Positions 1-64,000 of a DNA stretch of 64,000 nucleotides are shown one piece after another (positions within the stretch are counted from its first letter, which is position 1; the number at the start of each line of letters is the position of its first letter). The notes under the pieces are model-generated. The model did no database searches. It saw only the letters and a list, made by a program, of their open reading frames with translations, and had not been told where the DNA came from. The stretch is from Acidimicrobiia bacterium. Lineage in GTDB: Bacteria > Actinomycetota > Acidimicrobiia > Spongiisociales > ZC4RG35. Location of the stretch: NCBI GenBank assembly GCA_965215185.1, contig OZ244034.1, positions 1,874,244-1,938,243 of the forward strand. Direction: 5' to 3'. A program made the position numbers and the translations under genes.

Positions 1-135
1 GGCCCCGATTCTGGCCGCTTGCGCCAGATGGTCGGAGTTGGTGTCCCACCCGCGCACCTCCCACCCCTTTACAGAGAGTCCGATACCGATCGAAGCGCCG
101 ATCAGGCCAGTGCCGACAACCGCGACCGACCGCAT
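1..135 (-). CDS. tyrA: prephenate dehydrogenase, N-terminal fragment (gene continues past the window edge)
   Basis: Reverse-strand ATG at 135-133, directly downstream of the DAHP synthase stop (ctagATG). Translation MRSVAVVGTGLIGASIGIGLSVKGWEVRGWD... carries a Rossmann GxGxxG motif typical of TyrA. Aromatic amino-acid context. Confidence 0.6.
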   Translation of the reverse strand, partial: MRSVAVVGTGLIGASIGIGLSVKGWEVRGWDTNSDHLAQAARIGA

Positions 136-1149
136 CTAGAGAGGAATGCGCATGGCTTCGGCTATCACCTCGATACTGCTCATCAGTTCAGCGAACTCGT
201 GAGGGAGGATCGCTTGGGCGCCGTCAACCAGAGCTGTTTCGGGAGTGGGATGGACATCGATCATTATCCCGTCCGCTCCCACCGCCAAAGCCGCTCTGGA
301 AAGGGGCGCCACCAATTGTCTTTTGCCCGACGCGTGGGAGGGATCGACGATCACCGGAAGATGGGATAGTTCTTTGAGGAGCGGAACTGCCGTGATGTCG
401 AGAGTGTTGCGAGAGGCGGTCTCGAAAGTGCGGATACCCCGCTCAGCCATCAGAATCTCCTGATTTCCCTCTTTAAAGATGTATTCGGCGGCGTTCAGCC
501 ATTCCTCCAAAGTGGCGGTGAAGCCCCGCTTGAGCATCACCGGGGTCTTGGTGCGGCCCACTTCGGTAAGGAGGGCAAAGTTGGACATATTCCGGGTTCC
601 GATCCGGACCATGTCGGCGTATCCGGCCACCAGTTCCACGTCTCGGGGATCCAGCACCTCGGCCACGAACGGCATGTCAAATTCCTCGCGGGCCTCGGCC
701 AAGAGCATCAGCCCCTTTTCCTTCAAACCCTGAAAGGAGAACGGAGAAGTGCGCGGCTTGAAGGCGTCTCCCCGCAACACCGTGGCGCCCGCCTCTCTCA
801 CGGCCTCGGCGGTTTGGAACAATACGTCCCGAGATTCCACGGCACACGGTCCCGCGATAGCAGTAAACGACCCGTCGCCGATCCTCACCCCCCGGATCTC
901 GATCACTGTGTTCGCCTCCTGGAACTCCCGGCTCACCAGCTTGAAAGGCCTCATCACCGGTACGGCCTTCTCCACACCACCCAGCGCCTCCAGGGGCAAT
1001 TGCAGAATCTGCTGACGATCACCCACTGCTCCTATGACAGTCCGGAAACGTCCCACCGACACATGAGCCTCACAATCTATAGACTGAAGCCGGTTCACAA
1101 CGACCTGAACCTGTTCGTCGGTAGCGTCTTGTCTCATCACGATGATCAT
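136..1149 (-). CDS. 3-deoxy-7-phosphoheptulonate (DAHP) synthase, type I-beta, with N-terminal ferredoxin-like/ACT regulatory domain
   Basis: 337-aa ORF. C-terminal KDO8P/DAHP synthase TIM-barrel motifs (GPCAVES, KRGF, IMIDVHP) and a short N-terminal regulatory domain. Adjacent to tyrA. Confidence 0.85.
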
Positions 1150-1306
1150 CGGCGATCCCTTTTCGTCAATCTGTCTCCAATATTACGGCTCCACAAACTA
1201 CCGAGAGTCGTTGAATCACCTCGCCGGAGCGCAGGACGGTGATCGCGAAGTATTCCGAAGGCCTGACCGAACCCTGCGTCCGGTGGTCCGGTAACCTCTT
1301 TCCGAT

Positions 1307-1861
1307 ATGTCCATTGATATCGCCGGATTCATTCACAACGTCAAAGAACACGCGATCAAACACGCCTTTCATATTCACGACGAGCGACACTTTGTGGAGA
1401 CCTATTCGCTTCGCCAATCCTGGGAGGTGGACCTACATCCCGCCGAGTCCTGCAACCTGCCCATCGACCTGCACCTGTCGTTGGATGTTGAACCCCGGGC
1501 GCTGTTGGCCCTGCTCGACCGCCTGGAAGAGATGGACGACGACTTCGAGGAACCAGAAGACATATATCAGATGCACATGTACTTCAACTGGTCGGTTCCT
1601 CCGCTCACCAATCCGCCGGATTTGTTAGTGCTGGCCACCGATCTGGCCGGAGTGGGCGACATCCCGCTCCCCATCGAAGTGCAGGCCATCGACTCCTACG
1701 CTCCCCTGGGCCCTCCCACTCAACGGCGTCTGATGATCACCGGCACCGTTCACATCTCCATGGTCGACGTGGTGATGGGACGCGAACAGCTGTGCGAAAC
1801 CTTGGACCTGGCCAAAGAGGTAAGCGTCTATTTGGCCGACCATATCGAAGCCTGGGTTTAA
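1307..1861 (+). CDS. hypothetical protein (acidic, no recognisable domain)
   Basis: 184-aa ORF with protein-like composition. Stop codon 13 bp before the IS end. Confidence 0.45.
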   Translation: MSIDIAGFIHNVKEHAIKHAFHIHDERHFVETYSLRQSWEVDLHPAESCNLPIDLHLSLDVEPRALLALLDRLEEMDDDFEEPEDIYQMHMYFNWSVPPLTNPPDLLVLATDLAGVGDIPLPIEVQAIDSYAPLGPPTQRRLMITGTVHISMVDVVMGREQLCETLDLAKEVSVYLADHIEAWV

Positions 1862-1873
1862 GGGAGGGAGGGA

Positions 1874-3287
1874 GGGACTTATATACCTGAGTACCCGAGG
1901 GTGCTCTGATACTGTATCTGTGTCGTCTGCCTGCCGTTTCGCCCCGAAGAGCTCGCCGGTCTTACAGCAGAGGTTTGTATAGCGCGACACATCGGCTGAC
2001 AGTCCCGGCCGATCCCGAGGTTCCCGGTGGGGAAAGCCTCGGGCGCATATGTTTCTTGCGGCGGTGTGGTCTCTGCACATGATGAGACCGCACCCTCCGC
2101 ACTCGTACACTCGCACAGACAGAGGCATGCTCTGTCTGTGACCGCAGCACGAGCAGTCCGTGGAGGTGTGTGACGGGTTTACTCTCACATACGGGACACC
2201 AGTTTTCCAGGCTTTGTGTGCCAGTATCTGACAGAGAGTCTCCCATCTTTGTTCGGACATCTTCTTGGAGAACCTCTTGGATCTGAGCATTCCCCCCACG
2301 TTCAAGCCCTCCACCGCCATGCCGTCGTGGGCGCTCACCAACTGGTGGGCTAGGCGGAAGTCGGCCTGTCGGGCTCGTTCCTTTTCTCTGCGCCACACCT
2401 TGGCGTGAGCCGCCACCTTCTTGCGGCGTGAGAGGGAACCTTTCTTCGATCTGCTGATCTGGCGCTGGGTTCTCCTTATAGCGGAGCGATCCACCACTGG
2501 AGCGGGGATGCTCCGCCCGTTCGAGGTGGGAAGGCGGATGTGCAGTCCCAGGTCTATACCCACCGGATGTTGCGGCTCCTTCTCGGCCATGGGGCGGTGC
2601 GGGTGTCTCAGCACCACCTGCACCTCGGTTCTCAGAGGAGTGCGCACCACTCGCAGTTCCACCACCATGGCGCCGAGACCGAGCGCGGTAGCGAGTCGGT
2701 TGCTCCGGTCGGAGAACCGCAACCGAGGTACACCCTTCACCTGCAATCTCCACCATCGTTCCGATTGGTTGTTGCCGGTACCGGGCGCACAGACCATGGA
2801 TGGGGTCGGATCGGGTATCTCTATGGAACGCCAACGGTGCGAAGGCTTGAAGCGCGGATACCCCCGGGCCTTCCTCCTTCTTTGCACCTGCGATAGAAGG
2901 CGGCTCTGGCCCTGTCAAAACGGCGGATGACCCCTCTGCCTACCTTGACGGACAGCCGGTTCCACTCCGCAAGATCCTCGCGGACCCCGGTGAACTGCTT
3001 TATCAAGTCCTACTTGGATTGGTTCAGTTCGGAAGGGAACGTCTCCGTTTCCAGATTATGGTGTTCCTTCCACCATGAGTATGCGCCTTTCCACGACTCC
3101 AGGCAGGCGTTGTACATCTCGGCGCACATTCCGAAAATCTCCGTGAGCCTGCGGTGCTGGGAGGGTGAACACTTGGCGGGCAGGTGCATGGCCTGAAACC
3201 AAACATCCATAGGGTGTCAGCGTACCCAGAGGGTGTGACACTCTTTGCGCGTTAGGAGCCCGTGGGCAATCAGGTATACAAGTCCCC
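1874..3287 (-). mobile_element. TnpB-only IS200/IS605-like element, copy A (decayed), bounded by imperfect 17-bp terminal inverted repeats
   Basis: 1874-1890 gggacttatatacctga is the reverse complement of 3271-3287 caggtatacaagtcccc, with 1 mismatch. Interior encodes TnpB in three frames. About 75% nucleotide identity to copy B at 8582-9986. Confidence 0.7.
1898..3210 (-). pseudogene. tnpB: tnpB (RNA-guided nuclease TnpB / OrfB_IS605), disrupted by at least 2 frameshifts and loss of the stop codon
   Basis: Fragments 3210-3010 (MDVWFQAMHLPAKCSPSQHRRLTEIFGMCAEMYNACLESWKG...), 3006-2821 and 2887-1625. RuvC-I GIDLGL motif. Zinc ribbon CSCCGH...CGGCG followed by DRDxNAAxNI. The ORF reads through into flanking DNA because the stop codon seen in copy B is mutated. 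Confidence 0.7.
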
Positions 3288-3396
3288 TTCAAAGCCATCC
3301 GCACCCTGCGGTGCTGTCCAGTTGCGCTTTGACCGACGGATCGGTGGTGGCGGGGGTGGGCCCTACGGGGGAGGAAACTAGGTGGTTTTTCGCGGG

Positions 3397-4365
3397 TTAG
3401 GGATAGCCGAACTGGGGTTGCAGTCCTACAACCTTGGGTCCGTCCTCTTCCATCTCCAAGAACACCAGCCAGGTGGACCAATCGAGTCCGCCCAGGGTCT
3501 CGTCATCTCCGGGGTCGTGTATGGCTACCCATGGGAAGTTGGCGAACGCCGAAGAAATCGCCGATCCGGGCAGCACCGCATTGGAGCCCAACGGGAGGGC
3601 GCCCACCTCGATCGTCATGTCCTCGTCCAGGTAATCAGAGAGGAAGGCATCGGAGATCACTTCCTTCCAGGATCCCACCGTGGCGGCCCCCTCGCTGGCC
3701 GAAGCTCCGGTGTTCGACCACTTCAAATCGGTGTCGTCGGAGGCCAATGTGCCTAGCTCCTCCGGTGTCCAGCGCCGCAAGTTGTCGTCAAAATAGATAG
3801 CGAACAGACCCCTCCAGGACACGCTGTCGGCCAAGCCTTCTCCCAGCACCAAAGCGTTGGCGAATCGGTCGAGAGCCGAACTCCATTCCCACTCCTGTTC
3901 GACCTCCGACGGCGTCCAAATCTCGGTCAGGTAATAGCCGTAGGCCCATCCCTGGAAATCCGCAGTTCTCACTTCGTGCCAAATCCGGCCCTCGTCCACT
4001 TCGACAGCGCCGGTGGCGACCAGCTCCGCCTGAGCCGGCGCAAGCTCGCCGACGACGGGATTCTGGGTTCCCGGATCTCCCCGGACGTTCAATTTGTTGT
4101 TTGACTCACCGGGCGCAAGCACCACCACCCCCAGGCTTCGGCGAGGGATGGTGGTGGTGGTAGTGGGCGCGGCGGTGGAAGCAACCGTGGCTTGATCCGT
4201 TGTGTCGGGTGCCGCATTTGCGTCTGCTGCACCTTCCGAAGTGGTGGTGGCTTCACCATTGGAGCCTTCTGCATCGTCGCCTCCGCATGCCGCCAGCACC
4301 AGAGTCATCAGCACCATCACCCACAGAAGTCGGCGAGGCACGGTCTGCGATGCAGTATGGGACAT
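3397..4365 (-). CDS. secreted lipoprotein of unknown function
   Basis: Signal peptide plus lipobox (LVLAAC). Ser/Thr/Ala-rich linker. 322 aa. Confidence 0.55.
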   Translation of the reverse strand: MSHTASQTVPRRLLWVMVLMTLVLAACGGDDAEGSNGEATTTSEGAADANAAPDTTDQATVASTAAPTTTTTIPRRSLGVVVLAPGESNNKLNVRGDPGTQNPVVGELAPAQAELVATGAVEVDEGRIWHEVRTADFQGWAYGYYLTEIWTPSEVEQEWEWSSALDRFANALVLGEGLADSVSWRGLFAIYFDDNLRRWTPEELGTLASDDTDLKWSNTGASASEGAATVGSWKEVISDAFLSDYLDEDMTIEVGALPLGSNAVLPGSAISSAFANFPWVAIHDPGDDETLGGLDWSTWLVFLEMEEDGPKVVGLQPQFGYP

Positions 4366-4479
4366 ACCAATTCAGATTAGCACCCAGCCGGAACGTATTT
4401 CCTGTCAAAAACATGCTTTTATGAAGTCAGCGCCCTCCGTTGCATTACCAGGGTCGCCCTCCGGTCGCGTAGACACTCG

Positions 4480-5361
4480 CTAGGGCTGCTCGCCCCTCTC
4501 CAGCCGCCGGTTGATGTCACTCACCACCTCCACCAATTCCAACGGCTCGTCGATCACATAATGAGCGCCAGCCTCCCGCAGCAATCGACGGGTGTTTGCC
4601 AAACGCCGGGCCACCTGCGCCGACGACCACGACTCCGCCTGCTCCAAGGTGTCGGCGTTCATGTAATTGCTGTATCGGGCGATCCCCACCGTCCAGCATC
4701 CCGCCGACAAGCCCTCCTCCACTCCCGAGACCGTGTCGTCCACCTTGACCACCGACTGAATGGGGTGCACATCGAGCAGCTCCAGATTGCGATACAGCAT
4801 GAAGGGGCGGGGACGGCTGCCATGAGCCACCTCGTCACCCGTCACGGTGCAATCGGGGTAAAAGCCCTGTTGGCGGGCGTGCTCCAAGAGGACATTCACC
4901 ATGGATCGCAAGAACCCGGTGGTCATGCCGATCTTTACGCCGAGGTCACCCTGCAACTTCTCCGCCATTTCCACCACGCCCGGCAGGAGTTGGGCGTACT
5001 CGGGAAGACATTCGATCTGACGCGGCTCGAACTCTTCGAACAGCGACTGAGCGTCACTGTCACCGGGTTCTGTGCCGTGGGTGGCCATCCATCGTTCTCT
5101 GATGACAGGATCTTCCAGCAGCCTTCTGATATGCAGATCCTTGGACAAACCCATCGGACCCCGCGCCCGTCCCATACTTATCTCCACACCCCTGGTTTTG
5201 AACACCTCCACAAAAGTCCGGGCCGGGGCCATCACATAGGCGTCACAAACGGTTCCGCTCCAATCAAGGATTGCCCCACGAACCGGGCCACGGAACTCTC
5301 GGGCCAAAGGTGATTCGAACTTCCACATTGCCTTTACCAGGGAGCCGATCGGAGCGAACAA
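4480..5361 (-). CDS. phnX: phosphonoacetaldehyde hydrolase (phosphonatase), HAD superfamily
   Basis: AILDWSGT HAD motif I. RGPMGLSKDLHIRRL closely matches the PhnX substrate-binding region. Start may be an internal Met, about 11 codons downstream. Confidence 0.8.
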   Translation of the reverse strand: MFAPIGSLVKAMWKFESPLAREFRGPVRGAILDWSGTVCDAYVMAPARTFVEVFKTRGVEISMGRARGPMGLSKDLHIRRLLEDPVIRERWMATHGTEPGDSDAQSLFEEFEPRQIECLPEYAQLLPGVVEMAEKLQGDLGVKIGMTTGFLRSMVNVLLEHARQQGFYPDCTVTGDEVAHGSRPRPFMLYRNLELLDVHPIQSVVKVDDTVSGVEEGLSAGCWTVGIARYSNYMNADTLEQAESWSSAQVARRLANTRRLLREAGAHYVIDEPLELVEVVSDINRRLERGEQP

Positions 5362-5460
5362 TTCGTAATCAACATTTCCTCTATAAGTCTGCCAATCGGA
5401 GCGAACAATTCGTAATCAACATTTCCTCTATAAGTCTGCCAATCGGAGCGAACGATTCGT
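5350..5460. repeat. AT-rich 47-bp tandem direct repeat, 2.4 copies, in the divergent phnX/lutA intergenic region
   Basis: Unit cggagcgaacaattcgtaatcaacatttcctctataagtctgccaat at 5350-5396 and 5397-5443, then a partial copy with 1 mismatch at 5444-5460. Confidence 0.9.
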
Positions 5461-5464
5461 AGTA

Positions 5465-6253
5465 TTGTCCCGTCCCATGTCGGAGACTGTTCAACTATTC
5501 GTCACTTGCGTTATCGACGCCATCTTTCCGCAAGTCGGCCGCGACGTTGTTGAGGAGTTGGAAAGAAATGGTGTAACCGTTGAATTTCCCGAGGACCAGA
5601 CCTGCTGCGGCCAGCCGGCCTACAACGCCGGGCATCTTCGGGAGGCATCCGAGGTGCTGGTCCACAATCTGGAGGTTCTGGACCGCACCGAAGGGCCCAT
5701 AGTGATTCCCTCCGGATCCTGCACCGACTTCATCATGCATCACGGCCCGCGGGTGGCCGCCGATATTCCGGGCAGGGCCGACATTGCCAAGCGGGTGGCG
5801 GCTCGCATCCGCGAGTTCACGTCTTATCTTGTCGAAAAGCGGCGAGAAATCGCCAGCGAGGGGACCGCAGACGAAAGCGGGGACAACGGAGAGCGGCGGC
5901 GGGCCTACTACCACCCTTCCTGCCACGCTCTGCGCGGCCTGGGTCTGCGCCGAGAGGGGGAAATGCTGTTGGAATCGGTGAAGGGGGTGGAACGGGTTGA
6001 ACTCGAGGGTGCCGAGGAATGCTGTGGATTCGGTGGCCTGTTCGCATTGGAGATGCCCGAAATCTCCGCCAAGATCATGAACACCAAGCTGGATCGACTG
6101 GAGAACGGGGAAGTGCAGATGCTGGTGGGCGCCGACGTGGCCTGCCTCATGCACATGGAAGGGGGCCTTCGTCGCCGCAAGAACCCCATGCAGGTGCTGC
6201 ACATCGCCTCGGCGCTGGCCGGTGGCCGGGCCGTTGATGGAGAATACCAATGA
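5465..6253 (+). CDS. lutA: L-lactate utilization protein A (Fe-S oxidoreductase with two CCG domains)
   Basis: Two cysteine-rich CCG motifs (CCG...C, CCGFGG). About 260 aa. Followed by lutB and lutC with overlapping stops and starts. Confidence 0.8.
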   Translation: MSRPMSETVQLFVTCVIDAIFPQVGRDVVEELERNGVTVEFPEDQTCCGQPAYNAGHLREASEVLVHNLEVLDRTEGPIVIPSGSCTDFIMHHGPRVAADIPGRADIAKRVAARIREFTSYLVEKRREIASEGTADESGDNGERRRAYYHPSCHALRGLGLRREGEMLLESVKGVERVELEGAEECCGFGGLFALEMPEISAKIMNTKLDRLENGEVQMLVGADVACLMHMEGGLRRRKNPMQVLHIASALAGGRAVDGEYQ

Positions 6254-7653
6254 GCCAGCCGGTTACCTTCCGCCGTCGCGCCATTGAAGAGATGGCCACT
6301 TCCAAACCCGCGGCGGTGGACCGGGCAGCGCGCCGGTTTACCGACAAACGCCAATGGGCGGTGAACGATTTCGCAGCCATGGAGGAAACCCGCGACCGGG
6401 GCCGGGAGATCCGCCTTCACACCCTGGCCAACCTGCACCGCTACCTCGACCAATTCGCCGACTCGGTGGAACGCGCCGGAGGGCAGGTGCTGTGGGCCGC
6501 CGACGCGGCTGAGGCCAACCAGCAGATCGCCGAGTTGATAGCCAGGAAAAAGGGTTCGCTGGTGATCAAATCCAAATCGATGGTCACCGAAGAACTCGGA
6601 CTCCTCCACCATCTGGAAAACGAGGGCCACACCGTGGTGGAGACCGATCTGGGAGAGTTCATCGTCCAGATCGCCAAGGACCATCCGTCCCACATCATCG
6701 CGCCGGTCATGCACCTCACCCGCCAGGACATCGGCGCCCTTTTCCAACAGGAACTGGGATTTCCCTATTCGGAGGACCCGGCTGATCTAACCCAGATGGC
6801 CCGCCGGCACCTACGACGATTTTTCCTCTCCGCCGATGTGGGGATCTCGGGAGTGAACATGGGAGTGGCCGAGACCGGATCGATAATCACCATCACCAAC
6901 GAGGGCAACGGCTGGCTGACCACCGCCGCGCCCCGGTTGCACATCGCGGTGATGGGCATGGAGCGCCTGGTTCCCACTATGAATGACGCGGCCACCATCG
7001 TGGAGATACTGGCTCGGTCGGCCACGGGTCAACGGCTGAGCGTCTACACCAATGTGGTGACCGGCCCGAGAAGACCGGGCGACCCGGACGGGCCGGACGA
7101 GATGGCGGTGGTGATCGTGGACAACGGGCGCAGCCTCGTGTTGGAAAGCGACGCCTCCGAGATCCTGGCCTGCATCCGGTGCGGCGCCTGCCTGAACGTC
7201 TGCCCTGTGTTCCGGGAGGTGGGGGGTCACGCCTACGGACAGGTGTATCCCGGTCCGGTGGGGGCGGTGCTGGCGCCCGGGCTGGCCGACTTCAAGGATC
7301 ATTTGGACCTGCCCTATGCCTCCAGCCTGTGCGGAGCGTGCCGGGAGGTATGCCCGGTGCGTATCGACATCCCCAAGCTCCTGGTCAACCAACGCGTTCG
7401 AGCCACCAAGGAAAACGATCCGTTCCGGTGGATGGGCCCGGGACTGGCCGTTTACCGCCAAGCCGGCAAGCGCCCGCTGCTGTGGAAATCGTTGCTGGCC
7501 GCCGGGCGAATGGCCGGGCGGGTAAAGAAAGAAGGCGAGTGGTTCCACCGCCTGCCCTTCCAAAGCAAAGGGTGGACCGACAGCCGCGACTTTCCCCCAC
7601 CGGCGAAACAGTCCTTCCGGCAATGGTGGAAAGAAAGCCGCGATGGAACGTAG
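6250..7653 (+). CDS. lutB: L-lactate utilization protein B (LUD domain plus 2x[4Fe-4S] binding)
   Basis: CIRCGACLNVCP and CGACREVCP ferredoxin motifs. LUD domain. 467 aa. Confidence 0.85.
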   Translation: MSQPVTFRRRAIEEMATSKPAAVDRAARRFTDKRQWAVNDFAAMEETRDRGREIRLHTLANLHRYLDQFADSVERAGGQVLWAADAAEANQQIAELIARKKGSLVIKSKSMVTEELGLLHHLENEGHTVVETDLGEFIVQIAKDHPSHIIAPVMHLTRQDIGALFQQELGFPYSEDPADLTQMARRHLRRFFLSADVGISGVNMGVAETGSIITITNEGNGWLTTAAPRLHIAVMGMERLVPTMNDAATIVEILARSATGQRLSVYTNVVTGPRRPGDPDGPDEMAVVIVDNGRSLVLESDASEILACIRCGACLNVCPVFREVGGHAYGQVYPGPVGAVLAPGLADFKDHLDLPYASSLCGACREVCPVRIDIPKLLVNQRVRATKENDPFRWMGPGLAVYRQAGKRPLLWKSLLAAGRMAGRVKKEGEWFHRLPFQSKGWTDSRDFPPPAKQSFRQWWKESRDGT

Positions 7654-8296
7654 CCAGTTCCTGAAGCGGATCGAACAGGCCCTCGGCTCCGATTCCCTGC
7701 CCGGGCTTCCCGCCCGCCATCCCGACCACCACCTCCCCCACCTGGAAGAGGTGGACCTGACCACTCATTTCATAGCCGCCTTCGAGCTGCTGGACGGGAT
7801 AGTCCATCACGGATCGCCTCTGGACGTGATCACCCGGATCATGGAAGACCGCGGAACCCGGGAGTACCTGGCCTGGGACCAGGAGCACCTTCCCAGCGAG
7901 GGCCTGTTAGACGCTCTGGGACAGAAGGGATACCGGCGGAAGGGAACCGTCCTGCCATCCGACCCCGATGGTCGTATCCCCCACCAGATGGGCTACATGG
8001 ACGCCGAGGTTGGGATCTCCGCGGCGATGGCCGCCCTGGCCGAGTCCGGCTCGGTGGTGGTGACTTCGGGACCCGGGCGTTCTCGTTTGGCCTCGGTGAT
8101 CCCCGCCGTTCACATAGTGCTGGTGCCCACCAGGCTGATCTTTCGCTCGCTATCCCATTGGGCGGCGCAGGTTGAATCACCCGATCAGTTGGCGAACATC
8201 ATGGTCATAACCGGACCCAGCCGCACCGGCGACATCGAACTCACCCTCACCAAAGCAGTGCACGGACCCGGCGACATCCACGCCGTTCTGCTGTAG
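7643..8296 (+). CDS. lutC: L-lactate utilization protein C (LUD domain)
   Basis: 217 aa. Overlaps the lutB stop. LUD/YkgG-like sequence. Confidence 0.75.
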   Translation: MERSQFLKRIEQALGSDSLPGLPARHPDHHLPHLEEVDLTTHFIAAFELLDGIVHHGSPLDVITRIMEDRGTREYLAWDQEHLPSEGLLDALGQKGYRRKGTVLPSDPDGRIPHQMGYMDAEVGISAAMAALAESGSVVVTSGPGRSRLASVIPAVHIVLVPTRLIFRSLSHWAAQVESPDQLANIMVITGPSRTGDIELTLTKAVHGPGDIHAVLL

Positions 8297-8334
8297 GCGC
8301 CACCCCGTCCTCCTCAAGCTCCCGGGGTGTTTCA

Positions 8335-8580
8335 TCATGACAGTTGAATAGCTATCGGCTTTAGGTCTTCACTTGGAATCAAGGAGAGACCCATGAGGTT
8401 GATAATGTCTTCCCCGATCCCTTGGACGATCATCTCCCCAGGTTCTATATCTGTAGGGCCGAATGCGACTTCGCCGCCAAAGTTGACATACGCCCTGCGA
8501 TAGAGATCGAAGCATTCATAGAGCACCTGATAGAGCTCTTTCGAAAAGCCTTCCTGCCCCCTGTAGTCGGCGCGACGTAG
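8335..8580 (-). pseudogene. possible orphan C-terminal gene fragment of low GC, adjacent to the IS
   Basis: Protein-like reverse-strand ORF (…LYECFDLYRRAYVNFGGEVAFGPTDIEPGEMIVQGIGEDIINLMGLSLIPSEDLKPIAIQLS*) with no start codon of its own. About 50% GC against about 67% in the surroundings. Abuts the element end at 8582. Confidence 0.25.
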
Positions 8581-8581
8581 A

Positions 8582-9986
8582 GGGACTTATATACCTAGGT
8601 TGACAGAGCGTCTAGGTGATACTGTTCTGCGGTGTCTGCCAGCATCTTCCGGCCTGAGCCGAAAGATGTCTTACAACAGAGATTTGTAGAGCGCACCGCG
8701 TCGGGAAACACGAGGTCATGTCCCACCCGACCCCAAGGATCCCAGGTGGGATAGTCTCGGGCGCATATGTTGATTGCAGCATTGTGGTCTCTGCACATGG
8801 TCAGTCCACACTGTTCGCACCGGAAGGTTCTCACGTTGAGGGGCATCTTTTGGTGATGCCCGCATCGGGAACAGTCGGTGGAGGTGTGGCGAGGGTTTAC
8901 CCCCGCATAGTGGACACCAGCTTTCGCGGCTTTGTGTTCCAGTATGAGATCGAAGGATCCCCAGCGTTGCTGTGACATCTGTTTGGAGAACAGCTTGGTT
9001 TTCAGCAGTCCGGCGATATTGAGCTTTTCGACAGCTATGCCGTCGTAGGCCTTGACCAGGCGGTCGGCCAGGCGGAAGTCCGACTGGATGGCCTGTTCCT
9101 GTAGGCGGCGGTGCTGTTTGGCGAGAGTGTTTGCGCTTCTTGATGCGAGACCGTGATCCCTTGACGGACCTGCTGAACCGGCGCTGAGCGCGCAACGCCT
9201 GTCGCAGATCCACGGTTGTGGGTGGTAGGTGTTCGCCGTCGGAAGTGACCAGGCGTGACTTGAGGCCCTTGTCCAAACCGACGGGATTGACAGGATCTGC
9301 CACCGGTGGGCGGTCAGGGTGCTTGATGACCGCGTGTATCTCGACTCGCAGAGGAGTGCGGGCCACTCGCAGTTCCACCAGCCGGCCGCTCTCCAACGCG
9401 GTAGTGAGGCGGTCGTGTTTGTCCTCGAACCGTATCTGCGGCACGCCCTTCACCTGTAGTCTCCACCACTTCTCGCTGTGGTTCTTTCTCTCTCCCGGAG
9501 CTTTGAGCATCGCGCGGTCAGCGTTCACAATCTCTATCGACTTCCACCGGTGACGCGGCTTGAAACGGGGAAACCCGGCCTTCTTGGAAGGGTCCTTACA
9601 TCTCTTATAAAAGGCCTGAATAGACCGGTCGAAGCGGCGCAACGTTCCGCGCCCCACTCGAAGGCTCAAACGCTGCCACTCAGGATGGTCCTTGCGTACA
9701 TCGGTGAACATCCGCAGACGGTCATAGTGAGACTGGTTCAGTTCTAGGGGAAGGGGTTCGTCGGGATGGTGTTCTTTCCACCACCGGTATGTGCCCTTCC
9801 ATGATTCCAGGCATGCGTTATACAACTCGCAACACTGCGCGAAGATGTCATCCAAACGACGGTGCGCCGAGCGGGAACAATGCCCTTTCAGCCGGATCGT
9901 CTGCACCCAAGGAACCATCATCTAAAAATATCCCACCCCTGCGAAAAAAGGGGTGGCTGGTTGTCAACCTAGGTATATAAGTCCCC
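8582..9986 (-). mobile_element. TnpB-only IS200/IS605-like element, copy B (near-intact), bounded by perfect 24-bp terminal inverted repeats
   Basis: 8582-8605 gggacttatatacctaggttgaca is the exact reverse complement of 9963-9986. tnpB stop lies 13 bp from one end and tnpB start 65 bp from the other. No target-site duplication detected. Confidence 0.8.
8595..9921 (-). pseudogene. tnpB: tnpB (OrfB_IS605 RNA-guided nuclease) with a single frameshift near 9115-9140; the only defect seen
   Basis: N-terminal ORF 9921-8716 (RRLDDIFAQCCELYNACLESWKG..., RuvC-I GLDKGL). In another frame, ADRLVKAYDGIAVEKLNIAGLLK gives the RuvC-II Glu. C-terminal ORF 8978-8595 has the zinc ribbon CSRCGH...CEQCG, RuvC-III DRDHNAAINI and a stop. 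Confidence 0.75.
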
Positions 9987-10059
9987 ACGATAACCCCTAG
10001 CCCGCGCCGTCGAAGAGGGACGATGGCGTCCCGCCCCCGGGCATCTTGTCTAATCTGGT

Positions 10060-11220
10060 TTGATCATGACCGTCGCAGCGCGGCTTCGTCCGTTCGGGAA
10101 CACCATCTTCACCGAGATATCCCACCGCGCCCGGCAACACAAGGCAGTCGATCTGGGGCAGGGTTTTCCCGATTTCGAGGGCCCGAACTTCGTAAAACAC
10201 GCCGCCAAGACAGGAATCGATGTTGAATCCAACCAGTATCCGCCCTCGATGGGCCTTCCCGTCCTTCGAGAGGCAGTCGCGGCCCGTTTCGAAGACCAGA
10301 CCGGGAGAAAAGCCGACCCCGACCGGAATGTGACGATCACCTCGGGATGCACCGAGGCGCTGGCCGCTACCTTCCTGGGCCTGGTCGAGCCCGGCGATCG
10401 GGTGATCCTTCTGCAGCCCTGGTACGACGCCTATCCGGTGGGATGTTCTCTGGCCGGCGCCGTTCCCCGGTTCGTAACCTTGCGGCCCCCCGAATTCCGA
10501 CTGCCCGAAGCACAGTTGCGACAAGCTTTCGAGGCCGGCGCCCGGGCGATCGTGTTCAACACCCCTCACAATCCCACCGGGCGGGTGTTCACCCAACAGG
10601 AACTGGATCTGGTGGCACAACTATGCATCTCCCATGACGTGATCGCCGTCACCGACGAAGTGTACGAGCACATCCGTTTCGACGACCACCCCCATCTGTC
10701 ATTGGCCTCCTGGCCGGGGATGTGGGAAAGGACCGTAACCTTGTCGTCGGTGGGAAAGAGCTTCTCTCTCACCGGTTGGAAGACCGGATGGGCGGTCGCC
10801 CCGGAGAATCTCACCGCCGGGGTGCGAGCCGCCCACCAGTTTCTCACTTTCACCACCCCCAACCCCATGCAGTACGGCTCGGCCGCGGCTTTGTCGGCGC
10901 CCGGGGAGTATTTCGTGGAGTTACGGGCCCTCTACACCTCCCGGCGGGACCTGTTGGCGGAGGGACTGGACCGACTGGGGTTCGAGGTGTACACGCCGCA
11001 GGGCACCTACTTTCTCCTGGCCGACCACCGGCCGTTCGGATTCCCCGATGACGTGGCCTTCGTCAACCATCTGATCAAGGAAGTGGGGGTGGCGGCCATT
11101 CCCCCGTCGGTGTTCTATAACGATCCATCCGACGGTGCCGAGATGGTCCGCTTCGCCTTCTGCAAGAGCGAGGAGACACTGCGCGCCGCATTGGAGCGCA
11201 TGAAGGCACTCCGCAAATAG
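10060..11220 (+). CDS. class I/II PLP-dependent aminotransferase (methionine/kynurenine aminotransferase-like)
   Basis: 386 aa. Aminotransferase fold I motifs (SVGKSFSLTGWKTGW with the PLP Lys). Resembles YbdL/MalY-type enzymes. Confidence 0.8.
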   Translation: MIMTVAARLRPFGNTIFTEISHRARQHKAVDLGQGFPDFEGPNFVKHAAKTGIDVESNQYPPSMGLPVLREAVAARFEDQTGRKADPDRNVTITSGCTEALAATFLGLVEPGDRVILLQPWYDAYPVGCSLAGAVPRFVTLRPPEFRLPEAQLRQAFEAGARAIVFNTPHNPTGRVFTQQELDLVAQLCISHDVIAVTDEVYEHIRFDDHPHLSLASWPGMWERTVTLSSVGKSFSLTGWKTGWAVAPENLTAGVRAAHQFLTFTTPNPMQYGSAAALSAPGEYFVELRALYTSRRDLLAEGLDRLGFEVYTPQGTYFLLADHRPFGFPDDVAFVNHLIKEVGVAAIPPSVFYNDPSDGAEMVRFAFCKSEETLRAALERMKALRK

Positions 11221-11229
11221 CGCGGAAAG

Positions 11230-12198
11230 TTAGGGGGTGAGGATCACCTTCCCGGTGGTGGCTCTGCCTTCCAGCATCCGGTGGGCCTGGGCCGCATCCC
11301 GCGTGGGAAGACTGTGGCTGATCCGAAGGCTCAGCTCGCCGCTCACCACCATCTGGAACACCGCGGCGGCTCTGGCCAGAAGCTCGGCGCGGGTCAACAC
11401 ATAGTCAGACCCCGTGGGGCGGGTCAAGAACAGCGACCCCTCCTGGGTGAGACGCAGCGGCGCCACGGGAGGCACTGGCCCGCTGGCGTTTCCGAAGGTG
11501 ACCATCATCCCTCGGGGCCGAAGCACGGACAGCCCCCGATCAAAAGTGACCGCGCCCACCCCGTCATAGACCACATCGAGAGGCCTGGGACCTGCGATCT
11601 GCTCCACGGCGTCTCCGAAGTCGACCTCCCGGTAATAGATAACATGGTCGGCCCCCGCGCTCTTGGCAATCCGACCTTTCTCTTTGGACCCCACGGTGGT
11701 GAACACTTCCGCTCCCCGCTGTTTGGCCATCTGGATCAGCAGCAGCCCCACTCCCCCCGCTCCGGCATGCACCAGCGCCCGATCACCCTGTCCGAGGGGG
11801 AAGGTGTCGTGCGCTAGGAAGTGGGCGGTCAGCCCCTGCACCAGCAGCCCCGCCGCCGACTCGATCTCGAGATTCGGGGGTACGGGAACCATCTTCTCCG
11901 CCGGCCCCACTATCTGCTCGGCGTAGGACCCCTGGCATTGGCTCCAGGCCACCCGGTCGCCCACTTCGATTCCTTCCACCCCCTCCCCCAACTCCCGCAC
12001 TATCCCCGCCCCCTCCAGCCCGAGAGTGAAAGGGAGTTCCACCGGATAGAGGCCGGTCCGCTGATAGGTGTCGATGAAATTCACACCCGCGGCCAGCACC
12101 GTGACCAGCGCTTGGCCCCGACCCGGACGCGGATCAGGCACCTCCCTCCACTTCAACTGCTCGGCGGCGCCGTGGCTCTCGACCCTTATTGCGTGCAT
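11230..12198 (-). CDS. qor: NADPH:quinone oxidoreductase / zinc-type alcohol dehydrogenase superfamily (MDR)
   Basis: Likely start MHAIRVESHGAAEQLKW; the 30-codon upstream extension is probably not coding. Rossmann GAGGVG. MDR family. Confidence 0.75.
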   Translation of the reverse strand: MHAIRVESHGAAEQLKWREVPDPRPGRGQALVTVLAAGVNFIDTYQRTGLYPVELPFTLGLEGAGIVRELGEGVEGIEVGDRVAWSQCQGSYAEQIVGPAEKMVPVPPNLEIESAAGLLVQGLTAHFLAHDTFPLGQGDRALVHAGAGGVGLLLIQMAKQRGAEVFTTVGSKEKGRIAKSAGADHVIYYREVDFGDAVEQIAGPRPLDVVYDGVGAVTFDRGLSVLRPRGMMVTFGNASGPVPPVAPLRLTQEGSLFLTRPTGSDYVLTRAELLARAAAVFQMVVSGELSLRISHSLPTRDAAQAHRMLEGRATTGKVILTP

Positions 12199-12324
12199 CT
12201 CACCTCCAGGATGGGAGTCTCGATTCGCCCAGTGTATATCCTGATCGGGGTGGCTGGCAATACCCGTCCGGGGCAACGGACAAGACACAAACGGGGAGGG
12301 ACAATCCGTCTAAGCTGGTGAGCA

Positions 12325-13317
12325 ATGGCAAGAGTACGACTGTTCGCCAGCCTCAGAGAAGCGGCCCGCGCCTCGGAAGTGACCATCGAGGGCGCCACGG
12401 TGGGAGAAATTCTGGAGACCGCCTGCTCCCGTTTCGGGACGCAGTTCGCCGCCGTATTGGCCACCGCCAAGGTTTGGCGCAACGGAGAGGAAGTTGACGC
12501 TTCCCAGCCGGTCAACCCCGACGATGAAATAGCGCTGCTGCCACCCGTCTCCGGTGGCGCCTTGGACTGGGGAAGAGAGTTCGGGTCGACCGGTGTCGGC
12601 ACGCTGATAGTGGTGGCGGCACTAGTGCTGGGCAACCTGTCGGGCGACCTGGACTTGTGGTCGCCCATCCTGGCCGCCATGGTGGGACTGTGGACTGTGG
12701 ACATCACCTCCGCGGCCGCAGATCGGGGATATCGGATCGCGGTTGGAGCGTTGCTGGCAGCGGAAGTAGCCGCCATGGCGATCATCCATCTCATTGGCCC
12801 CTCGGCCCTGTTGCCCGCCCTGGCCATGGGAGCAATTTTCTCTCTGGGCGCGGCCGTCTTCGTGCCGTTCCGACGTCACATAACTTCCATAGCCATATCA
12901 GCCGGCATAGGCACGCTGGCTTGTGGCGCGGTGGCTTCATTGATGCTGACCAGGTCGGTATTCGAGCCAGGGGCTCGGGCGATCGGATTCTTCTTGGCGG
13001 TGACCGTGGGCACCATAATCCTGGCGGAGGTGGCCCGGCGGGTCAGGACCAATCGGCTCTTCAACCGCCAGAACACAGTCGTGATCGGGGTGGTGGTGCT
13101 CTCGGCGCTGGGAGCGCTGCTGTGGGGATTCTCCGTCACCGCATTCCTGTTGATCGGGTTTGGCATGGCGGCAGCCTATCTGGCCGGTGAGGGCTTCGGC
13201 ACTCTGCTTCGCTCCGGGCGATTATGGTCCAATCCGCTGCCCGGAATTCTGGCGAATCTGGACGGCCCACTTTGTGCGGGGATGGTCTTTTTCTCCCTGC
13301 TGACTCTCATTGTCTAA
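12325..13317 (+). CDS. MoaD/ThiS-like beta-grasp sulfur-carrier domain (ending PPVSGG) fused in-frame to a about 7-TM membrane domain
   Basis: The first 80 aa are a canonical MoaD (…DEIALLPPVSGG). The ORF then continues 250 aa through hydrophobic helices with no stop. Confidence 0.5.
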   Translation: MARVRLFASLREAARASEVTIEGATVGEILETACSRFGTQFAAVLATAKVWRNGEEVDASQPVNPDDEIALLPPVSGGALDWGREFGSTGVGTLIVVAALVLGNLSGDLDLWSPILAAMVGLWTVDITSAAADRGYRIAVGALLAAEVAAMAIIHLIGPSALLPALAMGAIFSLGAAVFVPFRRHITSIAISAGIGTLACGAVASLMLTRSVFEPGARAIGFFLAVTVGTIILAEVARRVRTNRLFNRQNTVVIGVVVLSALGALLWGFSVTAFLLIGFGMAAAYLAGEGFGTLLRSGRLWSNPLPGILANLDGPLCAGMVFFSLLTLIV

Positions 13318-13363
13318 CACCGACGGCTCATTAGTCGGCCGATTCTCTTAACCTCTTTTACAT

Positions 13364-14581
13364 ATGGGCACATCGGTGCGTATTCCGGCCGGTCTGGTCC
13401 TCGTAGCGACCCTCATGGGGGTGATCCTGACCGCAGGGGGAGCGGTGCTTTCCATGGCGCAAGAGGAGCAGAACCAGCAAGAGGTATCTCAAATACAGAA
13501 GGAGGAGGTCGACCAGGCCTGCGCGGTCTCCCGGGTTCAACTGGCCGTCTACGAAGACGCCCTGGGTTCTTTCCACGAGGCCACCGCCGAGTGGGATATC
13601 GTTTTGGAAGACATCGAGATAGTACAAGAGCGACACGACGTGACGCTTTCTCTGGCAGCCAGTAAAGCCGCAGAGATGGAAGCCCTACGCGCCGGATTGG
13701 AGCAAACAGCCATCGAAATCTACATGCAGCAGGGCGTTTTGAGTCTCACGCCCTTTCTTGGGGAGACCCCCGGGGATCTGCTGGTCGGCGCCCAGTACCT
13801 GGACAGCGGAACCGACACGAAACTCGCCGAGATCAACAACTACCTCAGCGCTCAGCGAGACCTGGACCGCCATCGGGCCGAAATCGAGGAACTGGGCGCC
13901 GAGCTGGCGCACTTGGAGGACCAACGGCAGGACTGGATGCGGCGTCTGTCGGTGGCTGCCCGCGATCAGCACGCCGCCTGGGATGACCTGGACGAACAAT
14001 GCCAGCAACTGGTCAGACAATGGGAGGCCCAGGAGGCCCGCCGCCGCGCAGAAGAGGCCCGACAGCTCGCAGAAGAGGCCCGCCAGCGCAGGGCGGCCCT
14101 GGCCGCGGCGACCCGGCGGCGTGAACAGAATCGCATCCAAGCCATAGCCCGCGCCGCCCAACAGGGCCAGGGCGTGGGGCCCATCTCCGGGCTGGTCTGT
14201 CCCTTCCCGGGATCATCGTTCGTGGATTCCTGGGGCGCTCCCCGCTCGGGAGGCAGAACCCACCGGGGCGTTGACATGTTCGGTCCTCAAAACGCTCGCC
14301 TGCTTGCGGTGGCAGGCGGAACCATCACCATCGTCAACGGAGGGCTGGGAGGCAGGGGTATCTGGCTTCATTCGGACAACGGAGTCGACTACTACTACGC
14401 TCACCTGAGCGGTTGGGCGGTTAACCAAGGTGACCGTGTGACGGCCGGCCAGGTGGTGGGATACAACGGCGCCAGCGGGAATGCCTATGGGGGACTGCCC
14501 CATCTGCACCTGCAACTTCATCCCAACGGGCGGACATCATCCGCATACAACCCATACCCCACCATCCGAGCGGCTTGTTGA
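13364..14581 (+). CDS. M23-family metallopeptidase with N-terminal signal/TM and coiled-coil (EnvC-like murein endopeptidase)
   Basis: Coiled-coil region (EEARQLAEEARQRRAALAAATRRREQ). C-terminal LytM domain with HRGVDM and HLHLQLH motifs. Confidence 0.8.
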   Translation: MGTSVRIPAGLVLVATLMGVILTAGGAVLSMAQEEQNQQEVSQIQKEEVDQACAVSRVQLAVYEDALGSFHEATAEWDIVLEDIEIVQERHDVTLSLAASKAAEMEALRAGLEQTAIEIYMQQGVLSLTPFLGETPGDLLVGAQYLDSGTDTKLAEINNYLSAQRDLDRHRAEIEELGAELAHLEDQRQDWMRRLSVAARDQHAAWDDLDEQCQQLVRQWEAQEARRRAEEARQLAEEARQRRAALAAATRRREQNRIQAIARAAQQGQGVGPISGLVCPFPGSSFVDSWGAPRSGGRTHRGVDMFGPQNARLLAVAGGTITIVNGGLGGRGIWLHSDNGVDYYYAHLSGWAVNQGDRVTAGQVVGYNGASGNAYGGLPHLHLQLHPNGRTSSAYNPYPTIRAAC

Positions 14582-14585
14582 CCTG

Positions 14586-15500
14586 ATGCGTTCACACCAG
14601 GACTGGGACACCACCGCCTTTAACCTGCCCACCGTCGCCCCTCATCTCGGTCCCTTTCCCGGGCGCGACTTTCTGCGGACGCTCACCGACCAGCGCTTCG
14701 GGGCCCCCACCCGGGTGGAGTTGGCGGAGACCGACGATGGGCTGCTGGCCTTGGAGTGGGAGGAACAGACGGTGCGCATGGCGGGTCGAGCCTCTTTGAC
14801 CGACTATCACAGCCCGCGAGGCGCCTCGGTACCGGCGTTGGTGGCGCAGTGGTGGGAAAGCCAAGAAAAAGGCACGCATCTGGTTTGGGATTCTCTTCCC
14901 CATGCGGCCGCCCGAGCCGTGGAGGCGGGACTGAACCGGGCGGGGGCCAGTGCGGTCACCGAGCAGACCGAGGTGGCGGCAGTATTGCATCTGCCCCCCA
15001 CCTTCACAGAGTATTTGCAGATGGTGACCAAGAAGGAGCGGCACGAGATCCGTCGCAAAGCCAGACGCTACGACAAGGGTCTGGGAGAGGCGACGCTTCG
15101 CACTCGACATGGGCCCGGCTGGGAATTCGAAGAATTCGTTCGACTTCATAAACTGGCTAGCGGGCCCAAAGGACAGTTCATGGATGAGGAAACGACGCCG
15201 CTGTTCCGACAGTTAGTCGATCTTTCCGGTTGGAGGGTCGATGTGTTGGACACCGGGGACGGGCAAGCCGCCGCCTGTGTGTTCGGCTATTCCGACGAAG
15301 ACTGCTATTACCTGTACAACTCCTCCTTCGACCCGTCCCACTCCGCCCTCTCTCCCGGGGTGGTCTTGCTGACTTCTTTAATCGAAAGGGTGATCGGGGA
15401 GGGTCTAACCCGTTTCGATTTCCTGAAGGGAGACGAGACCTACAAACGTCGTCTCGGAGCCGTTTATCGCCCCCTCTACACGGTTACCAGTCGAAAATGA
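14586..15500 (+). CDS. GNAT-family acetyltransferase, CelD/BioF2-like (Acetyltransf_6)
   Basis: Start reassigned to MRSHQDW, immediately after the M23 stop. C-terminal FDFLKGDETYKRRLGA is a CelD-like motif. Stop overlaps the mshA start (ATGA). Confidence 0.55.
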   Translation: MRSHQDWDTTAFNLPTVAPHLGPFPGRDFLRTLTDQRFGAPTRVELAETDDGLLALEWEEQTVRMAGRASLTDYHSPRGASVPALVAQWWESQEKGTHLVWDSLPHAAARAVEAGLNRAGASAVTEQTEVAAVLHLPPTFTEYLQMVTKKERHEIRRKARRYDKGLGEATLRTRHGPGWEFEEFVRLHKLASGPKGQFMDEETTPLFRQLVDLSGWRVDVLDTGDGQAAACVFGYSDEDCYYLYNSSFDPSHSALSPGVVLLTSLIERVIGEGLTRFDFLKGDETYKRRLGAVYRPLYTVTSRK

Positions 15501-16717
15501 TCGCCCGGGTTGCCTTCGTCTCCATGCACACCTCCCCCCTTTTGGACCCGGGGGAAGGCGATGCGGGTGGGATGAACGTCTATCTTCATGAACTGGCGGC
15601 CACGATGGCCGCCCAAAGGGTACAGGTCCAGGTTTTCACCCGCAAGGACCATCCCGAACTGGCCGAGACAGTGCAGGTCGCCCCGGGCTATCAGGTCCAC
15701 CACTTGGAAGCCGGACCTCTGCGCCCACTGCCCATCGAAGCCCAGGTCCCGCATCTGGGGGAGTTCAGCAAGGCGTTGGTGGAGCGACTGGAAGCCGCGG
15801 CGGTCCCCCCCGATTTGGTTCACAGTCACTACTGGCTCTCGGGGTGGGCGGCCCTGGAAGCCAAGGAGCGATTGGGCATCCCGATGGCCAACTCTTTTCA
15901 CACCCTGGGCAGGGTGAAGGACATTACCCGACGGGCGGATCAATCCCCCTCCGACCCGGTGCGGATCGCCGCCGAACAGACCCTGATCGCCAGCGCCAAC
16001 TGTGTGGTGGCCTCCACCCCTTACGAGGCGGACGACCTTATGGATCACTACGGGGCCGATCCCACCAAGCTGTGCGTCTCCCCGCCAGGAGTGAACCGGA
16101 CTTATTTCCAGCCCGGAGACCGGTCCGAGGCCCGGTCGAGACTGGGTTTGGGAGAGGAGCCCCTGGCATTGTTCGTAGGAAGGATCCAGGCCCTGAAAGG
16201 ACCGGACGTGGCGGTGGCCTCGGTGGCGATGGCCCGCGATAGCCTGGAGAATCTCCGTCTGTTGATAGTGGGGGGACCGAGCGGACCCGACGGAGAGCGG
16301 GAAATGCAGGCCCTGCGCCGGGCCGCTTCTGACCTCGGACCCGACGCCGTCCTTTTCCACCCTCCGGTCGGACATAGCCGTCTCGCCGACTACTACCAGG
16401 CGGCGGATGTGCTGCTGGCCCCGTCCCGCAGCGAGTCCTTCGGACTGGTGGCCGCGGAAGCCCAAGCCTGCGGACTGCCGGTGGTGGCCGCTCGGAGGGG
16501 AGGGCTGCGGTACGTCGTGGAGGACGGAGGCTCGGGACTGCTGGTGGATGGCTGGGACCCGCAAGGGTACGCGGCGGCCATCTGCAAGGTGATCGGGGAC
16601 AACCAACTGCGCGCCTCGATGTCCGGGCGGGCGGTGGAATGGGCGCGCCAGTACTCCTGGCAGGCCACCTGCGACCGGCTTTTGGAGTTGTACCGAAGCG
16701 TGCTCTTCCACAGATGA
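15497..16717 (+). CDS. mshA: D-inositol-3-phosphate glycosyltransferase (mycothiol biosynthesis), GT4
   Basis: N-terminus MIARVAFVSMHTSPLLDPGEGDAGGMNVYLHELA matches the MshA signature. GT4 EX7E region at the C-terminus. ATGA overlap with the neighbours. Confidence 0.85.
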   Translation: MIARVAFVSMHTSPLLDPGEGDAGGMNVYLHELAATMAAQRVQVQVFTRKDHPELAETVQVAPGYQVHHLEAGPLRPLPIEAQVPHLGEFSKALVERLEAAAVPPDLVHSHYWLSGWAALEAKERLGIPMANSFHTLGRVKDITRRADQSPSDPVRIAAEQTLIASANCVVASTPYEADDLMDHYGADPTKLCVSPPGVNRTYFQPGDRSEARSRLGLGEEPLALFVGRIQALKGPDVAVASVAMARDSLENLRLLIVGGPSGPDGEREMQALRRAASDLGPDAVLFHPPVGHSRLADYYQAADVLLAPSRSESFGLVAAEAQACGLPVVAARRGGLRYVVEDGGSGLLVDGWDPQGYAAAICKVIGDNQLRASMSGRAVEWARQYSWQATCDRLLELYRSVLFHR

Positions 16718-17133
16718 GCCTTCTCGCCACCATCTTGGTTGAGGCCATCTCCTCGTGGGTGGATGATCCCGAAAGCGATGTCGAGTACTCCGAAAAGGTG
16801 GATGATCGCTGGGCGGTACGGATGCGACAGAGCGTCCGCTCGGCCACCACCGTCTGGTGGACCGTGGGCGACCGAAGCGTCATCGCCGAAGCGTATGTTC
16901 TCCCGGCCCCGCCCGCCAACCAGGTCAATGTGTACCGGCTGTGCCTGTTGCGCAACCACCGCATGTGGCGATGCCATTTCGCGCTCGACCGGGAGGGAGC
17001 GTTGGTGTTGACCGGCCGGCTGGCTGCCGCCGAGGTGAACCCCCACTCATTGGATCTGCTGTTGGGCGAAATGTACGAGGCCGTGGAACTCAGCTTCCGG
17101 CCGCTGGCGATGATGGCCTTTCGCAAAAACTGA
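16714..17133 (+). CDS. YbjN-like domain protein (Rv0487-like, conserved downstream of mshA)
   Basis: 139 aa. Start overlaps the mshA stop. Position is syntenic with actinobacterial mshA neighbours. Confidence 0.5.
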   Translation: MSLLATILVEAISSWVDDPESDVEYSEKVDDRWAVRMRQSVRSATTVWWTVGDRSVIAEAYVLPAPPANQVNVYRLCLLRNHRMWRCHFALDREGALVLTGRLAAAEVNPHSLDLLLGEMYEAVELSFRPLAMMAFRKN

Positions 17134-17416
17134 CCAAATCTGAGAACCGGGGATAATCCACAATCGCGAAAAGAACCCCCGAAAGGCTTGATTAGACCCA
17201 CCCAGCCGGTCCATCCTGTAAGCGGCCGGGCGGAAACCGGGCGTTTCGTCGAGCGTCACCTATAGGGAAGGCGGGATGACACCTAAAATCGCTCGCCCGC
17301 TCGGCCGCCAACGCCCCGATCGTGATCGTGATCGTGGGAGGCTTCAACAAGGATTGGGAAGTTAGACTTTGACGCATAAGGCTGAAAAGGAGCAACAACA
17401 CATAGACCTTGAAGCC

Positions 17417-18067
17417 ATGCAGCGGGAGATGTACCTGCTCCCCGAAGCAGCCCGCCTGCTTCGCATAAATACCACCACCCTGAAAAGATGGCTGGAAGGA
17501 GACGAGCGGCTCCCGCCCGTGATTCGTCCCCAAGCCACAGGATCCGACGCGGTGACCTGGGGAGAGTTTGTGGAAGCAGGTTTTCTGCGGGAATATCGTA
17601 GGTCCTTGAGCCTCCAGAGGATACGTCCCGCTATTGCGAAACTACGGGAAAAATTTGATGTGCCTTATCCCTTGGCGCATTACAAGCCCTTTATCGGACC
17701 AGGGCGCCATTTGACACTGGAGGCGCAACAGGAGGCACAAGTACCCCCAGATCTGTTCATCGTCTGGGAGATAGCAACAGGACAGTTGGCGCTCGCTGAT
17801 TCAGCCTTGGGCTACATCGAGAAAGTCGACTTTGCTGCAGAAGGCAGGCGTTGGGCAGAGCGTATTCATCCAGCGGGACGGGAATCCCCGGTAGTTATCG
17901 ATCCCGATTACTCGTTCGGAGCGCCAACCATCCGGGGCATCAAGACCTACATCATCACCGAACTCGTGGAAGCGGGTGAATCTCTGGAATTCGTAGCAGA
18001 GGGCTACTCGCTTTCGGTGGCTGAAATAGAAGCCGCGGTCGCTTATGAAGGGAAAGCCGCTGCCTAA
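17417..18067 (+). CDS. DUF433-domain protein with N-terminal HTH (putative antitoxin-like partner)
   Basis: C-terminal DPDYSFGAPTIRGIKTYIITELVEAGESLEFVAEGYSLSVAEIEAAVAY is DUF433-like. An HTH-like stretch (EAARLLRINTTTLKRWL). Low GC. Start could be the TTG at 17369. Confidence 0.55.
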   Translation: MQREMYLLPEAARLLRINTTTLKRWLEGDERLPPVIRPQATGSDAVTWGEFVEAGFLREYRRSLSLQRIRPAIAKLREKFDVPYPLAHYKPFIGPGRHLTLEAQQEAQVPPDLFIVWEIATGQLALADSALGYIEKVDFAAEGRRWAERIHPAGRESPVVIDPDYSFGAPTIRGIKTYIITELVEAGESLEFVAEGYSLSVAEIEAAVAYEGKAAA

Positions 18068-18095
18068 GAGAAAGCCGTCCACGGTCCGCTTCTAT

Positions 18096-18509
18096 ATGGA
18101 TGCTGACGTACTCGGTCTCGCCAAGGTCATTTCCAAAATCCGGCCTGATGTCACGTACCCGGGCGATCCGGGCGGGGAGATCAGAAAGCGGGTACGACCA
18201 CCCTGCCCGATCACCGATACTGAAACCACGGACCTCATATGGATCCCACAAGTCGCCCAGCGAGACTGGACCATCATCACCCGAGACCGGAATATTTCAC
18301 GAAAACCAGCGGAGCGCGATACCGTGATCGCTTACAACGCTAAGCTTTTTGTCTTTATTAAGCCCATCAATAAGAACTTTGATCTGTGGTCTCAACTGGA
18401 AGTCCTGATGACTCGATGGCGCGACATCGAACGACTCGGCGAAGAATCCGGGCCATTTATCTATAACGTCCATCGCACCACCGTCAATAGGGTCTGGCCA
18501 GCGGTTTAG
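18096..18509 (+). CDS. DUF5615 / PIN-like predicted nuclease (putative toxin partner of DUF433)
   Basis: MDADVLGLAKVI... start typical of DUF5615. Immediately downstream of the DUF433 gene. Low GC. Confidence 0.5.
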   Translation: MDADVLGLAKVISKIRPDVTYPGDPGGEIRKRVRPPCPITDTETTDLIWIPQVAQRDWTIITRDRNISRKPAERDTVIAYNAKLFVFIKPINKNFDLWSQLEVLMTRWRDIERLGEESGPFIYNVHRTTVNRVWPAV

Positions 18510-18555
18510 GTTATATCTTCGGGTCTCTATTTCTGTCCGGAGGTGGAATGGGCAG

Positions 18556-18650
18556 TCAGTACTCCTTATCCCTGAATCCCTGGACCTGCTGGTGGGAGAG
18601 ATCTACGAGGAGGTGAAGCTCAGCTTAAGGCCCTGACGATGATGGCCTTC
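18556..18650 (+). pseudogene. diverged remnant of the 3' end of the YbjN-like gene (duplicate of 17040-17133)
   Basis: Translates to LDLLVGEIYEEVKLSLRP* against the intact LDLLLGEMYEAVELSFRPLAMMAFRKN. About 80% nucleotide identity with a 1-bp deletion. Confidence 0.6.
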
Positions 18651-19097
18651 CCCGATTCGCGGATAGAGCGCCCCGAATGAGCTTGAACACCCCGTCCAAC
18701 CGCTGACATCCCGTCATAATCCTTCATCCTCGGCAGAGGCACTTCAACATAAACTCGGAGGCTAAAGGATGACAGGGAGTAACCCCCATGGATGAGGTAA
18801 CCGGTAGCGGGGAGGAGACAGCTGTCACTAAGAACGGTCGCCCGGTTTGGCTGGCGCCTTGCCGCAGAAAACCGGACTCTTTCTTGGGCCGCGACCGGGA
18901 CAATATTGGCATTCTGGGCGACACCATCAAGCCAGTGAATACGGAATGGGAGGCCGAGACCAACCCAGGCAGGGTGCTGAATCCTTGATCTTGCTGAATC
19001 TGGGTAGAGGCGGAGGACAGACCAGGCTTCACCTTTGGGTCGCCCGGGTTCTAGCCTGTGGAGTCTGCGGCCTTTATCCTGTTGATCAGCCAGACCC

Positions 19098-19940
19098 ATG
19101 AGCCTTCCCATCAACTTTCTCTCCGATTTTGGAACCGACGACGAATTCGTTGGCGTAGTTCACGGCGTTTTAGCCCGGATTGCTCCCCAGTCGCGGGTGA
19201 TCGACATCAACCATGGGATCGCGGCGGGGAGCGTACGGGCCGGCGCCCTTTCCCTGCTCCGCGCCGTTCAATACCTTCCCGCCGGAGTGACCCTGGCGGT
19301 GGTCGATCCCGGAGTGGGGACCGACCGCCGGGCCTTGGCCGTGGAAACCCTTGAGATGACTTTCGTCGGACCTGACAACGGCCTCCTCTCACCCGCGGTG
19401 GCCATGATGGGAGGAGCCCTTCAGATGGTCTCGATTGAAAACCCCGACTATCGCCTGCCGGGCGCCGGCAACACCTTCTGGGGACGGGATGTCTTTGCTC
19501 CCGCCGCCGGGTCGTTGGCGGCGGGAGAAGCGCGCCTGGCTGACCTTGGCCCTTCGCTCGGACCCCATGAAGTCACTCCCCTGCTACTGCCTCTGTCGGA
19601 AATAACCGCCGGCCGGGTGAGCGGTGAAGCCTGGTGGGTGGACACCTACGGCAACGTCCAAACCAACATCTCCCCAGACGACCTGCAGGTCGCCGGCCTG
19701 GAGACCTGCTCGGAGCTTGCGGTGCGATTGGGCGCCTCCGTCCACCACATTCGGATGGCAGAGACCTACGCCCAGGTGGGCAGGGGCGAGATGCTGATCC
19801 ATGTCGACTCGGCGGGGATGCTGGCCTTGGCGATGAGAGGAGGGCGGGCCTGTGACCGGCTGAGCCTCACCGAGGGGAGGTCAGTGGTCATGGAGAGAAC
19901 ATCAGTCCCCACAGTTGCACCACCGCCGCCACCACGATGA
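19098..19940 (+). CDS. S-adenosyl-L-methionine hydroxide adenosyltransferase (SAM hydrolase, fluorinase/DUF62 family)
   Basis: 280 aa. Motifs FLSDFGTDDEFVGVVHGV and WWVDTYGNVQTN characteristic of the SAM hydroxide adenosyltransferase fold. Confidence 0.75.
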   Translation: MSLPINFLSDFGTDDEFVGVVHGVLARIAPQSRVIDINHGIAAGSVRAGALSLLRAVQYLPAGVTLAVVDPGVGTDRRALAVETLEMTFVGPDNGLLSPAVAMMGGALQMVSIENPDYRLPGAGNTFWGRDVFAPAAGSLAAGEARLADLGPSLGPHEVTPLLLPLSEITAGRVSGEAWWVDTYGNVQTNISPDDLQVAGLETCSELAVRLGASVHHIRMAETYAQVGRGEMLIHVDSAGMLALAMRGGRACDRLSLTEGRSVVMERTSVPTVAPPPPPR

Positions 19941-20028
19941 TCAAGGCCAGGGCCACTATCACTATCGCGGTGCCGGGTCGCACTATGTCACTTCCAAGAA
20001 CGGGGACGGGAATTACCCAGGATATCCG

Positions 20029-20340
20029 ATGGCAGAGACGGCGGTGAGAAGCCGACGTCGCTACCTGGTGTTGTACACCCGCCCGCAGTGCCACCTGTGC
20101 GCGGTGGCGGAGCCTCGGGTGCGACGGGCCGCGATTCTGATAGGTATGGCGGTGCAAACAGTGAACATCGATGACCAGCCTGATCTGGCGGTCGACTACG
20201 GACTTAGGATCCCGGTGGTTGAGGGTTCAAACGGGGAGGTGTTGGCCGAGGGGCAGTTCAGCACTTGGCGGCTGTGGTCGGCGATCCTGCGAAGAAGGTG
20301 GGGTCCCAGATCCCGGCAGGCGGGTCCCGAGGCGGGTTGA
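20029..20340 (+). CDS. glutaredoxin-like / thioredoxin-fold protein (CxxC)
   Basis: Start reassigned to MAETAVRS. YTRPQCHLCAV CxxC motif. DUF836-like. Confidence 0.5.
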   Translation: MAETAVRSRRRYLVLYTRPQCHLCAVAEPRVRRAAILIGMAVQTVNIDDQPDLAVDYGLRIPVVEGSNGEVLAEGQFSTWRLWSAILRRRWGPRSRQAGPEAG

Positions 20341-20359
20341 CCCGCCTCCAATGATCAGC

Positions 20360-21397
20360 CTATTCCGCCTCGGTCTCTGCGGTTTCGGCCTGGTCGGGCT
20401 CCCCGGTCCCCTCTTGCCCTCCTCCTTCACCTGGCGGCTCTTCGCCGACGATCAAGCCGCACTCCTGCAGAGTCTCATCGGGGTCGGCCCCTCCGAAGCG
20501 GATCCGCTCGAAGGCCACCACCGAGGCTATTTCCTCTGCGGTGTTGCTGGTGCCGAAGGCGGACATGAAGCCGCCTCCACCCACAGGTTTGGCCAGATCG
20601 CCATAGGTATCGATTCCCGCGTCCAGAAAACCCCCGGTGGCCAGAGTCACCCACTCTATGTGGTCCGAGCAACTGGAGAATGTGGATAGCACGGTGGCGA
20701 GCGCCGGCCCCACTCCCCCTTCGCCGTTGGCCCCATGACATCCCGCACAGGTCTCGAAAATCGCTTCCCCCACCACCAGAAATTCACCCGCCGGGTCTTC
20801 CGCCCGACCGGTGAATTCGCTGCCGTCGCAGTTGACCACCGTGGCATTGAGCCGATCGACCGCCAACTCCACACCTCCATCAACACAACCCGCCCGCGCC
20901 GAGTTCCCCGCCAGATACAGCAAACCGATAGTAGGTATCACCAGGAATAGGGCGGCGAGCCAACGAGGCAGACTGGATGAGGTTCTCTCGGTCAGGTGAG
21001 CGGTCGGCACCGACACCACCACCGGGAAAGAAACCGCTTCTTTGAGGGTGACCTCCGACGGCGTCGGCGGTGGGGCGGCCACGATGGGGACGGAGGGAAC
21101 AGGGGCAGCGGTGGGGATCGCCGGGGTAGGCGCCGTGGGAATCGCAACAGGCGGGGGGGTGGCAGGCGGGGTAGGCGCCATCGCCGCAGTTGCGGTGGGG
21201 GCGGCCGCAGTTGGCGCGGCGGGGGTGGGCGCAGAGGCCGGAGCGGAGGCTGCTGGAGCAGATCCGCCACCTGCCCAAGCCGCCAGAATCTCCTCGACGG
21301 GGACCCCGCTTGCGGCCGACCGCGCTTCGGCCGAGCGCTGGACTAAAACCTCCGGGGCGCCCATGGCTTCAGCCGCTCTGGCCAGATTTTCACTCAT
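20360..21397 (-). CDS. membrane-anchored monohaem cytochrome c with N-terminal cytoplasmic module and Ala/Pro-rich linker
   Basis: CAGCH haem motif. One TM (LPRWLAALFLVIPTIGLLYLAG). N-terminus MSENLARAAEAMGAPEVLVQRSAEARSAASGVPVEEILAAWAG is shared with the two neighbouring subunits. Confidence 0.7.
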   Translation of the reverse strand: MSENLARAAEAMGAPEVLVQRSAEARSAASGVPVEEILAAWAGGGSAPAASAPASAPTPAAPTAAAPTATAAMAPTPPATPPPVAIPTAPTPAIPTAAPVPSVPIVAAPPPTPSEVTLKEAVSFPVVVSVPTAHLTERTSSSLPRWLAALFLVIPTIGLLYLAGNSARAGCVDGGVELAVDRLNATVVNCDGSEFTGRAEDPAGEFLVVGEAIFETCAGCHGANGEGGVGPALATVLSTFSSCSDHIEWVTLATGGFLDAGIDTYGDLAKPVGGGGFMSAFGTSNTAEEIASVVAFERIRFGGADPDETLQECGLIVGEEPPGEGGGQEGTGEPDQAETAETEAE

Positions 21398-22220
21398 CGG
21401 ATCCGCCGTCGGTCAAGACTCGGGACTCCACCAGGTAAGCCACCAAAGAATCCATCGAACTGCCCCCGTAGGACAAATGCCCACCCTCACCCGAGAGCAC
21501 CGCTTGGATGTCGTCGGGCGCCATCCGGTTCCCTACATTGGCCAAGTCCGGGCCATAACGCTGCCGCCCGATCACTTGGTTGGAGTCGGACAGCGTCACC
21601 CCGCCCTGTCCCGCCAAGGCGGCCAATTGGGCGTCGGCAATTATGGGGCGGACCATTTGGGTATGGCAGGCCGCACACCCCTCCGCCAGATACTCGCCCT
21701 GACCCTGCAGAGCCATCTCACTATAGGGGATCTCGGAGTGGAGCACTCCCCTACCCAAACCCGAGATCGTGGGGACCACCAAGGTGATGGCCAGGCACAG
21801 GACCAACAGGGCGGCTGCGCCGAAGAAATACCGCAAAGGCCGATCCACCCGACCCGTCAAGATCGGGGGCGGTCCCTCGACCGTCGGGGCATAGACCACT
21901 ACCGGTCTCTGAGGAGGAGAGGATACCGTAGCCGCGACGGCGGCAGGAGCGGCTGCCGGGGCCTCAGAGGGTGCGGGAGTGGCAGCAGGTACGGGCGCAG
22001 GGCGTGCAACGGCAGGCTCGAGTTCGGCGCGGGCAGGCGACGGTGCGGGGGCGGCGGCAGGCGGTGCTTCAGGGGCGGGTTCCGGTCCCTGTCCCGCCCA
22101 AGCTCTCAGGATTTCTTCGACAGAGACGCCACTGGCGCTGGCCCGGGCTTCTGCGGAGCGTTGCACCAACTCGGTGGGAGCTCCCACGACCTGCGCGGCG
22201 GCCTCCAACAGCTCGCTCAT
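21390..22220 (-). CDS. membrane-anchored monohaem cytochrome c, paralogous N-terminal module
   Basis: CAACH haem motif. One TM. N-terminus MSELLEAAAQVVGAPTELVQRSAEARASASGVSVEEILRAWAG. ATGA overlap with the upstream membrane protein gene. Confidence 0.7.
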   Translation of the reverse strand: MSELLEAAAQVVGAPTELVQRSAEARASASGVSVEEILRAWAGQGPEPAPEAPPAAAPAPSPARAELEPAVARPAPVPAATPAPSEAPAAAPAAVAATVSSPPQRPVVVYAPTVEGPPPILTGRVDRPLRYFFGAAALLVLCLAITLVVPTISGLGRGVLHSEIPYSEMALQGQGEYLAEGCAACHTQMVRPIIADAQLAALAGQGGVTLSDSNQVIGRQRYGPDLANVGNRMAPDDIQAVLSGEGGHLSYGGSSMDSLVAYLVESRVLTDGGSDE

Positions 22221-23623
22221 TCTTCTTCCTCTTCCCGCATCTGAGATTCCGACGGTTCCGATCTGCCGGAATCGGCAGGTTCCTGGTCAGCGGCCAAGGC
22301 GAGAATCTCCTGGGCGGCCGGTCGTCCAGAGGTGAAGGTCCTCAACACCGCCAAACAGAAGGAGAGCTGACCTACCAGCGTCAGCAGACCCGACAGTATG
22401 GACAATCCCACCAGCAACGAGGCCATACCCACCAGACTCTCCCAACCATCCCCGGTGGGGCTGACACCGGTATAGGACCCTCCCGTCCAACCGTAACCCG
22501 ACATCAGTCCGGCGCCCACCAACAGGGCGGAAGTCAAGCCCACCCCCCAGAAGGTGAAGCGCAGATGAAGCTGGGCAAGCCCCACTCCGGCCATCTTCCG
22601 GCCAGTGATCGACGGAAGCGCCTGATACGACCAAGCCGCCACCAGCAGCCCGCCGGCTCCGAACAGGGCAGCGTAGAGCACACCGTCCCAAAACGGCGTG
22701 AGACCCACCACCGCCGCCGCGGAACGGACGGCGCCGAAGCTGGTCAAAGCCGCGGTCATCAAAGCGAAAAAGACACCCGCCAAGGCGGCCGCCACCACGG
22801 GACGCGTTCTTCGCTCCGCCCAGAACTGATCGGCGGTCAAGGCGAAGTTGGCGGCGTTGGCCAAAGCAGACACGGGAAGGGCGAGGGTCATCAGGAATGC
22901 CACCGCTTCCAACCAACCGGGAACCGGGCCGAAAACCAAGGGGGCGACTCCCGACCATGCCGACGCGAAAGCCAGCGACCAGAAACCCACTCTGGCCAAC
23001 TGCCGGCTGGCGAGAGGGTTTCCCGTCTCCTTCACCAAGGCGTAGTAGGCAAGCCCGATTCCCATTCCCACCACCCACAGGTTGGCGAGTCCAAACAGAG
23101 CGACCGACTCGGATAGGGCTCCACCCATCGCCGAGGACGCGGGAAGCGCCCCCACCAGATACAGCAACGGAAGCCACACCACCCCACCCATGGCATACCA
23201 CAAAGAAACATAGATATTGGGTTCTTGCCGATGCCGGACCGTAGAGATGGTGACCAACATCGGCGTCAGCAGGGTCAGGAACAACGGAAGGGCGACCCAC
23301 CAGGGAAGAGAGAAAGGACCCGTCCCATCTCCCCAACCCAACAACACCACTACCGCGCCCACCACGGTCACCAGGGCCGTGGCCACTCCCCCCGCCAATG
23401 CCAATCCTTCGCCGCGCAGGCGGGCGCCGGTGAGCCTGGGCAGCAAATAGTAGATTCCACCGACCAGCGACAGGGTCAACCAGCCCATCACGGCCAGCAG
23501 CAGGGCGATCGGGCGGATGCGACCGTAGGAGAAGGGCCCGGTCAGCGTCCCCGGGAACCGCAGTTCCACCATCGCCGCCACCCACACGACCCCGGCCAGG
23601 GCCAAAAAGGCGGTGGAGATCAC
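22217..23623 (-). CDS. polytopic (about 12-TM) integral membrane protein, unknown function, first gene of the cytochrome c operon
   Basis: 468 aa, highly hydrophobic, acidic C-terminal tail. YYLLPRLTGARL motif faintly like haem-copper oxidase subunit I, but only 2 His in the whole protein. Confidence 0.55.
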   Translation of the reverse strand: MISTAFLALAGVVWVAAMVELRFPGTLTGPFSYGRIRPIALLLAVMGWLTLSLVGGIYYLLPRLTGARLRGEGLALAGGVATALVTVVGAVVVLLGWGDGTGPFSLPWWVALPLFLTLLTPMLVTISTVRHRQEPNIYVSLWYAMGGVVWLPLLYLVGALPASSAMGGALSESVALFGLANLWVVGMGIGLAYYALVKETGNPLASRQLARVGFWSLAFASAWSGVAPLVFGPVPGWLEAVAFLMTLALPVSALANAANFALTADQFWAERRTRPVVAAALAGVFFALMTAALTSFGAVRSAAAVVGLTPFWDGVLYAALFGAGGLLVAAWSYQALPSITGRKMAGVGLAQLHLRFTFWGVGLTSALLVGAGLMSGYGWTGGSYTGVSPTGDGWESLVGMASLLVGLSILSGLLTLVGQLSFCLAVLRTFTSGRPAAQEILALAADQEPADSGRSEPSESQMREEEEE

Positions 23624-23938
23624 GATGTGCCATTTGGCAGCGGTATCAGAACCTAAGGTGTCCGACCACCCAGCGTAAGGCGCGACTCGCTTTTGCGGAT
23701 GTCCGACTTGATTATTCTTTGTCGTATTCAGAGCGCTACCCCCGGTGGCTCCGGAAATGAAAGGTTAGCCATGCTCGCCGCTCCAAAAGATAGCAAGAAA
23801 GAAACCCCACCGGGCGCAAGCGGCGCCGAGGGGCGTCAGGGCGGCCTTGGGATGAAAAAGGGTGCTAAGACTTTGTTTGAAGCACGTTCCGGTGTAAAAA
23901 TAGAAGTGCTTCGACCCCGGAAGGCCATCTGGTAAGAG

Positions 23939-24568
23939 ATGCACCGCCTCGCTTCTATAAGCTACCGAACAAGAATTCTCGTCGGTTGGTCGTCGCTATT
24001 GCTGGGAACAGGCCTCCTGGCGGTCGCCGTGCTGTGGATCCACTACTCGAAGCTGCCGCAGACCGAGATTGTCAACGGAGTGTCGACGGCGGTGGTGGTT
24101 GACTACTTCAACTGGATACCCCGAGGCTGGTTCTGGAAAAGCCTCGGTTATCTGGCCGCCCTGAGCGCCTCCCAGATGATGTTGGTGGGAGCGGCCTTCC
24201 TCTGGGTGCTTAACCAAAAGATGACCTGGGCGAGAGCGGCGTTTGCCGCCTTTTTGATCTGGATCGAGCTGGTGATGGTGTTCGGGATCGTTCCATCCGA
24301 GTGGCTGAACCTCTCTCAGACCGACCTGGACTGGTCGGGACAGCGGATCGCGTTACGGATCCCTCCGGCCTTGATGCTGGGCAACGAGGTCTCGATTAGT
24401 TGGGCGGCCATCAAAGACTCCATTTCAGGCGCCTACAACGTGGGAACGCTGGCCGCCGCCGGCGTCTTTGCCTACCTGCTCCAGCAGGTCTACAAGCCGC
24501 CCAAGAAGCAGGCCGCCAAGGTCAAAGTGTCACCCTATGGGCGGCCGCTGGTGAAGGGAGATCGTTGA
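23939..24568 (+). CDS. 4-TM membrane protein of unknown function, first gene of the bc-type operon
   Basis: 209 aa with four hydrophobic helices. Stop lies 1 bp before the ferredoxin start. Confidence 0.5.
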   Translation: MHRLASISYRTRILVGWSSLLLGTGLLAVAVLWIHYSKLPQTEIVNGVSTAVVVDYFNWIPRGWFWKSLGYLAALSASQMMLVGAAFLWVLNQKMTWARAAFAAFLIWIELVMVFGIVPSEWLNLSQTDLDWSGQRIALRIPPALMLGNEVSISWAAIKDSISGAYNVGTLAAAGVFAYLLQQVYKPPKKQAAKVKVSPYGRPLVKGDR

Positions 24569-24569
24569 G

Positions 24570-25019
24570 ATGCCCCGCGGTGTTGTGGACGAGACCCCGC
24601 CCTTTCGCGACGATTACCAGCTCACCCTGGTCGACAACAACTTCTATAACGGAAAGATCCGTCCCAAACAGTTTCTCCACATCGATCAGTCCGAATGCAT
24701 CCTTTGCGAGGGCTGTGTGGACATCTGCCCGTGGAAATGCATCTTTTATCTCTCCATGGAGGCCATCGACGAAGCGGTCAATGTCGACGATCCCCGCGAG
24801 GACCTCACCAACTATGGTTTCTTCGTTGTCGACGAGAACGAGTGCACCCGTTGCGCCCTGTGCATCGACCGCTGTCCCACCGGCGTCATCTCACTCGGCA
24901 AATTCGAAGGTTCTCTGGCCGCCCAGGCTGAAGAAATGGGGCTCAACTCGTCGCCCTGGGAGGTGGATACCGGCCAGAGGGACTTCAAACATGGCTATAC
25001 CTATGGAATGCGCTGGTAA
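24570..25019 (+). CDS. 2[4Fe-4S] dicluster ferredoxin-domain protein
   Basis: CILCEGCVDICP and CTRCALCIDRCP motifs. 149 aa. Confidence 0.75.
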   Translation: MPRGVVDETPPFRDDYQLTLVDNNFYNGKIRPKQFLHIDQSECILCEGCVDICPWKCIFYLSMEAIDEAVNVDDPREDLTNYGFFVVDENECTRCALCIDRCPTGVISLGKFEGSLAAQAEEMGLNSSPWEVDTGQRDFKHGYTYGMRW

Positions 25020-25029
25020 GGAGTGAAGC

Positions 25030-25818
25030 GTGAGTAGACAAAACGGCAAACAGGGCCTTTTGACCAAAGCCCGTACCCATGCGACCGGTTTGATGGGACG
25101 GGTCTGGTCCGGCCAGTTCATGGACTCGGTTCTGCGCCCCGGCTCCCCCTTCAAGAAGGGATACACCGACACTCCTCGTAACCGCTCCTATGTGATCATG
25201 AACAACGTGCTGTATCACCTCCATCCGGTGAAGGTGAAACGACACGGTGTGAAGCTCTCCTACACCCTGTGCCTGGGGGGGATGAGCTTTTTCCTGTTCA
25301 TTCTCCTGACCATCACCGGCATTTTCCTCATGTTCTATTACGCCCCCACCGCCGAGCGGGCCTACATAGATGTGCAGGCGCTGTCCACCGACATCGCGTT
25401 CGGCTCCCTGATGAGGAACATGCACCGATGGGGCGCCCATCTGATGGTGCTGACCGTGTTCCTCCACATGTCGAGAGTGTTTTACCACGGGGCTTACAAG
25501 CCGCCCCGCGAGTTCAACTGGATAGTGGGAGTCATCCTGTTGCTGTTGACCCTCCTCCTCTCCTTTACCGGGTATCTGCTTCCCTGGGACCAGTTGGCGC
25601 TGTGGGCCGTGACGGTGGGCAGCAACATGGCCGGCTTCGTTCCTGTCATAGGCGCGCAGGTGAAATTTGCCCTTTTGGGCGGAGTGGAGGTAACCGCGGG
25701 AACGCTTTTGCGATGGTATGTGCTCCACGTTCTCTTCCTGCCCTTCATCATCGTGATCTTCCTGGCAGTCCATTTCTGGAGAGTCCGCAAAGACGGCGGC
25801 ATCTCCGGCCCTCTCTAA
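25030..25818 (+). CDS. cytochrome b (N-terminal half, cytochrome b6-like) of a Rieske/cytochrome b complex
   Basis: Four TM helices. Bis-His haem ligands (HRWGAHLMV...H and HVLFLPF...H). 262 aa. Confidence 0.85.
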
Positions 25819-25837
25819 CCATGCAAGGTATGCGCTA

Positions 25838-26785
25838 GTGCCACAAATCCCTGAAGAACTGCTGAGACGCTCCGCCGAGGCGAAGGCCAAAGCGCTGGGT
25901 TTGCCGGTGGAACAGGTGCTGGCCGAGATGCGAGGGGAAGCTCCGGTCACCGAGATAGCCGCCGAGTCGGTGTCGGTGCCCGCTCCCCGCTTCGTTCCCA
26001 CCACAGCCCGCATCCCTGTTTCCGAGATGCCCCCCGACCCGCAGCCGCCCGACCCCGCCTCGGCGCCGCCGCCCGCCATCACGGCAGTGGACGAGGTGGA
26101 AGAAGCCCAAGCCGAAGTAGCCGAGACTCCCGCCGCTGAAGCCCCCACCGCTTCGGAACCGGGCGCGCCGGCCGGGGAGAACAGCGCCGGGAACGGACGG
26201 CTGGCGGCGGTCGTGTCGGTTCGACCCTCGGTGCCGCCCACCGACCTGCCCAAAGGCGTACGCCATCAACGACTGCTCACGGTGGTCAAAGCCCGAGCCA
26301 TCCAACAGGTAAAGGCCGATCCCACCGACAAGGTGAACACCTGGCCGCATCTGATGATCACCGAGTTCACCGCCCTCTTGGCGATGACCGCCTTTCTCCT
26401 GGTGCTCTCGGTCATCCTTCAGGCGCCTCTCCTGGAGTCGGCCAACTTCAACTCCACCCCCAACCCGTCCAAGGCGCCCTGGTACTTCTTGGGCCTGCAA
26501 GAGATGCTCTCCTACTTCGATCCGCAGATCGCCGGGGTGACCGTGCCGACGGTGATCGGGTTAGTGGGATTCATGATGATTCCCTACATAGACCGCAATC
26601 CCTCCACCCGCCCGTCGGACCGCAAACTGGCCATCATGCTTTACACCATCTTCCTGGCCGGGTCGGCGACCCTCACCATCCTGGGGGTGCTGTTCCGTGG
26701 CCCCGGGTTCAACTTCGTCTACCCATGGGTTGATGGGGTGTTCTTCGATGACCTGAAAGACTGGGTTGATTTTGGTGGGCACTGA
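25838..26785 (+). CDS. cytochrome b C-terminal half / subunit-IV-like protein with N-terminal cytoplasmic module and long Pro/Ala-rich linker
   Basis: PNPSKAPWYFLGLQEML, the PEWY-type motif of cytochrome b/PetD. N-terminus MPQIPEELLRRSAEAKAKALGLPVEQVLAEMRG matches the N-termini of the two cytochromes c. Confidence 0.75.
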   Translation: MPQIPEELLRRSAEAKAKALGLPVEQVLAEMRGEAPVTEIAAESVSVPAPRFVPTTARIPVSEMPPDPQPPDPASAPPPAITAVDEVEEAQAEVAETPAAEAPTASEPGAPAGENSAGNGRLAAVVSVRPSVPPTDLPKGVRHQRLLTVVKARAIQQVKADPTDKVNTWPHLMITEFTALLAMTAFLLVLSVILQAPLLESANFNSTPNPSKAPWYFLGLQEMLSYFDPQIAGVTVPTVIGLVGFMMIPYIDRNPSTRPSDRKLAIMLYTIFLAGSATLTILGVLFRGPGFNFVYPWVDGVFFDDLKDWVDFGGH

Positions 26786-26813
26786 TGGCCGTTAACTGGA
26801 TTCGGACGGCCTG

Positions 26814-27677
26814 ATGGGCGGCGTCGAACTGATCATCATCGGTGTGGCGGCGGTCGCCATCGCCGCCGCGGTGGGTGCCTTCACCATCGCCTTCCGCCGC
26901 GCCGAACCCGACCCCGCTTCTCTGTGGCCCAAGAAGCTGGAGCGTGGCGCCCGGAAAGCGGACCGTTCCACCTCCACCATGGAACTGGTGCTTACCACCG
27001 AGGCGGATGCTGTGGACGAGGACGAGGAAGTCGATGCACCAGAATACGAAGCCCCGGCCCCGGTGGCAGAGCGCTTGGCGCCCATCACCGAATCCCAGGT
27101 AATCGTTGAGGCGTCTGCAGAGGAGGTGGGGGTAACCCGCCGACAGTTCTTCAACCGGTCCCTGGCCGCCATGTCGGTGGCCTGGTTCGGGATCATGGGA
27201 ATCGAGATCCTGGCCTTCCTGTGGCCCAAGATCACCGGAGGATTCGGAAGCGACGTCGACGCCGGGAGCGCCGCCGACCTGGTTCCCGAGATGACCGACA
27301 CCGCGGGCCTGGTAACTCCGGCTTTCATCCCCGACGCCCGCGCCTACGTGGTACCGGCGCCCGTTGAGATGAGTCAGCAATTCGCTGGCAGAGATGTGGC
27401 GGCCGGAGGGCTGATGGCGCTCTACCAGCGGTGCGTCCACCTGGGATGCCGGGTGCCCTGGTGCGACGACTCCCAGGGCTTCGAATGTCCCTGCCACGGC
27501 TCCAAATACAACTCGGTCGGAGAGTATTTTGCTGGCCCCGCACCCCGAAATCTGGACCGTTTCTCGGTCCACGTCACCGACGATGGGCGTCTGATAATCA
27601 GGACCGGGGTTATAGTGGAAACCCCCCGGGCTAACGCTCAGTCTGTGTCATATCCGCAAGGCCCCTCCTGCATATAG
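26814..27677 (+). CDS. Rieske [2Fe-2S] iron-sulfur protein, Tat-dependent, with extra N-terminal TM helix
   Basis: Twin-arginine [13 protein letters not shown]. Rieske boxes CVHLGC and CPCHGS. 287 aa. Confidence 0.85.
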
Positions 27678-27687
27678 GGGAGATATT

Positions 27688-29394
27688 GTGGATTCCTCGC
27701 TAGTAATAACCCTGGTGGTGGTGGGAGCCGTAATCTGGCTCTCCTTTTTGGGAGTGGCCGCCCTGCGCTCCCGACGGCGGGAAGGAATCCCTCCCAACCA
27801 GGCGCCGGGCGTCACCGACGACGCTTTGGAAACCCGCCGCCTGGAACGTATCCAACAGGCCGCCGTCCTGCTGTCGGCCTTCCTGGCGGTGGGGCTGGCT
27901 GTTTACTACCTGAGCGAAACCGATCGACAGGAAAGCTTCGTGGACCAGTTCCACGAGGAGTCGGTGGAACGCGGCGCCGAACTGGTCGGGCCCGACGAGG
28001 CCGACTGCTGGAGTTGTCACGGCCCCAGCGGAGTGGGAGGTGTGGCCAGCTATGTGGAGAAGCGCACCGGGGTGAACGTGTCATGGTCGGCGCCTTCACT
28101 CGATGACATCTTCTTGCGTTATGACCGTGACATAATCACCTATTGGGTGACCTATGGGCGAGGCAACTCCCCCATGCCGCCGTGGGGCACGGTGGGAGGC
28201 GGTCCCATGAACGAACAACAGGTTTTCGACATCGTCAACTACCTGGAAAGTATCCAACTCTCTCAGCAGAACATCCTCCGCAAGGCCGACACCATCGTGG
28301 TGGGTCAGCTGAGTGTTCTGGAGAATGCCGACCAGGCCCTGGAAAAGGCCATTATCGAACAGCGCCAACTGATCGCCGACATCGAGGCGGCGCCCCGGTA
28401 CGCCGAGATGATGGCCAATCTGGTAGCGCTCGCCCGCCAGAGCCTGAATGGCTCGGACCGGGGGATCGATCGCGACGGTGACAACTTGTCGGACGTTTCA
28501 GAAGTGACGATCTCCCAACTGACCGCTGCCGCAGCGGCCCTGTTCGACATCAATCAGATCGAGGCTCTGACATTCGATCCGCAGAATCCCGCCACTGACG
28601 GCCGTCCCGACGCAGATGTAGCCGACCATGCCATCTCCCATCTGCAGGAGGTGGTGCCCCAGGTGCCGATTCTCGAGTTGCGCGTGCAGTCCATCAGAAC
28701 GGCGCTGCTGGCCGAGGACGAGGAGGACTCCGACGGTGACCAACTCTCCGATCGGGCGGAAAGAGTGCTAACCGCCGAACTGGCCATCGCCAGGACGGCG
28801 CTTCGCCCTAATACCTTGACAGTGGTGAACCTCGACCCGGAGCGTGCTTCTTCGGGTGGGGGAGTCAACGATGATCAAACCGCCGCCACCGCCGTCTCGG
28901 GTATGGAGGCCGCCGCCGTAAACCTGGCGGTACGAACCGAAAACGGCGAGCGGCTGCTCGGTCCGGCCCGGGCGGGACTGGAAGAGTTACTGGCCGCCCA
29001 GGAGCAGCGGAAATGGGAGATAGACCTGGAAGGCGTGGCCGCGGCCGCCTTCTTTGGAAATTCGGAGCAGGCCTCCCGGGCGGTCGGTGTGTTCACCGGG
29101 TATTGCGCGCGCTGCCACACTTCCGGCTGGTCGGCGGGGACCCCCTACGCTGCTCAACCCGGCTCGGGGGGATTCGGGCCGGCGCTTTGGAAGGGCCGAC
29201 CGCATGTTCAGTTCCTAAACAAGGAGAAACTGCGCTCCTTCCTGTTGGTGGGAGCGGTTGCGGACCGGCCTTACGGAGTGAACGGATTCGGAAATGGCCA
29301 GATGCCCGCCTTCGGGACGGTGCTCTCATCCGACGACCTGGACCTGCTGGTGGAGTACTTGTGGGCAGGGAATCTTAACGGCAAGGGAACCTAA
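27688..29394 (+). CDS. dihaem cytochrome c (QcrC-like), N-terminally membrane-anchored, with a about 300-aa inserted domain
   Basis: CWSCHG and CARCHT haem motifs at about residue 110 and 480. Two N-terminal TMs. Insert carries DRDGDNLSDVSE and DSDGDQLSDRAE loops. Confidence 0.75.
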   Translation: MDSSLVITLVVVGAVIWLSFLGVAALRSRRREGIPPNQAPGVTDDALETRRLERIQQAAVLLSAFLAVGLAVYYLSETDRQESFVDQFHEESVERGAELVGPDEADCWSCHGPSGVGGVASYVEKRTGVNVSWSAPSLDDIFLRYDRDIITYWVTYGRGNSPMPPWGTVGGGPMNEQQVFDIVNYLESIQLSQQNILRKADTIVVGQLSVLENADQALEKAIIEQRQLIADIEAAPRYAEMMANLVALARQSLNGSDRGIDRDGDNLSDVSEVTISQLTAAAAALFDINQIEALTFDPQNPATDGRPDADVADHAISHLQEVVPQVPILELRVQSIRTALLAEDEEDSDGDQLSDRAERVLTAELAIARTALRPNTLTVVNLDPERASSGGGVNDDQTAATAVSGMEAAAVNLAVRTENGERLLGPARAGLEELLAAQEQRKWEIDLEGVAAAAFFGNSEQASRAVGVFTGYCARCHTSGWSAGTPYAAQPGSGGFGPALWKGRPHVQFLNKEKLRSFLLVGAVADRPYGVNGFGNGQMPAFGTVLSSDDLDLLVEYLWAGNLNGKGT

Positions 29395-29397
29395 GTA

Positions 29398-29757
29398 ATG
29401 CGTGAACTGTTTCGCTCGCTGCTATCGGCCAACCTGTTCGTCACCGGGATCATCCTGCTGGTGACGGCGATCTTGGTCTTCTACGGCACCGTCTACCTTC
29501 TCAACTACACCAACCTAGGAAAGAAGCTGGCGTTCCTGGTGACCGGGGCCGGGATCTCGGCCTGGATGACCATAGGCAGCATGCTCTTCGTCCTCTACGC
29601 TCCCCGCGGCCCCCGCCCGGCCAACATCGAGGGACTCAACGCCTTCGAAGTGCGGATCATCCCCATCACTTTCACAGTGGTCTCGGCCGTTCTTTTCATC
29701 GGATTCCTGGTAGCCCTCCACCAATACGAAGAAGCCCGAGAAAAAGCCGACCTTTAA
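29398..29757 (+). CDS. small 3-TM membrane protein (putative accessory subunit)
   Basis: 119 aa. Start 4 bp after the cytochrome c stop. Confidence 0.45.
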   Translation: MRELFRSLLSANLFVTGIILLVTAILVFYGTVYLLNYTNLGKKLAFLVTGAGISAWMTIGSMLFVLYAPRGPRPANIEGLNAFEVRIIPITFTVVSAVLFIGFLVALHQYEEAREKADL

Positions 29758-29875
29758 GGCCCCGGCATTAAGCCGACCCAAGGGGCATCCCTGATCGCAA
29801 AGCCTCAAACGGCCCCTCTTTCACATTAAGCTCTGGCGAATGGTCTCTGCTAGACGGTCCTTTCGTGCCCGGCGC

Positions 29876-31186
29876 ATGGGACGCGCATCGCACGGCAGAC
29901 TGCTGATCGCCTTGGCGCTATTCGGACTGCTGACCGCTTCCTGTAGCGGGTCCGCGCCAACCGAGCACCTCGGTGACGGCTCCCTGGGATTCGTGGAGGT
30001 GGAGCGGGGTGAGACCATCCAAATTCGATCCGTATACACCAATCCCGGAGATATCGCCCTGTTGGGCAACTCCGCGGAGAAGGCGATCGTGTTCGCCGTG
30101 GAGGACTACGGCCCCATCCGCGGGTACGATGTTGACCTCGGCGTGGGACTCGATGACATGTGTTCCCCCGAAGGAGGAATGATTACCGGCTCACTGGTCA
30201 TCGCCGAGGGGAACGTGCTGGGCGTGATCGGCACCAACTGTTCGGCGGCGGCCGCCGAGGCGGCGCCGCTCATCACCAGTGCGGGCATGGTCTTGATCTC
30301 CCCATCCAACACCGCCCCGTCACTCACTTCGGATCTGGCCGGCAACGAGGGCAGCAGTCACTTCCCCGGCTACTACCGAACCGCCCACAACGATCTGATT
30401 CAAGGCGAATCCGTGGCGCATTTCCTGTTCGGAGAGGGTGTCTCTACCGCGGCCGTCGTTCACGACGGCGGCCCCTATACGATGGGGTTGGCTTCGGCCT
30501 TCTCCAACGCATTCGAGGAACACGGCGGCGCCATCACCGGTACTTGGGAAGTGGACCGCAGAGAGCAGGATCTGGTCCCGGTTCTCACCGAGATAGCCGC
30601 CGGTGAGCCAGAAGCCCTGTTCTTCCCGCTTTTCTTCCCGACCGGCGGTTTCTTGGTGAAGCAGGCAGCTGAGATGCCTGCCTTTTCGGAGACGGTGTTC
30701 GCCGCCGCCGACGGTCTGCTCAACGATGATTTTCTATCGGTGCCCGAAACCGAGGGCATGTTTATCTCCGGTCCCGATACCCGTTTCGGAGACAACTACA
30801 ACCAAAGCACCGGACAGAGCGCCGCCGACCTGCTGGCACGCTATCAGGAGACGGTGGGCTCGGCTCCCACCGGCACATTCTGGGGCCACGCCTACGACGC
30901 CACCACCCTGCTCTTGGACGCCATTAACGCCTCCTCTTACCTGCGCTCCGGAGGCAACACCCTGGTGATAGATCGGGCCGGACTACGCCAATACCTCGAC
31001 AACCTGTCCGGCTTCCAAGGAGTGACCGGGATTCTCAGCTGCGACCAATTCGGAGACTGCGGCACCTCCCGGGTGGTGATCCACGAACACCTGGATTCCA
31101 CCAATATCGAAGCCACCAGGCAGAGCGTGGTCTTCGAAGTCGGACCCGACGGTCAACAGACACCGGCTTCGCTCACCGGACACTAA
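29876..31186 (+). CDS. ABC transporter substrate-binding lipoprotein, PBP type I (branched-chain amino acid-binding family)
   Basis: Lipobox LLTASC. LivK-like periplasmic-binding fold. The upstream part of the ORF (from 29840) is likely non-coding. Confidence 0.7.
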   Translation: MGRASHGRLLIALALFGLLTASCSGSAPTEHLGDGSLGFVEVERGETIQIRSVYTNPGDIALLGNSAEKAIVFAVEDYGPIRGYDVDLGVGLDDMCSPEGGMITGSLVIAEGNVLGVIGTNCSAAAAEAAPLITSAGMVLISPSNTAPSLTSDLAGNEGSSHFPGYYRTAHNDLIQGESVAHFLFGEGVSTAAVVHDGGPYTMGLASAFSNAFEEHGGAITGTWEVDRREQDLVPVLTEIAAGEPEALFFPLFFPTGGFLVKQAAEMPAFSETVFAAADGLLNDDFLSVPETEGMFISGPDTRFGDNYNQSTGQSAADLLARYQETVGSAPTGTFWGHAYDATTLLLDAINASSYLRSGGNTLVIDRAGLRQYLDNLSGFQGVTGILSCDQFGDCGTSRVVIHEHLDSTNIEATRQSVVFEVGPDGQQTPASLTGH

Positions 31187-31293
31187 ATCGGACCACCGCA
31201 CGCTGCACGGGAGGAGACAACTGGCGGCCTTCGCCAAGGTATCTCCATCTCGGCAAACCCTTACCTCAAGACGAGCCAACCCCTGAGGATGGT

Positions 31294-31364
31294 CTTGAGG
31301 TAGGCCTACCTCTCGCCCTCAAGTAGGCCTACCCTTCGTCCTCAAATAGGTCTACCCCTCGTCC
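31294..31364. repeat. three tandem about 23-bp repeats, each carrying palindrome GTAGGCCTAC and the flotillin stop-codon context
   Basis: cttgaggtaggcctacctctcgccc, tcaagtaggcctacccttcgtcc, tcaaataggtctacccctcgtcc. The third unit overlaps the actual flotillin stop. Sits between convergent genes. Confidence 0.8.
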
Positions 31365-32650
31365 TCCGGCGAGTCTTGGGAACTGCGGCGTAGCGAGTCG
31401 AGGATGTCGACGCCGGTAACAGCGTCTATCTGTTCGGTTAGGGCCACCAAAGCAGCGGGGAGTTGGGCAACCAGGCCGGGGATCCCTCCTCCACCGCTGC
31501 CCCGGTCGCTGTTGGTGTCCACCACGGCCACCCGGTCGATGTTGACCCCCTGCACGGTGGCGACGATCTTGTCTATGAGTTCGGGAAGCATGTTCAACAC
31601 CAGCACGTGATGCCCGTCCTGGCCCGCCGCCTGGTATTGGTCGGTCAGGAGTTTGAACACTTCCACTTGGGCTCTACCGTCTTCAATGATGCTCGCCGCT
31701 TCGGCCCGGGCTCGTAGCTGTTGGGCTTCCAAGTCGGCTCGGGCGGGAACCACCACCGCCGCCTCCACGCGTCGTGTCTCCAGCTCGATGCGCTGGCCTT
31801 CCAACTCCTGACTGGCCACGACTCTGGCGACATCTCCCGCCACCAGAGCTTCCGCCTCACGTGCGTTAGAGACGGCCTCCAGTTCGGCGGTACGTACCCG
31901 CAGGCCGTTGTTTTCCACCACGATCGCCCTGTCCGCCTCAAGGCCAGCGACCTGTCCCACTTGCCGGGAGGCAGCCTCGGCCTGTTCCGCTTCGGCTTTG
32001 CGTTCTGCTTCCACCACCCGGGCATTTCGAATCACCTCGGCGGTGAGAAGGCGCCCCACCGATGTCAGATAATGGACATCGTCGGTGACGTTCTGGATCT
32101 TGAGGACATCCAGTTCCAGGCCCAAGGTCTTGATGTCGTCGTCGGCCTCGTCGATCAACTGATGGGAGAATTTGAGCCGATCTTCGTTCACCTCTTCCGG
32201 CGACAGGGTGGCTAGGACGCCCCTCAGGTTGGCTTCCAGGGTCTCCTTGGCGATCTGACCGATCTGGGCGCTGGAACGCCCCAGGAATCTCTCGGCAGCG
32301 TTCTCCAGCAGCCCTTCTCGGCTCGAAACCTTGACGTTGGCAATGCCCGCCACATTGAGAGGAATAGTCCCCCGCGAATAGGCGTTGGTCACCGCAACCT
32401 CCAACGGAATGGTGTTCAGACTCATCCACTGAACATTCTCGATGAGGGGAATCCGGATCGTCCGTCCTCCCTGCAGCAGGCGGTATCCCACCTTTCGCCC
32501 ATCACTCAGCGCCCGTTTCCGTCCGGAAATGACCGCTACCCGGTTGGGTGGGCAAATAATTATCAACGACTTAATGATGAAGATCAGGATCAACAACACC
32601 ACGGCCAGGCCGACACCGGCTAACACCGGTAAACTTAAGTTATCACTCAT
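31352..32650 (-). CDS. flotillin-like SPFH/band-7 domain protein
   Basis: N-terminal TM, SPFH domain, extended Ala/Glu-rich coiled-coil. 432 aa. Confidence 0.8.
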   Translation of the reverse strand: MSDNLSLPVLAGVGLAVVLLILIFIIKSLIIICPPNRVAVISGRKRALSDGRKVGYRLLQGGRTIRIPLIENVQWMSLNTIPLEVAVTNAYSRGTIPLNVAGIANVKVSSREGLLENAAERFLGRSSAQIGQIAKETLEANLRGVLATLSPEEVNEDRLKFSHQLIDEADDDIKTLGLELDVLKIQNVTDDVHYLTSVGRLLTAEVIRNARVVEAERKAEAEQAEAASRQVGQVAGLEADRAIVVENNGLRVRTAELEAVSNAREAEALVAGDVARVVASQELEGQRIELETRRVEAAVVVPARADLEAQQLRARAEAASIIEDGRAQVEVFKLLTDQYQAAGQDGHHVLVLNMLPELIDKIVATVQGVNIDRVAVVDTNSDRGSGGGGIPGLVAQLPAALVALTEQIDAVTGVDILDSLRRSSQDSPEDEG

Positions 32651-33153
32651 TAACTACTTCCTCTTTCTTTTTCTTGCCTTGCGACGAGAGCCACCGCGCC
32701 GTCCACCTCCACGATGGTGACCCTCTCGCCTTTCTTAATCAGATCCTCCCGGTTGGCGGGTGAGGCGCTGATCCTATGGCGCGCCCCGGCCGCGTCGACA
32801 ACTACCTGCCCCCTGTGTTCGGTGGACACTCCCAACACCACTACGGCTGTTGACCCCTCAAGATCTGCATTGGTAACCTCGCTGGACGCTTCGGTGCGGC
32901 GCAGCCAACCAAACAGAGCGTTGTGGAAAGATGCTCCCAGAACACCCACTCCGGCGGCGATCAATCCCCCGGAAAGAGCGGAAAGGCTCACCCAGACCGT
33001 GATAAGACCCGCTAAACCAAAAAACGCCGCTCCAAAAGAGACAGCGCTGAACGAGATCCATGAAAAGAAACCTCCACCCGAACCGGTATCAGAATCCCCC
33101 CCCAATTCGCCTCCGAAGGCAAAAATCAGCAACAACGGCAAACCGACCGCCAT
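32650..33153 (-). CDS. NfeD-like membrane protein (flotillin-associated, OB-fold C-terminus)
   Basis: Two TMs plus a beta-rich C-terminal domain. Overlaps the flotillin start, the typical NfeD-flotillin operon arrangement. Confidence 0.65.
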   Translation of the reverse strand: MAVGLPLLLIFAFGGELGGDSDTGSGGGFFSWISFSAVSFGAAFFGLAGLITVWVSLSALSGGLIAAGVGVLGASFHNALFGWLRRTEASSEVTNADLEGSTAVVVLGVSTEHRGQVVVDAAGARHRISASPANREDLIKKGERVTIVEVDGAVALVARQEKERGSS

Positions 33154-33240
33154 CGCGAAAATATATAAGAAAAGTACGGCCGCTCCCTACCTAGCTTCAG
33201 CCTTAACCCAGACTAGTCGTCCACCCGTGGTTAGGTCTAA

Positions 33241-33340
33241 TAGACGGGCGAATCGTTTGCCGGCGATGACCAGGGCCATCAGCGTCACCACCAACGGGGC
33301 GTCTATGAAAACCACGGGGAAGCCGTCGCACTGGCAGCAA
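33241..33340 (-). pseudogene. diverged remnant of the 3' end of the ABC permease gene (duplicate of 34396-34500)
   Basis: Reverse-strand translation QCDGFPVVFIDAPLVVTLMALVIAGKRFARLLDLTTGG against the intact gene QGNGLPVQITDALPFVVTLLALVVARKRFARLLDLSTAG*. Same frame, substitutions mostly conservative. Confidence 0.6.
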
Positions 33341-33360
33341 CACCCGGCACTCGGCTAGGG

Positions 33361-34197
33361 CTAAAAGACCGGCTTACCGCGATCCTCCAAACAACGCGCA
33401 CCATCGTCGTTGGTGTCCAACGCCACATCCCGTGCCACGTCTACAATGAACGCTTCCTGGCGTGTGACGTCCTCCAGTGCGAACTTGGTCATCACCGCTA
33501 TGGCATAGGGTCGGTTCCTCAGAAACACAATTCCAGCATCGCAGCGGACCCGTTCCATGCCGCCCGATTTGTTCGCAACTACCAAGTCGGACGGTACCGC
33601 CCGATTCAACGGCGCCGATTTGGGCTTGCCGATGATACGCAGGACCTGCTCCGCCACTTTGGATGACGGCTTACCTTGATACAGCATCTCCAGCATCGTG
33701 ACAAGTTCGTTCGGCGTCGAAACATTCTCGTCACCCCTGTGTATAGCCTCGCTGTCCATCATCTTGCGCCGCAACTTTGTGGCTGTCAGCCCCATATCAC
33801 CCAACAACCTGTTGGTTGCCTCCATGCCGGCCCAATCTATGCACATGTTCGTTGCAGTGTTGTCCGACACAACGATCATCAGGATGGCGATATCCAGCAC
33901 TGACAACTCGGGCTCACCCTCCATATAGTGGATTACGCCACTACCTGTTCCGCACATCTGCGGCTTGATTCTGACGCGCTCATTGAGGTCAATCTCACCC
34001 CTCTCGCCACGGCTCAATAGCTGTGTCAAGATGTGTATTTTGATAGTGGATGCGGTGGGGAACTCCTCGCTACCACGTACGGACACTGCGTCTCCACGTT
34101 TCAGATCCAGCACCGAAATACCCGCTACTCCCGCGAACTTCTCAATCTTGTGAGTTAACCGTTCCTCCAAACGCTCCCAAAGCCTCCTGTTGCTCAT
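33361..34197 (-). CDS. class A beta-lactamase-related serine hydrolase, no signal peptide, low GC
   Basis: STIK (SxxK), SDN and KSG motifs. 278 aa. GC about 48-52% against about 67% flanks. Confidence 0.7.
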   Translation of the reverse strand: MSNRRLWERLEERLTHKIEKFAGVAGISVLDLKRGDAVSVRGSEEFPTASTIKIHILTQLLSRGERGEIDLNERVRIKPQMCGTGSGVIHYMEGEPELSVLDIAILMIVVSDNTATNMCIDWAGMEATNRLLGDMGLTATKLRRKMMDSEAIHRGDENVSTPNELVTMLEMLYQGKPSSKVAEQVLRIIGKPKSAPLNRAVPSDLVVANKSGGMERVRCDAGIVFLRNRPYAIAVMTKFALEDVTRQEAFIVDVARDVALDTNDDGARCLEDRGKPVF

Positions 34198-34395
34198 TCC
34201 ACTGCTCCTTAGGTTCTCAACTCGGTGAAGTATCCCATTTGAAATCCTCTGTATTCACGTTGCGCATGTTAAGACTTTCAGAATTACGAACCTCGACAGA
34301 ATCGGGGTCAGCGTATTGTTCACTCGCACCTAAGCCAAACCCCCCGTTTCTCCCCGCCTTGCGATGAGGCAGACGCCGACCAAACCGCAACCTAA

Positions 34396-35313
34396 TCAAC
34401 CGGCGGTAGACAGGTCGAGCAGGCGGGCGAATCGCTTGCGGGCGACCACCAGAGCCAGCAGGGTCACCACGAAGGGAAGGGCGTCGGTTATTTGCACCGG
34501 CAGACCGTTGCCCTGGAAGCGGAAACCAAGCGCCTCGGCCAGAGCGAACAGGGCGCAGGCGCCAACCACACCCGCGGGATGGGCCCGGCCCAGCATCACC
34601 GCCACCACCGCTACCCAACCCCGGCCGCTCGACATGTTCTCCGCGAACTGCACCACGTTGCCCAATGAGAGTTGAGCCCCGGCCATCCCGGCCAGGGCGC
34701 CGGACGCCAGAACCGCTCCGTACTTGTAGACGGTGGGACTCACCCCGAGAGTCTCCGCAGCCAAGGGCCGCTCACCCACCCCCCGGAGACGCAAGCCGAT
34801 CGGAGTGCGGAAAAAGAAAACCCACAGCGCTGGCACCAGCAACAAAGCGAGAAAGGTGAGAACCGTGTTGTCAAAGAGCACCGGCCCGACCCAGGGGATC
34901 TGCGACAGTCCTGGAATGGCGATCCTGTCCAATCTATCTATCCGGGGATGCTGGAATACCCCGCGAACGTCGAAGATTTGCGGAAGCAGGAAACCGGTAA
35001 GACCCATGGCTAGCAGGTTGAGCGAGATTCCCAATACGATCGGATCACCCCGACGAGTAACCGTGCCATAGGCCAACGCCAGGGAGACCGCCATCCCGGC
35101 CAGTATCCCGAAGGCTATCCCCACGGTGGAACTCAGAGCCAGATAGGAGCCGGCCACCGCCGCGAAGGCGCCAGCCAGCATTATCCCCTCCAAGGCGATC
35201 TGAAAAACCCCGGCCCGCTCGCAGATCATGCCACCCAGCGCCGCCAACAGGATGGGAACCATCGCCCGGGTGGCCGAGTCGAACAAGGCTGTGTCGAAAA
35301 GCTGCTCGAACAT
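34396..35313 (-). CDS. ABC transporter permease (BMP/nucleoside family)
   Basis: 305 aa, 8-10 TM, branched-chain/sugar-type permease fold. In an operon with a second permease, an ATPase and a Bmp lipoprotein. Confidence 0.8.
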   Translation of the reverse strand: MFEQLFDTALFDSATRAMVPILLAALGGMICERAGVFQIALEGIMLAGAFAAVAGSYLALSSTVGIAFGILAGMAVSLALAYGTVTRRGDPIVLGISLNLLAMGLTGFLLPQIFDVRGVFQHPRIDRLDRIAIPGLSQIPWVGPVLFDNTVLTFLALLLVPALWVFFFRTPIGLRLRGVGERPLAAETLGVSPTVYKYGAVLASGALAGMAGAQLSLGNVVQFAENMSSGRGWVAVVAVMLGRAHPAGVVGACALFALAEALGFRFQGNGLPVQITDALPFVVTLLALVVARKRFARLLDLSTAG

Positions 35314-36407
35314 CAGACCTCCCCCACCACCACAGCCTCGGTCTCACCCGCCTCGGGCGGTGGTCGCTCTCCCCGCCGAATGGCAAGCCGGCAAGCCACC
35401 GCCACGATTACCACCGCCTGCAACACCTGCGAAAGGCGCCACGACACGCCCGCGTTCCGCTGCATAGCAAGACCGCCGATCTGAAGACCCGAAAAGAAGA
35501 GCCCCGTAACGAAAATGGGAATCGGCCGGTTCACCGCCAAGAGGGCGACCAGGAGACCGGTCCAGGCAAAGCCGCTCAGCACCAACTCGCCGTCGATGTA
35601 ACGAATTGCCTCACCGACAATGAGATGGGTCCCGATCAGTCCCCCGATCGCCCCGCCCACCACCATTACCTGTACTGTCCTCCCCTCCACATCGATGCCC
35701 CCATAGCGGGCGGAGCGCATGTTGAAACCCGCCATTTGCGTCTCGTAGCCGGCCACGGTGCGGGTGTACACCATCCAGAGAATCACCACCAGCAATATGA
35801 CGAGAATCAGCGACAGGCTGACACCTCCGAAGACCGGCATCTTGGGCATGCGGGCGGAATCAGGAACCCGGCGGGTGGTCGCCAGAGTGACCGAAACGTC
35901 CGCCAGCGGGAACCGCACCAGGTATCCGGTGATGGCGCGGGCCACGTAATTGAGGAGGAGGCTGGTGATAAGAATGGGAAGACGAAGCCGGGTCTGCCCG
36001 TAGGCGGGTAAAAGCGCCCACAGGGCGCCCACCACAGCTCCCGTAAGCATCGCCAAGGGAATTATCAGCGTCCCCGGACCCGGCACGTAAATGGCCACGA
36101 TCGTCCCTGCCAGCCCGCCGATCACCATCTGACCCTCTCCCCCCAGATTGATGATTCCCGATCGAAAGGCGATAGAGACCGCCAAGGCCATACCCACTAT
36201 CGGGATCGCTCGGCCCAGGGTGTTGCGCAGCCCGGAACCGGTTACCGCTCCGGTGAACATCTCCTCCCCTGCCGCCAGGGGATCGCCACCGGTGACCGCC
36301 ACAATGGCAGCGGCCAGAGCAAAGGCAAAGAGCAACGAGAAGGTCACCGGACTCACCAGCGCCCGTTGGCTGATACTGCGGAGCTCGTCCAGAAACCTCT
36401 TAAGCAA
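35313..36407 (-). CDS. ABC transporter permease (second)
   Basis: 364 aa polytopic. Overlapping start/stop with its neighbours. Confidence 0.8.
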   Translation of the reverse strand: MLKRFLDELRSISQRALVSPVTFSLLFAFALAAAIVAVTGGDPLAAGEEMFTGAVTGSGLRNTLGRAIPIVGMALAVSIAFRSGIINLGGEGQMVIGGLAGTIVAIYVPGPGTLIIPLAMLTGAVVGALWALLPAYGQTRLRLPILITSLLLNYVARAITGYLVRFPLADVSVTLATTRRVPDSARMPKMPVFGGVSLSLILVILLVVILWMVYTRTVAGYETQMAGFNMRSARYGGIDVEGRTVQVMVVGGAIGGLIGTHLIVGEAIRYIDGELVLSGFAWTGLLVALLAVNRPIPIFVTGLFFSGLQIGGLAMQRNAGVSWRLSQVLQAVVIVAVACRLAIRRGERPPPEAGETEAVVVGEV

Positions 36408-37923
36408 CCGACGCCTCCAAGTGCGCTCCGGTCATGTACAGGCCGATCTCGGGTTCGGCGACGCTTCGGGGATCAAGACTTGCCACGATGCGCCCCTCGA
36501 ACATCACCAGGATGCGGGTGCTCAACGCCAAGATCTCCGACAATTCGGCCGACACCATCAGCACCGCTCCGCCCTGGTCGCGGTAATCCACTAACTGGCT
36601 GTGAACGAACTCGATGGCGCCGATGTCGAGTCCGCGGGTGGGCTGCTCGGCGATGAGGAGCGGCGTGCCGTATTCCATCTCTCGAGCCACCACCACCTTC
36701 TGCAGGTTCCCGCCCGAGAGCGTGGAAACCGGATCTGACACCGAACCCACCTTGATCCCGAACACCTCCACCAGCCGTCGGGTGAGTTCGGTCACCGCGC
36801 CGCGGTCGAACCAGCCCTTACGCTGGACTTTCGTTCCCCGGTGATGGCCCATCAGAAGGTTCTCGGAGACCGATGCCTGACGGGTGGTACCCACCCCGTA
36901 GCGATCCTCGGGTATGTATGCCAGTCCGGCATCCCGCCGTCCGGCCACATTGACACTGGTGATGTCCTTACCCGATAGGGTCACCGAGCCAAAGGCCGCC
37001 TCCCGCAGCCCGCAGAGCGCCTCAATCAGCTCGCTCTGGCCGTTTCCTGCCACCCCGGCTATTCCCACTATCTCCCCCGATCTCACCTCGAAGGTGGCGT
37101 CCTCCACTACCGCCCGCTCGTGGCCGCCCAGCACGGTGAGACCCTCCACCTTGAGCACAACCCGGTCGGGTTGGTGTTCAGGAGCCCTCCGACCCAAGTC
37201 GACCGCCCGGCCGGTCATGTGCAAAGTGATCTCGGTCGGGTTGGTCTCGGCGGTCACCAGGTCGGCCACCGACCGACCGTTGCGGAGTACGGTCACCCGG
37301 TCGGAGATCGCCATCACCTCCCCCAGCTTGTGGGTGATGAAGAGAATCGTTCGCCCCGCATCACGCAGTCTCCGGATAACCTCGAACAGCTGGTCCCGTT
37401 CCTGGGGGGTAAGCACCGCCGTGGGCTCATCCAGAATGAGGACCTGAGCGTCCCGGTAGAGGGCCTTCAGGATCTCCACCCGCTGCAGCACTCCCACCGG
37501 GAGATCCTCCACCGCTGCCTCGGGGTCCACTGCCAAGCCATACCGGTCGGCCAGATCCCGGACCCGGGCGGCGCTGGCCGCCCGGTCGATAAGCCCGCCA
37601 CGGGTGGGTTCCTGGCGGAACACCACATTTTCAGCCACGCTTAGGGTGGGAAAGAGCCTGAAGGACTGGTGCACCATCCCAAGACCAGCCGCGATGGCGT
37701 CCAGAGCCGAGGAGAACTGCACCGCTTCACCCCGGATGAAGATCTCCCCTTCGTCGGGGGGGAAAAGCCCATAGAGCAGGGACATCAGGGTGGTCTTCCC
37801 AGCCCCGTTTTCCCCCACGATGGCGTGGATCTCCGCGGGACGGACGGTCAGGTCCACGGCGTCATTGGCAAGGACGCCGGGGTACCGCTTCGTTATCCCG
37901 CGGAGTTCCAGCTCAAATGTCAA
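36400..37923 (-). CDS. ABC transporter ATP-binding protein with two fused ABC domains
   Basis: Two Walker A motifs (GENGAGKTT, GVAGNGQSE) and two LSGG signatures. Confidence 0.85.
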   Translation of the reverse strand: MTFELELRGITKRYPGVLANDAVDLTVRPAEIHAIVGENGAGKTTLMSLLYGLFPPDEGEIFIRGEAVQFSSALDAIAAGLGMVHQSFRLFPTLSVAENVVFRQEPTRGGLIDRAASAARVRDLADRYGLAVDPEAAVEDLPVGVLQRVEILKALYRDAQVLILDEPTAVLTPQERDQLFEVIRRLRDAGRTILFITHKLGEVMAISDRVTVLRNGRSVADLVTAETNPTEITLHMTGRAVDLGRRAPEHQPDRVVLKVEGLTVLGGHERAVVEDATFEVRSGEIVGIAGVAGNGQSELIEALCGLREAAFGSVTLSGKDITSVNVAGRRDAGLAYIPEDRYGVGTTRQASVSENLLMGHHRGTKVQRKGWFDRGAVTELTRRLVEVFGIKVGSVSDPVSTLSGGNLQKVVVAREMEYGTPLLIAEQPTRGLDIGAIEFVHSQLVDYRDQGGAVLMVSAELSEILALSTRILVMFEGRIVASLDPRSVAEPEIGLYMTGAHLEASVA

Positions 37924-37927
37924 GTAA

Positions 37928-38962
37928 TCAACCGAACAGGGGATCGGGGACTACGATGTCGCCGGCCACGATGCCGTCCCGGGCCGCGCGGACCTCGGCC
38001 ACGATGTCGGGATGATCGGCAATCACACATTGGCTTGCGGCCAGTTCCTCATCAGAGGCCAGAGCCACCACCCCGGTGCCGCCCTCGGCCAGACCGAAGG
38101 CCACTATCTGGCCGGCTGTTCCGTCCAGCACCTGCTTCGCCAACTGTTCGACCAAAACATCCACCAACTTCAGGTTGTTGTCAACGATGCTTCCCGGGGC
38201 GTCCGGGCACTGGTTGATATCCACACCGTAGCTCAGGAATCCCTCTTGCACGGCAGCTTCGAACGTGCCTCCGTTGGATCCTGCGCCCACTGCGAAGATG
38301 TGATCGGCGCCTCGCGCCGCCACCGCCAGGGCCTGCTCTTTGGCCCGGGCCGGATCGGAGAAGGGATTGTCGCCACCGATGAACACTTGCGTGTCGGTGA
38401 TGGAGGGATCGATGCTCTGGGCGCCTAGAGCGAAGCTGTCGGACCAGCGGTGCAGGAAGGGGATGTCCAGCGCCACGATCGAGCCGACCTGCTTGGTCTG
38501 GCTGAGACGGCCTGCCATGATGCCCAGCAGATAGGCGCCTTCATGTTCGCGGAAGACTCCGCAGTGCAGGTTGGCGGCGGGCGCGTCGGGGCAGGCGTCG
38601 ATCAGGATGAACTGCTGATCGGGATTGGCCTTGGAGACTTCGTCAGCCAACTCGACCAGGGTAAAAGTGGTGAGAACCACGACATCGGGCGCCTCGTCGA
38701 TGGCCGCCTCGATGTTGGCGCGCCGATCAGAATCATTGGTCGACTCGAAAGTCTTCCAAGACCCGCCTAATTCTTCGGCCACCCGCTGCGTACCCACCTG
38801 ACCTAACTCCAGGAACTTGTTCACGCCAATCGGGTTGGGGGTGACATAGATCAAACTCGGGCCTTCGGGCGCCGCTTCTTCGTCCTCACCGCCGCATGCC
38901 GACGCCAGCAGAGCCAGCGCCGTCAACACCGCCACGGCGAGAAATGTCTTCTTGGTCTTCAT
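37928..38962 (-). CDS. BMP-family ABC transporter substrate-binding lipoprotein (nucleoside-binding PnrA-like)
   Basis: Lipobox LLASAC. Bmp/PnrA fold. 344 aa. Confidence 0.8.
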   Translation of the reverse strand: MKTKKTFLAVAVLTALALLASACGGEDEEAAPEGPSLIYVTPNPIGVNKFLELGQVGTQRVAEELGGSWKTFESTNDSDRRANIEAAIDEAPDVVVLTTFTLVELADEVSKANPDQQFILIDACPDAPAANLHCGVFREHEGAYLLGIMAGRLSQTKQVGSIVALDIPFLHRWSDSFALGAQSIDPSITDTQVFIGGDNPFSDPARAKEQALAVAARGADHIFAVGAGSNGGTFEAAVQEGFLSYGVDINQCPDAPGSIVDNNLKLVDVLVEQLAKQVLDGTAGQIVAFGLAEGGTGVVALASDEELAASQCVIADHPDIVAEVRAARDGIVAGDIVVPDPLFG

Positions 38963-38993
38963 TGCCTTTACCTCCTTGGTAAAAGTTGTTCTA

Positions 38994-40049
38994 TCACGTG
39001 CAAACTTTCAGTTCTCCAAAGGGTACGTTGGCGGGAGTTTGGCCCCGGTCGGGTCTGATTATCCGGCGGTCGGTAACGATGGCGGTGATGAACTCCGCCG
39101 GGGTGATGTCGAAAGCGGGATTCAGGGCCTGGGAGCCGGGCGGGGCAACATCCACTCCTCCCAGGGACACCACTTCCTCCGAACCCCGGTCCTCGATGTC
39201 TATGTCGGCGCCCGAGGGAGTTTCAAGGTCGATCGTCGACTCGGGCGCCACCACTATGAATGGAACGCCGGCGTGGCGGGAAGCCAGCGCCAGGCTGAAG
39301 GTCCCGATCTTGTTGGCTACATCGCCGTTTGCGGCGACCCGGTCGGCCCCAGCAAAAACCAGGTTCGCCTCTCCCCGGGCCAATAGAAACGGCCCGGCCC
39401 CGTCCACCAGCAAACGGAAAGGCGCTCCCATCCTGGCCAACTCCCAGGTGGTGAGGCGTCCGCCCTGCAGAAGAGGCCGAGTTTCCACGGGAAGCGCCAT
39501 CTCCAAGCGGCCCCGTTCATGAAGTGTTTGGATCACGGCCAGCGCAGTCCCCCTGGCGACCGTCGCTAAACCGCCCGTATTGCAGATGGTCATGGTCCGC
39601 GCCGCCGCTTCGCCGATCAGTTCCTCGGCCAGGTCCGCCCCGTACTCGCCCATGGATATGGAGGCGGCCAACTCCTCGTCACGGATCTGGTGGGCTTCGT
39701 CCAGGACCCTTTCCAAGCCTTGCGACACCAGCGCAGCGGTCCGATCCACCATCTTTGCCAGGTTGACGGCAGTTGGACGGGCCGCGCGGAGGCTGGCGAT
39801 CGCCTTCTCCAAGCCCGGCCCCTCGGTCCCGTACAGGTGGACCGCCAAGGCCACACCGTAAGCGCCGGCTACTCCGATAGCGGGAGCGCCCCGCACCGAC
39901 AGCCGCTGAATCGCAGCCACCAGGGAAGGGATGTTGAGAATGTTGAGAATGACTAAATCTTGGGGAAGACGGGTCTGGTCGATCATCTTCACAACCCCGT
40001 CATCCCATTCCACTGTTTCGAACGAGGTGCGTTCGCCATTGCGTTCCAT
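38994..40049 (-). CDS. mtnA: S-methyl-5-thioribose-1-phosphate isomerase (eIF-2B alpha/beta/delta family)
   Basis: 351 aa. Motifs VRGAPAIGVAGAYG and CNTGGLAT typical of MtnA. Confidence 0.8.
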   Translation of the reverse strand: MERNGERTSFETVEWDDGVVKMIDQTRLPQDLVILNILNIPSLVAAIQRLSVRGAPAIGVAGAYGVALAVHLYGTEGPGLEKAIASLRAARPTAVNLAKMVDRTAALVSQGLERVLDEAHQIRDEELAASISMGEYGADLAEELIGEAAARTMTICNTGGLATVARGTALAVIQTLHERGRLEMALPVETRPLLQGGRLTTWELARMGAPFRLLVDGAGPFLLARGEANLVFAGADRVAANGDVANKIGTFSLALASRHAGVPFIVVAPESTIDLETPSGADIDIEDRGSEEVVSLGGVDVAPPGSQALNPAFDITPAEFITAIVTDRRIIRPDRGQTPANVPFGELKVCT

Positions 40050-40073
40050 GACAAGCCTCTAGCCTAAAGGAAT

Positions 40074-41393
40074 ATGACCAAGACATATCGATATCTGGCC
40101 GATCATCTGATCCCCATGGACGACGAGGGATCCATCCACTCACCGGGCGTGGTGGAGGTGGAAGATGGAGCGGTGGTTTGGGCGGGAACGGTTGACAACG
40201 CGCCGTCGCAGCGGGAAGAGACGGTCATTGAGAAGGTGGAGGGAGTGCTGCTTCCCGGCATGGTCAACATCCACTGCCACACTCCCATGGTGCTGCTGCG
40301 GGGCGCCGGCGAGAACCTTCCGGTGGACCGGTGGCTGCACGAGGTCATGTGGCCGCGTGAGGCCCGTCTCACCCCCGAGGACGTGGAAATGGGAATGATG
40401 GCCGGCGCTGCGGAACTGCTGGCCGGTGGGATAACCACTTCGTTGGAGATGTATTTCCATGGAGAGGCAGTGGCTTCGGGAGCGGCCCGGGCCGGATTGC
40501 GCTGCGTGGTAACCGCTCCCCTCATCGAAGACGCCCAACTGAGCGGGTTCGGTACCTGGCAGGACCAGTTGGATCAGATGACCCAAATGGCCAAGGATTG
40601 GGAGGAAAGCGACCTCATCCAGATAGGAATCGGCCCCCACGCCGTGTATTCGCTCTCGCAGCAGTGCTTACAGCGGGTGGCCGAGGCGGCGGCCGCCAAC
40701 GGAATGTTGATCCACACCCATGTCGACGAACAGGAATGGGAGGTGGAGGCGGTGAGGAAGCAGACCGGAATGTCGGCGACCGCCTACCTGGCGAAGATGG
40801 GCATTCTGGACTCACCGACGATGGTGGCCCATGCGGTGTGGGTCTCACCCGACGACATCGCCATCCTGGCCGAGACGGGAACGGGAGTGGCCCACTGTCC
40901 CTGCTCCAACGGCAAGCATGCCTCGGGCATCGCCCCGGTGGCCGAGATGCGAGCAGCCGGCATTCCGGTGGGCATTGCCACCGACGGACCGGCCTCGCAT
41001 CATCGCTTGGATCTGTTCGAGGAGATGCGGATGGCCCTGCGCCTGGCCCGGATACGGGCGGGTGACGCTGGCGCCCTGCTGCCCCATGACGCCCTGACGA
41101 TGGTCACCAGGGAGGCGGCCGACGCCATAGGCCGGCCCGACCTGGGCAGGCTTTCCCCCGGGAATCCGGCCGACATGATCGCCGTATCCACCACCGATCC
41201 CGCCTTCGGGCCGGTGATCCCCGAAGAGGACGATCTCCTCTCCCGCCTGGTCTGGTCGGGTTCTCCGGCCGCAGTCCACTCCTCGTGGGTGGGGGGAAAG
41301 CGGGTGATGTCGAAAGGCAAGGTGCTGACAGTGGACATGGAAACGTCCCGGGCAGATGTCTCCCGGATCGCCGCCCGCCTGGCGACAGGATGA
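40074..41393 (+). CDS. mtaD: amidohydrolase, 5'-methylthioadenosine/S-adenosylhomocysteine deaminase-like
   Basis: VNIHCHTPM metal-binding HxH motif. 439 aa. Divergent from mtnA. Confidence 0.7.
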   Translation: MTKTYRYLADHLIPMDDEGSIHSPGVVEVEDGAVVWAGTVDNAPSQREETVIEKVEGVLLPGMVNIHCHTPMVLLRGAGENLPVDRWLHEVMWPREARLTPEDVEMGMMAGAAELLAGGITTSLEMYFHGEAVASGAARAGLRCVVTAPLIEDAQLSGFGTWQDQLDQMTQMAKDWEESDLIQIGIGPHAVYSLSQQCLQRVAEAAAANGMLIHTHVDEQEWEVEAVRKQTGMSATAYLAKMGILDSPTMVAHAVWVSPDDIAILAETGTGVAHCPCSNGKHASGIAPVAEMRAAGIPVGIATDGPASHHRLDLFEEMRMALRLARIRAGDAGALLPHDALTMVTREAADAIGRPDLGRLSPGNPADMIAVSTTDPAFGPVIPEEDDLLSRLVWSGSPAAVHSSWVGGKRVMSKGKVLTVDMETSRADVSRIAARLATG

Positions 41394-41839
41394 ACGCCGA
41401 CCAAATCATCACTTTATTGGGCCTGGAACCCATGCCGCAAGAGGGTGGCATGTGGGCTCAGACCTGGCTTGACGACCACGGAAGCGCCATCTACTTCCTG
41501 ATGCGGCCCGGCGATTTCTCCGCCATGCACCAGCTGGACGCGCCGGAGATCTGGCATCACTACCAGGGTGCGCCAGCGAGCATGCTGCTGCTCTTCCCCG
41601 ACGGATCGATCACCCAACCCTGCCTGGGCCAAGAGTTGACGCAAGGTCAGCGGCCTTGCGTGCCGGTGCCTCAAGGAGCGTGGATGGGCGCCTCAACCTT
41701 GGGAGAGTGGAGCCTGGTGGGAACCACCATGGCTCCTGCCTTCAATCCCGACGGATTCCAGTTGGCAGAACGATCCTTACTGGCGGGCCAATACCCCGAG
41801 GCCTGCGACCGAATCGCCGAACTCACCCGCCAGCACTGA
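41390..41839 (+). CDS. cupin-domain protein (DUF985-like)
   Basis: Start MNADQIITLLGLEP overlaps the upstream stop (ATGA). About 149 aa. Confidence 0.5.
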   Translation: MNADQIITLLGLEPMPQEGGMWAQTWLDDHGSAIYFLMRPGDFSAMHQLDAPEIWHHYQGAPASMLLLFPDGSITQPCLGQELTQGQRPCVPVPQGAWMGASTLGEWSLVGTTMAPAFNPDGFQLAERSLLAGQYPEACDRIAELTRQH

Positions 41840-42609
41840 TGGCCCTCCCTTCACCCTCTGCCATGCTCGACCTTTCCGGGATGGTGGTGGCCGTCACCGG
41901 AGCGGGAGGGGGAATCGGCCAGGGTATAGCCCGCCGATTCTCCGAGGCCGGCGCATCGGTCGTGGCCCACACCCGCACCACCGAACTCGAGTCGCTGCTC
42001 GACTGCCTGCCCGGCCCGGCGACCGAAGTCACCGCCGACCTGCGCCATCGCGACGGACCCGGCCAGGTGGTGGAGGCCGCAGTCGCTTTTTTCGGCAAAC
42101 TGGATGCGTTGGTTAACAACGCCGCGGTGCAAACCCTGGCCGGGATGGCGGAGATGGACGACCGGGAGTGGCAGGCAATGGTTGACACCAACCTGACCGC
42201 GTTGCATCGCCTCACCCAGGCAGTGGCAGCTCATCTCATCTCTCGGCAGTCTCCGGGCTCGGTGATCCACATTTCCTCCATCGAGGGCAGCCAACCTGCG
42301 CCTTTCCATGGCCACTATGCGGTTACCAAGGCCGGGGTGATCATGCACGCCCGGGCCGCGGCGCTGGAGTACGGGCCCCATGGAATCCGGGTCAACTCGG
42401 TCTCGCCGGGACTGATTTACCGATCCGGGCTCGAAGAGCAGTGGCCGGAAGGGGTGGCCCGATGGAAGGCCGCCGCGCCTCTGACCAGGCTCGGAACGCC
42501 CGAGGACGTGGCAGATGCCTGCCTGTTCCTGGCATCACCCCTGGCCCGGTGGATAACCGGCGCCAATCTGGTGGTGGACGGGGGCGTCTTGGCTCACCCC
42601 ACCTGGTAA
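41839..42609 (+). CDS. short-chain dehydrogenase/reductase (SDR)
   Basis: TGAGGGIG Rossmann motif. YxxxK active site. Confidence 0.75.
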   Translation: MALPSPSAMLDLSGMVVAVTGAGGGIGQGIARRFSEAGASVVAHTRTTELESLLDCLPGPATEVTADLRHRDGPGQVVEAAVAFFGKLDALVNNAAVQTLAGMAEMDDREWQAMVDTNLTALHRLTQAVAAHLISRQSPGSVIHISSIEGSQPAPFHGHYAVTKAGVIMHARAAALEYGPHGIRVNSVSPGLIYRSGLEEQWPEGVARWKAAAPLTRLGTPEDVADACLFLASPLARWITGANLVVDGGVLAHPTW

Positions 42610-42619
42610 GGAGTATCCA

Positions 42620-43393
42620 ATGATGAGATTGGCAGATCGTGTGTACGTCGTTACCGGCGCCGGAGGAGGGATCGGGCAGGGCATCACCCAGGCTCTGCTG
42701 GAGGACGGCGCCCGCGGCGTGGCCATGGTGGACCTGGCTGCTCCGACGGAGGCGGCGGCCGAGGTCGATCCCGGCCAGGACCGCACGCTGGCCTTGGCAG
42801 CCGACGTCACCTCCAAAAACGACGCGCAGCGGGTGGTGGCCGAGACCGTGGAGCGCTTCCAGCGCCTGGACGGCCTGGTGAACTGCGCGGGGGTGGTGTT
42901 TCTCGACACCGCCTGGGACGCCTCCGCATCGGACTGGAATCGCCAGTTGGAGGTGAACGTCACCGGCTCCTTCGTCTCCACCCAGGCGGTCGGCGTCCAT
43001 CTTCGGGAACACGGCGGCGGGGCGGTGGTCAATGTGAGTTCCAACTGCGGGAAGGCCGGATATCCGAACATGGCCGGCTACAACGCCTCCAAGGCGGCGG
43101 TGCTGGGACTCACCCGCTCGCTTTCCATGGAATGGGCCGAAGATCACATCAACGTAAACGCGGTATGCCCGGGAGGGGTGGACACACCCATGCTGAGCGG
43201 GGTGGCGGAGTGGCTTTCGCCCCGGCTCGGATTGCCCGCCGACGAGTTGTTGGGGCAGATGGGACCCGCCCAGTTGGGCCGGAAGATCAAACCGGTGGAG
43301 GTGGGCCGGGTGATAGCCTTCCTGCTCTCCGACGACGCTCTGATCATCCGAGGCCAGTCGATCAGCATCGACGGCGGAGATACTCCCTACTAG
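42620..43393 (+). CDS. short-chain dehydrogenase/reductase (SDR)
   Basis: VTGAGGGIGQGI motif. YNASK catalytic motif. Confidence 0.75.
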   Translation: MMRLADRVYVVTGAGGGIGQGITQALLEDGARGVAMVDLAAPTEAAAEVDPGQDRTLALAADVTSKNDAQRVVAETVERFQRLDGLVNCAGVVFLDTAWDASASDWNRQLEVNVTGSFVSTQAVGVHLREHGGGAVVNVSSNCGKAGYPNMAGYNASKAAVLGLTRSLSMEWAEDHINVNAVCPGGVDTPMLSGVAEWLSPRLGLPADELLGQMGPAQLGRKIKPVEVGRVIAFLLSDDALIIRGQSISIDGGDTPY

Positions 43394-43410
43394 GACCGAG
43401 GAGACGGGTG

Positions 43411-45378
43411 ATGGAAGACCTTTGGAACGACGATGTAGCCCCAAGCCCTTCCGATCCCCTCGCCGAGTGCGTTTACGGATCGCGGCTGCTGGGGTCCGAT
43501 CCGTCCCTGGTGCTGCATGGTGGGGGCAATTCCTCGGTGAAAGCACCATTTCGGGATATCACCGGCGGCCAGGTGGAGGCCTTATGGGTGAAGGGTTCGG
43601 GATGGGATATGGCCAGCATCAAGGCGGCAGGTTTCACTCCCCTACCGCGGCATCGTCTTCACCAACTGCTGGAGCTGGAAAGCCTTTCCGACCGGGACAT
43701 GATGCGGGAACTGTCGGCGGCGCGCCTGGACCCCGCCTCCCCCCAACCGTCGGTGGAGTGCCTACTCCACGCCCTCATTCCCCACCGAGCGGTCTTCCAC
43801 AGCCACGCCGATGTGATCGTCACTCTCACCAACCTCTCCGACGGCGCCGACCGGGTGCGAGAGGTGTTTGGAGACGAGATGATGATCGTGCCCTATGTGA
43901 TGCCCGGTTTTGACCTGGCCGGGACAGTGCGGGACATGTGGCCCGACGGTGGCGATGATTCAACCGGCATGGTGCTGATGAATCACGGTTTGTTCACCTA
44001 CGGCGCCACCGCCAGACAGGCCTACCGACGTCATATGGCGCTCATCCAACGGGCGGCCCGGTGGCTGGACACTCATGCTCCCCACGCAGGTGCGGGCGAG
44101 CAACCATTGGACAGGGTGGACTCCTTGGAGTTGGCCCGGGTGCGAGCTGACATCTCCCGAGCGGCGGGGCGACCAATGATCTCGGTTCGTTATGCCACCG
44201 GGGAGGTGGCGCGCTTTGTGAGCCGCCGCGACCTGGCCTCCCTGGCCACCCGGGGACCACTCACCCCCGATCACATCATCCGGACCAAGCGCACCCCGAT
44301 GGTGGGCCGTAATGTGGCCGACTACGCCGAGGAGTACCGCCGCTACTACCGGCGCAACCGGGAACGCGCCCGAGGAGAGACCACCATGCTGGATCCGGCT
44401 CCCCGGGTGGTGTTGGATCCCGAACTGGGCATGCTGGCCATTGGCGCCACCGCGTCGGCGGCGCACATAGCTTCAGATATCTATTACCACACCATGACTG
44501 CCCTGATCCGGGCCGAGGATCACCTGGGAGGGTACGAGGCCCTGCCGGAAGGAGACCTGTTCGAAGTGGAGTACTGGGAGCTGGAGCAGGCCAAGCTGCG
44601 GCGCCAAGGCTCACCCCCCGAGATGACCGGAATGGCGGCGCTGGTAACGGGAGCGGGATCGGGCATCGGAAGGGCGTGTGCAGAAGAACTGTTGAGACGG
44701 GGAGCGGCGGTGACCGGCCTGGATATCTCTGCGGGAGTGGTCGACGCCTTCGACTCTCCATCCTGGTTGGGCATCACCTGCGATGTGACCGACCCGGCCG
44801 CCCAGGCAGCAGCGTTGGAACGATCCGTGGAACGCTTTGGGGGAATTGACATTGTGGTGGTCTGCGCCGGGATATTCGTGGGGTCCGCCCCGATTGCCGA
44901 ACTGGACCGCTCCGCCTGGCGGCAGTCCATGGCAGTCAATGTGGATGCAGCAGCGGACCTGCTCACCGGAGTCCATCCTCTCCTTCGCCTGTCTCCGGCC
45001 GGTGGCCGGGTGGTGGTGGTCTCCACCAGGAATGTGGCGGCGCCGGGTCCGGGCGCGGCTGCCTACTCCTCTTCCAAGGCAGCTCTCACCCAGTTGGCGA
45101 GGGTGGCCGCCTTGGAGTGGGCCTCGGATGGAATCAGGGTCAACATCGTCAATCCCGACGCCGTGTTCGATACGGGCATTTGGAACGAAGAACTGTTGGC
45201 TGCCCGTGCCGCGCAGTACAACATGGATGTGGATTCTTACAAACGACGGAACCTGTTGGGTACCGCGGTCACTTCCCGGCAGGTGGCGGCCGTGGTGGCC
45301 GAGTTGGTGAGCGACCGGTTCGCCGCCACCACCGGCGCGCAAATACCCATAGACGGTGGAAATGAAAGGGTGGTGTGA
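43411..45378 (+). CDS. bifunctional class II aldolase/adducin-domain - SDR fusion (rhamnulose-1-phosphate aldolase/alcohol dehydrogenase-like)
   Basis: N-terminal class II aldolase domain (HSHAD). C-terminal SDR (VTGAGSGIG, YSSSK). Start at MEDLWND. Confidence 0.75.
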   Translation: MEDLWNDDVAPSPSDPLAECVYGSRLLGSDPSLVLHGGGNSSVKAPFRDITGGQVEALWVKGSGWDMASIKAAGFTPLPRHRLHQLLELESLSDRDMMRELSAARLDPASPQPSVECLLHALIPHRAVFHSHADVIVTLTNLSDGADRVREVFGDEMMIVPYVMPGFDLAGTVRDMWPDGGDDSTGMVLMNHGLFTYGATARQAYRRHMALIQRAARWLDTHAPHAGAGEQPLDRVDSLELARVRADISRAAGRPMISVRYATGEVARFVSRRDLASLATRGPLTPDHIIRTKRTPMVGRNVADYAEEYRRYYRRNRERARGETTMLDPAPRVVLDPELGMLAIGATASAAHIASDIYYHTMTALIRAEDHLGGYEALPEGDLFEVEYWELEQAKLRRQGSPPEMTGMAALVTGAGSGIGRACAEELLRRGAAVTGLDISAGVVDAFDSPSWLGITCDVTDPAAQAAALERSVERFGGIDIVVVCAGIFVGSAPIAELDRSAWRQSMAVNVDAAADLLTGVHPLLRLSPAGGRVVVVSTRNVAAPGPGAAAYSSSKAALTQLARVAALEWASDGIRVNIVNPDAVFDTGIWNEELLAARAAQYNMDVDSYKRRNLLGTAVTSRQVAAVVAELVSDRFAATTGAQIPIDGGNERVV

Positions 45379-45380
45379 GG

Positions 45381-46112
45381 ATGTTTCTTCCCCTGTTGAA
45401 CATTGCTGCTAAGGAAATCCCTGAACGAGTAATGGTGGTCGGTGACCCCGATCGCGCCCGCCGGGCGTCCGCCTATCTTGACGATTCTGTCGAGGTGGGA
45501 AACAACCGGGAGTACGTAACCCTGGTTGGCCGTCATCGGGGAGTCAAAGTGGGGGTGGTGTCCCACGGAGTGGGATCGGCGGGAGCGGCGGTGTGCTTCG
45601 ACGAGCTTCTCAGGGCAGGGGCGCAGCGTTTAATCCGGGCGGGGAGCTGTGGGGGTATGCAGGACAACGTCATCGACGGCCATCTGGTGATAGTCACCGG
45701 GGCAGTACGCAACGAGGGTTTCACCTCCCAGATTGTGCCGGATGGATATCCGGCATTGGCCTCTGCGGATGTGATCGCCGCCCTGCGCCGGGCCTCGCGA
45801 GGCGCGGCTGACATCCACGAGGGCTTGACCCTGACCAGCGCCGTGTTCTACTCACATGACATTCTGGGTTCCGACTTGACCCTTTGGCAGAAGACCGGAG
45901 TGAGGGCGGTCGAGATGGAATGTGCGGTGCTGTTTGTGCTGGCCGGACTGGCAGGAAGGGAAAGCGGGGCCATTTTGGCGGTGGACGGGAACCCCCTGGC
46001 GGAACGGGATGAAGAGTTGGCCGGCTACAACCCCCATCGGGAGGTGGTCAGAGAGGCGGTGGGCCGAATGATTGAAATAACGCTGGACGCCTTGGTTGAC
46101 GATCATTGTTGA
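45381..46112 (+). CDS. purine/uridine nucleoside phosphorylase family protein (PNP_UDP_1)
   Basis: About 244 aa. GVGSAGAAV and EMECAVLF motifs. May use the GTG at 45375. Confidence 0.7.
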   Translation: MFLPLLNIAAKEIPERVMVVGDPDRARRASAYLDDSVEVGNNREYVTLVGRHRGVKVGVVSHGVGSAGAAVCFDELLRAGAQRLIRAGSCGGMQDNVIDGHLVIVTGAVRNEGFTSQIVPDGYPALASADVIAALRRASRGAADIHEGLTLTSAVFYSHDILGSDLTLWQKTGVRAVEMECAVLFVLAGLAGRESGAILAVDGNPLAERDEELAGYNPHREVVREAVGRMIEITLDALVDDHC

Positions 46113-46228
46113 GTCTCGATAGAAGGCGACGGTTCACTGGTTGCGGAGCTCCTCGGAGACCGCTTCCGGGCAACCGTCGGCGCTCAAGTACCCATTGACA
46201 GAGGAAAACGAAAGGGTGGTATGAGAGA
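46113..46228 (+). pseudogene. remnant of the 3' end of the aldolase/SDR gene, carried along in a tandem segmental duplication
   Basis: Translates LVAELLGDRFRATVGAQVPIDRGKRKGG, corresponding to VVAELVSDRFAATTGAQIPIDGGNERVV* at 45290-45378. Confidence 0.6.
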
Positions 46229-46960
46229 ATGCATCTTCCTGTTTTGAACGTTGCAGCCGCGGACATCCCCGAACGGATGCTGGTGGTGGGCGATCCCGAC
46301 CGCGCTGTGCGGGTGGCCGCCCGATTCGACGACGGGGTCGAGATCGGCCGTTTTCGGGAGTACGTCACCTTGGTAGGCCGGCATCGGGGAGTCAAGGTGG
46401 GAGTGGTCTCCCATGGGGTCGGCTCGTCGGGTGCGGCGGTGGCTTTTGATGAACTGTTCCGAGCCGGAGTCAAGCGTGTGATACGGGCGGGTACCTGTGG
46501 CGGAATGCAGAAACATGTCCTTGACGGCCACCTGGTGATAGTGACCGGAGCGGTCCGCTGTGACGGTCTCACCCCCCAGTTGGTGCCCGATGGTTACCCC
46601 GCCTTGGCCTCACCCGACGTGGTCTTCGCTCTCCGTCGGGCGGCGCAGGGCGGCGAGAACATCCATGAGGGCATCACCCTCACCAACGCCATTTTCTACG
46701 CCCAGGAGATCCTCGGCTCCAATCTGTCCCTCTGGCATGAAGCGGGTGTGAAAGCGATCGAGATGGAATGCGCGGCGCTGTTCGTGATGGCCGGCCTGGC
46801 GGGGAGGGAAGCCGGCGCCATTATCACCGTAGACGGCAACGCTTTTGTGGATGGGGACTTTGCAATGACCGAGTACAACCCCCATCGAGACCTCGTGGAC
46901 CAAGCGGTGGGCCGGATGATCGGAATCGCTCTCGACGCCCTGGTCGACGATCACTCTTAA
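46229..46960 (+). CDS. nucleoside phosphorylase family protein, tandem paralogue (about 70% aa identity to 45381-46112)
   Basis: 243 aa. Collinear with the upstream paralogue. Confidence 0.7.
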   Translation: MHLPVLNVAAADIPERMLVVGDPDRAVRVAARFDDGVEIGRFREYVTLVGRHRGVKVGVVSHGVGSSGAAVAFDELFRAGVKRVIRAGTCGGMQKHVLDGHLVIVTGAVRCDGLTPQLVPDGYPALASPDVVFALRRAAQGGENIHEGITLTNAIFYAQEILGSNLSLWHEAGVKAIEMECAALFVMAGLAGREAGAIITVDGNAFVDGDFAMTEYNPHRDLVDQAVGRMIGIALDALVDDHS

Positions 46961-47480
46961 GCCGCGAGGCGCCCTTGGCCGAAGCCAGCCCAACAATCCT
47001 GACCGGACGGGGCGCAGGGGAACCGGTTTGTGTTCAAACGTGGCGTCTTCGAATCAAGAAGTCTGCAAAACCGACCTCACTGTTTCACCAAAAAGTCGCG
47101 ATTTCTCTAGCTAACCTGTGACAATCACGGTAGCCCTTGGGGCCCCTCCCCCGCCGCCACCATGCCATGAGTTGCAGAAGCCCCGGCCAGGCTTGAAAGG
47201 GTTGTTGGCAGAACCAGAGCCAAGGCGCGCCTTGTGGGACGATTTGATCCCCCGACGAGGTTCGAACGACGCCGGAACGAACCGTCTTGGTGTTTGGCTT
47301 ATGTCAATATGAATACTTCCTGGGACCAAGTCAACCGCTGAACCGCGCTTTTTCTTGACAGCCTCGTGACGCGACGCAAAAGGCGGCGTCGGCGCAACAC
47401 CGCCTCTGAACAGTTTTGGGGATAAGCACACCGCCTCAAGTCGCTTTGAACCAACCTTGGCAACGGCGCCCGCCGACCTC

Positions 47481-48587
47481 TCAGCCGGAGATTTCCAACA
47501 CCGGGTCGCCTAGCACTTCGAAGCGCGGGGCGATCCCGAGTCCCGGTCGGCTGGGGGCGCTCATCCTGCCTGACGCCCGTTGGGGAGCCCCGCTGGCGGT
47601 CGAGACCGTCACATAGGAATTGAAGTCGGTGGCGGCGAAGGTGAATTCCTCGGGTGTCGATTGCGCCAGGTGAGCCACCGCCGCGGTGGTGATATCGGAT
47701 CCCCACGGGTCCTCGATGATCATCGGTATTCCCGATTCGACACAGATGTCACGCATGATCCGCGCTTTGGTCAACCCGCCCACCTTGGAGATCTTGAGAT
47801 TGATGACATCCATCGCATCCTCCGCCAACCCTCGGAGCAGAGTTTCCATGCTATCGATAGTCTCATCTAGCACAAAGGGTCGGGCAGTGCGCCTTCGAAT
47901 CGAGAGGCACTCTGCAAAGGTCCGGCAGGGCTGTTCGATGTACACGTCCAGATCCGCCACCGCATTGACAACCCGGGCGGCTTCATGCCGAGCCCAGCCG
48001 GTATTGGCATCGGCGACCAGTACGTCACTGTCAGGAAGAACCTCCCGGGCCGCGCGAATGCGGGCAATGTCATGGTTTGCGTCCCCTCCGACCTTCAATT
48101 GGAACCTGCGGTAACCCTCCTGGCGGTATCTGGCCACATTGGCCGCCATCTGGTCCGGAGGTTGCTGGGAAATCGCACGATAGAGCACGACGTCCTCCTG
48201 TGCCCGGCCTCCCAGAAGGGTGAACACCGGAAGGCCGGTTGCCTTGCCGACAATGTCCCAGCAGGCGATGTCCAGAGGCGCTTTGGCATGTGGGTGGCCG
48301 AGCAAGGAGCTGTCCATGATCCTGTTGATCTCGTTGAGCCTTCGAGGGTCCTTGCCTATGAGATGAGGGGCAAGTTCCGCAATGCCCGACCGCACGCCCT
48401 TGGCGTGGGCCGGCAAATAGGCGGGACCCAGGGGGCAGCTTTCGGCATATCCCCGAATCCCGGCATTGGTTTCGATTTCCACCACCGTATTGTCGAAAAC
48501 CTCAACGAACCGACCGTCGGACCAGGTATACCGTCCCTCGACCAGAGGAAGGTCGACACGCCAGGCGCGAATGGCCGTAATCTTCAT
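47481..48587 (-). CDS. enolase-superfamily enzyme, mandelate racemase/muconate lactonizing enzyme family
   Basis: 368 aa. KxK, and D/E/D metal-ligand pattern (DANTGW, EQP, DETI). Confidence 0.75.
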
Positions 48588-48601
48588 GGGCCTCGCCTAC
48601 C

Positions 48602-49237
48602 TCATGCCGTTTGGCTCAAATTGGACTGGTGAAAGCCAAGGATCAAAAGCTCGGTGGCGACATCCACCCTACGGAGGGTGACGCCCTCGGGAACTCGCAA
48701 GACCACCGGGGCAAAGTTGAGAATGGAGGTGACCCCCACTCTTACCAGAAGGTCGGCCACTCTCTGCGCGGCCACCGCGGGAGTGGCGATGATGCTGATC
48801 GAAACCTTCTTCTCGGCCCGATCTTCGACCAGTTGATCGGGGTGGCGAATAGCAATCTCCCCCACCTGTTCTCCGATCTTGCCGGGATCGGTGTCATACA
48901 AACCAACCAAAGCCAGCCCGCGATCTGCGAATCCCTGGTAGTGGGCAAGGGCCATACCGAGGTTTCCCATTCCCACGATGACGATGTTGAGCGGGACATT
49001 GATTCCCAGCGCCACCCCGATCTGGGATATCAGAGCCTGAACATCATATCCCACGCCCCGGCGGCCCTCGCATTCCAGATACCACAGGTCCTTTCGAACC
49101 TGGGCGGCCTTGATGTTAAGGTGCTCGGCGATCTCATCAGAGGAAATCGTCTCCCGCCGGGCTGGGAGCTGGTCCAGGCACCGCAAATACAGAGGCAATC
49201 GCGAAACGGTGGTATGAGGTATATCCCCCCTGGCCAT
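48602..49237 (-). CDS. rex: redox-sensing transcriptional repressor Rex
   Basis: N-terminal winged helix (RLPLYLRCL). C-terminal Rossmann (IVGMGNLGMA). Confidence 0.8.
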   Translation of the reverse strand: MARGDIPHTTVSRLPLYLRCLDQLPARRETISSDEIAEHLNIKAAQVRKDLWYLECEGRRGVGYDVQALISQIGVALGINVPLNIVIVGMGNLGMALAHYQGFADRGLALVGLYDTDPGKIGEQVGEIAIRHPDQLVEDRAEKKVSISIIATPAVAAQRVADLLVRVGVTSILNFAPVVLRVPEGVTLRRVDVATELLILGFHQSNLSQTA

Positions 49238-49341
49238 ATAGAAAATCCTACACCCCGAGATCCGGCCCGAATCCGCCAGGCGCGGCGTGACCCAGGAGCG
49301 GTCCAGGCGGCGGGCGGGAAGCCTTCGGGGGGTGGCTATCT

Positions 49342-50589
49342 TTGGAGATGATGAGCGGCGCTGACGTGTTGGTGGTGGGAGGAGGCCCCGCCGGAGCGGC
49401 CGCCGCCTACTGGCTGGGCAGGGACGGCCATGCCGTGACCCTGGTGGAGCGCAAATCCTTTCCCCGCGACAAGACCTGCGGAGATGGTCTGACCCCCCGC
49501 GCCATCTATCAACTCGCCGAGATGGGTTTCGACTTCTCGGTGCCCGGATTCCATCGCATAACCGGACTGCGCTCCTACGCCGGGGACAAGGTGATGTTGG
49601 AGATGCCCTGGCCCGACCATTCCCGCTTTCCCGACTGGGGGGGAGTGATCCGCCGCCGAGACCTTGACCAGCAGGTGGCGGATCTGGCCCGAAGCCAAGG
49701 AGTGGCCGTCCGGGAGAAAACGGAAGCCCGACCCCTGGTCCAGGACGGGTCCCTGGAAGGCGTCGAATTGAGAGCCAATGGCTCGGTGGAGACGGTGCGG
49801 CCGAAGGTGGTGATCGTGGCCGACGGCGCTCTGAACCGCTTCGGGCGACATTTGGGGGTGATCCGTCGCAAGGACTACCCCTTGGGTTTGGCCGCCCGCG
49901 GCTACTACCAGAGCCCCCGGTCGACCGACTCCTTTTTGGAAAGCCAGTTGGATATCCGCGACAGTACGGGGGCCACCATGCCTGGCTATGGCTGGGTGTT
50001 CCCGCTGGGAGATGGCACAGTCAATGTGGGAGTGGGGCTGCTTTCCACCTTCAAGCGGTGGAAGCAGGCCAACACCACCAAGATGATGGCGGACTGGGCC
50101 GACGCTGCTCCCGACTACTGGGGTCTTTCCGAGGACACCCGGCTCACCGATCCGGTGGGCGGCGCCCTGCAGATGTCGTTTTCCCGCTCTCCTCTGGCAG
50201 GGCCGAACTGGCTGGTGATCGGCGATGCGGCGGCGGCGATCAACCCATGGAACGGTGAAGGCATCGCCTACGCATATGAGACGGGGCGAATCGCCGCCGG
50301 GTTGGTGGGTGAGGCAATGGCGGGTAACAAGCCCGATGTTCTGCTGCGATATCCCCAACTCCTGGACGGGGAGTACGGCCTCTATTACCGGACGGCCCGG
50401 ATCTTCGTGAAACTCATCGGCCGCCCGGCCGTGATGCGAACTCTGGCCCATACCGGCCTGCGCAACCGCCCCCTTATGGAGTGGACCCTGAAAGTGATGT
50501 CCAATCTGCTGGACGACGACGAACGCGGCATTGGCGAACAGGTCTACCGGGCACTGCAAGGACTCGCGAGAGGTATCCCCGTTGCGTAA
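49342..50589 (+). CDS. geranylgeranyl reductase-family FAD-dependent oxidoreductase
   Basis: VVGGGPAGAAAA dinucleotide motif. CGDG motif. 415 aa. Confidence 0.75.
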   Translation: MEMMSGADVLVVGGGPAGAAAAYWLGRDGHAVTLVERKSFPRDKTCGDGLTPRAIYQLAEMGFDFSVPGFHRITGLRSYAGDKVMLEMPWPDHSRFPDWGGVIRRRDLDQQVADLARSQGVAVREKTEARPLVQDGSLEGVELRANGSVETVRPKVVIVADGALNRFGRHLGVIRRKDYPLGLAARGYYQSPRSTDSFLESQLDIRDSTGATMPGYGWVFPLGDGTVNVGVGLLSTFKRWKQANTTKMMADWADAAPDYWGLSEDTRLTDPVGGALQMSFSRSPLAGPNWLVIGDAAAAINPWNGEGIAYAYETGRIAAGLVGEAMAGNKPDVLLRYPQLLDGEYGLYYRTARIFVKLIGRPAVMRTLAHTGLRNRPLMEWTLKVMSNLLDDDERGIGEQVYRALQGLARGIPVA

Positions 50590-50708
50590 GAAGAGTATTT
50601 CGCTATTGGAAACAGCGATATAGGGGTGAAGTATGCTTGTGGAGTCACGGATGACAAGAGCCACACCATCCTGGCTCCGCTTCAAAGCCAAGCCACCGGC
50701 GCGGGGGC

Positions 50709-51296
50709 GTGCAAGAGAAAAAGCGTCTTTCTACCAAGGTAAGGAAGGGAACTATTTCTAAAAAGTATCGATTGAAGCCGGAAGAAGGTGGTTTGTACCG
50801 GCTGATCGCTAATCGAGATTTCGCCACCTCCCACGTCGTCAGCGTGGTGGTCAAAAAGGGTGACCGTGGTGGGCTGGTCTCTGGGCCATACAACTTATCC
50901 CAACGGGGGCGGTGCTGGGTGGAAGAGGGTGCCAAAGTGCTCGACCAGGCCAAAGTGAGCAAGGATGGTCTGGTTATGGAAAGGGCCACCGTGAAAGACC
51001 GCGCGGTGGTCACCGACACGTCGTGGGTGGGGGGAGAAGCTCTGGTCTGCAACAATGCCCAAGTCCGGGAAGGTGGTGTGGTGCTGGACCAGGCAATAGT
51101 GCGAGATGGCGCCACCGTAAGGTCCGCCGGGGTGGTGGGCGGTCATGCCATTGTGGAACACCGCGCAGTAGTCGAGGACGGCGCCATGGTGGGAGATAAG
51201 ACAAGAGTGGCAGGAGTAGCAGTGATCCGCGGCCGCGATACGGTTATTTCAGGCGATGGCCACATCTTCAAAGGCGTCCAAGACACCTCCCAGTAA
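50709..51296 (+). CDS. beta-helix repeat protein (bactofilin/hexapeptide-like), unknown function
   Basis: Five or six tandem about 18-aa repeats (A-V-x-D-x-A-x-V pattern). AT-rich 5' end with Lys-rich N-terminus. Confidence 0.4.
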   Translation: MQEKKRLSTKVRKGTISKKYRLKPEEGGLYRLIANRDFATSHVVSVVVKKGDRGGLVSGPYNLSQRGRCWVEEGAKVLDQAKVSKDGLVMERATVKDRAVVTDTSWVGGEALVCNNAQVREGGVVLDQAIVRDGATVRSAGVVGGHAIVEHRAVVEDGAMVGDKTRVAGVAVIRGRDTVISGDGHIFKGVQDTSQ

Positions 51297-51837
51297 GGAC
51301 CAGCCCGGGTTTTGCCGTGGTAGCTTCCCGCCAGCGAATCGTAGGCGCCCTGCGGTGTGGGTATTCCAAGTCCTTCCCGAAACGGTGCCTTGCTTTTGTT
51401 GCCACTGACGGCGGTACTCGGGCCCTCTCCATGCGGTAGCCCACGCGGGGTTCGGTAATGATGTAGGTGGGGTTCTTGGCGTCGTCACCCAACTTGCGCC
51501 GCAGATTCTTCACGATGGTACGCACCATTCGCGGATCGCCCGGTTTCTTCAGCCCCCAGACCCGTTGCAGCAGGTGATCGGAACTCAGCACCCGGCCGGC
51601 ATTGATGGAAAGCTCAATGAGCAGGTGATACTCGGTAGCCGTGAGTCGGATAGAGCGATCGGCCAAGGTCACCCTGTGTTCCACAGATTCGATCAACAGA
51701 TCTCCCCGTACAAATGAACCGAGGGAAGCGGCGTCGTCGGGCGCTTTGCGTTTACGCAGGGCCACCCCGATTCTGGCCACAAGTTCGGTCGGCGAGAACG
51801 GTTTGACCACATAATCGGTTGGGACCAGTCTCTTCAA
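51268..51837 (-). pseudogene. truncated OmpR-family response regulator: winged-helix DNA-binding domain only, receiver domain missing, C-terminal read-through
   Basis: Begins inside the end of a receiver domain (DYVVKPFSPTELVARIGVALRK). Trans_reg_C domain ends at ...EPRVGYRMERA, then a about 50-aa aberrant extension. Confidence 0.5.
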
Positions 51838-51934
51838 GGACCGAGGCCAACCCCACCTCCCGATGAGCCGTTGGCGGGCAGATACAGTGACGGCTGACTT
51901 GGAGCGTCAGGTTTTGAAGAACGGGAAGAGCGCT

Positions 51935-52165
51935 TTAGGACACCAACTCCGCAAGGCGCCTTTGGACCGTGGCTTGGTCGTCGGGCTCAACCGGGTTGGG
52001 AAGCTCTTTTAGCTGCGGCACGATCAACCCACGGAGAGCCTGAGCCTCCTGGGGAGTGAGGTCTGAGCCCGCCACGACATCCTCGGTGCCCCACATGACA
52101 GCCAGACGGAATCCATAGTCGGCCACCGCCCGGTTGATGATCTCCAAAAGAGCCTGCTGGGACAT
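51935..52165 (-). CDS. small hypothetical protein (76 aa)
   Basis: Protein-like composition. Immediately downstream of the SDR gene on the same strand. Confidence 0.3.
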   Translation of the reverse strand: MSQQALLEIINRAVADYGFRLAVMWGTEDVVAGSDLTPQEAQALRGLIVPQLKELPNPVEPDDQATVQRRLAELVS

Positions 52166-52195
52166 AATTCCTTCTCCTTCTCCCTCTTCGTCGTC

Positions 52196-52945
52196 CTACA
52201 GCCGACCGCCGTCGATCTTGAAAGCAGCGCCTGTGATGTAGGAGGACTCTTCGGAGGCCAGAAACAGCATGAGGTTGGCGATGTCCTGGGGAGTCCCCAC
52301 CCGCCCCAGGGCGTTGCGTGAAGAGATCCGCTCAAACTCCTCGGAGCTGCCGGTACTGCCCCATGCCTGGGGGGTGTCGACGGACCCCGGGACGATGACG
52401 TTGCAGCGTACTCCCTGGGGAGCGTACTGGGCGCTGGTGGTCAGGGTGATCTGGATTACGCCCGCCTTACTAACGCCGTAGGGGACGGCATGGGGGGTGG
52501 GGTTCAACCCGGCGCCCGAGGAGACGTTGACTATGGCGCCCCCGCTCCCAATCATGTGAGGGATGGCATATTTGGTGCACAGAAACACCCCCCGTAGGTT
52601 GGTGTTGAGGGTCAGGTCCCAGACCAACTCCGAAACCTCTGCCAGTGGCGGCGTCCGGATGAGGACCCCGGCGTTGTTCACCAGCACATCCAGCTTCCCA
52701 AACCGCTGGACCGTCTGCTCCACCATGTTGCTCACCTGGGCTGCCTTGGAGACGTCAGTTTCGACGAAAAAGGCATCACCGCCCATCTCGTTCACCATCG
52801 CCACCGTTTTCCGGCTCTCCGGCGCGTTGCGATCAGCTACCGCCACCTGGGCGCCTTGGCGAGCAAAGAGGAGAGAGGCAGCCCGGCCTATGCCAGTGGC
52901 GCCACCGGTGATAATCGCTACTTTGTCTTGGAGACGGCCTGTCAT
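52196..52945 (-). CDS. short-chain dehydrogenase/reductase (SDR), FabG-like
   Basis: Start at MTGRLQDKVAIITGGATGIG. NNAG. YGVSK catalytic motif. Confidence 0.75.
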   Translation of the reverse strand: MTGRLQDKVAIITGGATGIGRAASLLFARQGAQVAVADRNAPESRKTVAMVNEMGGDAFFVETDVSKAAQVSNMVEQTVQRFGKLDVLVNNAGVLIRTPPLAEVSELVWDLTLNTNLRGVFLCTKYAIPHMIGSGGAIVNVSSGAGLNPTPHAVPYGVSKAGVIQITLTTSAQYAPQGVRCNVIVPGSVDTPQAWGSTGSSEEFERISSRNALGRVGTPQDIANLMLFLASEESSYITGAAFKIDGGRL

Positions 52946-53258
52946 CGCTCCTCCTTGAGGCGCTCCCAATATACCCGTTGCACCGCATTGCACCCTGCGT
53001 GCTCCCCTATTACTTCCCAAACTGTCCTACCGAGAATCGGAGGATCAGACCAGGACCAAGAAATCTGGATTTGGATCTGTTTTTTCGCAGTGACATTTGC
53101 GGGCATTCACAAACCGGGGATTATGGCCTTTTCTGCCCTGTCGTCGGCGGGAGAGATCATGCGCTTTGTGACCGGGAGCACCATCAAGGGAAATCGGGAC
53201 ACGATAGGCATCCTTCCCATTAACCTGGATAATCCTTGAGGCAGGCTCGACGCATGAG

Positions 53259-54059
53259 TTGAGGCGGCGCCAACCACTCACTATGCTCAAAAAACAAGTA
53301 TGGCCAGCTTATGAGGGAAGGCAGATGATTTCAACGGCCCAGAACAGGATAGGGGGACTGCTGCTGATCATCGGCGCAATTCTGGTGGTTGGAACATCAC
53401 TTCTAACACCCGGATTGGCGTTGATCGACTTTGTGGACGCGGAGGACTACATCGGTCTGGCCCAGGTTGTACGGGAAAACATCGCGCTTAGTTTCCTCAC
53501 CTCGATGCTGGGAGTACTCGGTTTAGTGTTACAACTTTGCGGCCTGTCGGCTCTGCGCCGAGTGGTAATGGGAGAAGACGCCACCGATACCATCACCAGA
53601 TTCGGGTCCTTAGCCCTCGGCGTGGGAATTGTTGTCTCCCTCGTCGACAGGGCAGCGGTGTACACGGCTGCCCACACTTTGAATTACGGTATCGGCGCCG
53701 GCACCGGACCCGATCAGACGCAACTGTTGGACTTTGTTGCCGTGATTCTCCTGAAAATGCAGGGGGGACTGAGCCTGGTGGGGTTTTATGCCTTCCTATT
53801 GGGGTCCATAGGTTTGGGTATGGGTCTTATGTCGAGAATGCGCGCCACCTCTTATAGAGTTGTCGCGGTCCTCATGATGATTTCCTGTTTGGTGTCACTG
53901 GTGTTCCTGTCCGTAATCAGCCCCGTCTACGGCTTGGCCGGTTCTCTCTTCGCGGTTTTCGCCCTAGCCGTCATGCTGGGAAACGCCTGGCTCGTCATGC
54001 TAGGGATGGGTCTCTACAAGGGAATGCCGGAACTTACAAAGACTGCTGGATCGGTTTAG
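53259..54059 (+). CDS. hypothetical polytopic membrane protein, lower GC
   Basis: About 6 TM helices. About 50-55% GC. True start may be the internal Met at about 53283 or 53322. Confidence 0.45.
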   Translation: MRRRQPLTMLKKQVWPAYEGRQMISTAQNRIGGLLLIIGAILVVGTSLLTPGLALIDFVDAEDYIGLAQVVRENIALSFLTSMLGVLGLVLQLCGLSALRRVVMGEDATDTITRFGSLALGVGIVVSLVDRAAVYTAAHTLNYGIGAGTGPDQTQLLDFVAVILLKMQGGLSLVGFYAFLLGSIGLGMGLMSRMRATSYRVVAVLMMISCLVSLVFLSVISPVYGLAGSLFAVFALAVMLGNAWLVMLGMGLYKGMPELTKTAGSV

Positions 54060-54177
54060 AGAGCAAAGCCGCAGACCAGGGTTGTATCTTGGCTTCCATG
54101 GAGATTCCCGCGGACATCACCCCGCCTGTTTGGCGTCTTCCCCCATGTTGTGGGACTTGCCGTGAGGGCAACCGCCG

Positions 54178-54702
54178 ATGAGGACGCCATCGGCATACCC
54201 TGTTGCTCCCGAGTTAGCCATTTCCCGCTGGTTCAATACTGCCGACAATCCGACTCTGGCCGATCTCAGGGGCGAGGTTGTGGTGATGGAGGCGTTCCAG
54301 ATGCTCTGTCCAGGTTGCGTCTCCCACGGATTACCTCAGGCAACGCGTATCCAACACACCTTCGGCGACGCCGTCACCATGCTTGGGCTCCACTGCGTGT
54401 TTGAACACCACGCCGCTATGACCCCAGTCTCACTCGAAGCATTCCTTTACGAGTACCGCATCACCTTCCCGGTCGGCGTCGACGCCCACGACGACCGGGC
54501 CGCCCTTCCCATCACGATGGGCCGATACCAACTGCGGGGTACCCCGAGCCTCGTGGTCATCGACCGGGCCGGACACATCCGCCTCAACGCGTTCGGCCAG
54601 ATCGACGACCTTATCGTCGGTGCTACTCTCGCCCGCCTCATCGACGAACCGCAGCCAGCGGCCGACTGCGACCCCGACATGGGATGTCCCGCCCCCCTTT
54701 AG
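54178..54702 (+). CDS. thioredoxin-fold redoxin (AhpC/TSA/TlpA-like) with CPGC motif
   Basis: EAFQMLCPGCVSHGLP. 174 aa. Confidence 0.55.
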   Translation: MRTPSAYPVAPELAISRWFNTADNPTLADLRGEVVVMEAFQMLCPGCVSHGLPQATRIQHTFGDAVTMLGLHCVFEHHAAMTPVSLEAFLYEYRITFPVGVDAHDDRAALPITMGRYQLRGTPSLVVIDRAGHIRLNAFGQIDDLIVGATLARLIDEPQPAADCDPDMGCPAPL

Positions 54703-55208
54703 GAATGGGACCGCGCCCCGGGTGCGGCCTGTGCCTCCCTTCGGCTGGGAGGGGACAGGCATCTTTTGGCTTTGTGGATGGCGGTAGGCTCGGGACCAAT
54801 TCAAAGACATGACGATATCATTTGGTCGTGGTCAAACAAACAACCGGGAGACTCCCTGACAACTTCGCCCACGACGCCCGGGCACTGGCCCGACTTCAAG
54901 GCACAAGCGCAAACTAGTTCACTGTGCAGTCGCTAAGCGTCGAGATCGGCCCCGCCGGGACAGACCAAGAGTTCCCTTCGCAGATCCACAGGCTGCTACC
55001 GCGAGAGCGAGCATTGGAACGCTTGGCAAAGTGACCAGGTGTCTCAACCTTGCAGAGCACCTCGGGCTAGCCGACCGGGCCTCGCGACCGGGCGGAGCGG
55101 ATGGTCTTGAGGTCGGGGACGGCCTCATCTACACGCGGCCCGCCCAAGGGACGCCAACAAGACCGCTGATTTCCAAGGCTGGCGACGCCCTATGACGATG
55201 TCGACGAC

Positions 55209-56360
55209 ATGAGCATCTCGACTACTGCAGGTGGTGGCTTGGCGGGTAATCGTGTGATGCCGCCGCTGGTGAGAGCCGGGCTGGTGGTGGGTTTGATCTA
55301 TGTTTTTCTTGTCGGCGTGTCGTCACTGGAGTCCGGCATCAAACTCCTGGGGGCCGATGCCCAGGAGATACTTTTCTCCAGCGTGAAGAACCCGCTCGCT
55401 GGGCTCTTCGTAGGGCTTCTCGGAACGGTGCTGGTCCAATCGTCATCGGCCAGCACATCGGTCATAGTCGGCCTTGTGGCCTCCGGGGTGCTGGGTTTCG
55501 ACCATGCCGTGCCAATGGTTATGGGTGCCAACATCGGCACGACGGTGACCAATACGCTCGTATCGCTTGGCCATGTGAGGCGGCCTGTCGAGTTCAAGCG
55601 GGCCTTCGCCGCGGCCACGGTGCACGATTTCTTCAACGTTGCGCTCGTCGCAATCATGTTGCCGCTGGAGTTGCTCACCGGTGCCATTTCAGGCCTTGCC
55701 AAACGAATCAGCGAACCCCTGGTCGGTGCGGCCGGCACCGAGTGGAATAGTCCGATAAAGGCGTTGGTGAAAAAACCGGTCGGCTGGCTTGAGGATCTGT
55801 GGAACAGCTTCGGGGCAGACGGCACCACGCTCGGCACACTGCTCGTCGTCTGTGGGATCCTGAGCGTGTTGGTAGCGCTCGCATTCGTAACCAAGAACAT
55901 GCGCCGTCTTGTGGCCGAGCGGGTGGAGCGGTCCCTGAACATAGCTCTCGGCAGAGGCAGCGGCATGGTGGCCCTGCTGGCGGGGCTGGTGATCACCATC
56001 TCGGTGCAGTCGTCGAGCATCACCACTTCGTTGCTGATCCCGTTGTCCGCCGCTGGGGTCTTGACGCTGCGCAACGCTTACCCGGTCACCCTGGGCGCCA
56101 ATGTCGGAACCACCATCACGGCCTTGCTGGCGGCTCTGGCGACGAGTCGACCCGAAGCGCTTACCATCGCGCTGGTCCACACCCTGTTCAACATCGGCGG
56201 GATCCTGCTGCTCTACCCGATCACCGCCCTCCGGGAGATCCCCATCCGAGGGGCTGAAATCCTCGCCAAGGTGGCAGTTGAACGCCGCTCGCTAGCCGTG
56301 GCCTATGTGATGGGATTGTTCATCGTCATGCCGCTGGTTGGCGTCGTTCTGCTTCGCTGA
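55209..56360 (+). CDS. Na+/phosphate cotransporter family protein (PNaS/NptA-like)
   Basis: Duplicated QSSSASTSV and QSSSITTSL motifs of Na_Pi_cotrans repeats. 383 aa. Confidence 0.8.
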   Translation: MSISTTAGGGLAGNRVMPPLVRAGLVVGLIYVFLVGVSSLESGIKLLGADAQEILFSSVKNPLAGLFVGLLGTVLVQSSSASTSVIVGLVASGVLGFDHAVPMVMGANIGTTVTNTLVSLGHVRRPVEFKRAFAAATVHDFFNVALVAIMLPLELLTGAISGLAKRISEPLVGAAGTEWNSPIKALVKKPVGWLEDLWNSFGADGTTLGTLLVVCGILSVLVALAFVTKNMRRLVAERVERSLNIALGRGSGMVALLAGLVITISVQSSSITTSLLIPLSAAGVLTLRNAYPVTLGANVGTTITALLAALATSRPEALTIALVHTLFNIGGILLLYPITALREIPIRGAEILAKVAVERRSLAVAYVMGLFIVMPLVGVVLLR

Positions 56361-56441
56361 AGATTTGCGCCCCCGCACCAAGTTGGAGCCGGTCCGCTAA
56401 CCAGTGCACATCGGGCCCGGGAACTGCGTTATACGATGGTC

Positions 56442-56819
56442 TCATGCGGTGACATATGTGTGGGTAATGACCTCCCAGACGTGCCCGTTCTCGCATTCGA
56501 AGTAGAACCCGCGTCCCCGGTGCTTGTGGTTAATTTTGCCGTCTGTCCGAGAGTTGGGGCCGCTCCCGAAGGGGATGCCCTCGTCCTTGACACGCCGGAG
56601 CACCGCATCGAACTCTTCGTCCGAAGCCAGGAAGGCGTAGTGGTTGGATTGTGGGTCGTTTGAGTCGTCGAAGTCCAGCGTCAGGGTGTCGTTGACCTTG
56701 ACAGGGGCAAAATGCCCCCAGGTCCCTTTGTATTCCAATCCGAAGACGCGGGCGATGAACTTCGCTGACTTCACCTTGTCGTGGGCGGGTACGATTGTAT
56801 GGTCTAGCTGCAAAGCCAT
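56442..56819 (-). CDS. VOC-family protein (glyoxalase/bleomycin-resistance/dioxygenase fold)
   Basis: 125 aa. Beta-alpha-beta-beta-beta module pattern. HYAF and E metal ligands. Confidence 0.65.
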   Translation of the reverse strand: MALQLDHTIVPAHDKVKSAKFIARVFGLEYKGTWGHFAPVKVNDTLTLDFDDSNDPQSNHYAFLASDEEFDAVLRRVKDEGIPFGSGPNSRTDGKINHKHRGRGFYFECENGHVWEVITHTYVTA

Positions 56820-56945
56820 GCCGCACCTCCTCTATGACACTCTACCCCCAGCCGGAGCGCCAATCCAGGGCGTTGCCTTGAGCGCACGTCGACCGCGCGC
56901 ATCGGCCACCAGACAGTCCCCGCTGGCTTAGCTCGGGAGGAAACC

Positions 56946-58208
56946 GTGGGCAAAGTGCAGACGGTTATCCGGGCCAAAGCCCTCTTTGATGGCACAGGGA
57001 CTCCACCCGTCCCCAACGCCATCGTTATCTTGGAAGGGTCCCGCATTGTGGCCGCGGGCCCCGAAAGCGCCATCGAGACGCCCCGGGGACCGCAGGTGCG
57101 GGCACTGGACTTTCCCGACGGGTACCTGCTTCCCGGTCTCATCGATGCCCACACCCATCTCATGTTCGGTTCCGGGGACGCCACGTACGAGGAGGTAATC
57201 GAGCGGGACTCCGACCAGCTGATGCTGCTGCGCGCCGCCCGCAACGCCCACATCCACCTCAACGCCGGGGTCACCACCCTGCGGGACTGCGGCGCCCGCA
57301 ACCAGGTGACCTTCGACCTGCGCCGGGGCGTCCGGCAGGGGCTGGCGCTGGCGCCCCGGCTGCTTCTGAGCGGCCGCCCGGTGACGACCACCGGAGGCCA
57401 CTTCTGGTGGTGCAACCAGGAGGCTGACGGGGTGGAGGGCGTTCGGAAAGCCGTGCGCCAGCTGGTGCGGGACGGCGCCGACTTCATCAAAATCATGGCG
57501 TCGGGCGGGGGCACCGCCGGAACCGACAACCGCCGGCCGTCCTACAGCGTGGAGGAGCTGCGGGCCATTGTGGACGAGGCCCACAATCTGGGCAAGCCGA
57601 CCACGGCCCACTGCATAGCCACTCAGAGCATCGTCAATGCTCTGGACGCAGGCGTCGATTCCATCGAGCACGCCACCTTCATAGAGCCTGACGGCTCCTA
57701 CCGCTTCAACCCGCGGATCGCCGAGCGCATTGCCCGGCAGGGGGTGCTGGTCAGCCCAACGGTGCAGACGGGCTACCGGAAACGAGAGATGCTGCTGGCG
57801 CGGCGAGCACAGGGACATGCCCTGACTCCGGAGGAGAAGCGGCGCCTGGAAGACCTACAGGTCAAGTGCGAGCGTCAGGTGGAGTTCCTGGGCAGGCTCT
57901 GGTCTGAATGGGAGGTCTCCATCGTGGCCGGCACCGACGCTATTCAGACCTTCGGTGACTATTGCCTGGGGTTGGAGCTGCAGGTCCAGGCGGGCATGAG
58001 CCCCGCGGATGTCATCTGCTCTGCAACTTCGGTGGCGGCGCGCGCCGTTGGTGTGGGCCATCTGGTCGGGACCATCGAGCCGGGCAAGGAGGCGGACCTC
58101 ATCGTGGTGGATCAGGACCCCCTCCAGGACATCCGGGCCCTGCGGTCCATGCGGATGGTGATGCAGGGGGGAACTGTCATGCCGCCGCCGGTGGTCATGG
58201 GAATCTAA
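56946..58208 (+). CDS. metal-dependent amidohydrolase family protein
   Basis: GLIDAHTHL motif. 420 aa. Confidence 0.75.
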   Translation: MGKVQTVIRAKALFDGTGTPPVPNAIVILEGSRIVAAGPESAIETPRGPQVRALDFPDGYLLPGLIDAHTHLMFGSGDATYEEVIERDSDQLMLLRAARNAHIHLNAGVTTLRDCGARNQVTFDLRRGVRQGLALAPRLLLSGRPVTTTGGHFWWCNQEADGVEGVRKAVRQLVRDGADFIKIMASGGGTAGTDNRRPSYSVEELRAIVDEAHNLGKPTTAHCIATQSIVNALDAGVDSIEHATFIEPDGSYRFNPRIAERIARQGVLVSPTVQTGYRKREMLLARRAQGHALTPEEKRRLEDLQVKCERQVEFLGRLWSEWEVSIVAGTDAIQTFGDYCLGLELQVQAGMSPADVICSATSVAARAVGVGHLVGTIEPGKEADLIVVDQDPLQDIRALRSMRMVMQGGTVMPPPVVMGI

Positions 58209-58306
58209 CAGAGAAGGAGTTTCCACATCCCCATGAGTGACGGGGATCAGGACAACTCGGGCCGCCGCCCACCCCCGGCAGTCAGGAACTTCCGATGACT
58301 TGCGGC

Positions 58307-59698
58307 TCACCCAGCCGGAAACAGGTCGGGAGGATGGCGCTCATGCCAGTCGGTGAGCGACTGGTAGGCGCGGGCCACCGTCAAGATGGTGTTCTCCTCA
58401 TAAGCTCTGCCCATGAACTGTATTCCCGTGGGCAGGCCCTCTGGTGAAAAGCCGCTCGGCACCGATATTGCTGGAATTCCGGCCAGGTTTCCGACCAACA
58501 GCATTGTGTGTATCGCTGAGTGCGGGGCCACGCTGCGGAAATCCCGGTCGAGCGGGGCTGCATTACCATCCCGTGAGGGACCGACCAGGGCATCGAACGG
58601 CGACATCACCTGGTCGGCGTTCTCCGCCAGGAGCTTTCTGAGGCGCATCGCCTTGATGTAGTCCTTCGCCAGCACCGCCACCCGGGGATAGAAACCGTAA
58701 CGGTCTTCCGGCGCGGTTAGGTCCGCCAGCATCCCGCTGTCCACGATCTCCTCAAATGCGCTCGATGCCTCCGCGAACCAGATCGTCTGGACGATTTCCT
58801 CGTGCGGAAGGTCGGAGAACTGCACCTCCTCTATGTCTGCCACTTCTCCCAGCGTATGAAGCGCCCGTTCGAAGTTGGAGCGCGTCGTTTCGTCCGAGTG
58901 GTCGGCGACGTTCTTCACAACACCGAGCCGCATTCGCCTCGACGCCACGTCGGAGTCGTCGTAACGGAAGGTGCGATTGGTCGTTGTCGGATCCTTCGGG
59001 TCCGGGCCGGCGATCGCCTCCAGCACCAGGCCGCAGTCGTCCGCGGTCAGGCACAACGGCCCCAGTTTGTCCAGCGTCCAGGAAAGGGCCATCGCTCCGT
59101 AGCGGCTTACCCGCCCGTAGGTGGGGCGCAGGCCGGCCACTCCGCAATTGGTGGCGGGGGTGATGATGGAACCTACCGTCTCGGAGCCGATGGTGAACGG
59201 CGCCAGACCGGCCGCCGTCGCCGAGCCGGATCCGCTGGACGATCCGCCGCTCCATCTCGTCTTGTCCCAGGGGGTGATGCCCGGGCCGGTGAACGAGGCG
59301 TTGGGTTGCTGGTAGCCCGCCCCGCCCGCCAGCTCCACCATGGCCAGCTTGGCTGCCAGCACCGCTCCCGCGGCCTCGAGCCTCAGAATCACGGTGGCGT
59401 CGTAGTCGAAGGTCTGGTTGCGCAGCGGCGCCGCGCCCCATGTTGTCGGAATGCCGTCGGACGTGGCCAGCAGGTCCTTTGCGCCGTAGGGAATGCCGTG
59501 CAGCGGGCCTCGGTACCCCCCGGACGCAATCTCCTGCTCAGCGCGTCTCGCCTGCATCATCGCTCGCTCCCGGGTGACGGTGACCACTGCGTTGTAGTCC
59601 GGTCCCAGCGTCTCCAATCGATCCAGGAAGTACTCGGCAAGCTCCACCGGCGACACCTCTCGGTCTCTAACCAGGTCGCCCAATTGGCGTACGGTCAT
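58307..59698 (-). CDS. amidase-signature family amidase (AtzE/GatA-like)
   Basis: GGSSSGSGSATAAG amidase-signature motif with Ser-cisSer-Lys triad context. Start assigned at MTVRQLGDL. Confidence 0.8.
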   Translation of the reverse strand: MTVRQLGDLVRDREVSPVELAEYFLDRLETLGPDYNAVVTVTRERAMMQARRAEQEIASGGYRGPLHGIPYGAKDLLATSDGIPTTWGAAPLRNQTFDYDATVILRLEAAGAVLAAKLAMVELAGGAGYQQPNASFTGPGITPWDKTRWSGGSSSGSGSATAAGLAPFTIGSETVGSIITPATNCGVAGLRPTYGRVSRYGAMALSWTLDKLGPLCLTADDCGLVLEAIAGPDPKDPTTTNRTFRYDDSDVASRRMRLGVVKNVADHSDETTRSNFERALHTLGEVADIEEVQFSDLPHEEIVQTIWFAEASSAFEEIVDSGMLADLTAPEDRYGFYPRVAVLAKDYIKAMRLRKLLAENADQVMSPFDALVGPSRDGNAAPLDRDFRSVAPHSAIHTMLLVGNLAGIPAISVPSGFSPEGLPTGIQFMGRAYEENTILTVARAYQSLTDWHERHPPDLFPAG

Positions 59699-59723
59699 GA
59701 AGGCGAAGTTGTCCGGCAAGACG

Positions 59724-59933
59724 TCAGCCCTCTGCCCGGTAGGGTGTGAACACCGAGTACGGCTCATCGCTATTTTCGAGCCTGACAGCTCTCAGGGTCT
59801 GTGACGCGGCGACAATGTCCTCGATGCCCTGGCGTACCGCTTCCAATTGCTCATCGTCCAGGCGGTCCCCGTAGAGGCCCTTCACCATTTTGAATCGTTC
59901 TTCCACTTCCCGTTCGGTAGCTTCCCCGTTCAA
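59724..59933 (-). CDS. GatC/AtzG-like small subunit (69 aa), immediately upstream of the amidase
   Basis: LDDEQLEAVRQGIEDIVAASQTLRAVRLENSDEP resembles the GatC/AtzG pattern. Same strand, 26-bp spacing. Confidence 0.45.
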   Translation of the reverse strand: MNGEATEREVEERFKMVKGLYGDRLDDEQLEAVRQGIEDIVAASQTLRAVRLENSDEPYSVFTPYRAEG

Positions 59934-60128
59934 GATGCTCCTCCGCTGCCTCTCGCCTGCGTGATATGCCCCACTTTCAGTCCTCCCCCAGACCTACGGA
60001 TGGTGGGTCGGTAAGTCTAGTTAGGGGGTCCCAGGGTGTGCTGGCAGGGCGGTGAGGGGTTCTCGGCGAACCTACAATGTGGCCAGAGCCAACAGCAAGC
60101 GTCCCCCCACCCCGGAATAGGACTATTA

Positions 60129-61490
60129 GTGCGCAACTTCGATCTGATGATCATCGGTACCGGATCCGGCAATTCGGTGATCGGAACTGAGCACGACAAC
60201 TGGGAGATTGCCGTCGTGGAGCGAGGACGCTTCGGCGGCACCTGTCTAAATGTCGGCTGCATACCCTCGAAGATGTTCGTTTACGCCGCCGAGATGGCGG
60301 AACTGGCCGCCGACAGCCCGCGCCTAGGGGTCCGCACTCGCTTCGACGGCGCTGACTGGCCCTCCATACGCGATCGCATATTCGGCCGGATCGACCCGAT
60401 CGCCGAAGGGGGCCTCACTTACCGGGAGGAACTGCCCAACGTCACCGTCTATGCCGGTGCCGGGCGGTTCGTCGGAATGAAGCAAGTGTCCATCGGTGAC
60501 GAAGTGATCACCGCCGACCGGATCGTGATAGCCGCAGGTGGACGGCCCACTGTGCCCCCGGTGCCGGGCCTGGCCGATTGTGGATACCACACGTCGGACA
60601 CGATCATGCGCCTCGACGACCTACCCGAGCGACTGCTGGTGATGGGCGCCGGCTACATAGCAGCCGAGTTGGGCGGCGTCATGGGAGCGTTCGGCTCGAA
60701 GGTGACCTTCCTGCTGCGGGGCGACACCTTCCTGCGCCGGGAGGACCACGACATCAGCAGCCGGTTCACCGCCGCCTACGCCCGCCGGTTCGACGTGCGC
60801 ACCCACACCCGGCTCCTCGAGGCCCGTCGAGACGGCGGCGAAGTGGTGATCCGCATGGCCGGCACCGATGGCACCCCTTTCGAGGTGAGGGGCGATGAGT
60901 TGCTGGTGGCGACCGGCCGAAGACCGAACACCGACCAGCTCGACGTGGAGGCGGGAGGGATCGCCGTCGACAACCAAGGGTTCGTGATCACCGACGAGCA
61001 ACTGCGCACCAACGTGGAGGGTGTCTGGGCCCTGGGCGATATCACCAACCCGGTGCAGTTGAAGCATGTCGCCAACCACGAGGCTCGGGTGGTGCGCCAC
61101 AACCTCACCAACCCCGACAACCCGGCCACCGTCGACCACCGGTTCATCCCTCACGCGGTGTTCGGATATCCCCAAATCGCCAGCGTCGGTCTCACCGAGC
61201 AGGAATGCCGCAGGCAGGACATTCCCTACGTCAGCCACGTCCAACCCTACGCGGCTGCCGCCTATGGCTGGGCGATGGAGGACACTGACAGCGTTGCGAA
61301 AGTCATCGCCCATGCCGAGACCCGCCGCCTCCTCGGAGCCCACATCATCGGCCCGCAGGCGCCCACCCTCATCCAGCAACTCATCCAGGGCATGCACTTC
61401 GATCTGACCGTCGACCAGATGGCCCACGGGCAGTACTACATCCACCCCGCCTTGCCGGAAGTTGTCGAGCAGGCCCTCCTGGAACTCTAA
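60129..61490 (+). CDS. mtr: mycothione reductase-like class I pyridine-nucleotide disulfide oxidoreductase
   Basis: FDLMIIGTGSGNS...GGTCLNVGCIPSKMFV (redox-active CxxxxC) closely matches the Mtr/glutathione-reductase N-terminus. Fits the mshA context. Start is a GTG or the ATG at 60147. Confidence 0.7.
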   Translation: MRNFDLMIIGTGSGNSVIGTEHDNWEIAVVERGRFGGTCLNVGCIPSKMFVYAAEMAELAADSPRLGVRTRFDGADWPSIRDRIFGRIDPIAEGGLTYREELPNVTVYAGAGRFVGMKQVSIGDEVITADRIVIAAGGRPTVPPVPGLADCGYHTSDTIMRLDDLPERLLVMGAGYIAAELGGVMGAFGSKVTFLLRGDTFLRREDHDISSRFTAAYARRFDVRTHTRLLEARRDGGEVVIRMAGTDGTPFEVRGDELLVATGRRPNTDQLDVEAGGIAVDNQGFVITDEQLRTNVEGVWALGDITNPVQLKHVANHEARVVRHNLTNPDNPATVDHRFIPHAVFGYPQIASVGLTEQECRRQDIPYVSHVQPYAAAAYGWAMEDTDSVAKVIAHAETRRLLGAHIIGPQAPTLIQQLIQGMHFDLTVDQMAHGQYYIHPALPEVVEQALLEL

Positions 61491-61681
61491 AACCAGTTCC
61501 GGGGGTGTACGCGCCGGCATGGAGCCTACGTTTGGCGAGGACTGCAACCTGAAGGTCTCCCAGAAGGTGATAGCGTGCGGAAAGTACCGTCTGACCCCAG
61601 GATTAGGTAGTGTTACCTTGTCATAAGGTTTCTTGGTGGCTGTTAACCGAAACTCTTTCCCTGTTGCCCTCCTACTGACAA

Positions 61682-62128
61682 TTGTTCTTGTCTCCTCCCC
61701 TGCCCTCAGGAAAGGCCAACAGCATCACCGCCTTCCAATCGGCCCAAGGAGAGGAATTTGCGACCGTGTGGTCGGCAGTGCTGACTCCCGGAGAGACAAC
61801 AGAACCCGGGCCCAACGGTTTTTGCAGGGCAGCAGACAGTGGCCTCTGCATCAAGAAGCACCAACATGGTTGGCACGATCCCTATGGTTCTTTGACCGAT
61901 GGCACCGTCGAAATCGACCAGACAATCCACATAGTCCAGAGTCTCAGATATGGCGCCGCCAACCAGGATGGCAAACTGCACCTCACTTTGGATCCGCCGC
62001 TTTCTCCCGATGACAAGGCGAGGCTGGTTCTGGAAATAGGAAACAGGTCCTTCTCTCTGTCGTCCGCTTTCACCGAATTTTTGGACATAGGAGGAAACTA
62101 CGTCTGGATCGGTTTCGAGGAACCCTGA
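61682..62128 (+). CDS. hypothetical protein; a possible signal peptide is encoded in another frame upstream
   Basis: 148 aa. Separated from the next ORF by a single in-frame TGA. Confidence 0.3.
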   Translation: MFLSPPLPSGKANSITAFQSAQGEEFATVWSAVLTPGETTEPGPNGFCRAADSGLCIKKHQHGWHDPYGSLTDGTVEIDQTIHIVQSLRYGAANQDGKLHLTLDPPLSPDDKARLVLEIGNRSFSLSSAFTEFLDIGGNYVWIGFEEP

Positions 62129-62149
62129 GAGGTTGGTAATCCGATCCAA

Positions 62150-62638
62150 GTGAGCTTGAAGAAGCCACCGGTTGGATACGCCGGGCACACACCCGGTACT
62201 GCCAACACAGATTTGGGGTTGGGAGTCTCTATGCTGAGCCGGCTGGAAACCGCCGATGATCGTGATTGGTACCGGGTGGATCTGGAAATTGCGGTCTCAT
62301 ACCTCTTCCAGGTCCGCGGCCCGAGGCCGGCAGACACCCATCTTGATTGGTATCAACTGGATCTGGACACCAGCGGTTCTTCTCACCTGGTCACGCGCGG
62401 CCCTCAGAACGATGCGGGAAGTCTGCGGATCGTCCTGTATGACGACATGGGGGAGGCAGTCTGGCGCGACGGCTCCCCGGTTGCAGAAGACAGTAAGACG
62501 GGTGAGTACCGCGCGGGGTTGTACTACCAACCAACATCTGGAGGCGCTCACTATCTTGAGGTGACCAGTCCCTCGGATCGACCGCTGACCTGGTACATGG
62601 TCGGTTACTGGGAAAGGGAACCTGGCAACCAACCCTGA
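62150..62638 (+). CDS. hypothetical protein with PPC (pre-peptidase C-terminal)-like DxDWYRV motif
   Basis: ADDRDWYRVDLEI. GTG start. Confidence 0.35.
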   Translation: MSLKKPPVGYAGHTPGTANTDLGLGVSMLSRLETADDRDWYRVDLEIAVSYLFQVRGPRPADTHLDWYQLDLDTSGSSHLVTRGPQNDAGSLRIVLYDDMGEAVWRDGSPVAEDSKTGEYRAGLYYQPTSGGAHYLEVTSPSDRPLTWYMVGYWEREPGNQP

Positions 62639-62954
62639 TCCTCCCCGTGGGGCCGCTTCCCCACAACCCCTGCTGGGCTTAGGTTTCCCAGGCAATTGGC
62701 GACCGTCCATGCTCGGGGCCCCCAGGCGCCAGTCCCGACTACACCGGCACGGGATCGGAGACCGTACTACGGCTTTCAGACAGCCCTGATTGGCTGATAT
62801 TCCTTCTCCGGGGCCCTCAACAAAATGGCTGACTCTCAAAGCCCCGAACCTCGGCTGGATCGACCGGTTTGCTTGGTGGGGTGAGGGTTGGGGTCCAAGG
62901 AAAAGGTCTGCGGAAGGTGCTATCGCTTACCTTTTTCGTTTAGCATCGGTTGGC

Positions 62955-63476
62955 ATGACGGAAACCGATACAACAGATCCGAGCGCGTTGGACAAACAGC
63001 TTCTCCGCCGAGCCATCGAACTTTCGGCCAGTGCAGCCGCCAAAGGGAATATGGCGTTCGGCGCCCTCCTTGCAGACCCCGAAGGCAACGTCCTCCTCGA
63101 AGCGGAGAACACGACGTTCACCGAACGGAACCCCCTCAACCACGCCGAGATCAACCTGATTAACCTGGCGGTCGCCACCCTCAATCCCGAGCAGATCGCC
63201 ACCGCCACCCTCTACACCAGCTGCGAACCCTGTGCCATGTGCAGCGGCGCCATGTATTGGGGTGAAATAAACCGGATGGTGTATGCGATGTCCGAACACG
63301 ACCTGCTGAGAATCACCGGAGTCAACGACCACTGCCCGACCATGCGGGGAGTCGGCTGCCGCAACATCCTTACCAGCGGCCAGCGTCACATCGAGGTGAT
63401 CGGACCCCACCTGGTTGAGGAGGCCTGCGCAGTCCAAATCGACTACTTTGCGGCCCGGCCACCCGAGAGTTCATAG
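62955..63476 (+). CDS. CMP/dCMP-type zinc deaminase (nucleoside/guanine deaminase-like)
   Basis: HAE...PCAMC zinc-binding motifs. Start at MTETD. Confidence 0.7.
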   Translation: MTETDTTDPSALDKQLLRRAIELSASAAAKGNMAFGALLADPEGNVLLEAENTTFTERNPLNHAEINLINLAVATLNPEQIATATLYTSCEPCAMCSGAMYWGEINRMVYAMSEHDLLRITGVNDHCPTMRGVGCRNILTSGQRHIEVIGPHLVEEACAVQIDYFAARPPESS

Positions 63477-63605
63477 AAACGGGTAGGGCTTAGCCTCCTG
63501 TCACCTAGATGGCCTGGGGGTGGTGCCCACCCCGCCGTGTCAGGACGCTGTTGACCTCAAATAGAAACTGGTGGTTCTGGAATCAGCTCACCTGGATCGG
63601 TGGCT

Positions 63606-64000
63606 TCACGAACCGTGGGCTTCCTCCCACGAGACGATGGGGTTGCGGAGCACACCGATACGTTCGATTTCGGCTTCCATGACATCACCCGGCCGCAGAT
63701 ACAAAGACTCAGCATCCTCGCTGAAACCAGCAACCCCGGACACCGTACCAGTGGAGACAATGTCGCCAGCGCTGTAGCCCATCGGGGAATAGTGGGACAC
63801 GATCTCCTGAAGTGTCACCGACATGTTCCCCGTGTTTGAAACCTGGCGCCTCTCACCGTTCACTCGAAGTTCCACATTGAGAGAATGCGGATCTCCGACC
63901 TCGTCGGGTGTCACAATCCAAGGCCCAATCGGGCAGAAGGTGTCGATCCCCTTGCAGAAAGAGAAAACACCGGACGCCATCTCTCTACGCTGGATATCCC
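63606..64000 (-). CDS. fumarylacetoacetate hydrolase (FAH)-family protein, C-terminal part (N-terminus beyond the window edge)
   Basis: KGIDTFCPIGPWIV...VNGERRQ...GDIVSTGTVSGVA are FAH-family C-terminal motifs. Confidence 0.6.
   Translation of the reverse strand, partial: DIQRREMASGVFSFCKGIDTFCPIGPWIVTPDEVGDPHSLNVELRVNGERRQVSNTGNMSVTLQEIVSHYSPMGYSAGDIVSTGTVSGVAGFSEDAESLYLRPGDVMEAEIERIGVLRNPIVSWEEAHGS

Follow-up and report, generated by a model that had tools for sequence, protein, structure and literature searches.

The window, a stretch of 64,000 nucleotides from an Acidimicrobiia bacterium (contig OZ244034.1), carries two divergently arranged operons with respiratory genes. Two monohaem cytochromes c and a PetD/subunit-IV-like protein encoded there begin with copies of the same short module. 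The genes and features are listed below (aa, amino acids; TM, transmembrane helix; W-type and M-type are the two subtypes of the module, described further on).

20360-21397, minus strand: gene of a monohaem cytochrome c (c1), 345 aa, CxxCH at 217, membrane-anchored and in the CcoP position; Pfam Cytochrom_C 27 bits against a cut-off of 21.3; its 5' end shares 8 nt with the 3' end of the FixO-like gene
20963-21262, minus strand: Ala/Pro/Thr-rich linker of this cytochrome, residues 46-145, 78% A+P+T+S+E, followed by TM 146-164
21263-21397, minus strand: W-type module of this cytochrome, residues 1-45, 71% identical to the FixO-like copy
21390-22220, minus strand: gene of a FixO/CcoO-like monohaem cytochrome c (c2), 276 aa, CxxCH at 182; its 5' end shares 4 nt with the 3' end of the CcoN-like gene
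21831-22085, minus strand: Ala/Pro-rich linker of the FixO-like protein, residues 46-130, 72% A+P+T+S+E, followed by TM 131-149
22086-22220, minus strand: W-type module of the FixO-like protein, residues 1-45, HMM E=4e-22, helices 2-12, 16-30 and 34-41
22217-23623, minus strand: CcoN-like 12-TM protein (Pfam COX1), first gene of the minus-strand operon, no module
23939-24568, plus strand: 209-aa membrane protein, first gene of the plus-strand operon
24570-25019, plus strand: 2x[4Fe-4S] ferredoxin-like protein of the plus-strand operon
25030-25818, plus strand: cytochrome b6 (split) of the plus-strand operon
25838-26785, plus strand: PetD/subunit-IV-like gene, 315 aa, 3 TM; Pfam Cytochrom_B_C 32.1 bits against a cut-off of 20.7
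25838-25942, plus strand: M-type module of the subunit-IV-like protein, residues 1-35, two helices (6-20, 24-31)
25943-26221, plus strand: disordered linker of the subunit-IV-like protein, residues 36-128, pLDDT below 50 almost throughout, no secondary structure
26814-27677, plus strand: Rieske protein, no module
27688-29394, plus strand: dihaem cytochrome c, no module
29398-29757, plus strand: small 4-TM protein, last gene of the plus-strand operon, here without a module

An earlier note on this DNA had reported the three open reading frames and their N-terminal sequences, and both proved correct as described. The FixO-like carrier shows the hallmarks of CcoO/FixO, namely a Pfam FixO score of 46.9 bits against the curated cut-off of 29.6, CxxCH at 182 and a single N-terminal TM (131-149); NCBIfam ccoO-type matches stay below their cut-offs. 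The subunit-IV-like gene lies directly 3' of the split cytochrome b6 gene, its TM helices span residues 180-198, 231-249 and 264-282, and it has every feature looked for in PetD/b6f subunit IV.

The same note had called the carriers membrane-anchored redox subunits; to call them subunits of an oxidase would need qualifying because of the CcoN-like partner. This protein matches Pfam COX1 (E=2.6e-25, 89.6 bits against a cut-off of 34.8), and it scores 106 bits with TIGR00780, far under the cut-off of 583. All six canonical invariant haem/copper His ligands are missing from it; its histidines are His131 and His353, and no alignment column of the 48 CcoN-like orthologues has at least 50% His. Lacking conserved His, the CcoN partner of the FixO-like carrier cannot hold haem b, haem b3 or CuB by canonical ligation. 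The gene order (CcoN-like, FixO-like, a further c-type cytochrome) and the COX1/ccoN and FixO/ccoO matches are those of cbb3 CcoNOP. In contrast to cbb3, the FixO-like and third subunits bear an N-terminal module and linker; to our knowledge, canonical CcoO and CcoP have no such extension. The CcoN-like genes of these Acidimicrobiia loci should thus not be counted as oxidases in metabolic reconstructions.

Since the sequence is Ala-rich and the genome high in GC, it had to be asked whether the N-termini resemble each other by chance. In composition-corrected BLASTP the two cytochromes c match with E=1e-14 (71% identity over 45 aa), while c1 against subunit IV gives only 6e-4, and this last value is what a chance likeness of low-complexity N-termini could draw on. 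Run on the window in all six reading frames, an HMM of the three copies recovers these alone (next best E=0.21). A profile built from the cytochrome-c-type copies of other genomes alone detects the subunit-IV copy of the window at E=2e-9, and one built from the subunit-IV-type copies of other genomes alone detects c1 at 3e-8 and c2 at 5e-8. Identical residues of the c1 and c2 copies use identical codons at 8 of 30 positions, not above the between-genome background of 0.34, so that what has been kept is the protein sequence, and a recent repeat of the DNA is not the source of the similarity. The profile search proposed in the earlier note recovered the similarity: among 1.84 billion (1.84e9) protein representatives, 439 clusters were matched at E<=1e-3, of which 270 reached E<=1e-10, and one protein can bear as many as 7 copies. 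The consensus given there holds as well, as P15, R21, S22, A25 and A27 are at least 90% conserved in 81 diverse copies; G31 and W/M41 are also conserved. Cross-detection by independent profiles, the database clusters, the near-invariant non-Ala positions P15/R21/S22 and a confidently predicted fold together refute a chance or low-complexity origin, to which we assign practically no probability. It can be concluded that the module is a real, folded and strongly selected domain.

The module had been described as about 40 residues long. The full form has about 45 residues in three helices, and the subunit-IV copy is shorter (about 33-35 aa), without the first helix. The isolated module was predicted by AlphaFold2 as a three-helix mini-domain (pLDDT 91.5, pTM 0.69; 81-sequence alignment). 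In the full-length model of subunit IV it keeps a pLDDT of 87-88 for residues 11-30 and stays undocked on its own protein (pTM 0.24). As the earlier note had stated, an Ala/Pro-rich linker and then the first TM helix follow; pLDDT, conservation and TM prediction agree that this linker is disordered, weakly conserved and of variable length. In subunit IV the linker is 56% A+P+T+S+E and 61-171 aa long in orthologues, with a column conservation of 0.40 compared to 0.94 for the module and 0.88 for the TM body; a separate juxtamembrane cytoplasmic segment (residues 116-172) is well conserved (0.84). The cytoplasmic orientation assumed in that note we infer from known topologies: CcoO and PetD are N-in proteins, natural CcoN-FixO fusions agree, and Lys/Arg counts around the first TM of the two cytochromes are 2-3 before against 1 after (3 and 1 in the FixO-like protein).

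Two subtypes of the module can be distinguished. The W-type (W41/A42/V19/R26) is found in all 91 FixO-like, all 119 monohaem c and all 11 multi-TM copies, and the M-type (M41/L19/K26/K28) in 71 of 95 subunit-IV copies; the 4-TM protein has M-type residues with L or M at position 41. Thus the M-type sits on cytochrome-b-side carriers and the W-type on cytochrome-c and oxidase-side carriers. This split could reflect an ancient duplication followed by vertical descent, and not binding specificity.

Isolated modules gave no Pfam match at E<=10 in hmmscan except one chance-level match to MIF, and no NCBIfam, PDB-sequence or significant fold match was obtained. We conclude that the module is a previously undescribed domain which merits its own database entry. 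Fragments of it are at present annotated as "HpaF", "TonB" or "MFS permease".

Modules, 1-7 of them in tandem, are widely spread among Acidimicrobiia, Ca. Actinomarina included, and all module-bearing sequences examined belong to this class. Among these sequences it occurs only at the N-termini of membrane proteins, which fall into six families, all encoded in respiratory gene clusters or tied to them by gene order or homology. Subunit IV itself comes from the split-cytochrome-b (b6c-type) complex, and a paralogue resembling it from an orphan b6/IV pair. The CcoN-like cluster contributes its FixO-like and its monohaem cytochrome c. The other two families are a small 4-TM accessory protein and a multi-TM protein encoded beside the caa3 oxidase operon. 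Inspection of the 150 best profile matches yielded 147 newly retrieved proteins, 73 of which could be assigned: 27 to the FixP-position cytochrome c, 21 to the FixO-like protein, 13 to subunit IV or its paralogue, 9 to the multi-TM protein, 2 to the small 4-TM protein and 1 to a CcoN-like read-through. The remaining 74 were apparent fragments or frameshifted calls. Absence from orthologous loci, which would have spoken against the module, was not found: across 78 genome loci with the same divergent gene arrangement it is present on 54 subunit-IV, 68 FixO-like and 67 monohaem-c genes, and 47 loci combine divergent synteny of both operons with all three modules.

The link of the multi-TM family (105 of 119 homologues carry the module) to caa3 is one of gene neighbourhood: it adjoins COX2/COX1/COX3/COX4/CtaG in L025, L081 and L082-84 and CtaG in L080, and in L001 its neighbours are Lgt and serA-type genes only. 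The last gene of the window's bc-type operon has its homologues in the module-bearing 4-TM family, which adjoins a homologue of the operon's first gene; in the window, positions 29446-29739 match the family member P0150 (tblastn, E=1e-17, 43% identity), and homologues elsewhere carry 3-7 tandem modules. Orphan b6/IV-like pairs with 3-5 modules adjoin, in L087, L089 and L090, a gene with Rex-type domains (Put_DNA-bind_N + CoA_binding). Tandem copies are spaced by linkers of 30-50 disordered residues. No module was detected on the Rieske protein, dihaem c, cytochrome b6 or the CcoN-like protein, and about 1 Mb of flanking DNA contains no further ORF with even a weak copy.

Selection on the module is evident from 20 invariant columns in 72 subunit-IV orthologues, from its retention in the streamlined Ca. 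Actinomarina genomes and from the c-type modules. The latter share 65-70% identity among orthologues; for the haem domains of the proteins that carry them, the median identity to the window's proteins is about 46-47%. R21-S22-A23-E24-A25 form a near-invariant run within one helix; as five consecutive helical residues cannot all be buried, part of this run must be exposed. The two cytochrome-c copies are more alike within a genome (43 of 43 identical codons in Actinomarina loci), which is largely gene conversion and gives no evidence of co-evolution, and no within-genome correlation was seen between the subunit-IV copy and the c-type copies.

What could such a domain be for? The earlier note had proposed a common docking, assembly or regulatory partner, and the distribution suggests something of this kind, since three further carrier families are tied to respiratory clusters. 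We tentatively favour, with some doubt, a tethered protein-protein docking handle that helps to co-assemble or co-localise respiratory complexes. Every respiratory membrane complex would present at least one module to the cytoplasm, borne on a long disordered Ala/Pro tether. Modules would bind one another (W with M, or W with W) or one common cytoplasmic hub. Through this binding, the quinol-oxidising complex, the membrane-anchored cytochromes c and the terminal oxidase would stay assembled or clustered. Docking could start during translation, since the module emerges from the ribosome 85-145 residues earlier than the first TM helix. Tandem copies with linkers of 30-50 residues are typical of avidity-based binding; however, tethers reaching tens of nanometres would not be needed for a tight supercomplex.

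The same distribution would also be expected if a single cytoplasmic regulator, such as a kinase, protease adaptor or redox/energy sensor, used the module as its common binding site and switched, inhibited or degraded all respiratory complexes together, without holding them together. A regulatory docking site on the n-side of b6f is already known at the N-terminus of subunit IV: in chloroplasts, control of the STT7 kinase requires the PetD N-terminus (PMC13287000). It is the same end of the same subunit, on the n/cytoplasmic side and in docking or regulatory use; on the other hand, the chloroplast tail is a short, non-homologous peptide that lacks both a folded domain and a linker of at least about 90 residues, and it is unshared with other complexes. 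The Rex-type-domain neighbour would suit a regulator but is seen only in the orphan-pair lineage, and 5-7 copies are harder to explain for a 1:1 regulatory contact, so that we regard this reading as unlikely. We give slightly less credence still to a signal for biogenesis, in which the module folds on the ribosome, is recognised by a targeting, insertion or quality-control factor before the first TM appears, and has no later role. The module is always N-terminal and ahead of that helix, it occurs only on N-in membrane proteins, and FixO parts fused to the CcoN C-terminus, which hence have no free N-terminus, do without it. Yet targeting needs no 3-7 tandem copies, some of them internal; the module-free proteins of the same operons are evidently made without it, and two conserved subtypes are unexpected for a single targeting factor.

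The partners named in the earlier note, the operon's ferredoxin-like subunit or the cytoplasmic face of the 12-TM CcoN-like protein, found no support. The ferredoxin-like protein has neither TM nor signal sequence and so needs attachment to a membrane complex; nevertheless, in L088 no ferredoxin gene separates the 200-aa protein from cytochrome b, and the modules are kept on subunit IV, with 5 copies on the monohaem c. No ferredoxin gene is annotated beside the caa3-adjacent or orphan-pair carriers. The module also occurs on proteins of the CcoN-like cluster, beside caa3 and in orphan b6/IV pairs, segment 116-172 of subunit IV is a more natural fixed docking surface, and AlphaFold leaves the module undocked. 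Docking to either protein is therefore very improbable. Finally, a nucleic-acid-binding helix-turn-helix (SAP/HeH-like or HTH) could tie respiratory complexes to DNA or RNA. The module has three helices and an A27-G31-I37 spacing, and precomputed HTH_23 and Xre-like-HTH matches were faint, with none in hmmscan. The FixO-like copy is net acidic (6 Asp/Glu against 3 Arg/Lys), and the third helix (VEEILRAW or VEQVLAEM) has few basic residues where a basic or polar recognition helix would be expected. SAP/Rho_N reached an hhalign probability of 0.1% and had no Pfam match, and ANTAR structures share 9-22% sequence identity with the module. We thus consider this reading exceedingly unlikely.

Returning to the docking handle, a bolder version of it, which we hold to be rather less probable, is a cytoplasmic 'velcro' for the whole aerobic chain: M and W copies would bind each other or an oligomeric hub through their tethers and corral three complexes into a respiratory patch or string. 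The W-type copies would then sit on the caa3-associated membrane protein and on a cytochrome-c unit for which a CcoN relative devoid of cofactors serves as scaffold. If true, this would be a cytoplasmic-side supercomplex organisation undescribed for any respiratory chain, and thus a new way of building respiratory supercomplexes. A single domain, strongly conserved yet without annotation, is shared by the quinol-oxidising complex, the membrane-anchored cytochromes c and the terminal oxidase, on their subunits or on neighbours of these, and it offers a testable handle on their joint assembly, organisation or regulation; at 45 residues it can readily be expressed, deleted or employed as bait. 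Ca. Actinomarina is among the most abundant marine actinobacteria and other Acidimicrobiia are widespread in soil and sponges, and we know of no biochemical study of their respiratory chain.

Known III-IV supercomplexes (actinobacterial bc-aa3; bc1-cbb3 of Rhodobacter and Pseudomonas) likewise couple a quinol:cytochrome c reductase and a terminal oxidase via membrane-anchored c-type cytochromes, and the known bc-aa3 coupling leads one to expect that a lineage of Actinomycetota needs close coupling. They are held by transmembrane and periplasmic-side contacts; a tethered domain shared on the cytoplasmic side did not turn up in the literature that we searched. Papers on these assemblies include PMC8361435, a review of bc-aa3, and PMC7876108 and PMC10556555 on bc1-cbb3. 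CsoS2, CcmM and EPYC1 are multivalent linker proteins with short repeated binding motifs and disordered spacers, as in lineages with 3-7 modules. These are, however, soluble Rubisco-binding scaffolds, whereas the module repeats belong to membrane subunits and many genomes have one copy per protein. The PSBD (Pfam E3_binding) of 2-oxoacid dehydrogenase E2 gave no Pfam match and an hhalign probability of 0.7% against five PSBD sequences. It differs in having two helices and a structured loop instead of three regular helices, and in sitting on an acyltransferase (E2) core instead of cytochromes c, subunit IV and other membrane proteins. It is likewise a helical mini-domain of about 35-45 residues between flexible Ala/Pro-rich linkers, and its sole job is to recruit partner proteins; the PSBD thus offers the nearest parallel to a possible mode of action of the module.

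The region of interest comprises two operons transcribed divergently from the minus and the plus strand, and their genes are the following.

20360-21397, minus strand: membrane-anchored monohaem cytochrome c, 345 aa
21390-22220, minus strand: FixO/CcoO-like monohaem cytochrome c, 276 aa
22217-23623, minus strand: CcoN-like 12-TM protein, 468 aa (Pfam COX1, E=2.6e-25)
23939-24568, plus strand: membrane protein of 209 aa without a Pfam or NCBIfam family, first gene of the plus-strand operon
24570-25019, plus strand: 2x[4Fe-4S] ferredoxin-like protein without a TM helix or signal sequence
25030-25818, plus strand: cytochrome b6
25838-26785, plus strand: PetD/subunit-IV-like protein, 315 aa
26814-27677, plus strand: Rieske protein
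27688-29394, plus strand: dihaem cytochrome c
29398-29757, plus strand: 4-TM protein of 119 aa without a Pfam or NCBIfam family, last gene of the plus-strand operon

The start codons of the minus-strand operon overlap the upstream stops by 4 and 8 nt. On the plus strand the ferredoxin-like gene lies inside the Rieske/cytochrome b6 operon, between the 209-aa membrane protein and cytochrome b6, a position that hints at a bc-type complex with an iron-sulfur subunit on the cytoplasmic side. At the N-terminus of the Rieske protein there is an additional TM helix; an acidic linker of about 90 residues separates it from an RRQFF twin-arginine-like motif, after which comes a second TM helix.

An earlier note, made from the sequence alone, had proposed that both cytochromes c and the subunit-IV-like protein share an N-terminal module, and all three proteins do start exactly as quoted there. 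In composition-corrected BLASTP the two cytochrome c modules matched each other at E=1e-14 (32/45 identical residues) and the cytochrome c and subunit IV modules at E=6e-4. A three-copy HMM run against all six frames of the 64-kb window recovered these three copies alone, with the next best match at E=0.21. Profiles built independently, from other genomes, gave the same picture: the subunit-IV copy of the window was detected at E=2e-9 by a profile of cytochrome-c-type copies alone, and both cytochromes at 3e-8 and 5e-8 by a profile of subunit-IV-type copies alone, with no further match below E=0.2. The observation of a shared module is thus confirmed by BLASTP, by the window HMM and by the cross-profiles; the similarity goes beyond Ala-rich composition, the module is kept in orthologous loci, and chance resemblance is extremely improbable. 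Between the two cytochrome modules of the window only 8/30 identical residues are encoded by identical codons, a fraction no higher than the background between genomes (0.34). Conservation thus acts at the level of the protein rather than of DNA or RNA, and the copies do not stem from a recent duplication.

The complete unit of about 45 residues is visible in the internal copies of multi-copy proteins. It consists of helix 0 (ELLAAAAEA), a Gly-x-Pro turn, helix 1 (E-x-LV-x-RSAEARAKA), a Gly-containing turn and helix 2 (SVEEVLAEWAG), and P15, R21, S22, A25 and A27 are conserved in at least 90% of 81 copies whose identity to the query is 28-68%. AlphaFold2, supplied with this 81-sequence alignment, predicted the isolated module as a three-helix bundle (helices 2-12, 16-30 and 34-41; mean pLDDT 91.5, pTM 0.69). 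The N-terminal copy of subunit IV is without helix 0, and in the full-length model it forms a two-helix hairpin (pLDDT about 88), followed by residues 35-128, which have no secondary structure and a pLDDT below 50 nearly throughout. The pTM of this model, 0.24, indicates that the module is not packed onto the membrane domain. Across 72 orthologues of subunit IV, mean column conservation is 0.94 in the module, 0.40 in the linker and 0.88 in the transmembrane body, and the linker varies from 61 to 171 residues. The cytochrome linkers measure 85 and 100 residues, with 72-78% Ala/Pro/Thr/Ser/Glu. Subunit IV is also conserved in another part of its cytoplasmic region, residues 116-172 just upstream of the first TM helix (NG-x-GNGR ... 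RLLTVVKARAIQQVK), with conservation of 0.84 and a helix predicted at 139-159; this segment may be a fixed docking surface separate from the tethered module.

The N-in topology of CcoO and PetD is established. Together with the 2-3 Lys/Arg found just upstream of the TM helix in both cytochromes (one downstream), and with naturally occurring fusion proteins in which FixO follows the cytoplasmic C-terminus of CcoN, this topology argues for a cytoplasmic location of the module. The module folds into a mini-domain and is under strong selection; it forms the free tip of a disordered tether with which these N-in membrane proteins begin.

We assessed the distribution of the module across genomes by several searches. 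Profile search of 1.84 billion representative proteins returned 439 clusters at E<=1e-3, of which 270 reached E<=1e-10; single proteins had as many as seven copies. In a word-indexed protein database the module profile found 29 short fragments without architecture information. A scan of one genome per GTDB species, with a 12-sequence module alignment as the query, gave at least 349 confirmed matches, from which 78 loci were kept. In these loci the module is present on 54 subunit-IV genes, 68 FixO-like genes and 67 monohaem-c genes, whose arrangement is divergent just as in the window, and no weak or divergent copies were detected on other ORFs in about 1 Mb of fetched flanking DNA. The label is Acidimicrobiia, Ca. 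Actinomarina/OCS155 or Actinomycetota for most of the loci and just "bacterium" for some. Seven of the 78 come from MAGs labelled Acidobacteria or Gammaproteobacteria; these labels are probably wrong, because the encoded proteins are as similar to those of the window as typical Acidimicrobiia ones. Among subunit-IV orthologues the module was found in 118/120, the other two being N-terminally truncated calls.

The 150 best matches included 147 newly retrieved proteins, of which 73 could be assigned to a family; the remaining 74 look like fragments or frameshifted calls. The assigned carriers are monohaem cytochromes c (27), FixO-like proteins (21), subunit IV or IV-like proteins (13), a 6-8-TM family without a Pfam or NCBIfam match (9), a small 4-TM family (2) and one read-through from a CcoN-like gene. 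Among these and in the loci examined, all carriers are proteins in, or encoded beside, respiratory gene clusters. Public annotations of module/linker fragments and of the multi-TM family (P0001, P0019, P0297 and others) are misleading, e.g., 'HpaF protein', 'energy transducer TonB' or 'MFS family permease'.

The 6-8-TM family has 428 members, and exactly one N-terminal module was present in 105 of the 119 homologues listed. Its gene adjoins a caa3-type oxidase operon (COX2-cytochrome c, COX1, COX3, COX4, CtaG) in loci L025, L081 and L082-84 and CtaG in L080; on the 5-kb contig L001 the visible neighbours are only Lgt and a dehydrogenase. The 4-TM family is homologous to the last plus-strand gene of the window (E=1e-17), and a 4-TM protein with 5-7 modules is encoded directly downstream of a homologue of the 209-aa first gene. 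The 209-aa and 119-aa membrane proteins probably form one accessory unit. Homologues of their two genes, 23939-24568 (+) and 29398-29757 (+), are adjacent in other Acidimicrobiia (L085, 2-2524; L086, 628-2946).

Some subunit-IV-like carriers are only 32-36% identical to the true subunit IV. Those whose loci were examined (L089, 49-2168; L090, 8873-11455) belong to an orphan cytochrome b6/IV-like pair, away from any Rieske or cytochrome c gene; the pair adjoins a rhodanese gene and a gene that encodes Rex-type domains, and its subunit-IV-like protein carries 3-5 modules. A similar neighbourhood in L087 (1699-3647) encodes P0153, a 3-TM protein with five modules, whose membrane domain had no BLAST match to subunit IV when low-complexity regions were masked. 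The module is multivalent in some lineages. A gene for an FAD-binding protein lies near the carriers in L090 and L087; its homologue occurs in the window at 49342-50589, and the orphan pair is absent there.

Module copies fall into two subtypes, and the subtype tracks the type of carrier. The W-type (V19, R26, W41, A42) is found on 91/91 FixO-like, 119/119 monohaem-c and 11/11 multi-TM copies, and the M-type (L19, R20, K26, K28, L30, Q36, E40, M41) on 71/95 subunit-IV copies. The 4-TM protein also has the M-type, with either L or M at position 41. Identity between orthologues is 65-70% for the cytochrome-c modules, whereas for the haem domains of these cytochromes the median identity to the window's proteins is about 46-47%. 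Cytochrome-c copies of the same genome are 86% identical, versus 67% between genomes (0/2000 permutations reach 86%). In Ca. Actinomarina/OCS155 the module-coding 5' ends of the FixO-like and monohaem-c genes are identical at the DNA level over 41/41 to 43/43 codons (L012, L017, L027, L030, L031, L033-L035, L057, L070 and L078, about 6000-7000 in each), a pattern that indicates that gene conversion between the adjacent genes is ongoing, across a direct repeat of about 130 bp. The within-genome excess similarity of the cytochrome-c copies, examined as a sign of co-evolution, is mostly gene conversion. Since the subunit-IV copy has no such excess towards the cytochrome-c copies, these data are neither evidence for nor against an interaction. 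In genomes without conversion, that of the window included, the cytochrome-c copies are still about 70% alike in protein sequence.

The CcoN-like protein contains two histidines in total, at 131 and 353, and in an alignment of 48 orthologues no column is at least 50% His. Canonical CcoN requires six histidine ligands. As all six haem b/b3/CuB ligands are missing here, the cluster of the CcoN-like protein, the FixO-like protein and the cytochrome c cannot be a canonical cbb3 oxidase; the CcoN-like protein rather looks like a cofactor-less scaffold for the two membrane-anchored cytochromes c. At locus L088 (5015-8793) it is fused to FixO in one protein of 641 aa, so that FixO lacks a free N-terminus and has no module. 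The next gene there encodes a monohaem cytochrome c with five modules, and the subunit IV, 258 aa long in total, retains a single module and a short linker.

What could such a module do? The earlier note suggested a common docking, assembly or regulatory tag, a plausible idea to which the wider distribution lends strength. We infer that the module would act as a docking handle on respiratory membrane proteins. R21-S22-A23-E24-A25 is a nearly invariant run within one helix, where it is not fully buriable, and it is thus a probable binding face. Every respiratory cluster examined has at least one carrier and copy number rises to seven; therefore we favour, tentatively, a role in holding complexes together, in which the module may keep the quinol-oxidising complex, the membrane-anchored cytochromes c and the oxidase in one another's company. 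Contacts would run from module to module or via one cytoplasmic hub, and the holding together could begin co-translationally. In published structures of respiratory III-IV supercomplexes, the contacts that hold them together lie in the membrane and on the periplasmic side. In the literature searched we met no account of a tethered cytoplasmic domain common to several complexes, nor a paper that brings together Acidimicrobiia, supercomplexes and cytochromes or that treats the respiratory complexes of this group; the UBA5794/Actinomarinales genome paper gives standard complex III and IV annotation only.

The module could also offer a site common to the complexes at which a regulator binds, by analogy with the N-terminus of chloroplast PetD, which has a role in STT7 control (PMC13287000); we consider this rather doubtful, and that the module is a signal for biogenesis or targeting is unlikely. 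Docking of the operon's own ferredoxin is quite improbable, as L088 keeps its modules in an operon without a ferredoxin gene. The A27-G31-I37 spacing and faint precomputed HTH matches suggest a helix-turn-helix-like geometry, but nucleic-acid binding is very unlikely, since acidic residues outnumber basic ones in the module and the last helix contains few of the latter.

We also compared the module with known families and folds. Hmmscan of the isolated modules against Pfam (E<=10) gave a chance-level MIF match alone; for the full carriers, Pfam and NCBIfam matches were confined to the haem, CcoN-like or cytochrome-b/subunit-IV domains, and the multi-TM and 4-TM carriers had no NCBIfam match. 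Among PDB sequences the module profile found designed repeat proteins only, via a short "LGISVEELL" helix-turn motif, and Foldseek found nothing at E<1. SAP/Rho_N homology was rejected at an hhalign probability of 0.1%, using a small alignment. We conclude that the module is a small domain not described before, and that its three-helix fold is generic. Its closest analogue in working principle is the PSBD of E2 chains, a mini-domain which sits between Ala/Pro linkers and recruits partners; the module itself does not belong to that family (hhalign probability 0.7% against a small PSBD alignment). The module family is new, and the tethered docking mini-domain is a device already known.

Follow-up and report, generated by a model that had tools for sequence, protein, structure and literature searches.

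The window, a 64-kb stretch of DNA from an Acidimicrobiia bacterium, carries a cluster of ten genes in two divergent operons. Positions are counted from the first letter of the window, and the features of the cluster are as follows:

20360..21397, minus strand: second membrane-anchored monohaem cytochrome c (cyt c345), 345 aa, CAGCH motif, in the position of CcoP
21390..22220, minus strand: CcoO-like monohaem cytochrome c, 276 aa, CAACH motif, Pfam FixO
22217..23623, minus strand: CcoN-like protein, 468 aa, a homologue of C-family haem-copper oxidase (HCO) subunit I without cofactor ligands
23624..23656, minus strand: in-frame upstream extension of the CcoN-like ORF (LGSDTAAKWHI), carrying the family's N-terminal motif
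23657..23938: divergent intergenic region common to both operons, with long invariant blocks in an alignment of 11 loci
23939..24568, plus strand: TM209, a system-specific membrane protein with four TM helices, first gene of the divergent operon
24570..25019, plus strand: 2x[4Fe-4S] ferredoxin-like subunit (Fdx149), 149 aa, Pfam Fer4 families
25030..25818, plus strand: cytochrome b6-type subunit, Pfam Cytochrome_B (163.9 bits)
25838..26785, plus strand: subunit IV (PetD-like), Pfam Cytochrom_B_C; its long N-terminal extension opens with the common module described below
26814..27677, plus strand: Rieske [2Fe-2S] protein, Pfam Rieske, CVH...CPCH motif
27688..29394, plus strand: membrane-anchored dihaem cytochrome c (cyt c568), 568 aa, Pfam Cytochrome_CBB3 and Cytochrom_C
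29398..29757, plus strand: small membrane ORF of 119 aa, last of the Rieske/b6 operon

The CcoN-like gene and its neighbours

An earlier sequence-only reading had called a 468-aa ORF at 22217–23623. The ORF is there, on the minus strand (which that reading did not state), and the details reported for it were borne out. The protein ends in an acidic tail (...MREEEEE*), its stop codon overlaps the start of the next gene, CcoO-like, as ATGA, and it contains exactly two His, H131 and H353. Checked across the family, H131 is kept in 27 of 118 sequences and H353 in 44, and neither is conserved. The predicted twelve TM helices also recur in an AlphaFold (AF2) model (pLDDT 91.8, pTM 0.90), which has twelve long TM helices followed by a C-terminal tail helix; an N-in topology fits the loop charges, with five Lys and Arg on the cytoplasmic side versus one on the periplasmic side.

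The ORF starts with GTG, its only canonical start codon. Upstream of this codon the frame stays open, and a conserved N-terminal motif of the family, D..A..H..VS (here SDTAAKWHIV), falls in that extension. Strain L081, which is 98.9 per cent identical, has a TTG start 11 codons earlier; the same codon (23656–23654) is TTA in the window. The position of the N-terminus is uncertain because the motif lies upstream of the GTG and the TTG of L081 reads TTA here, but the comparison suggests that the protein is probably at least 11 residues longer than the GTG-based call. A longer N-terminus would add one partly conserved cytoplasmic His, outside the ligand positions.

The gene had been described as heading a cytochrome c operon. 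The coupled cytochrome c genes are indeed present; what that description missed was the CcoO homology of the first of them and the pairing with a divergent Rieske/b6/ferredoxin operon. A CcoO (FixO) monohaem subunit is encoded directly downstream of the CcoN-like gene. It consists of an N-terminal cytoplasmic module, a Pro/Ala-rich linker, a TM helix, and a shortened FixO-type haem domain. The match to Pfam FixO (46.9 bits; cut-off 29.6) covers only the first half of the profile, and the protein aligns to residues 43–122 of 3mk7_B; about 45 aa are missing from it, among them the canonical Met-ligand segment. Of 70 orthologues, 68 keep the CxxCH motif. His247 is also conserved, and with the Met-ligand segment gone its haem is predicted to have a low-potential, bis-His coordination. 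The cyt c345 gene overlaps the CcoO-like gene by 8 nt (ATGAGTGA), and its product matches Pfam Cytochrom_C and, weakly, Cytochrome_CBB3; CxxCH is kept in 65 of its 68 orthologues. It is not a dihaem CcoP, having one CxxCH and scoring 13.4 bits against TIGR00782 (cut-off 180; E 0.035). No ccoQ was recognised in the operon, and ccoGHIS were not seen among the neighbours examined.

A cytoplasmic N-terminal module of about 30 residues is common to the CcoO-like protein, cyt c345, and subunit IV, and this module is conserved among orthologues, as is the MP. motif of cyt c345. It thus occurs on subunits of both operons, in the unfused family and also in a distant clade with fused CcoN-like and CcoO-like parts. 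A fourth copy was suspected in the tail (GRPAAQEIL) of the CcoN-like protein and rejected, as its spacing is different, it failed a regex test, and it is absent in the fused clade.

In the divergent operon, the cofactor motifs of cytochrome b6, the Rieske protein, the ferredoxin, and cyt c568 are all intact. The b6-type subunit has four His as haem ligands, together with the cysteine (in CLGG) that is characteristic of b6 proteins binding haem ci, and it scores 305 bits against NCBIfam ExtP (cut-off 290). Fdx149 carries two CxxCxxCxxxCP motifs, and neither a signal peptide nor a TM helix is evident in it. No other protein of the cluster is as well conserved: it has a dN/dS of 0.03–0.04 and 63–95 per cent identity across loci. 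Cyt c568 has two CxxCH motifs and is dihaem in 57 of 63 orthologues. TM209 gave no sequence match in Pfam, NCBIfam, or the PDB, and all of its 845 homologues are named hypothetical; its AF2 model is of moderate confidence (pLDDT 72), and Foldseek returned nothing for it below E 0.5. Where the 119-aa ORF sits, a gene of the same size is called on a near-identical contig, and fused-type clusters have ORFs of 165–175 aa.

The conserved non-coding blocks between the two operons are probably promoters or operators, as judged from the alignment. The intergenic region (23657..23938) has no Rfam match and no consensus sigma-70 site, and one weak inverted repeat was all that it contained. No other oxidase genes were found among 20 further ORFs scanned in the window or in the annotated 21-kb neighbourhood.

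A CcoN homologue and its former cofactor sites

The CcoN-like protein matches Pfam COX1 (PF00115) with 89.6 bits (cut-off 34.8). Against the NCBIfam ccoN equivalog, TIGR00780, it scores 106 bits, below the cut-off of 583.15. A phmmer search against solved CcoN chains gave an E value of 7e-18, and when the profiles of the family and of canonical CcoN were compared with HHalign, they matched over 444 columns with a probability of 100 per cent (E 3.1e-59). The best Foldseek matches of the model were all CcoN of cbb3 oxidases (TM 0.84–0.86, E about 1e-18) and included the solved bc1-cbb3 supercomplexes 6xkw, 8smr, and 9g83. NorB and ba3 trailed with E values of about 1e-9 (TM 0.73–0.74 for NorB), and all of the 50 PDB fold matches listed were HCO subunit I or NorB chains. 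The resemblance of a YYxxPxLTG segment to CcoN, remarked on in the sequence-only reading, also held up: in the region of residues 55–69 (GGIYYLLPRLTGARL), the canonical CcoN profile has Y.VPRL aligned to YY..PRLTG, and P62, R63, L64, and T65 are invariant across the family. Further residues shared with CcoN outside the cofactor sites are R35, R63, R132, E134, W142, YY193/194, W215, W223, and W237. By profile comparison and predicted structure, the 468-aa protein is a genuine full-length homologue of CcoN with its fold intact, and by homology and its 12-TM fold it belongs to HCO subunit I. It is not a NorB or qNOR, as the His ligands for haem b, haem b3, and FeB are absent and the fold match to NorB is weaker than that to CcoN.

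In CcoN, both axial ligands of haem b, the proximal ligand of haem b3, and all three CuB ligands are His; each of these is replaced here, as is the cross-linked Tyr. These seven columns are substituted in every one of 118 family sequences (the query and 117 relatives), and the HHalign profile–profile alignment independently yields the same mapping of ligand columns. None of 61 metagenomic orthologues has His at the six ligand sites. Across the whole protein, family members contain only zero to eight His, and one has none. The replacements are mostly small or apolar, in the unfused family mostly Ala, Gly, or Ser, and include residues smaller than His or Tyr (A40, A/F177, A/S/G221, A227, V/I315). 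At the column of the cross-linked Tyr, the unfused family has A, S, or G, and the fused clade W or F.

The supporting residues have fared similarly. In the P. stutzeri structure 3MK7, we take E122 to be a Ca2+ ligand, E323 to hydrogen-bond the proximal His, and H243 and S240 to form a proton path. The column of H243 is Gly and that of S240 is Ala in all 118 sequences, and the column of E323 holds L, A, or V. The E122 column is mixed (G in 42, E in 39, and Q in 29 of 118). One further column aligns with what is presumably the haem-propionate Arg of the P. stutzeri structure, and it is not conserved in the family. Between the unfused and the fused clade there is no conservation at the columns of the former active site; the positions that the two do share are occupied mostly by Gly, Trp, Pro, and further apolar or aromatic residues.

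The family therefore falls outside a functional definition of HCOs by six His ligands, outside the O2-reducing A, B, and C families with their Tyr cross-linked to a CuB His, and outside CcoN as we would delimit it by E122, E323, H243, and S240. Six conserved His, binding the low-spin haem, the high-spin haem, and CuB or FeB, are the acceptance criterion of the HCO classifier (PMC3084760). Surveys of HCOs have dropped sequences lacking these His by design.

Conservation and linkage of the two operons

Intact, full-length relatives of the CcoN-like gene are present in 189 species-level genomes, and the family spans Acidimicrobiia and related environmental lineages. It has 34 invariant columns. 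The dN/dS of the gene is 0.136–0.161 at a dS of 0.66–1.07, on par with that of the Rieske protein, TM209, cyt c568, and a housekeeping neighbour. By these substitution rates the gene is under ordinary purifying selection. A clear homologue that has lost its catalytic residues and is held by purifying selection, it fits the description of a pseudoenzyme. In a neighbour-joining tree, a rough one built from BLOSUM distances with midpoint rooting and without support values, most His-less sequences cluster apart from the canonical ones. The NCBI and JGI pipelines name these genes ‘cbb3-type cytochrome c oxidase subunit I’, and they are thus routinely mis-annotated as working oxidases. We found no prior description of the family in the open-access literature, absence from which is no proof.

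The two operons are closely linked. TM209 accompanies the CcoN-like gene in 76 of 80 genome loci, and the counts for the other subunits are limited only by contig ends. In the reverse test, starting from the ferredoxin, a divergent CcoN-like gene was found at all of the 43 loci with enough upstream DNA. The fused clade has the same Rieske/b6 surroundings, and each of its 63 natural CcoN-like/CcoO-like fusion proteins has exactly one CxxCH. The existence of such fusions suggests that the two parts still form one complex. From the linkage of the two operons we infer a physical association of the CcoN-like module with the Rieske/b6 complex. Immediately after the fused-type clusters lies a gene for a GGR-like FAD protein.

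Remoter His-poor CcoN-like genes also occur elsewhere. The one at locus L085 adjoins nuo and genes for multihaem cytochromes, and the one at L084 lies with two cytochrome b genes.

Known systems and the possible role of the module

Among known systems, the cbb3 oxidase CcoN-CcoO-CcoP (P. stutzeri 3MK7, R. capsulatus 6XKW) is closest, with the same 12-TM fold of subunit I (TM 0.85). The operon likewise has the order N, O, second cytochrome c, with translational coupling and a FixO-type monohaem partner. Unlike cbb3, it has lost the six His, the cross-linked Tyr, the H243 and S240 proton-path residues, and the Glu bonded to the proximal His, and has largely lost the Ca2+-ligand Glu. The Met-ligand segment is also missing from its CcoO-like domain, its third subunit has one haem where CcoP has two, and both cytochromes c have long cytoplasmic N-terminal extensions.

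The bc1-cbb3 supercomplexes (R. capsulatus 6XKW, P. aeruginosa 8SMR, alphaproteobacterial 9G83) join Rieske/cytochrome b to a CcoN/CcoO module via membrane-anchored c cytochromes, and a supercomplex of this type is the likely ancestral state of the present cluster. In those assemblies the cbb3 part is a working terminal oxidase, whereas the CcoN part of the present cluster carries no redox centres; its partner complex is of a split b6 type and includes a 2x[4Fe-4S] subunit, and it is strict synteny that points to their association. The actinobacterial bcc-aa3 supercomplex (7QHO, 6ADQ), from the same phylum, also uses anchored c haems to wire Rieske/b to a partner with the HCO fold, making a soluble cytochrome c unnecessary. 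It differs in its active A-family oxidase, its unsplit cytochrome b, and its lack of a ferredoxin subunit and of a CcoO-like protein.

Cofactor loss with retention of the fold has been described in quinol oxidase subunit II, which lacks CuA, and in qNOR, which lacks haem c (PMC11214002). In both cases accessory electron-entry sites were lost and the catalytic subunit is active. The present family is the mirror image of qNOR, as its catalytic subunit has lost the cofactors and the accessory haem c is kept. Divergent environmental families of HCO subunit I without the active-site Tyr are also known (eNOR, bNOR, sNOR, gNOR, and nNOR; PMC11214002), but these keep the haems and the metal-binding site (with one His replaced by Asp in gNOR), whereas the present family has no ligands.

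We consider it probable, at roughly 60 per cent, that the CcoN-like protein is an oxidase subunit that has lost its catalytic activity and persists as a membrane scaffold for c-type cytochromes serving the Rieske/b6 complex. Such a protein would bind neither haem b nor copper, would reduce neither O2 nor NO, and would pump no protons. It would instead be a membrane platform that places two haem c domains at the outer face of the membrane. The module would most likely provide the adjacent menaquinol-oxidising Rieske/b6 complex with a fixed arm of cytochrome c, and would be what is left of a bc-cbb3 supercomplex in an ancestor. The Rieske protein and dihaem cyt c568 would hand electrons to the haems c of the module, from where they would go on to a separate true terminal oxidase (of aa3 or caa3 type) or another acceptor. 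For the acceptor assumed here, we draw solely on a MAG study reporting caa3-type oxidases in Acidimicrobiia. The two halves may be linked by the cytoplasmic module found on the CcoO-like protein, cyt c345, and subunit IV. Since the Rieske/b6 operon has a dihaem cytochrome c of its own, the need for a further cytochrome c arm is not obvious.

A broader proposal, which we put forward tentatively and with less than even confidence, is that the ten-gene cluster represents an unrecognised class of respiratory supercomplex. A dead cbb3 oxidase would form the permanent structural and cytochrome c arm of a ferredoxin-bearing Rieske/b6 complex, the halves would be tethered at their cytoplasmic face by the module of about 30 residues, and the emptied haem pockets would perhaps be reused for a quinone or a lipid. 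The same proposal would include a large, ancient clade of cofactor-less HCO subunit I (unfused proteins, CcoN-CcoO fusions, and other groups) that has been filtered from every HCO survey.

Alternatively, the emptied haem and Cu pockets, or the three HCO pores, may now bind or conduct something else. Menaquinol is one candidate, at a quinol-oxidising site that would pass electrons straight to the haem c of the CcoO-like protein; a lipid and a path for ions or protons are others. Residues smaller than His and Tyr at the ligand columns could leave internal cavities within a helix arrangement that is still CcoN-like in the AF2 model (TM 0.85), and the GGR-like FAD protein encoded after the fused-type clusters might act on quinones, which is a guess. 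We nonetheless think this unlikely. In the former pockets, the unfused and the fused clade have no conserved polar or ionisable residue in common, W or F fills the Tyr column in the fused clade, the canonical channel residues are now Gly and Ala, and searches of Pfam, NCBIfam, and folds found no similarity to NrfD/PsrC or other quinone-site subunits.

It is also possible, though rather doubtful, that the dead CcoN only helps the CcoO-like cytochrome, as a chaperone, to fold or to stay stable. The module would then work alone, for example in electron entry or exit for periplasmic substrates, with its position beside the Rieske/b6 operon reflecting shared regulation and not a physical complex. 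In favour of this, the two units are separate, divergently transcribed operons, and the His-poor genes at L085 and L084 lie in other contexts. Against it, co-location is strict in both directions (76/80 and 43/43) and has outlasted gene fusion and deep divergence, and the same cytoplasmic module occurs on subunits of both operons.

A protein that is still a redox enzyme, holding haems or a metal on non-His ligands and acting as an unusual reductase of O2, NO, or another substrate, is very improbable. In the unfused family, Tyr317 occupies the second haem-b ligand column in 95 of 118 sequences, and Gln228 one CuB column in 90 of 118. Neither is conserved in the fused clade, which has the same operon context, and many metagenomic orthologues do not conserve them either. 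Ala stands at the opposing axial position, Val or Ile has taken the place of the proximal ligand to the catalytic haem, the presumed haem-propionate Arg column and the Ca2+ Glu are not conserved, and one family member has no His at all.

A decaying pseudogene or annotation artefact would account for the loss of all catalytic residues and for the uncertain start codon in this strain, but we reject it given the intact full-length ORF in 189 species genomes, a dN/dS of about 0.14, the 34 invariant columns, and the confident fold prediction. The sequence-only reading had hesitated between an oxidase-like protein without metal ligands, possibly a degenerate scaffold, which COX1, HHalign, and Foldseek all favour, and an NrfD-like quinone-site subunit or unrelated transporter. 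The latter two have nothing beyond the general look of a polytopic hydrophobic protein behind them and can be set aside, as Pfam, NCBIfam, and the fold search returned neither NrfD/PsrC nor any transporter family, COX1 and ccoN were the only family matches, and the top structural matches were all HCO subunit I.

The HCO superfamily is among the most thoroughly studied of all enzyme families, and its accepted definition includes six invariant His. The CcoN-like clade, which is large, under selection, and widespread across taxa, would be its first pseudo-enzyme branch and a natural experiment on the non-catalytic roles of the HCO scaffold. Acidimicrobiia are an abundant class in soil, marine, and freshwater habitats, and MAG studies credit them with cbb3 oxidases (e.g. 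PMC8357290). Given how the pipelines name the CcoN-like genes, inferences of high-affinity microaerobic respiration in this class may be wrong. The strict pairing of the CcoN-like module with a Rieske/b6 operon that encodes a cytoplasmic 2x[4Fe-4S] protein points to an uncharacterised quinol-oxidising machine in Actinomycetota.

Identity and cofactor sites of the CcoN-like protein

The protein heading the cytochrome c operon genuinely belongs to the haem-copper oxidoreductase (HCO) fold; its closest relative is CcoN, which forms the catalytic subunit in cbb3-type oxidases. It scores 89.6 bits against Pfam COX1 (cut-off 34.8) and matches solved CcoN chains in phmmer (E 7e-18). A profile–profile alignment between its family (the query and 117 homologues) and canonical CcoN spans 444 columns at 100% probability (E 3.1e-59). 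We modelled the protein with AlphaFold2 from 45 homologues (pLDDT 91.8, pTM 0.90), and Foldseek placed seven cbb3 CcoN chains at the top of its ranking (TM 0.84–0.86, E about 1e-18), followed by NorB and ba3 subunit I (E about 1e-9). The sequence-only reading had noted HCO-like hints, which the Pfam match, the profile alignment and the Foldseek ranking all bear out. Its two alternatives, an NrfD-like subunit and an unrelated transporter, are refuted.

The large ORF proposed at this locus is real:

22217-23623, minus strand: CcoN-like ORF, GTG start, 468 aa

Several details of that first reading hold as well: the acidic C-terminal tail (...MREEEEE), the ATGA overlap between its stop and the next gene's start, a total of exactly two His (H131 and H353), and twelve transmembrane helices, seen in the model together with a C-terminal tail helix. 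An N-in topology agrees with the loop charges, and the GGIYYLLPRLTGARL segment corresponds to residues 55–69. The frame remains open on the 5' side of the GTG, where the motif conserved at the family's N-terminus (SDTAAKWHIV in the query) is located. In L081, a 98.9%-identical contig, the gene starts at a TTG 11 codons earlier; this codon reads TTA in the window (23654-23656, minus strand), so the downstream GTG is the sole canonical start and the motif is cut off. The true N-terminus in the window strain is therefore uncertain.

Ligand columns were read from an alignment of the 118 family sequences with R. capsulatus CcoN. As the suspected lack of metal ligands implied, none of the 118 sequences keeps the canonical residue at any of the six His columns or at the column of the cross-linked Tyr. 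The first haem b His is Ala in 105/118 and the second is Tyr in 95/118, while the haem b3 proximal His is Val or Ile. At the CuB site, the His that cross-links to Tyr is Ala or Phe, the other two His are Ala/Gly/Val/Leu and Gln/Pro, and the Tyr itself is Ala, Ser or Gly. The profile–profile alignment with canonical CcoN reproduced this mapping independently. Family proteins contain zero to eight His in total (one member has none), and the two in the query, whose conservation had been proposed as a check, are not conserved (27/118 and 44/118). Further residues associated with the redox centre in the P. stutzeri structure are lost too: Gly and Ala stand at the channel His and channel Ser sites in 118/118, the Glu bonded to the proximal His is replaced by Leu, Ala or Val, and the Ca2+-ligand Glu is kept in only 39/118. 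Residues common to the family and canonical CcoN lie outside the cofactor sites and include Gly, Trp, a loop motif R.(K/Q)E, a YY pair and FW..F. We think it unlikely that the emptied cofactor pockets bind or conduct something else, such as quinol.

A pseudogene is refuted by a pairwise dN/dS of 0.136–0.161 (at dS 0.66–1.07) and by relatives in 189 species-level genomes of the GTDB set, nearly all labelled Acidimicrobiia MAGs. This dN/dS is level with those of the Rieske protein, TM209 (a 4-TM protein of the divergent operon), cytochrome c568 and a SAM-hydroxide-adenosyltransferase neighbour that is unrelated; the values for cytochrome b6 and the ferredoxin are 0.02–0.05.

Cytochrome c partners and the divergent Rieske/b6 operon

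The gene after the CcoN-like gene encodes a CcoO (FixO) homologue (46.9 bits, cut-off 29.6), and the third, in CcoP's position, encodes a monohaem cytochrome c. The CcoO-like gene overlaps the third gene by ATGAGTGA; given this and the ATGA overlap, the three genes are translationally coupled. CxxCH is kept in 68/70 CcoO-like orthologues and in 65/68 orthologues of the second cytochrome c. The CcoO-like domain aligns with P. stutzeri CcoO residues 43–122, after which ~45 residues are missing. The segment of CcoO with the axial Met falls within this gap, and the His of GGHLSY is conserved instead among the orthologues.

Divergently upstream lies an operon of seven genes, in this order:

23939-29757, plus strand: whole divergent operon
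23939-24568, plus strand: gene 1, TM209, family-less 4-TM protein
24570-25019, plus strand: gene 2, ferredoxin-like, 2x[4Fe-4S]
gene 3: cytochrome b, b6-type, four His ligands, CLGG cysteine
gene 4: subunit IV, long N-terminal extension
genes 5-7: Rieske protein; dihaem cytochrome c; small membrane ORF

The CLGG cysteine is typical of haem ci-binding b6 proteins, and a ferredoxin beside such a b6 hints that the n-side of the b6 complex exchanges electrons with a bound Fe-S protein. The operon's cytochrome c is dihaem in 57/63 orthologues. TM209 is a specific marker of the cluster. It has neither a Pfam family nor a structural match, and its 845 homologues are all named 'hypothetical'. It carries an invariant motif, VPSEWL..QTDL.WS. 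The ferredoxin is the cluster's most conserved protein (dN/dS 0.03, 63–95% identity across all loci), and neither a signal peptide nor a TM helix is evident in it.

Across 80 fetched genome loci (CcoN-like protein identity 39–84%), the CcoN-like gene and Rieske/b6 are paired wherever the contig is long enough, with TM209 in 76/80 and ferredoxin in 75/80. In the reverse direction, we probed metagenome contigs with the ferredoxin subunit and found a divergent CcoN-like gene in 43/43 loci with at least 2.6 kb upstream; at all seven sites, His is absent from the CcoN-like ORFs recovered in this search (0/61). The data thus show a CcoN homologue that is under selection yet cofactor-less, whose partners carry haem c and whose gene is obligately coupled, in genomic terms, to a Rieske/b6/ferredoxin complex. 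A CcoN-like/CcoO-like/cytochrome c module working independently of that complex seems improbable, somewhat more so than a reuse of the pockets.

The only sequence feature linking subunits of both operons is a shared N-terminal module of ~30 residues (consensus ..V.RSAEARA.A.G.PVEE.LA.WAGG, then a Pro/Ala-rich linker), which occurs exactly three times in the window:

22086-22220, minus strand: module in the CcoO-like protein
21263-21397, minus strand: module in the second cytochrome c
25838-25942, plus strand: module in subunit IV

The module is conserved in about 65 loci, has no Pfam match and is placed in the cytoplasm by the known membrane topology of CcoO and PetD. In a clade of natural CcoN-like/CcoO-like fusions, subunit IV and the downstream cytochrome c carry it in tandem.

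The intergenic region (23657-23938) contains long non-coding blocks, for example TCTTGCTATCTTTTGGAGCGGC, AAGAATAA.CAA and CTATTTTTACAC, without a single change among 11 loci between which protein identity has fallen to about 77%. It gave no Rfam match and no clear sigma-70 consensus.

The wider His-less clade

A profile search run exhaustively over 1.84 billion cluster representatives returned 1670 matches, of which we inspected the best 150. Among these 150, many ligand-less clusters fall outside the query family, including fused proteins of 620–750 residues with one CxxCH each; no canonical HHYHHHH protein scores above about 205 bits, and a few clusters have partial ligand sets, though ligand calls for such low-scoring clusters hinge on alignment quality. 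Exactly one CxxCH was present in 63/63 fused proteins examined. Two fused representatives have the same divergent cluster of TM protein, ferredoxin, cytochrome b, subunit IV, Rieske and dihaem cytochrome c, and fused genes lie within Rieske/b6/ferredoxin clusters as follows:

L082/L083, 8001-9944: fused CcoN-like/CcoO-like gene
L086, 8001-10052: fused CcoN-like/CcoO-like gene

The former active-site columns differ between the unfused and fused clades (the latter has Trp or Phe at the Tyr column). Where a position is conserved in both, the residue is usually Gly, Trp, Pro or another apolar or aromatic one. In a rough distance tree most His-less sequences cluster apart from canonical ones. That unconventional haem or metal ligation persists in the CcoN-like protein is very improbable.

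More distant His-poor relatives stand in other gene neighbourhoods. One (L085) adjoins nuo and multihaem cytochromes. Another (L084, 8001-16158, GCA_020725105.1) is on a sporulating-Firmicute-like contig with sporulation genes. Its ligand pattern is partial or altered (YQYVHYH). The genes after it encode a FixO-dihaem fusion, a cytochrome c, two cytochromes b, one of them with a fused Fer4 domain, and a FlpD/MvhD-like protein; the cluster adjoins CtaA and CtaB. A geranylgeranyl-reductase-like FAD gene stands directly behind the CcoN-like operon in the fused-type and L085 clusters, with a Rex-like regulator, SAM_HAT and a glutaredoxin-like gene nearby at the fused-type loci; the window's copy (49342-50589, plus strand) is 26 kb away from the operon.

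Elsewhere in the window, a DUF433/HTH protein followed by a PIN_10-domain protein (17369-18509, plus strand) resembles a toxin–antitoxin pair. The alignment to L081 breaks at 17422-17778, which suggests a strain-specific indel. Near the window start, a TnpB/IS605 OrfB-like ORF with a Cas12f1-like TNB domain (1625-2887, minus strand) is a mobile-element remnant.

Naming and proposed role

We found no prior description of cofactor-less CcoN-like proteins in the open-access literature. A published HCO classifier discarded sequences without six conserved His (PMC3084760), which explains the absence of this clade from HCO surveys, and the variants reported in recent work on new HCO families all retain the metal sites (PMC11214002). 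The NCBI and JGI pipelines name family proteins 'cbb3-type cytochrome c oxidase subunit I', and cbb3 oxidases have been attributed to Acidimicrobiia in one MAG study at least (PMC8357290). By fold and homology the protein is an HCO subunit I. By the six-His functional definition it is not, and against the NCBIfam ccoN equivalog model it reaches only 106 bits (cut-off 583), so the label of cbb3 oxidase should not be applied to it.

The system resembles qNOR in reverse: qNOR has lost haem c but retains the active site, whereas here haem c remains and the active site is gone. No real terminal oxidase gene was present among the ORFs scanned in the 64-kb window; caa3-type oxidases were reported in Acidimicrobiia by a MAG study. 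Structures of bc–cbb3 supercomplexes from R. capsulatus, from P. aeruginosa and from an alphaproteobacterium were seen among the Foldseek matches. We favour, with a probability of roughly 0.6, a composite reading of the sequences: the protein would be a pseudo-oxidase acting as a membrane scaffold for the two haem c domains, the module would serve as a cytochrome c arm of the Rieske/b6 complex, an association read from synteny, and would be the remnant of an ancestral supercomplex of that kind, and electrons would pass onward to a separate, real oxidase.

What the first reader, a model, noticed from the sequence alone, without database searches (positions are those of the whole stretch)
33241..34395. 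Second low-GC islet: cytoplasmic class A beta-lactamase-like hydrolase inserted at the 3' end of an ABC permease gene, with a diverged 3'-end remnant
The same architecture as the TA islet. The permease gene ends at 34396. The next about 1.15 kb (about 50% GC) encodes a 278-aa serine hydrolase with SxxK/SDN/KSG motifs but no signal peptide. At 33241-33340 a diverged, in-frame copy of the permease C-terminus (…KRFARLLDLTTGG) sits in the promoter region of the NfeD-flotillin operon. Two independent islets of this design within 20 kb suggest a recurrent gene-3'-end-targeting acquisition mechanism in this lineage.
Basis: partly seen in the sequence, partly recalled or inferred. Interest (0 to 1): 0.6.

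Follow-up and report, generated by a model that had tools for sequence, protein, structure and literature searches.

The report
Recombination scar beside a resident hydrolase gene
The dead copy of the permease gene's tail is real, but it is a scar of recombination between related bacteria with different gene orders at a variable locus, and the beta-lactamase-like gene is an old resident, not a newly inserted island.

Summary
A 278-aa cytoplasmic hydrolase with a class A beta-lactamase fold (33361-34197, minus strand) lies between the ABC permease gene and a decayed direct copy of that gene's last ~50 codons (33213-33364). The segment has the lowest GC in the window: 54-55%, not 50%.

- The same layout occurs in at least 10 related sponge-associated Acidimicrobiia loci.
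- The hydrolase gene co-diverges with the transporter operon. It sits at this locus in three different gene orders.
- The stub travels with the downstream nfeD-flotillin genes. Stub, nfeD and the flotillin 5' part have a different ancestry from the flanks, with a crossover inside the flotillin gene at about 32120-32165.
- Stub divergence is concentrated at third codon positions, so the stub came from a working permease allele of another lineage.
- Relatives hold further stubs: an SBP 3' end, an nfeD 5' end, and a 96%-identical 55-nt permease repeat around a defence gene.
- No integrase was seen.

The best explanation is one-sided homologous plus illegitimate recombination, or insertion with long target duplication, at a hotspot. 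The toxin-antitoxin (TA) islet has the same architecture. The hydrolase family lacks Glu166, so it resembles PBP-A rather than a true beta-lactamase. This is ordinary genome plasticity, well documented here.

The parts
34396..35313 (-). Second permease gene (perm2) of a BMP-type ABC transporter operon. Its last ~150 nt (34396-34548) form the intact copy of the direct repeat.
   Evidence: Pfam BPD_transp_2 at E = 8.5e-38. Orthologues at 89-93% identity occur in related Acidimicrobiia.
34198..34395 (-). Spacer between permease and hydrolase (51% GC). Its ends are homologous to the spacer of relatives with the permease-hydrolase order. It carries a lineage-specific insertion of about 110 nt.
   Evidence: Alignment. 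GC value.
33361..34197 (-). Cytoplasmic serine hydrolase of 278 aa with a class A beta-lactamase / PBP-A fold. Glu166 is replaced by Met. In this genome the native C-terminus has been lost through small deletions.
   Evidence: Vertical inheritance is shown.
33213..33364 (-). Dead stub of the last ~50 codons of a permease gene. The stop codon has mutated from TGA to CGA. It lies directly upstream of nfeD.
   Evidence: Third-codon-position bias of the differences is shown. Counterparts in relatives are shown.
32650..33153 (-). nfeD gene, part of the block that shares the stub's ancestry. It is closest to L008 and L035, not to the sister lineage L003-5.
31352..32650 (-). Flotillin (SPFH/Band 7) gene with a recombination breakpoint at about 32120-32165. 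The 5' part groups with L008/L035 and the 3' part with L003-5.
   Evidence: sliding identity. (informative sites 46:148 versus 83:35, Fisher p = 4e-16).
29840..31186 (+). Convergent solute-binding-protein (SBP) gene that forms the conserved right flank of the variable locus. A 204-nt copy of its 3' end abuts the permease stub in relative L005.
17051..18990 (+). The other islet. In order: YbjN 3' end (17051-17120), a DUF433/PIN_10 gene pair (17369-18509), a YbjN stub (18581-18649), and a relic of an older Phd antitoxin gene (18787-18990).
45313..46967 (+). Plain tandem duplication of a PNP_UDP_1 gene. The unit is about 848 nt at 73.5% identity. It carries a stub of the upstream gene's C-terminus at 46134-46214. 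This shows how such stubs can arise without any mobile element.

Best explanation
The segment is one corner of a recombination-prone variable locus. The locus lies between a conserved ABC transporter operon and a conserved SBP/cytochrome cluster in sponge-associated Acidimicrobiia.

The hydrolase gene is a long-standing, vertically inherited neighbour of the permease gene. It was probably retained from an ancestral order of permease, nfeD, flotillin, hydrolase, SBP, or from a derivative that had lost nfeD-flotillin.

The stub at 33213-33364 is the left end of a block made of the stub, its spacer, nfeD and the flotillin 5' part. I infer that this block came from a related lineage in which nfeD directly followed a working permease gene. 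It was recombined in by homologous exchange on the right, with the crossover inside flotillin at about 32120-32165, and by an illegitimate join on the left, downstream of the hydrolase gene. This is homology-facilitated illegitimate recombination. Its outcome is what has been described as 'insertion with long target duplication'. Small deletions then eroded the junction.

The same process recurs at this hotspot and at the YbjN site, because conserved core genes provide the homology anchor for whatever cargo lies next to them in the donor.

Shown:
- the repeats and their counterparts in relatives;
- the alternative gene orders;
- the extra stubs;
- the co-divergence of the hydrolase with the operon;
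- the breakpoint in flotillin;
- the coding-type divergence of the stub.

Inferred:
- the direction of the event;
- the donor;
- the enzymatic route.

The hydrolase itself most likely acylates like a PBP-A-type peptidase or esterase on a cytoplasmic or imported small substrate. It probably does not turn over beta-lactams efficiently, because the deacylating Glu166 is absent.
For: 1. Alternative gene orders exist among 16 close loci. Seven match the window's order (plus three more); seven have permease then hydrolase with no stub (two of them behind an R-M pair); L001 and L002 have permease, nfeD, flotillin, hydrolase. Restriction-modification, PD-Lambda-5-like, MazF and IS1 genes occupy the same site in others.
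2. The hydrolase protein tree matches the operon tree. Nucleotide identity between the window and L003-5 is 0.85-0.94, which is species level.
3. The block from nfeD through the flotillin 5' part is closest to L008/L035 (0.82-0.93). The rest of flotillin is closest to L003-5 (0.90-0.95). Informative sites are 46:148 on the left and 83:35 on the right, p = 4e-16.
4. Of 20 differences between stub and gene, 14 lie at third codon positions and 1 at second positions. pN/pS is 0.23.
5. The window stub versus the L004 stub gives pS 0.60 and pN/pS 0.18, whereas the intact genes differ by pS 0.18. The L004 and L005 stubs differ neutrally, with 2 synonymous and 6 non-synonymous changes.
6. L005 keeps a 204-nt SBP 3' fragment joined to the permease stub. 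Its repeat of about 187 nt runs into the first 16 codons of nfeD.
7. L002 has an independent repeat of 55 nt at 96% identity around a PD-Lambda-5_A-like gene.
8. No recombinase was found among the inspected ORFs or the called genes.
9. Published precedents exist. Long target duplications of 30-420 bp without mobility genes, some overlapping gene 3' ends, are described in PMC2853133. Homology-facilitated illegitimate recombination that displaces older cargo with 3' gene stubs is described in PMC5361080.
Against: - No donor was identified. The best match of the stub to any sampled permease 3' end is only 59 of 73 nt.
- It is unclear which lineage is the recombinant for the nfeD block, the window lineage or L003-5.
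- The codon-position and pN/pS tests rest on 23-26 codons. Against a model of tandem duplication plus neutral decay, I estimate the significance at only about p = 0.02.
- The apparently orthologous stub of L035 is far more decayed than the window's, which no model explains well.
- The extra drop in GC3 of the hydrolase and nfeD genes in clade A is unexplained.
- Junction microhomologies were not examined.
Confidence: 0.6

Rival explanations
1. Intragenomic tandem duplication followed by reciprocal loss. A segment running from inside the permease 3' end to inside the SBP 3' end of an ancestor with the order permease, nfeD, flotillin, hydrolase, SBP duplicated in tandem. nfeD-flotillin was then deleted from copy 1 and the hydrolase from copy 2. 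The SBP'|permease' junction remained as the scar.
For: - The head-to-tail junction of an SBP 3' fragment and a permease 3' fragment in L005 is exactly what a tandem duplication creates.
- The nfeD 5' stub between permease and hydrolase fits a deletion within copy 1.
- A plain tandem duplication carrying a stub of the upstream gene exists in this same window at 45313-46967.
Against: - It needs three events.
- The stub differs from the intact copy mainly at third codon positions (14 of 20), and pN/pS is about 0.2.
- The stubs of the window and L004 lineages differ by pS 0.60 under coding-type constraint. That is not expected for copies decaying in place.
- The nfeD block has a different ancestry from its flanks.
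- No hydrolase relic was seen in the flotillin-SBP spacer.
Confidence: 0.2
2. The hydrolase gene is the cargo of an element that integrates site-specifically into the 3' end of the permease gene and brings a replacement 3' end. The TA islet arose by the same machinery.
For: - Direct repeats made of gene 3' ends bracket small low-GC cargo at two sites in this window and at a third in L002.
- The segment is the lowest-GC stretch of the window.
- In relatives the sites are hotspots with defence-type cargo.
Against: - No integrase or recombinase was found in any locus.
- Repeat boundaries differ between events at the same site: 55 nt, about 82 nt extended by spacer and nfeD codons, and about 150 nt.
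- There is no identical core.
- A 5'-end stub and an SBP stub also occur.
- The hydrolase is inherited vertically and is present without any stub in clade B.
- Its GC3 is native-like in L035.
- The stub shares ancestry with nfeD, not with the hydrolase.
Confidence: 0.1
3. The stub is retained because it has a function, for example as a promoter or leader region for nfeD-flotillin, or as a small membrane-peptide ORF derived from the permease's last transmembrane helix.
For: - It is unusually well preserved in the window lineage, with 20 of 26 residues identical and an open frame of 52 codons.
- It lies directly upstream of nfeD in every genome with this gene order.
Against: - The stubs of L004 and L005 evolve neutrally relative to each other.
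- The L035 stub is almost erased.
- No consensus promoter lies on the relevant strand.
- By my inspection of the sequence, there is no convincing start codon or ribosome-binding site.
- No Rfam family matches.
Confidence: 0.05

Closest known systems
Insertion with long target duplication (Nobusato et al. 2000; Furuta et al. 2010, PMC2853133)
   Same: - Direct repeats of tens to hundreds of bp, derived from the target, bracket a small gene set.
- No transposase or integrase is present.
- Some repeats overlap the 3' end of the upstream gene.
- The cargo can have deviant GC.
- The hotspot in relatives holds restriction-modification genes.
   Different: - In the window the bracketed gene is a resident hydrolase, not an R-M system.
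- The repeat copies are old (71-74% identical).
- They appear to come from different alleles rather than from a duplication of one target.
Homology-facilitated illegitimate recombination and sequential displacement of cargo (de Vries & Wackernagel 2002; Prudhomme et al. 2002; V. cholerae T6SS effector-immunity arrays, PMC5361080; Rhs C-terminal displacement)
   Same: - A conserved gene serves as a one-sided homology anchor.
- New DNA is added next to it.
- Older cargo is pushed along together with a stub of the anchor gene's 3' end. The TA islet shows this directly, with its YbjN stub plus Phd relic.
   Different: - The anchor genes here are ordinary housekeeping-type genes without variable C-terminal toxin domains.
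- At the permease locus the crossover detected is on the far side, inside flotillin.
- The process has not been shown experimentally in Acidimicrobiia, and their competence is unknown.
PBP-A of Thermosynechococcus elongatus (Tll2115, PDB 2J7V) and class A beta-lactamases
   Same: - Tll2115 is the best solved relative, at E = 1e-24.
- The SxxK, SDN and KxG motifs are present.
- The omega-loop glutamate that activates the deacylating water is absent, as in PBP-A (PMC11189452).
   Different: - There is no signal peptide, so the protein is cytoplasmic.
- The family is found next to transporters (ABC here; MFS/EamA in SAR202), not next to cell-wall genes.
- The substrate is unknown.
- This genome's copy has a damaged C-terminus.
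Integrase-borne genomic islands at tRNA or protein-gene 3' ends, including tycheposon-like islands with repeated partial target genes
   Same: Partial copies of the target's 3' end mark the borders of the cargo, and such events recur at the same site.
   Different: There is no recombinase gene, no constant att core and no fixed repeat boundary. Stubs of other gene parts are also present.

Membership tests
Class A beta-lactamase | Active-site motifs S70-x-x-K73, S130-D-N and K234-(S/T)-G | tested here: met
   An alignment with TEM-1 and seven family members shows all three motifs conserved. The TEM-1 sequence came from my memory; its motif positions checked out at 70, 130, 166 and 234.
Class A beta-lactamase | Glu166 general base in the omega loop, with Asn170, for deacylation | tested here: not met
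   Position 166 is Met in the window protein and in all seven homologues. Position 170 is S, R, A or P. The role of the glutamate is described in PMC11189452.
Class A beta-lactamase | Curated family score (NCBIfam bla_class_A cut-off of 200 bits) | tested here: not met
   The score is 121.5 bits against a cut-off of 200. Only the broad Pfam PF13354 model is passed, at 196 bits.
Class A beta-lactamase | Secretion signal (periplasmic or extracellular enzyme) | tested here: not met
   Residue 10 of the protein aligns to residue 5 of mature enzymes, so there is no room for a signal peptide. The same N-terminus occurs across the family.
PBP-A-like DD-peptidases | Closest solved relatives; class A fold without the catalytic glutamate | tested here: met
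   Tll2115 (2J7V, 2J9O) is the top PDB hit at E = 1e-24. The engineered L158E position of that protein aligns with the Met-Met stretch here.
PBP-A-like DD-peptidases | DD-peptidase activity on muropeptides and periplasmic location | not testable with these tools
   Activity cannot be computed. The lack of a signal peptide argues against a periplasmic role.
Integrase-mediated island at a gene 3' end | Tyrosine or serine recombinase gene within or next to the island | tested here: not met
   None was found among ORFs of at least 90-150 aa, or among called genes, in the window locus and 20 related loci. The only mobility gene was an IS1 transposase in L013. Not every ORF was scanned with an HMM.
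Integrase-mediated island at a gene 3' end | Constant att core and boundaries in independent events at the same site | tested here: not met
   Repeat extents are 55 nt (L002), 114-187 nt running into nfeD (L004, L005), and about 150 nt (window).
Integrase-mediated island at a gene 3' end | Cargo foreign to the lineage in phylogeny and composition | tested here: not met
   The hydrolase tree and identity follow the operon. GC3 is native-like in L035 and other relatives. The low GC3 in clade A remains unexplained.
Insertion with long target duplication | Direct repeats longer than 30 bp that bracket the insert, with no mobility genes | tested here: met
   The criteria are those of PMC2853133.
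Insertion with long target duplication | A relative with an uninterrupted target that aligns to both repeat copies | tested here: inconclusive
   In L001 the permease gene is followed by nfeD-flotillin, but with a 344-nt spacer and only 0.22-0.69 identity across the junction.
Homology-facilitated illegitimate recombination | Homologous crossover on one side, visible as a change of ancestry | tested here: met
   The breakpoint lies at about 32120-32165 in flotillin, with p between 1e-13 and 1e-18 in four triplet comparisons.
Homology-facilitated illegitimate recombination | Illegitimate join with microhomology on the other side; identified donor | not tested
   The junctions have been eroded by later deletions. 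No sampled donor matches the stub closely.

The most novel reading that the evidence does not exclude
Sponge-associated Acidimicrobiia might possess a recombinase-independent or trans-acting mechanism that repeatedly captures accessory and defence genes at the 3' ends of core genes and leaves gene-tail stubs. The permease, YbjN and L002 events would then be three products of one dedicated process, rather than of generic recombination.
Probability: 0.07. Interest if true: 0.6.

Novelty: new member of a known kind. Interest (0 to 1): 0.3.

Why it matters
The case shows how a low-GC gene bracketed by a gene-tail repeat can look like an integrated island when it is in fact a resident gene beside a recombination scar. 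Stubs of this kind record exchange between related symbiont lineages at core-gene-flanked hotspots that elsewhere hold defence systems. They can be used to reconstruct gene-order change and gene flow in uncultured sponge symbionts. The hydrolase belongs to a widespread and uncharacterised family of cytoplasmic, Glu166-less proteins with the class A fold. This family should not be annotated as a resistance beta-lactamase.

Tried and rejected
- An exact-sequence look-up of the window's hydrolase found nothing. Close relatives were reached through homologues instead.
- An Rfam scan of the whole window gave no match.
- The promoter/terminator scan of 32900-34600 found nothing meaningful upstream of nfeD.
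- The inverted-repeat search found only 14-nt chance pairs and no transposon-like ends.
- I tried to identify the donor of the stub, or of the SBP fragment, by similarity. All lineages were about equally distant: 52-59 of 73 nt for the stub and 75-85% for the fragment.
- I looked for a hydrolase relic in the flotillin-SBP spacer, as the tandem-duplication model predicts. None was recognisable.
- I tested whether the window's YbjN gene is foreign. It is not; identity to L070 matches or exceeds that of the neighbouring genes.
- The 82-nt repeat at 2592-2673 and 9308-9389 lies inside two paralogous genes and is not a stub.
- Two analysis slips were corrected or set aside. Misregistered L004/L005 stubs were fixed. 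The L063-L065 rows are off by one base and were ignored.
Full report
**What is in the window.** On the minus strand the order is as follows:
- two ABC permease genes (36407-35313 and 35313-34396);
- a 198-nt spacer;
- a 278-aa ORF (34197-33361);
- about 200 nt of non-coding DNA;
- nfeD (33153-32650);
- a flotillin-type SPFH gene (32650-31352);
- a convergent solute-binding-protein (SBP) gene on the plus strand (29840-31186).

Pfam assigns BPD_transp_2 to both permeases. It assigns Beta-lactamase2 to the 278-aa protein (E = 5e-58), and NfeD and Band_7 to the next two genes.

**The repeat is real.**
- An 85-nt ungapped direct repeat at 74% identity links 33213-33297 with the permease 3' end at 34392-34476.
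- With gaps it extends to 33364 versus 34548, which is 138 columns at 71% identity.
- The stub translates to ...QCDGFPVVFIDAPLVVTLMALVIAGKRFARLLDLTTGG. The gene's end reads ...QGNGLPVQITDALPFVVTLLALVVARKRFARLLDLSTAG*. tblastn gives E = 2.7e-10 to 1.8e-11.
- The former stop codon now reads CGA.

**Composition.** The window mean is 61.8% with SD 3.0. This is the lowest 0.1% of equal-sized windows, but it is not 50%.

**The protein.**
- It has S70-x-x-K, S130-D-N and K234-S-G. Position 166, the omega-loop glutamate that deacylates class A enzymes, is Met in this protein and in all seven homologues examined. Asn170 is not conserved.
- It scores 121.5 bits against the NCBIfam class A cut-off of 200.
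- Its best solved relative is PBP-A (Tll2115, 2J7V; E = 1e-24). PBP-A is a DD-peptidase that differs from beta-lactamases precisely by lacking that glutamate (PMC11189452).
- Residue 10 aligns with residue 5 of mature enzymes, so there is no signal peptide.
- More than 2000 homologues share this architecture in Acidimicrobiia, Dehalococcoidia and SAR202. In SAR202 and Dehalococcoidia the gene lies among MFS and EamA transporters and an alpha/beta hydrolase.
- I therefore read it as a cytoplasmic serine hydrolase with a PBP-A-like fold and an unknown small substrate, not as a resistance beta-lactamase.
- The window's own copy has lost its native C-terminus. It carries a 15-nt in-frame deletion and a complex indel that removes the native stop, relative to 97-99% identical relatives.

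**Comparative genomics.** A scan with the permease protein returned 62 loci, mostly sponge-associated Acidimicrobiia. Among the 16 closest loci, the content between the permease gene and the SBP/cytochrome cluster varies.

| Gene order after the permease | Loci |
|---|---|
| hydrolase, stub, nfeD, flotillin (as in the window) | L003, L004, L005, L035, and the nearest relatives L063, L064, L065 |
| hydrolase, with no stub | L006, L007, L011, L012, L013 |
| nfeD, flotillin, hydrolase | L001 |
| methylase and NotI-like endonuclease, then hydrolase or nfeD | L008, L010, L014 |
| PD-Lambda-5-like genes | L002, L034 |

MazF (L007), IS1 (L013) and SLH/fn3 proteins also occur at the site. I found no integrase. 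So the site is a hotspot flanked by core genes, and the window's layout is shared by several species-level lineages.

**The hydrolase is resident.**
- An NJ tree of ATPase plus both permeases puts the window with L063 and L064, sister to L003-5. I call this group clade A. L035 and L002 come next, and the loci with the permease-hydrolase order form a separate clade.
- The hydrolase protein tree has the same major groups.
- Nucleotide identity between the window and L003-5 is 0.85-0.94 across the gene, the same level as in the operon.
- The permease-hydrolase spacer is homologous across both gene orders.
- Low GC3 (0.67-0.71) is a property of the hydrolase in all of clade A. It is 0.83-0.91 in L035, L001 and the other clade. 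nfeD shows the same extra drop. This difference remains unexplained, but it is not evidence of recent foreign origin.

**The stub belongs with nfeD.**
- Sliding-window identity shows that nfeD and the first ~480-530 nt of flotillin in the window are closest to L008 and L035 (0.82-0.93) and distant from the sister lineage L003-5 (0.55-0.84).
- The rest of flotillin is closest to L003-5 (0.90-0.95).
- Informative sites switch from 46:148 to 83:35 at about 32119-32165. Fisher p ranges from 1e-13 to 1e-18 in four triplet comparisons.
- nfeD trees are correspondingly incongruent with the operon tree.

**The stub diverged as coding sequence.**

| Comparison | Result |
|---|---|
| window stub vs window gene, 26 codons | 20 differences, split 5 / 1 / 14 over codon positions 1, 2, 3 (p = 0.0009 against uniform; p = 0.008 weighted for GC) |
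| window stub vs window gene, 23 codons | 12 synonymous, 6 non-synonymous; pN/pS 0.23 |
| window stub vs L004 stub | pS 0.60, pN/pS 0.18 |
| window vs L004, intact genes | pS 0.18 |
| L004 stub vs L005 stub | 2 synonymous, 6 non-synonymous (neutral pattern) |

So the stubs of the two sister lineages descend from different working permease alleles. They are not one pseudogene decaying in place.

**Further scars.**
- In L005 a 204-nt fragment of the SBP gene's 3' end is joined head-to-tail to the permease stub. L003 and L004 keep about 15 nt of it.
- The L005 repeat of about 187 nt runs through the spacer into the first 16 codons of nfeD: LTVGLPLLLVFAFGGG versus LAVGLPLLLVFAFGGE.
- L002 has an independent, recent repeat (55 nt, 96% identical) of its own permease end. 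It brackets a PD-Lambda-5_A-like gene.
- In the window, the TA islet is built the same way: YbjN 3' end, then DUF433/PIN_10, then a YbjN stub.
  - The stub is followed by the relic of a Phd antitoxin gene, collinear with the YbjN-Phd-PIN arrangement of a related species.
  - Another species has DUF1697 at this site.
- A plain tandem duplication of a PNP_UDP_1 gene at 45313-46967 carries a stub of the upstream gene.

**Interpretation.**
- The data fit recombination between related lineages that carry different gene orders at a hotspot. One end recombines homologously, seen here as the crossover in flotillin. The other joins illegitimately, so a tail of the donor's permease gene is carried in next to nfeD. 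Deletions then erode the junction.
- This is homology-facilitated illegitimate recombination, as proposed for the displacement of T6SS and Rhs cargo with 3' stubs (PMC5361080). Its footprint is the 'insertion with long target duplication' catalogued for restriction-modification genes (PMC2853133).
- A purely intragenomic tandem duplication with reciprocal loss explains the SBP'|permease' junction. It fits the coding-type divergence and the mosaic ancestry less well.
- A site-specific, 3'-end-targeting element is disfavoured for four reasons. No recombinase was found. Repeat edges vary. Stubs of other gene parts occur. The hydrolase is inherited vertically.

**Limits.**
- The donor is unsampled.
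- The direction of the exchange is not settled.
- The selection tests rest on few codons.
- Not every ORF in the related loci was scanned with an HMM.

**Verdict.** Its central claim is reversed: the hydrolase is not the insert, and there is no evidence of targeted integration. This is a well-resolved example of a known kind of genome plasticity, and I rate its interest as modest.

Noticed in passing
window 33361-33430 (minus strand): The window's hydrolase gene has lost its native 3' end relative to relatives L063 (99% identical) and L064 (97%). It has a 15-nt in-frame deletion and a complex indel of about 43 nt that removes the native stop. The last ~15 residues are therefore read from former intergenic DNA. 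This may be early decay or an assembly artefact.
   Followed up: partly
window 45313-46967 (plus strand): There is a tandem duplication of a PNP_UDP_1 phosphorylase gene (45375-46112 and 46229-46960; unit about 848 nt, 73.5% identity). A stub of the upstream aldolase/SDR fusion gene's C-terminus lies between the copies at 46134-46214.
   Followed up: partly
window 18787-18990 (plus strand): A relic of a Phd/YefM antitoxin gene lies behind the YbjN stub. It is 76% identical to the intact gene of a related species (L070 5654-5860), and its PIN partner is gone. This is an older TA system displaced by the DUF433/PIN_10 pair.
   Followed up: partly
window 32120-32165 (inside the flotillin gene): There is a sharp change of phylogenetic affinity. 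Upstream of this point the sequence is closest to L008/L035. Downstream it is closest to L003-5. This is a recombination breakpoint within a conserved gene.
   Followed up: yes
window 5322-5462: Three tandem copies of a 47-nt unit (77-81% identical) lie in the divergent spacer between a PhnX-like HAD hydrolase gene (4480-5361, minus) and a LutA-like gene (5465-6253, plus). The first copy overlaps the start of the HAD gene. These could be duplicated operator or promoter DNA.
   Followed up: no
window 34215-34330 (minus strand): An insertion of about 110 nt, 51% GC, lies in the permease-hydrolase spacer. It is present only in the window lineage (window, L063, L064) and absent from L003-5, L035 and the other clade. 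It has no Rfam match, and its content is unknown.
   Followed up: no
window 31187-31351: The flotillin-SBP spacer holds a thrice-repeated GGTAG(A/G)CCTA motif that includes a perfect hairpin, GAGGTAGGCCTACCTC. It may be a bidirectional terminator for the convergent genes.
   Followed up: no
L002 6864-10305; L034 7053-10062; L004 10019-11895; L008 7015-8879; L014 6990-8878: In relatives the same site carries PD-Lambda-5-like genes (a ParB-like protein plus a methylase) and a D12-class methylase with a NotI-like endonuclease. The R-M pair occupies different positions within the locus. In L002 the permease stub separates the PD-Lambda-5_A-like gene from the methylase.
   Followed up: partly
window 33361-34197 and 32650-33153; L003-5, L063, L064: The hydrolase and nfeD genes have GC3 values 0.10-0.18 lower than their neighbours in every clade A genome. 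They do not in L035, L001 or the other clade, although the hydrolase phylogeny is vertical. The cause is unknown.
   Followed up: partly
L076-L081 (SAR202 / Dehalococcoidia loci): Distant homologues of the hydrolase (54-57% identical) sit in a conserved cluster with three MFS transporters, an EamA transporter and an alpha/beta hydrolase. This suggests that the family is coupled to transport in general.
   Followed up: no
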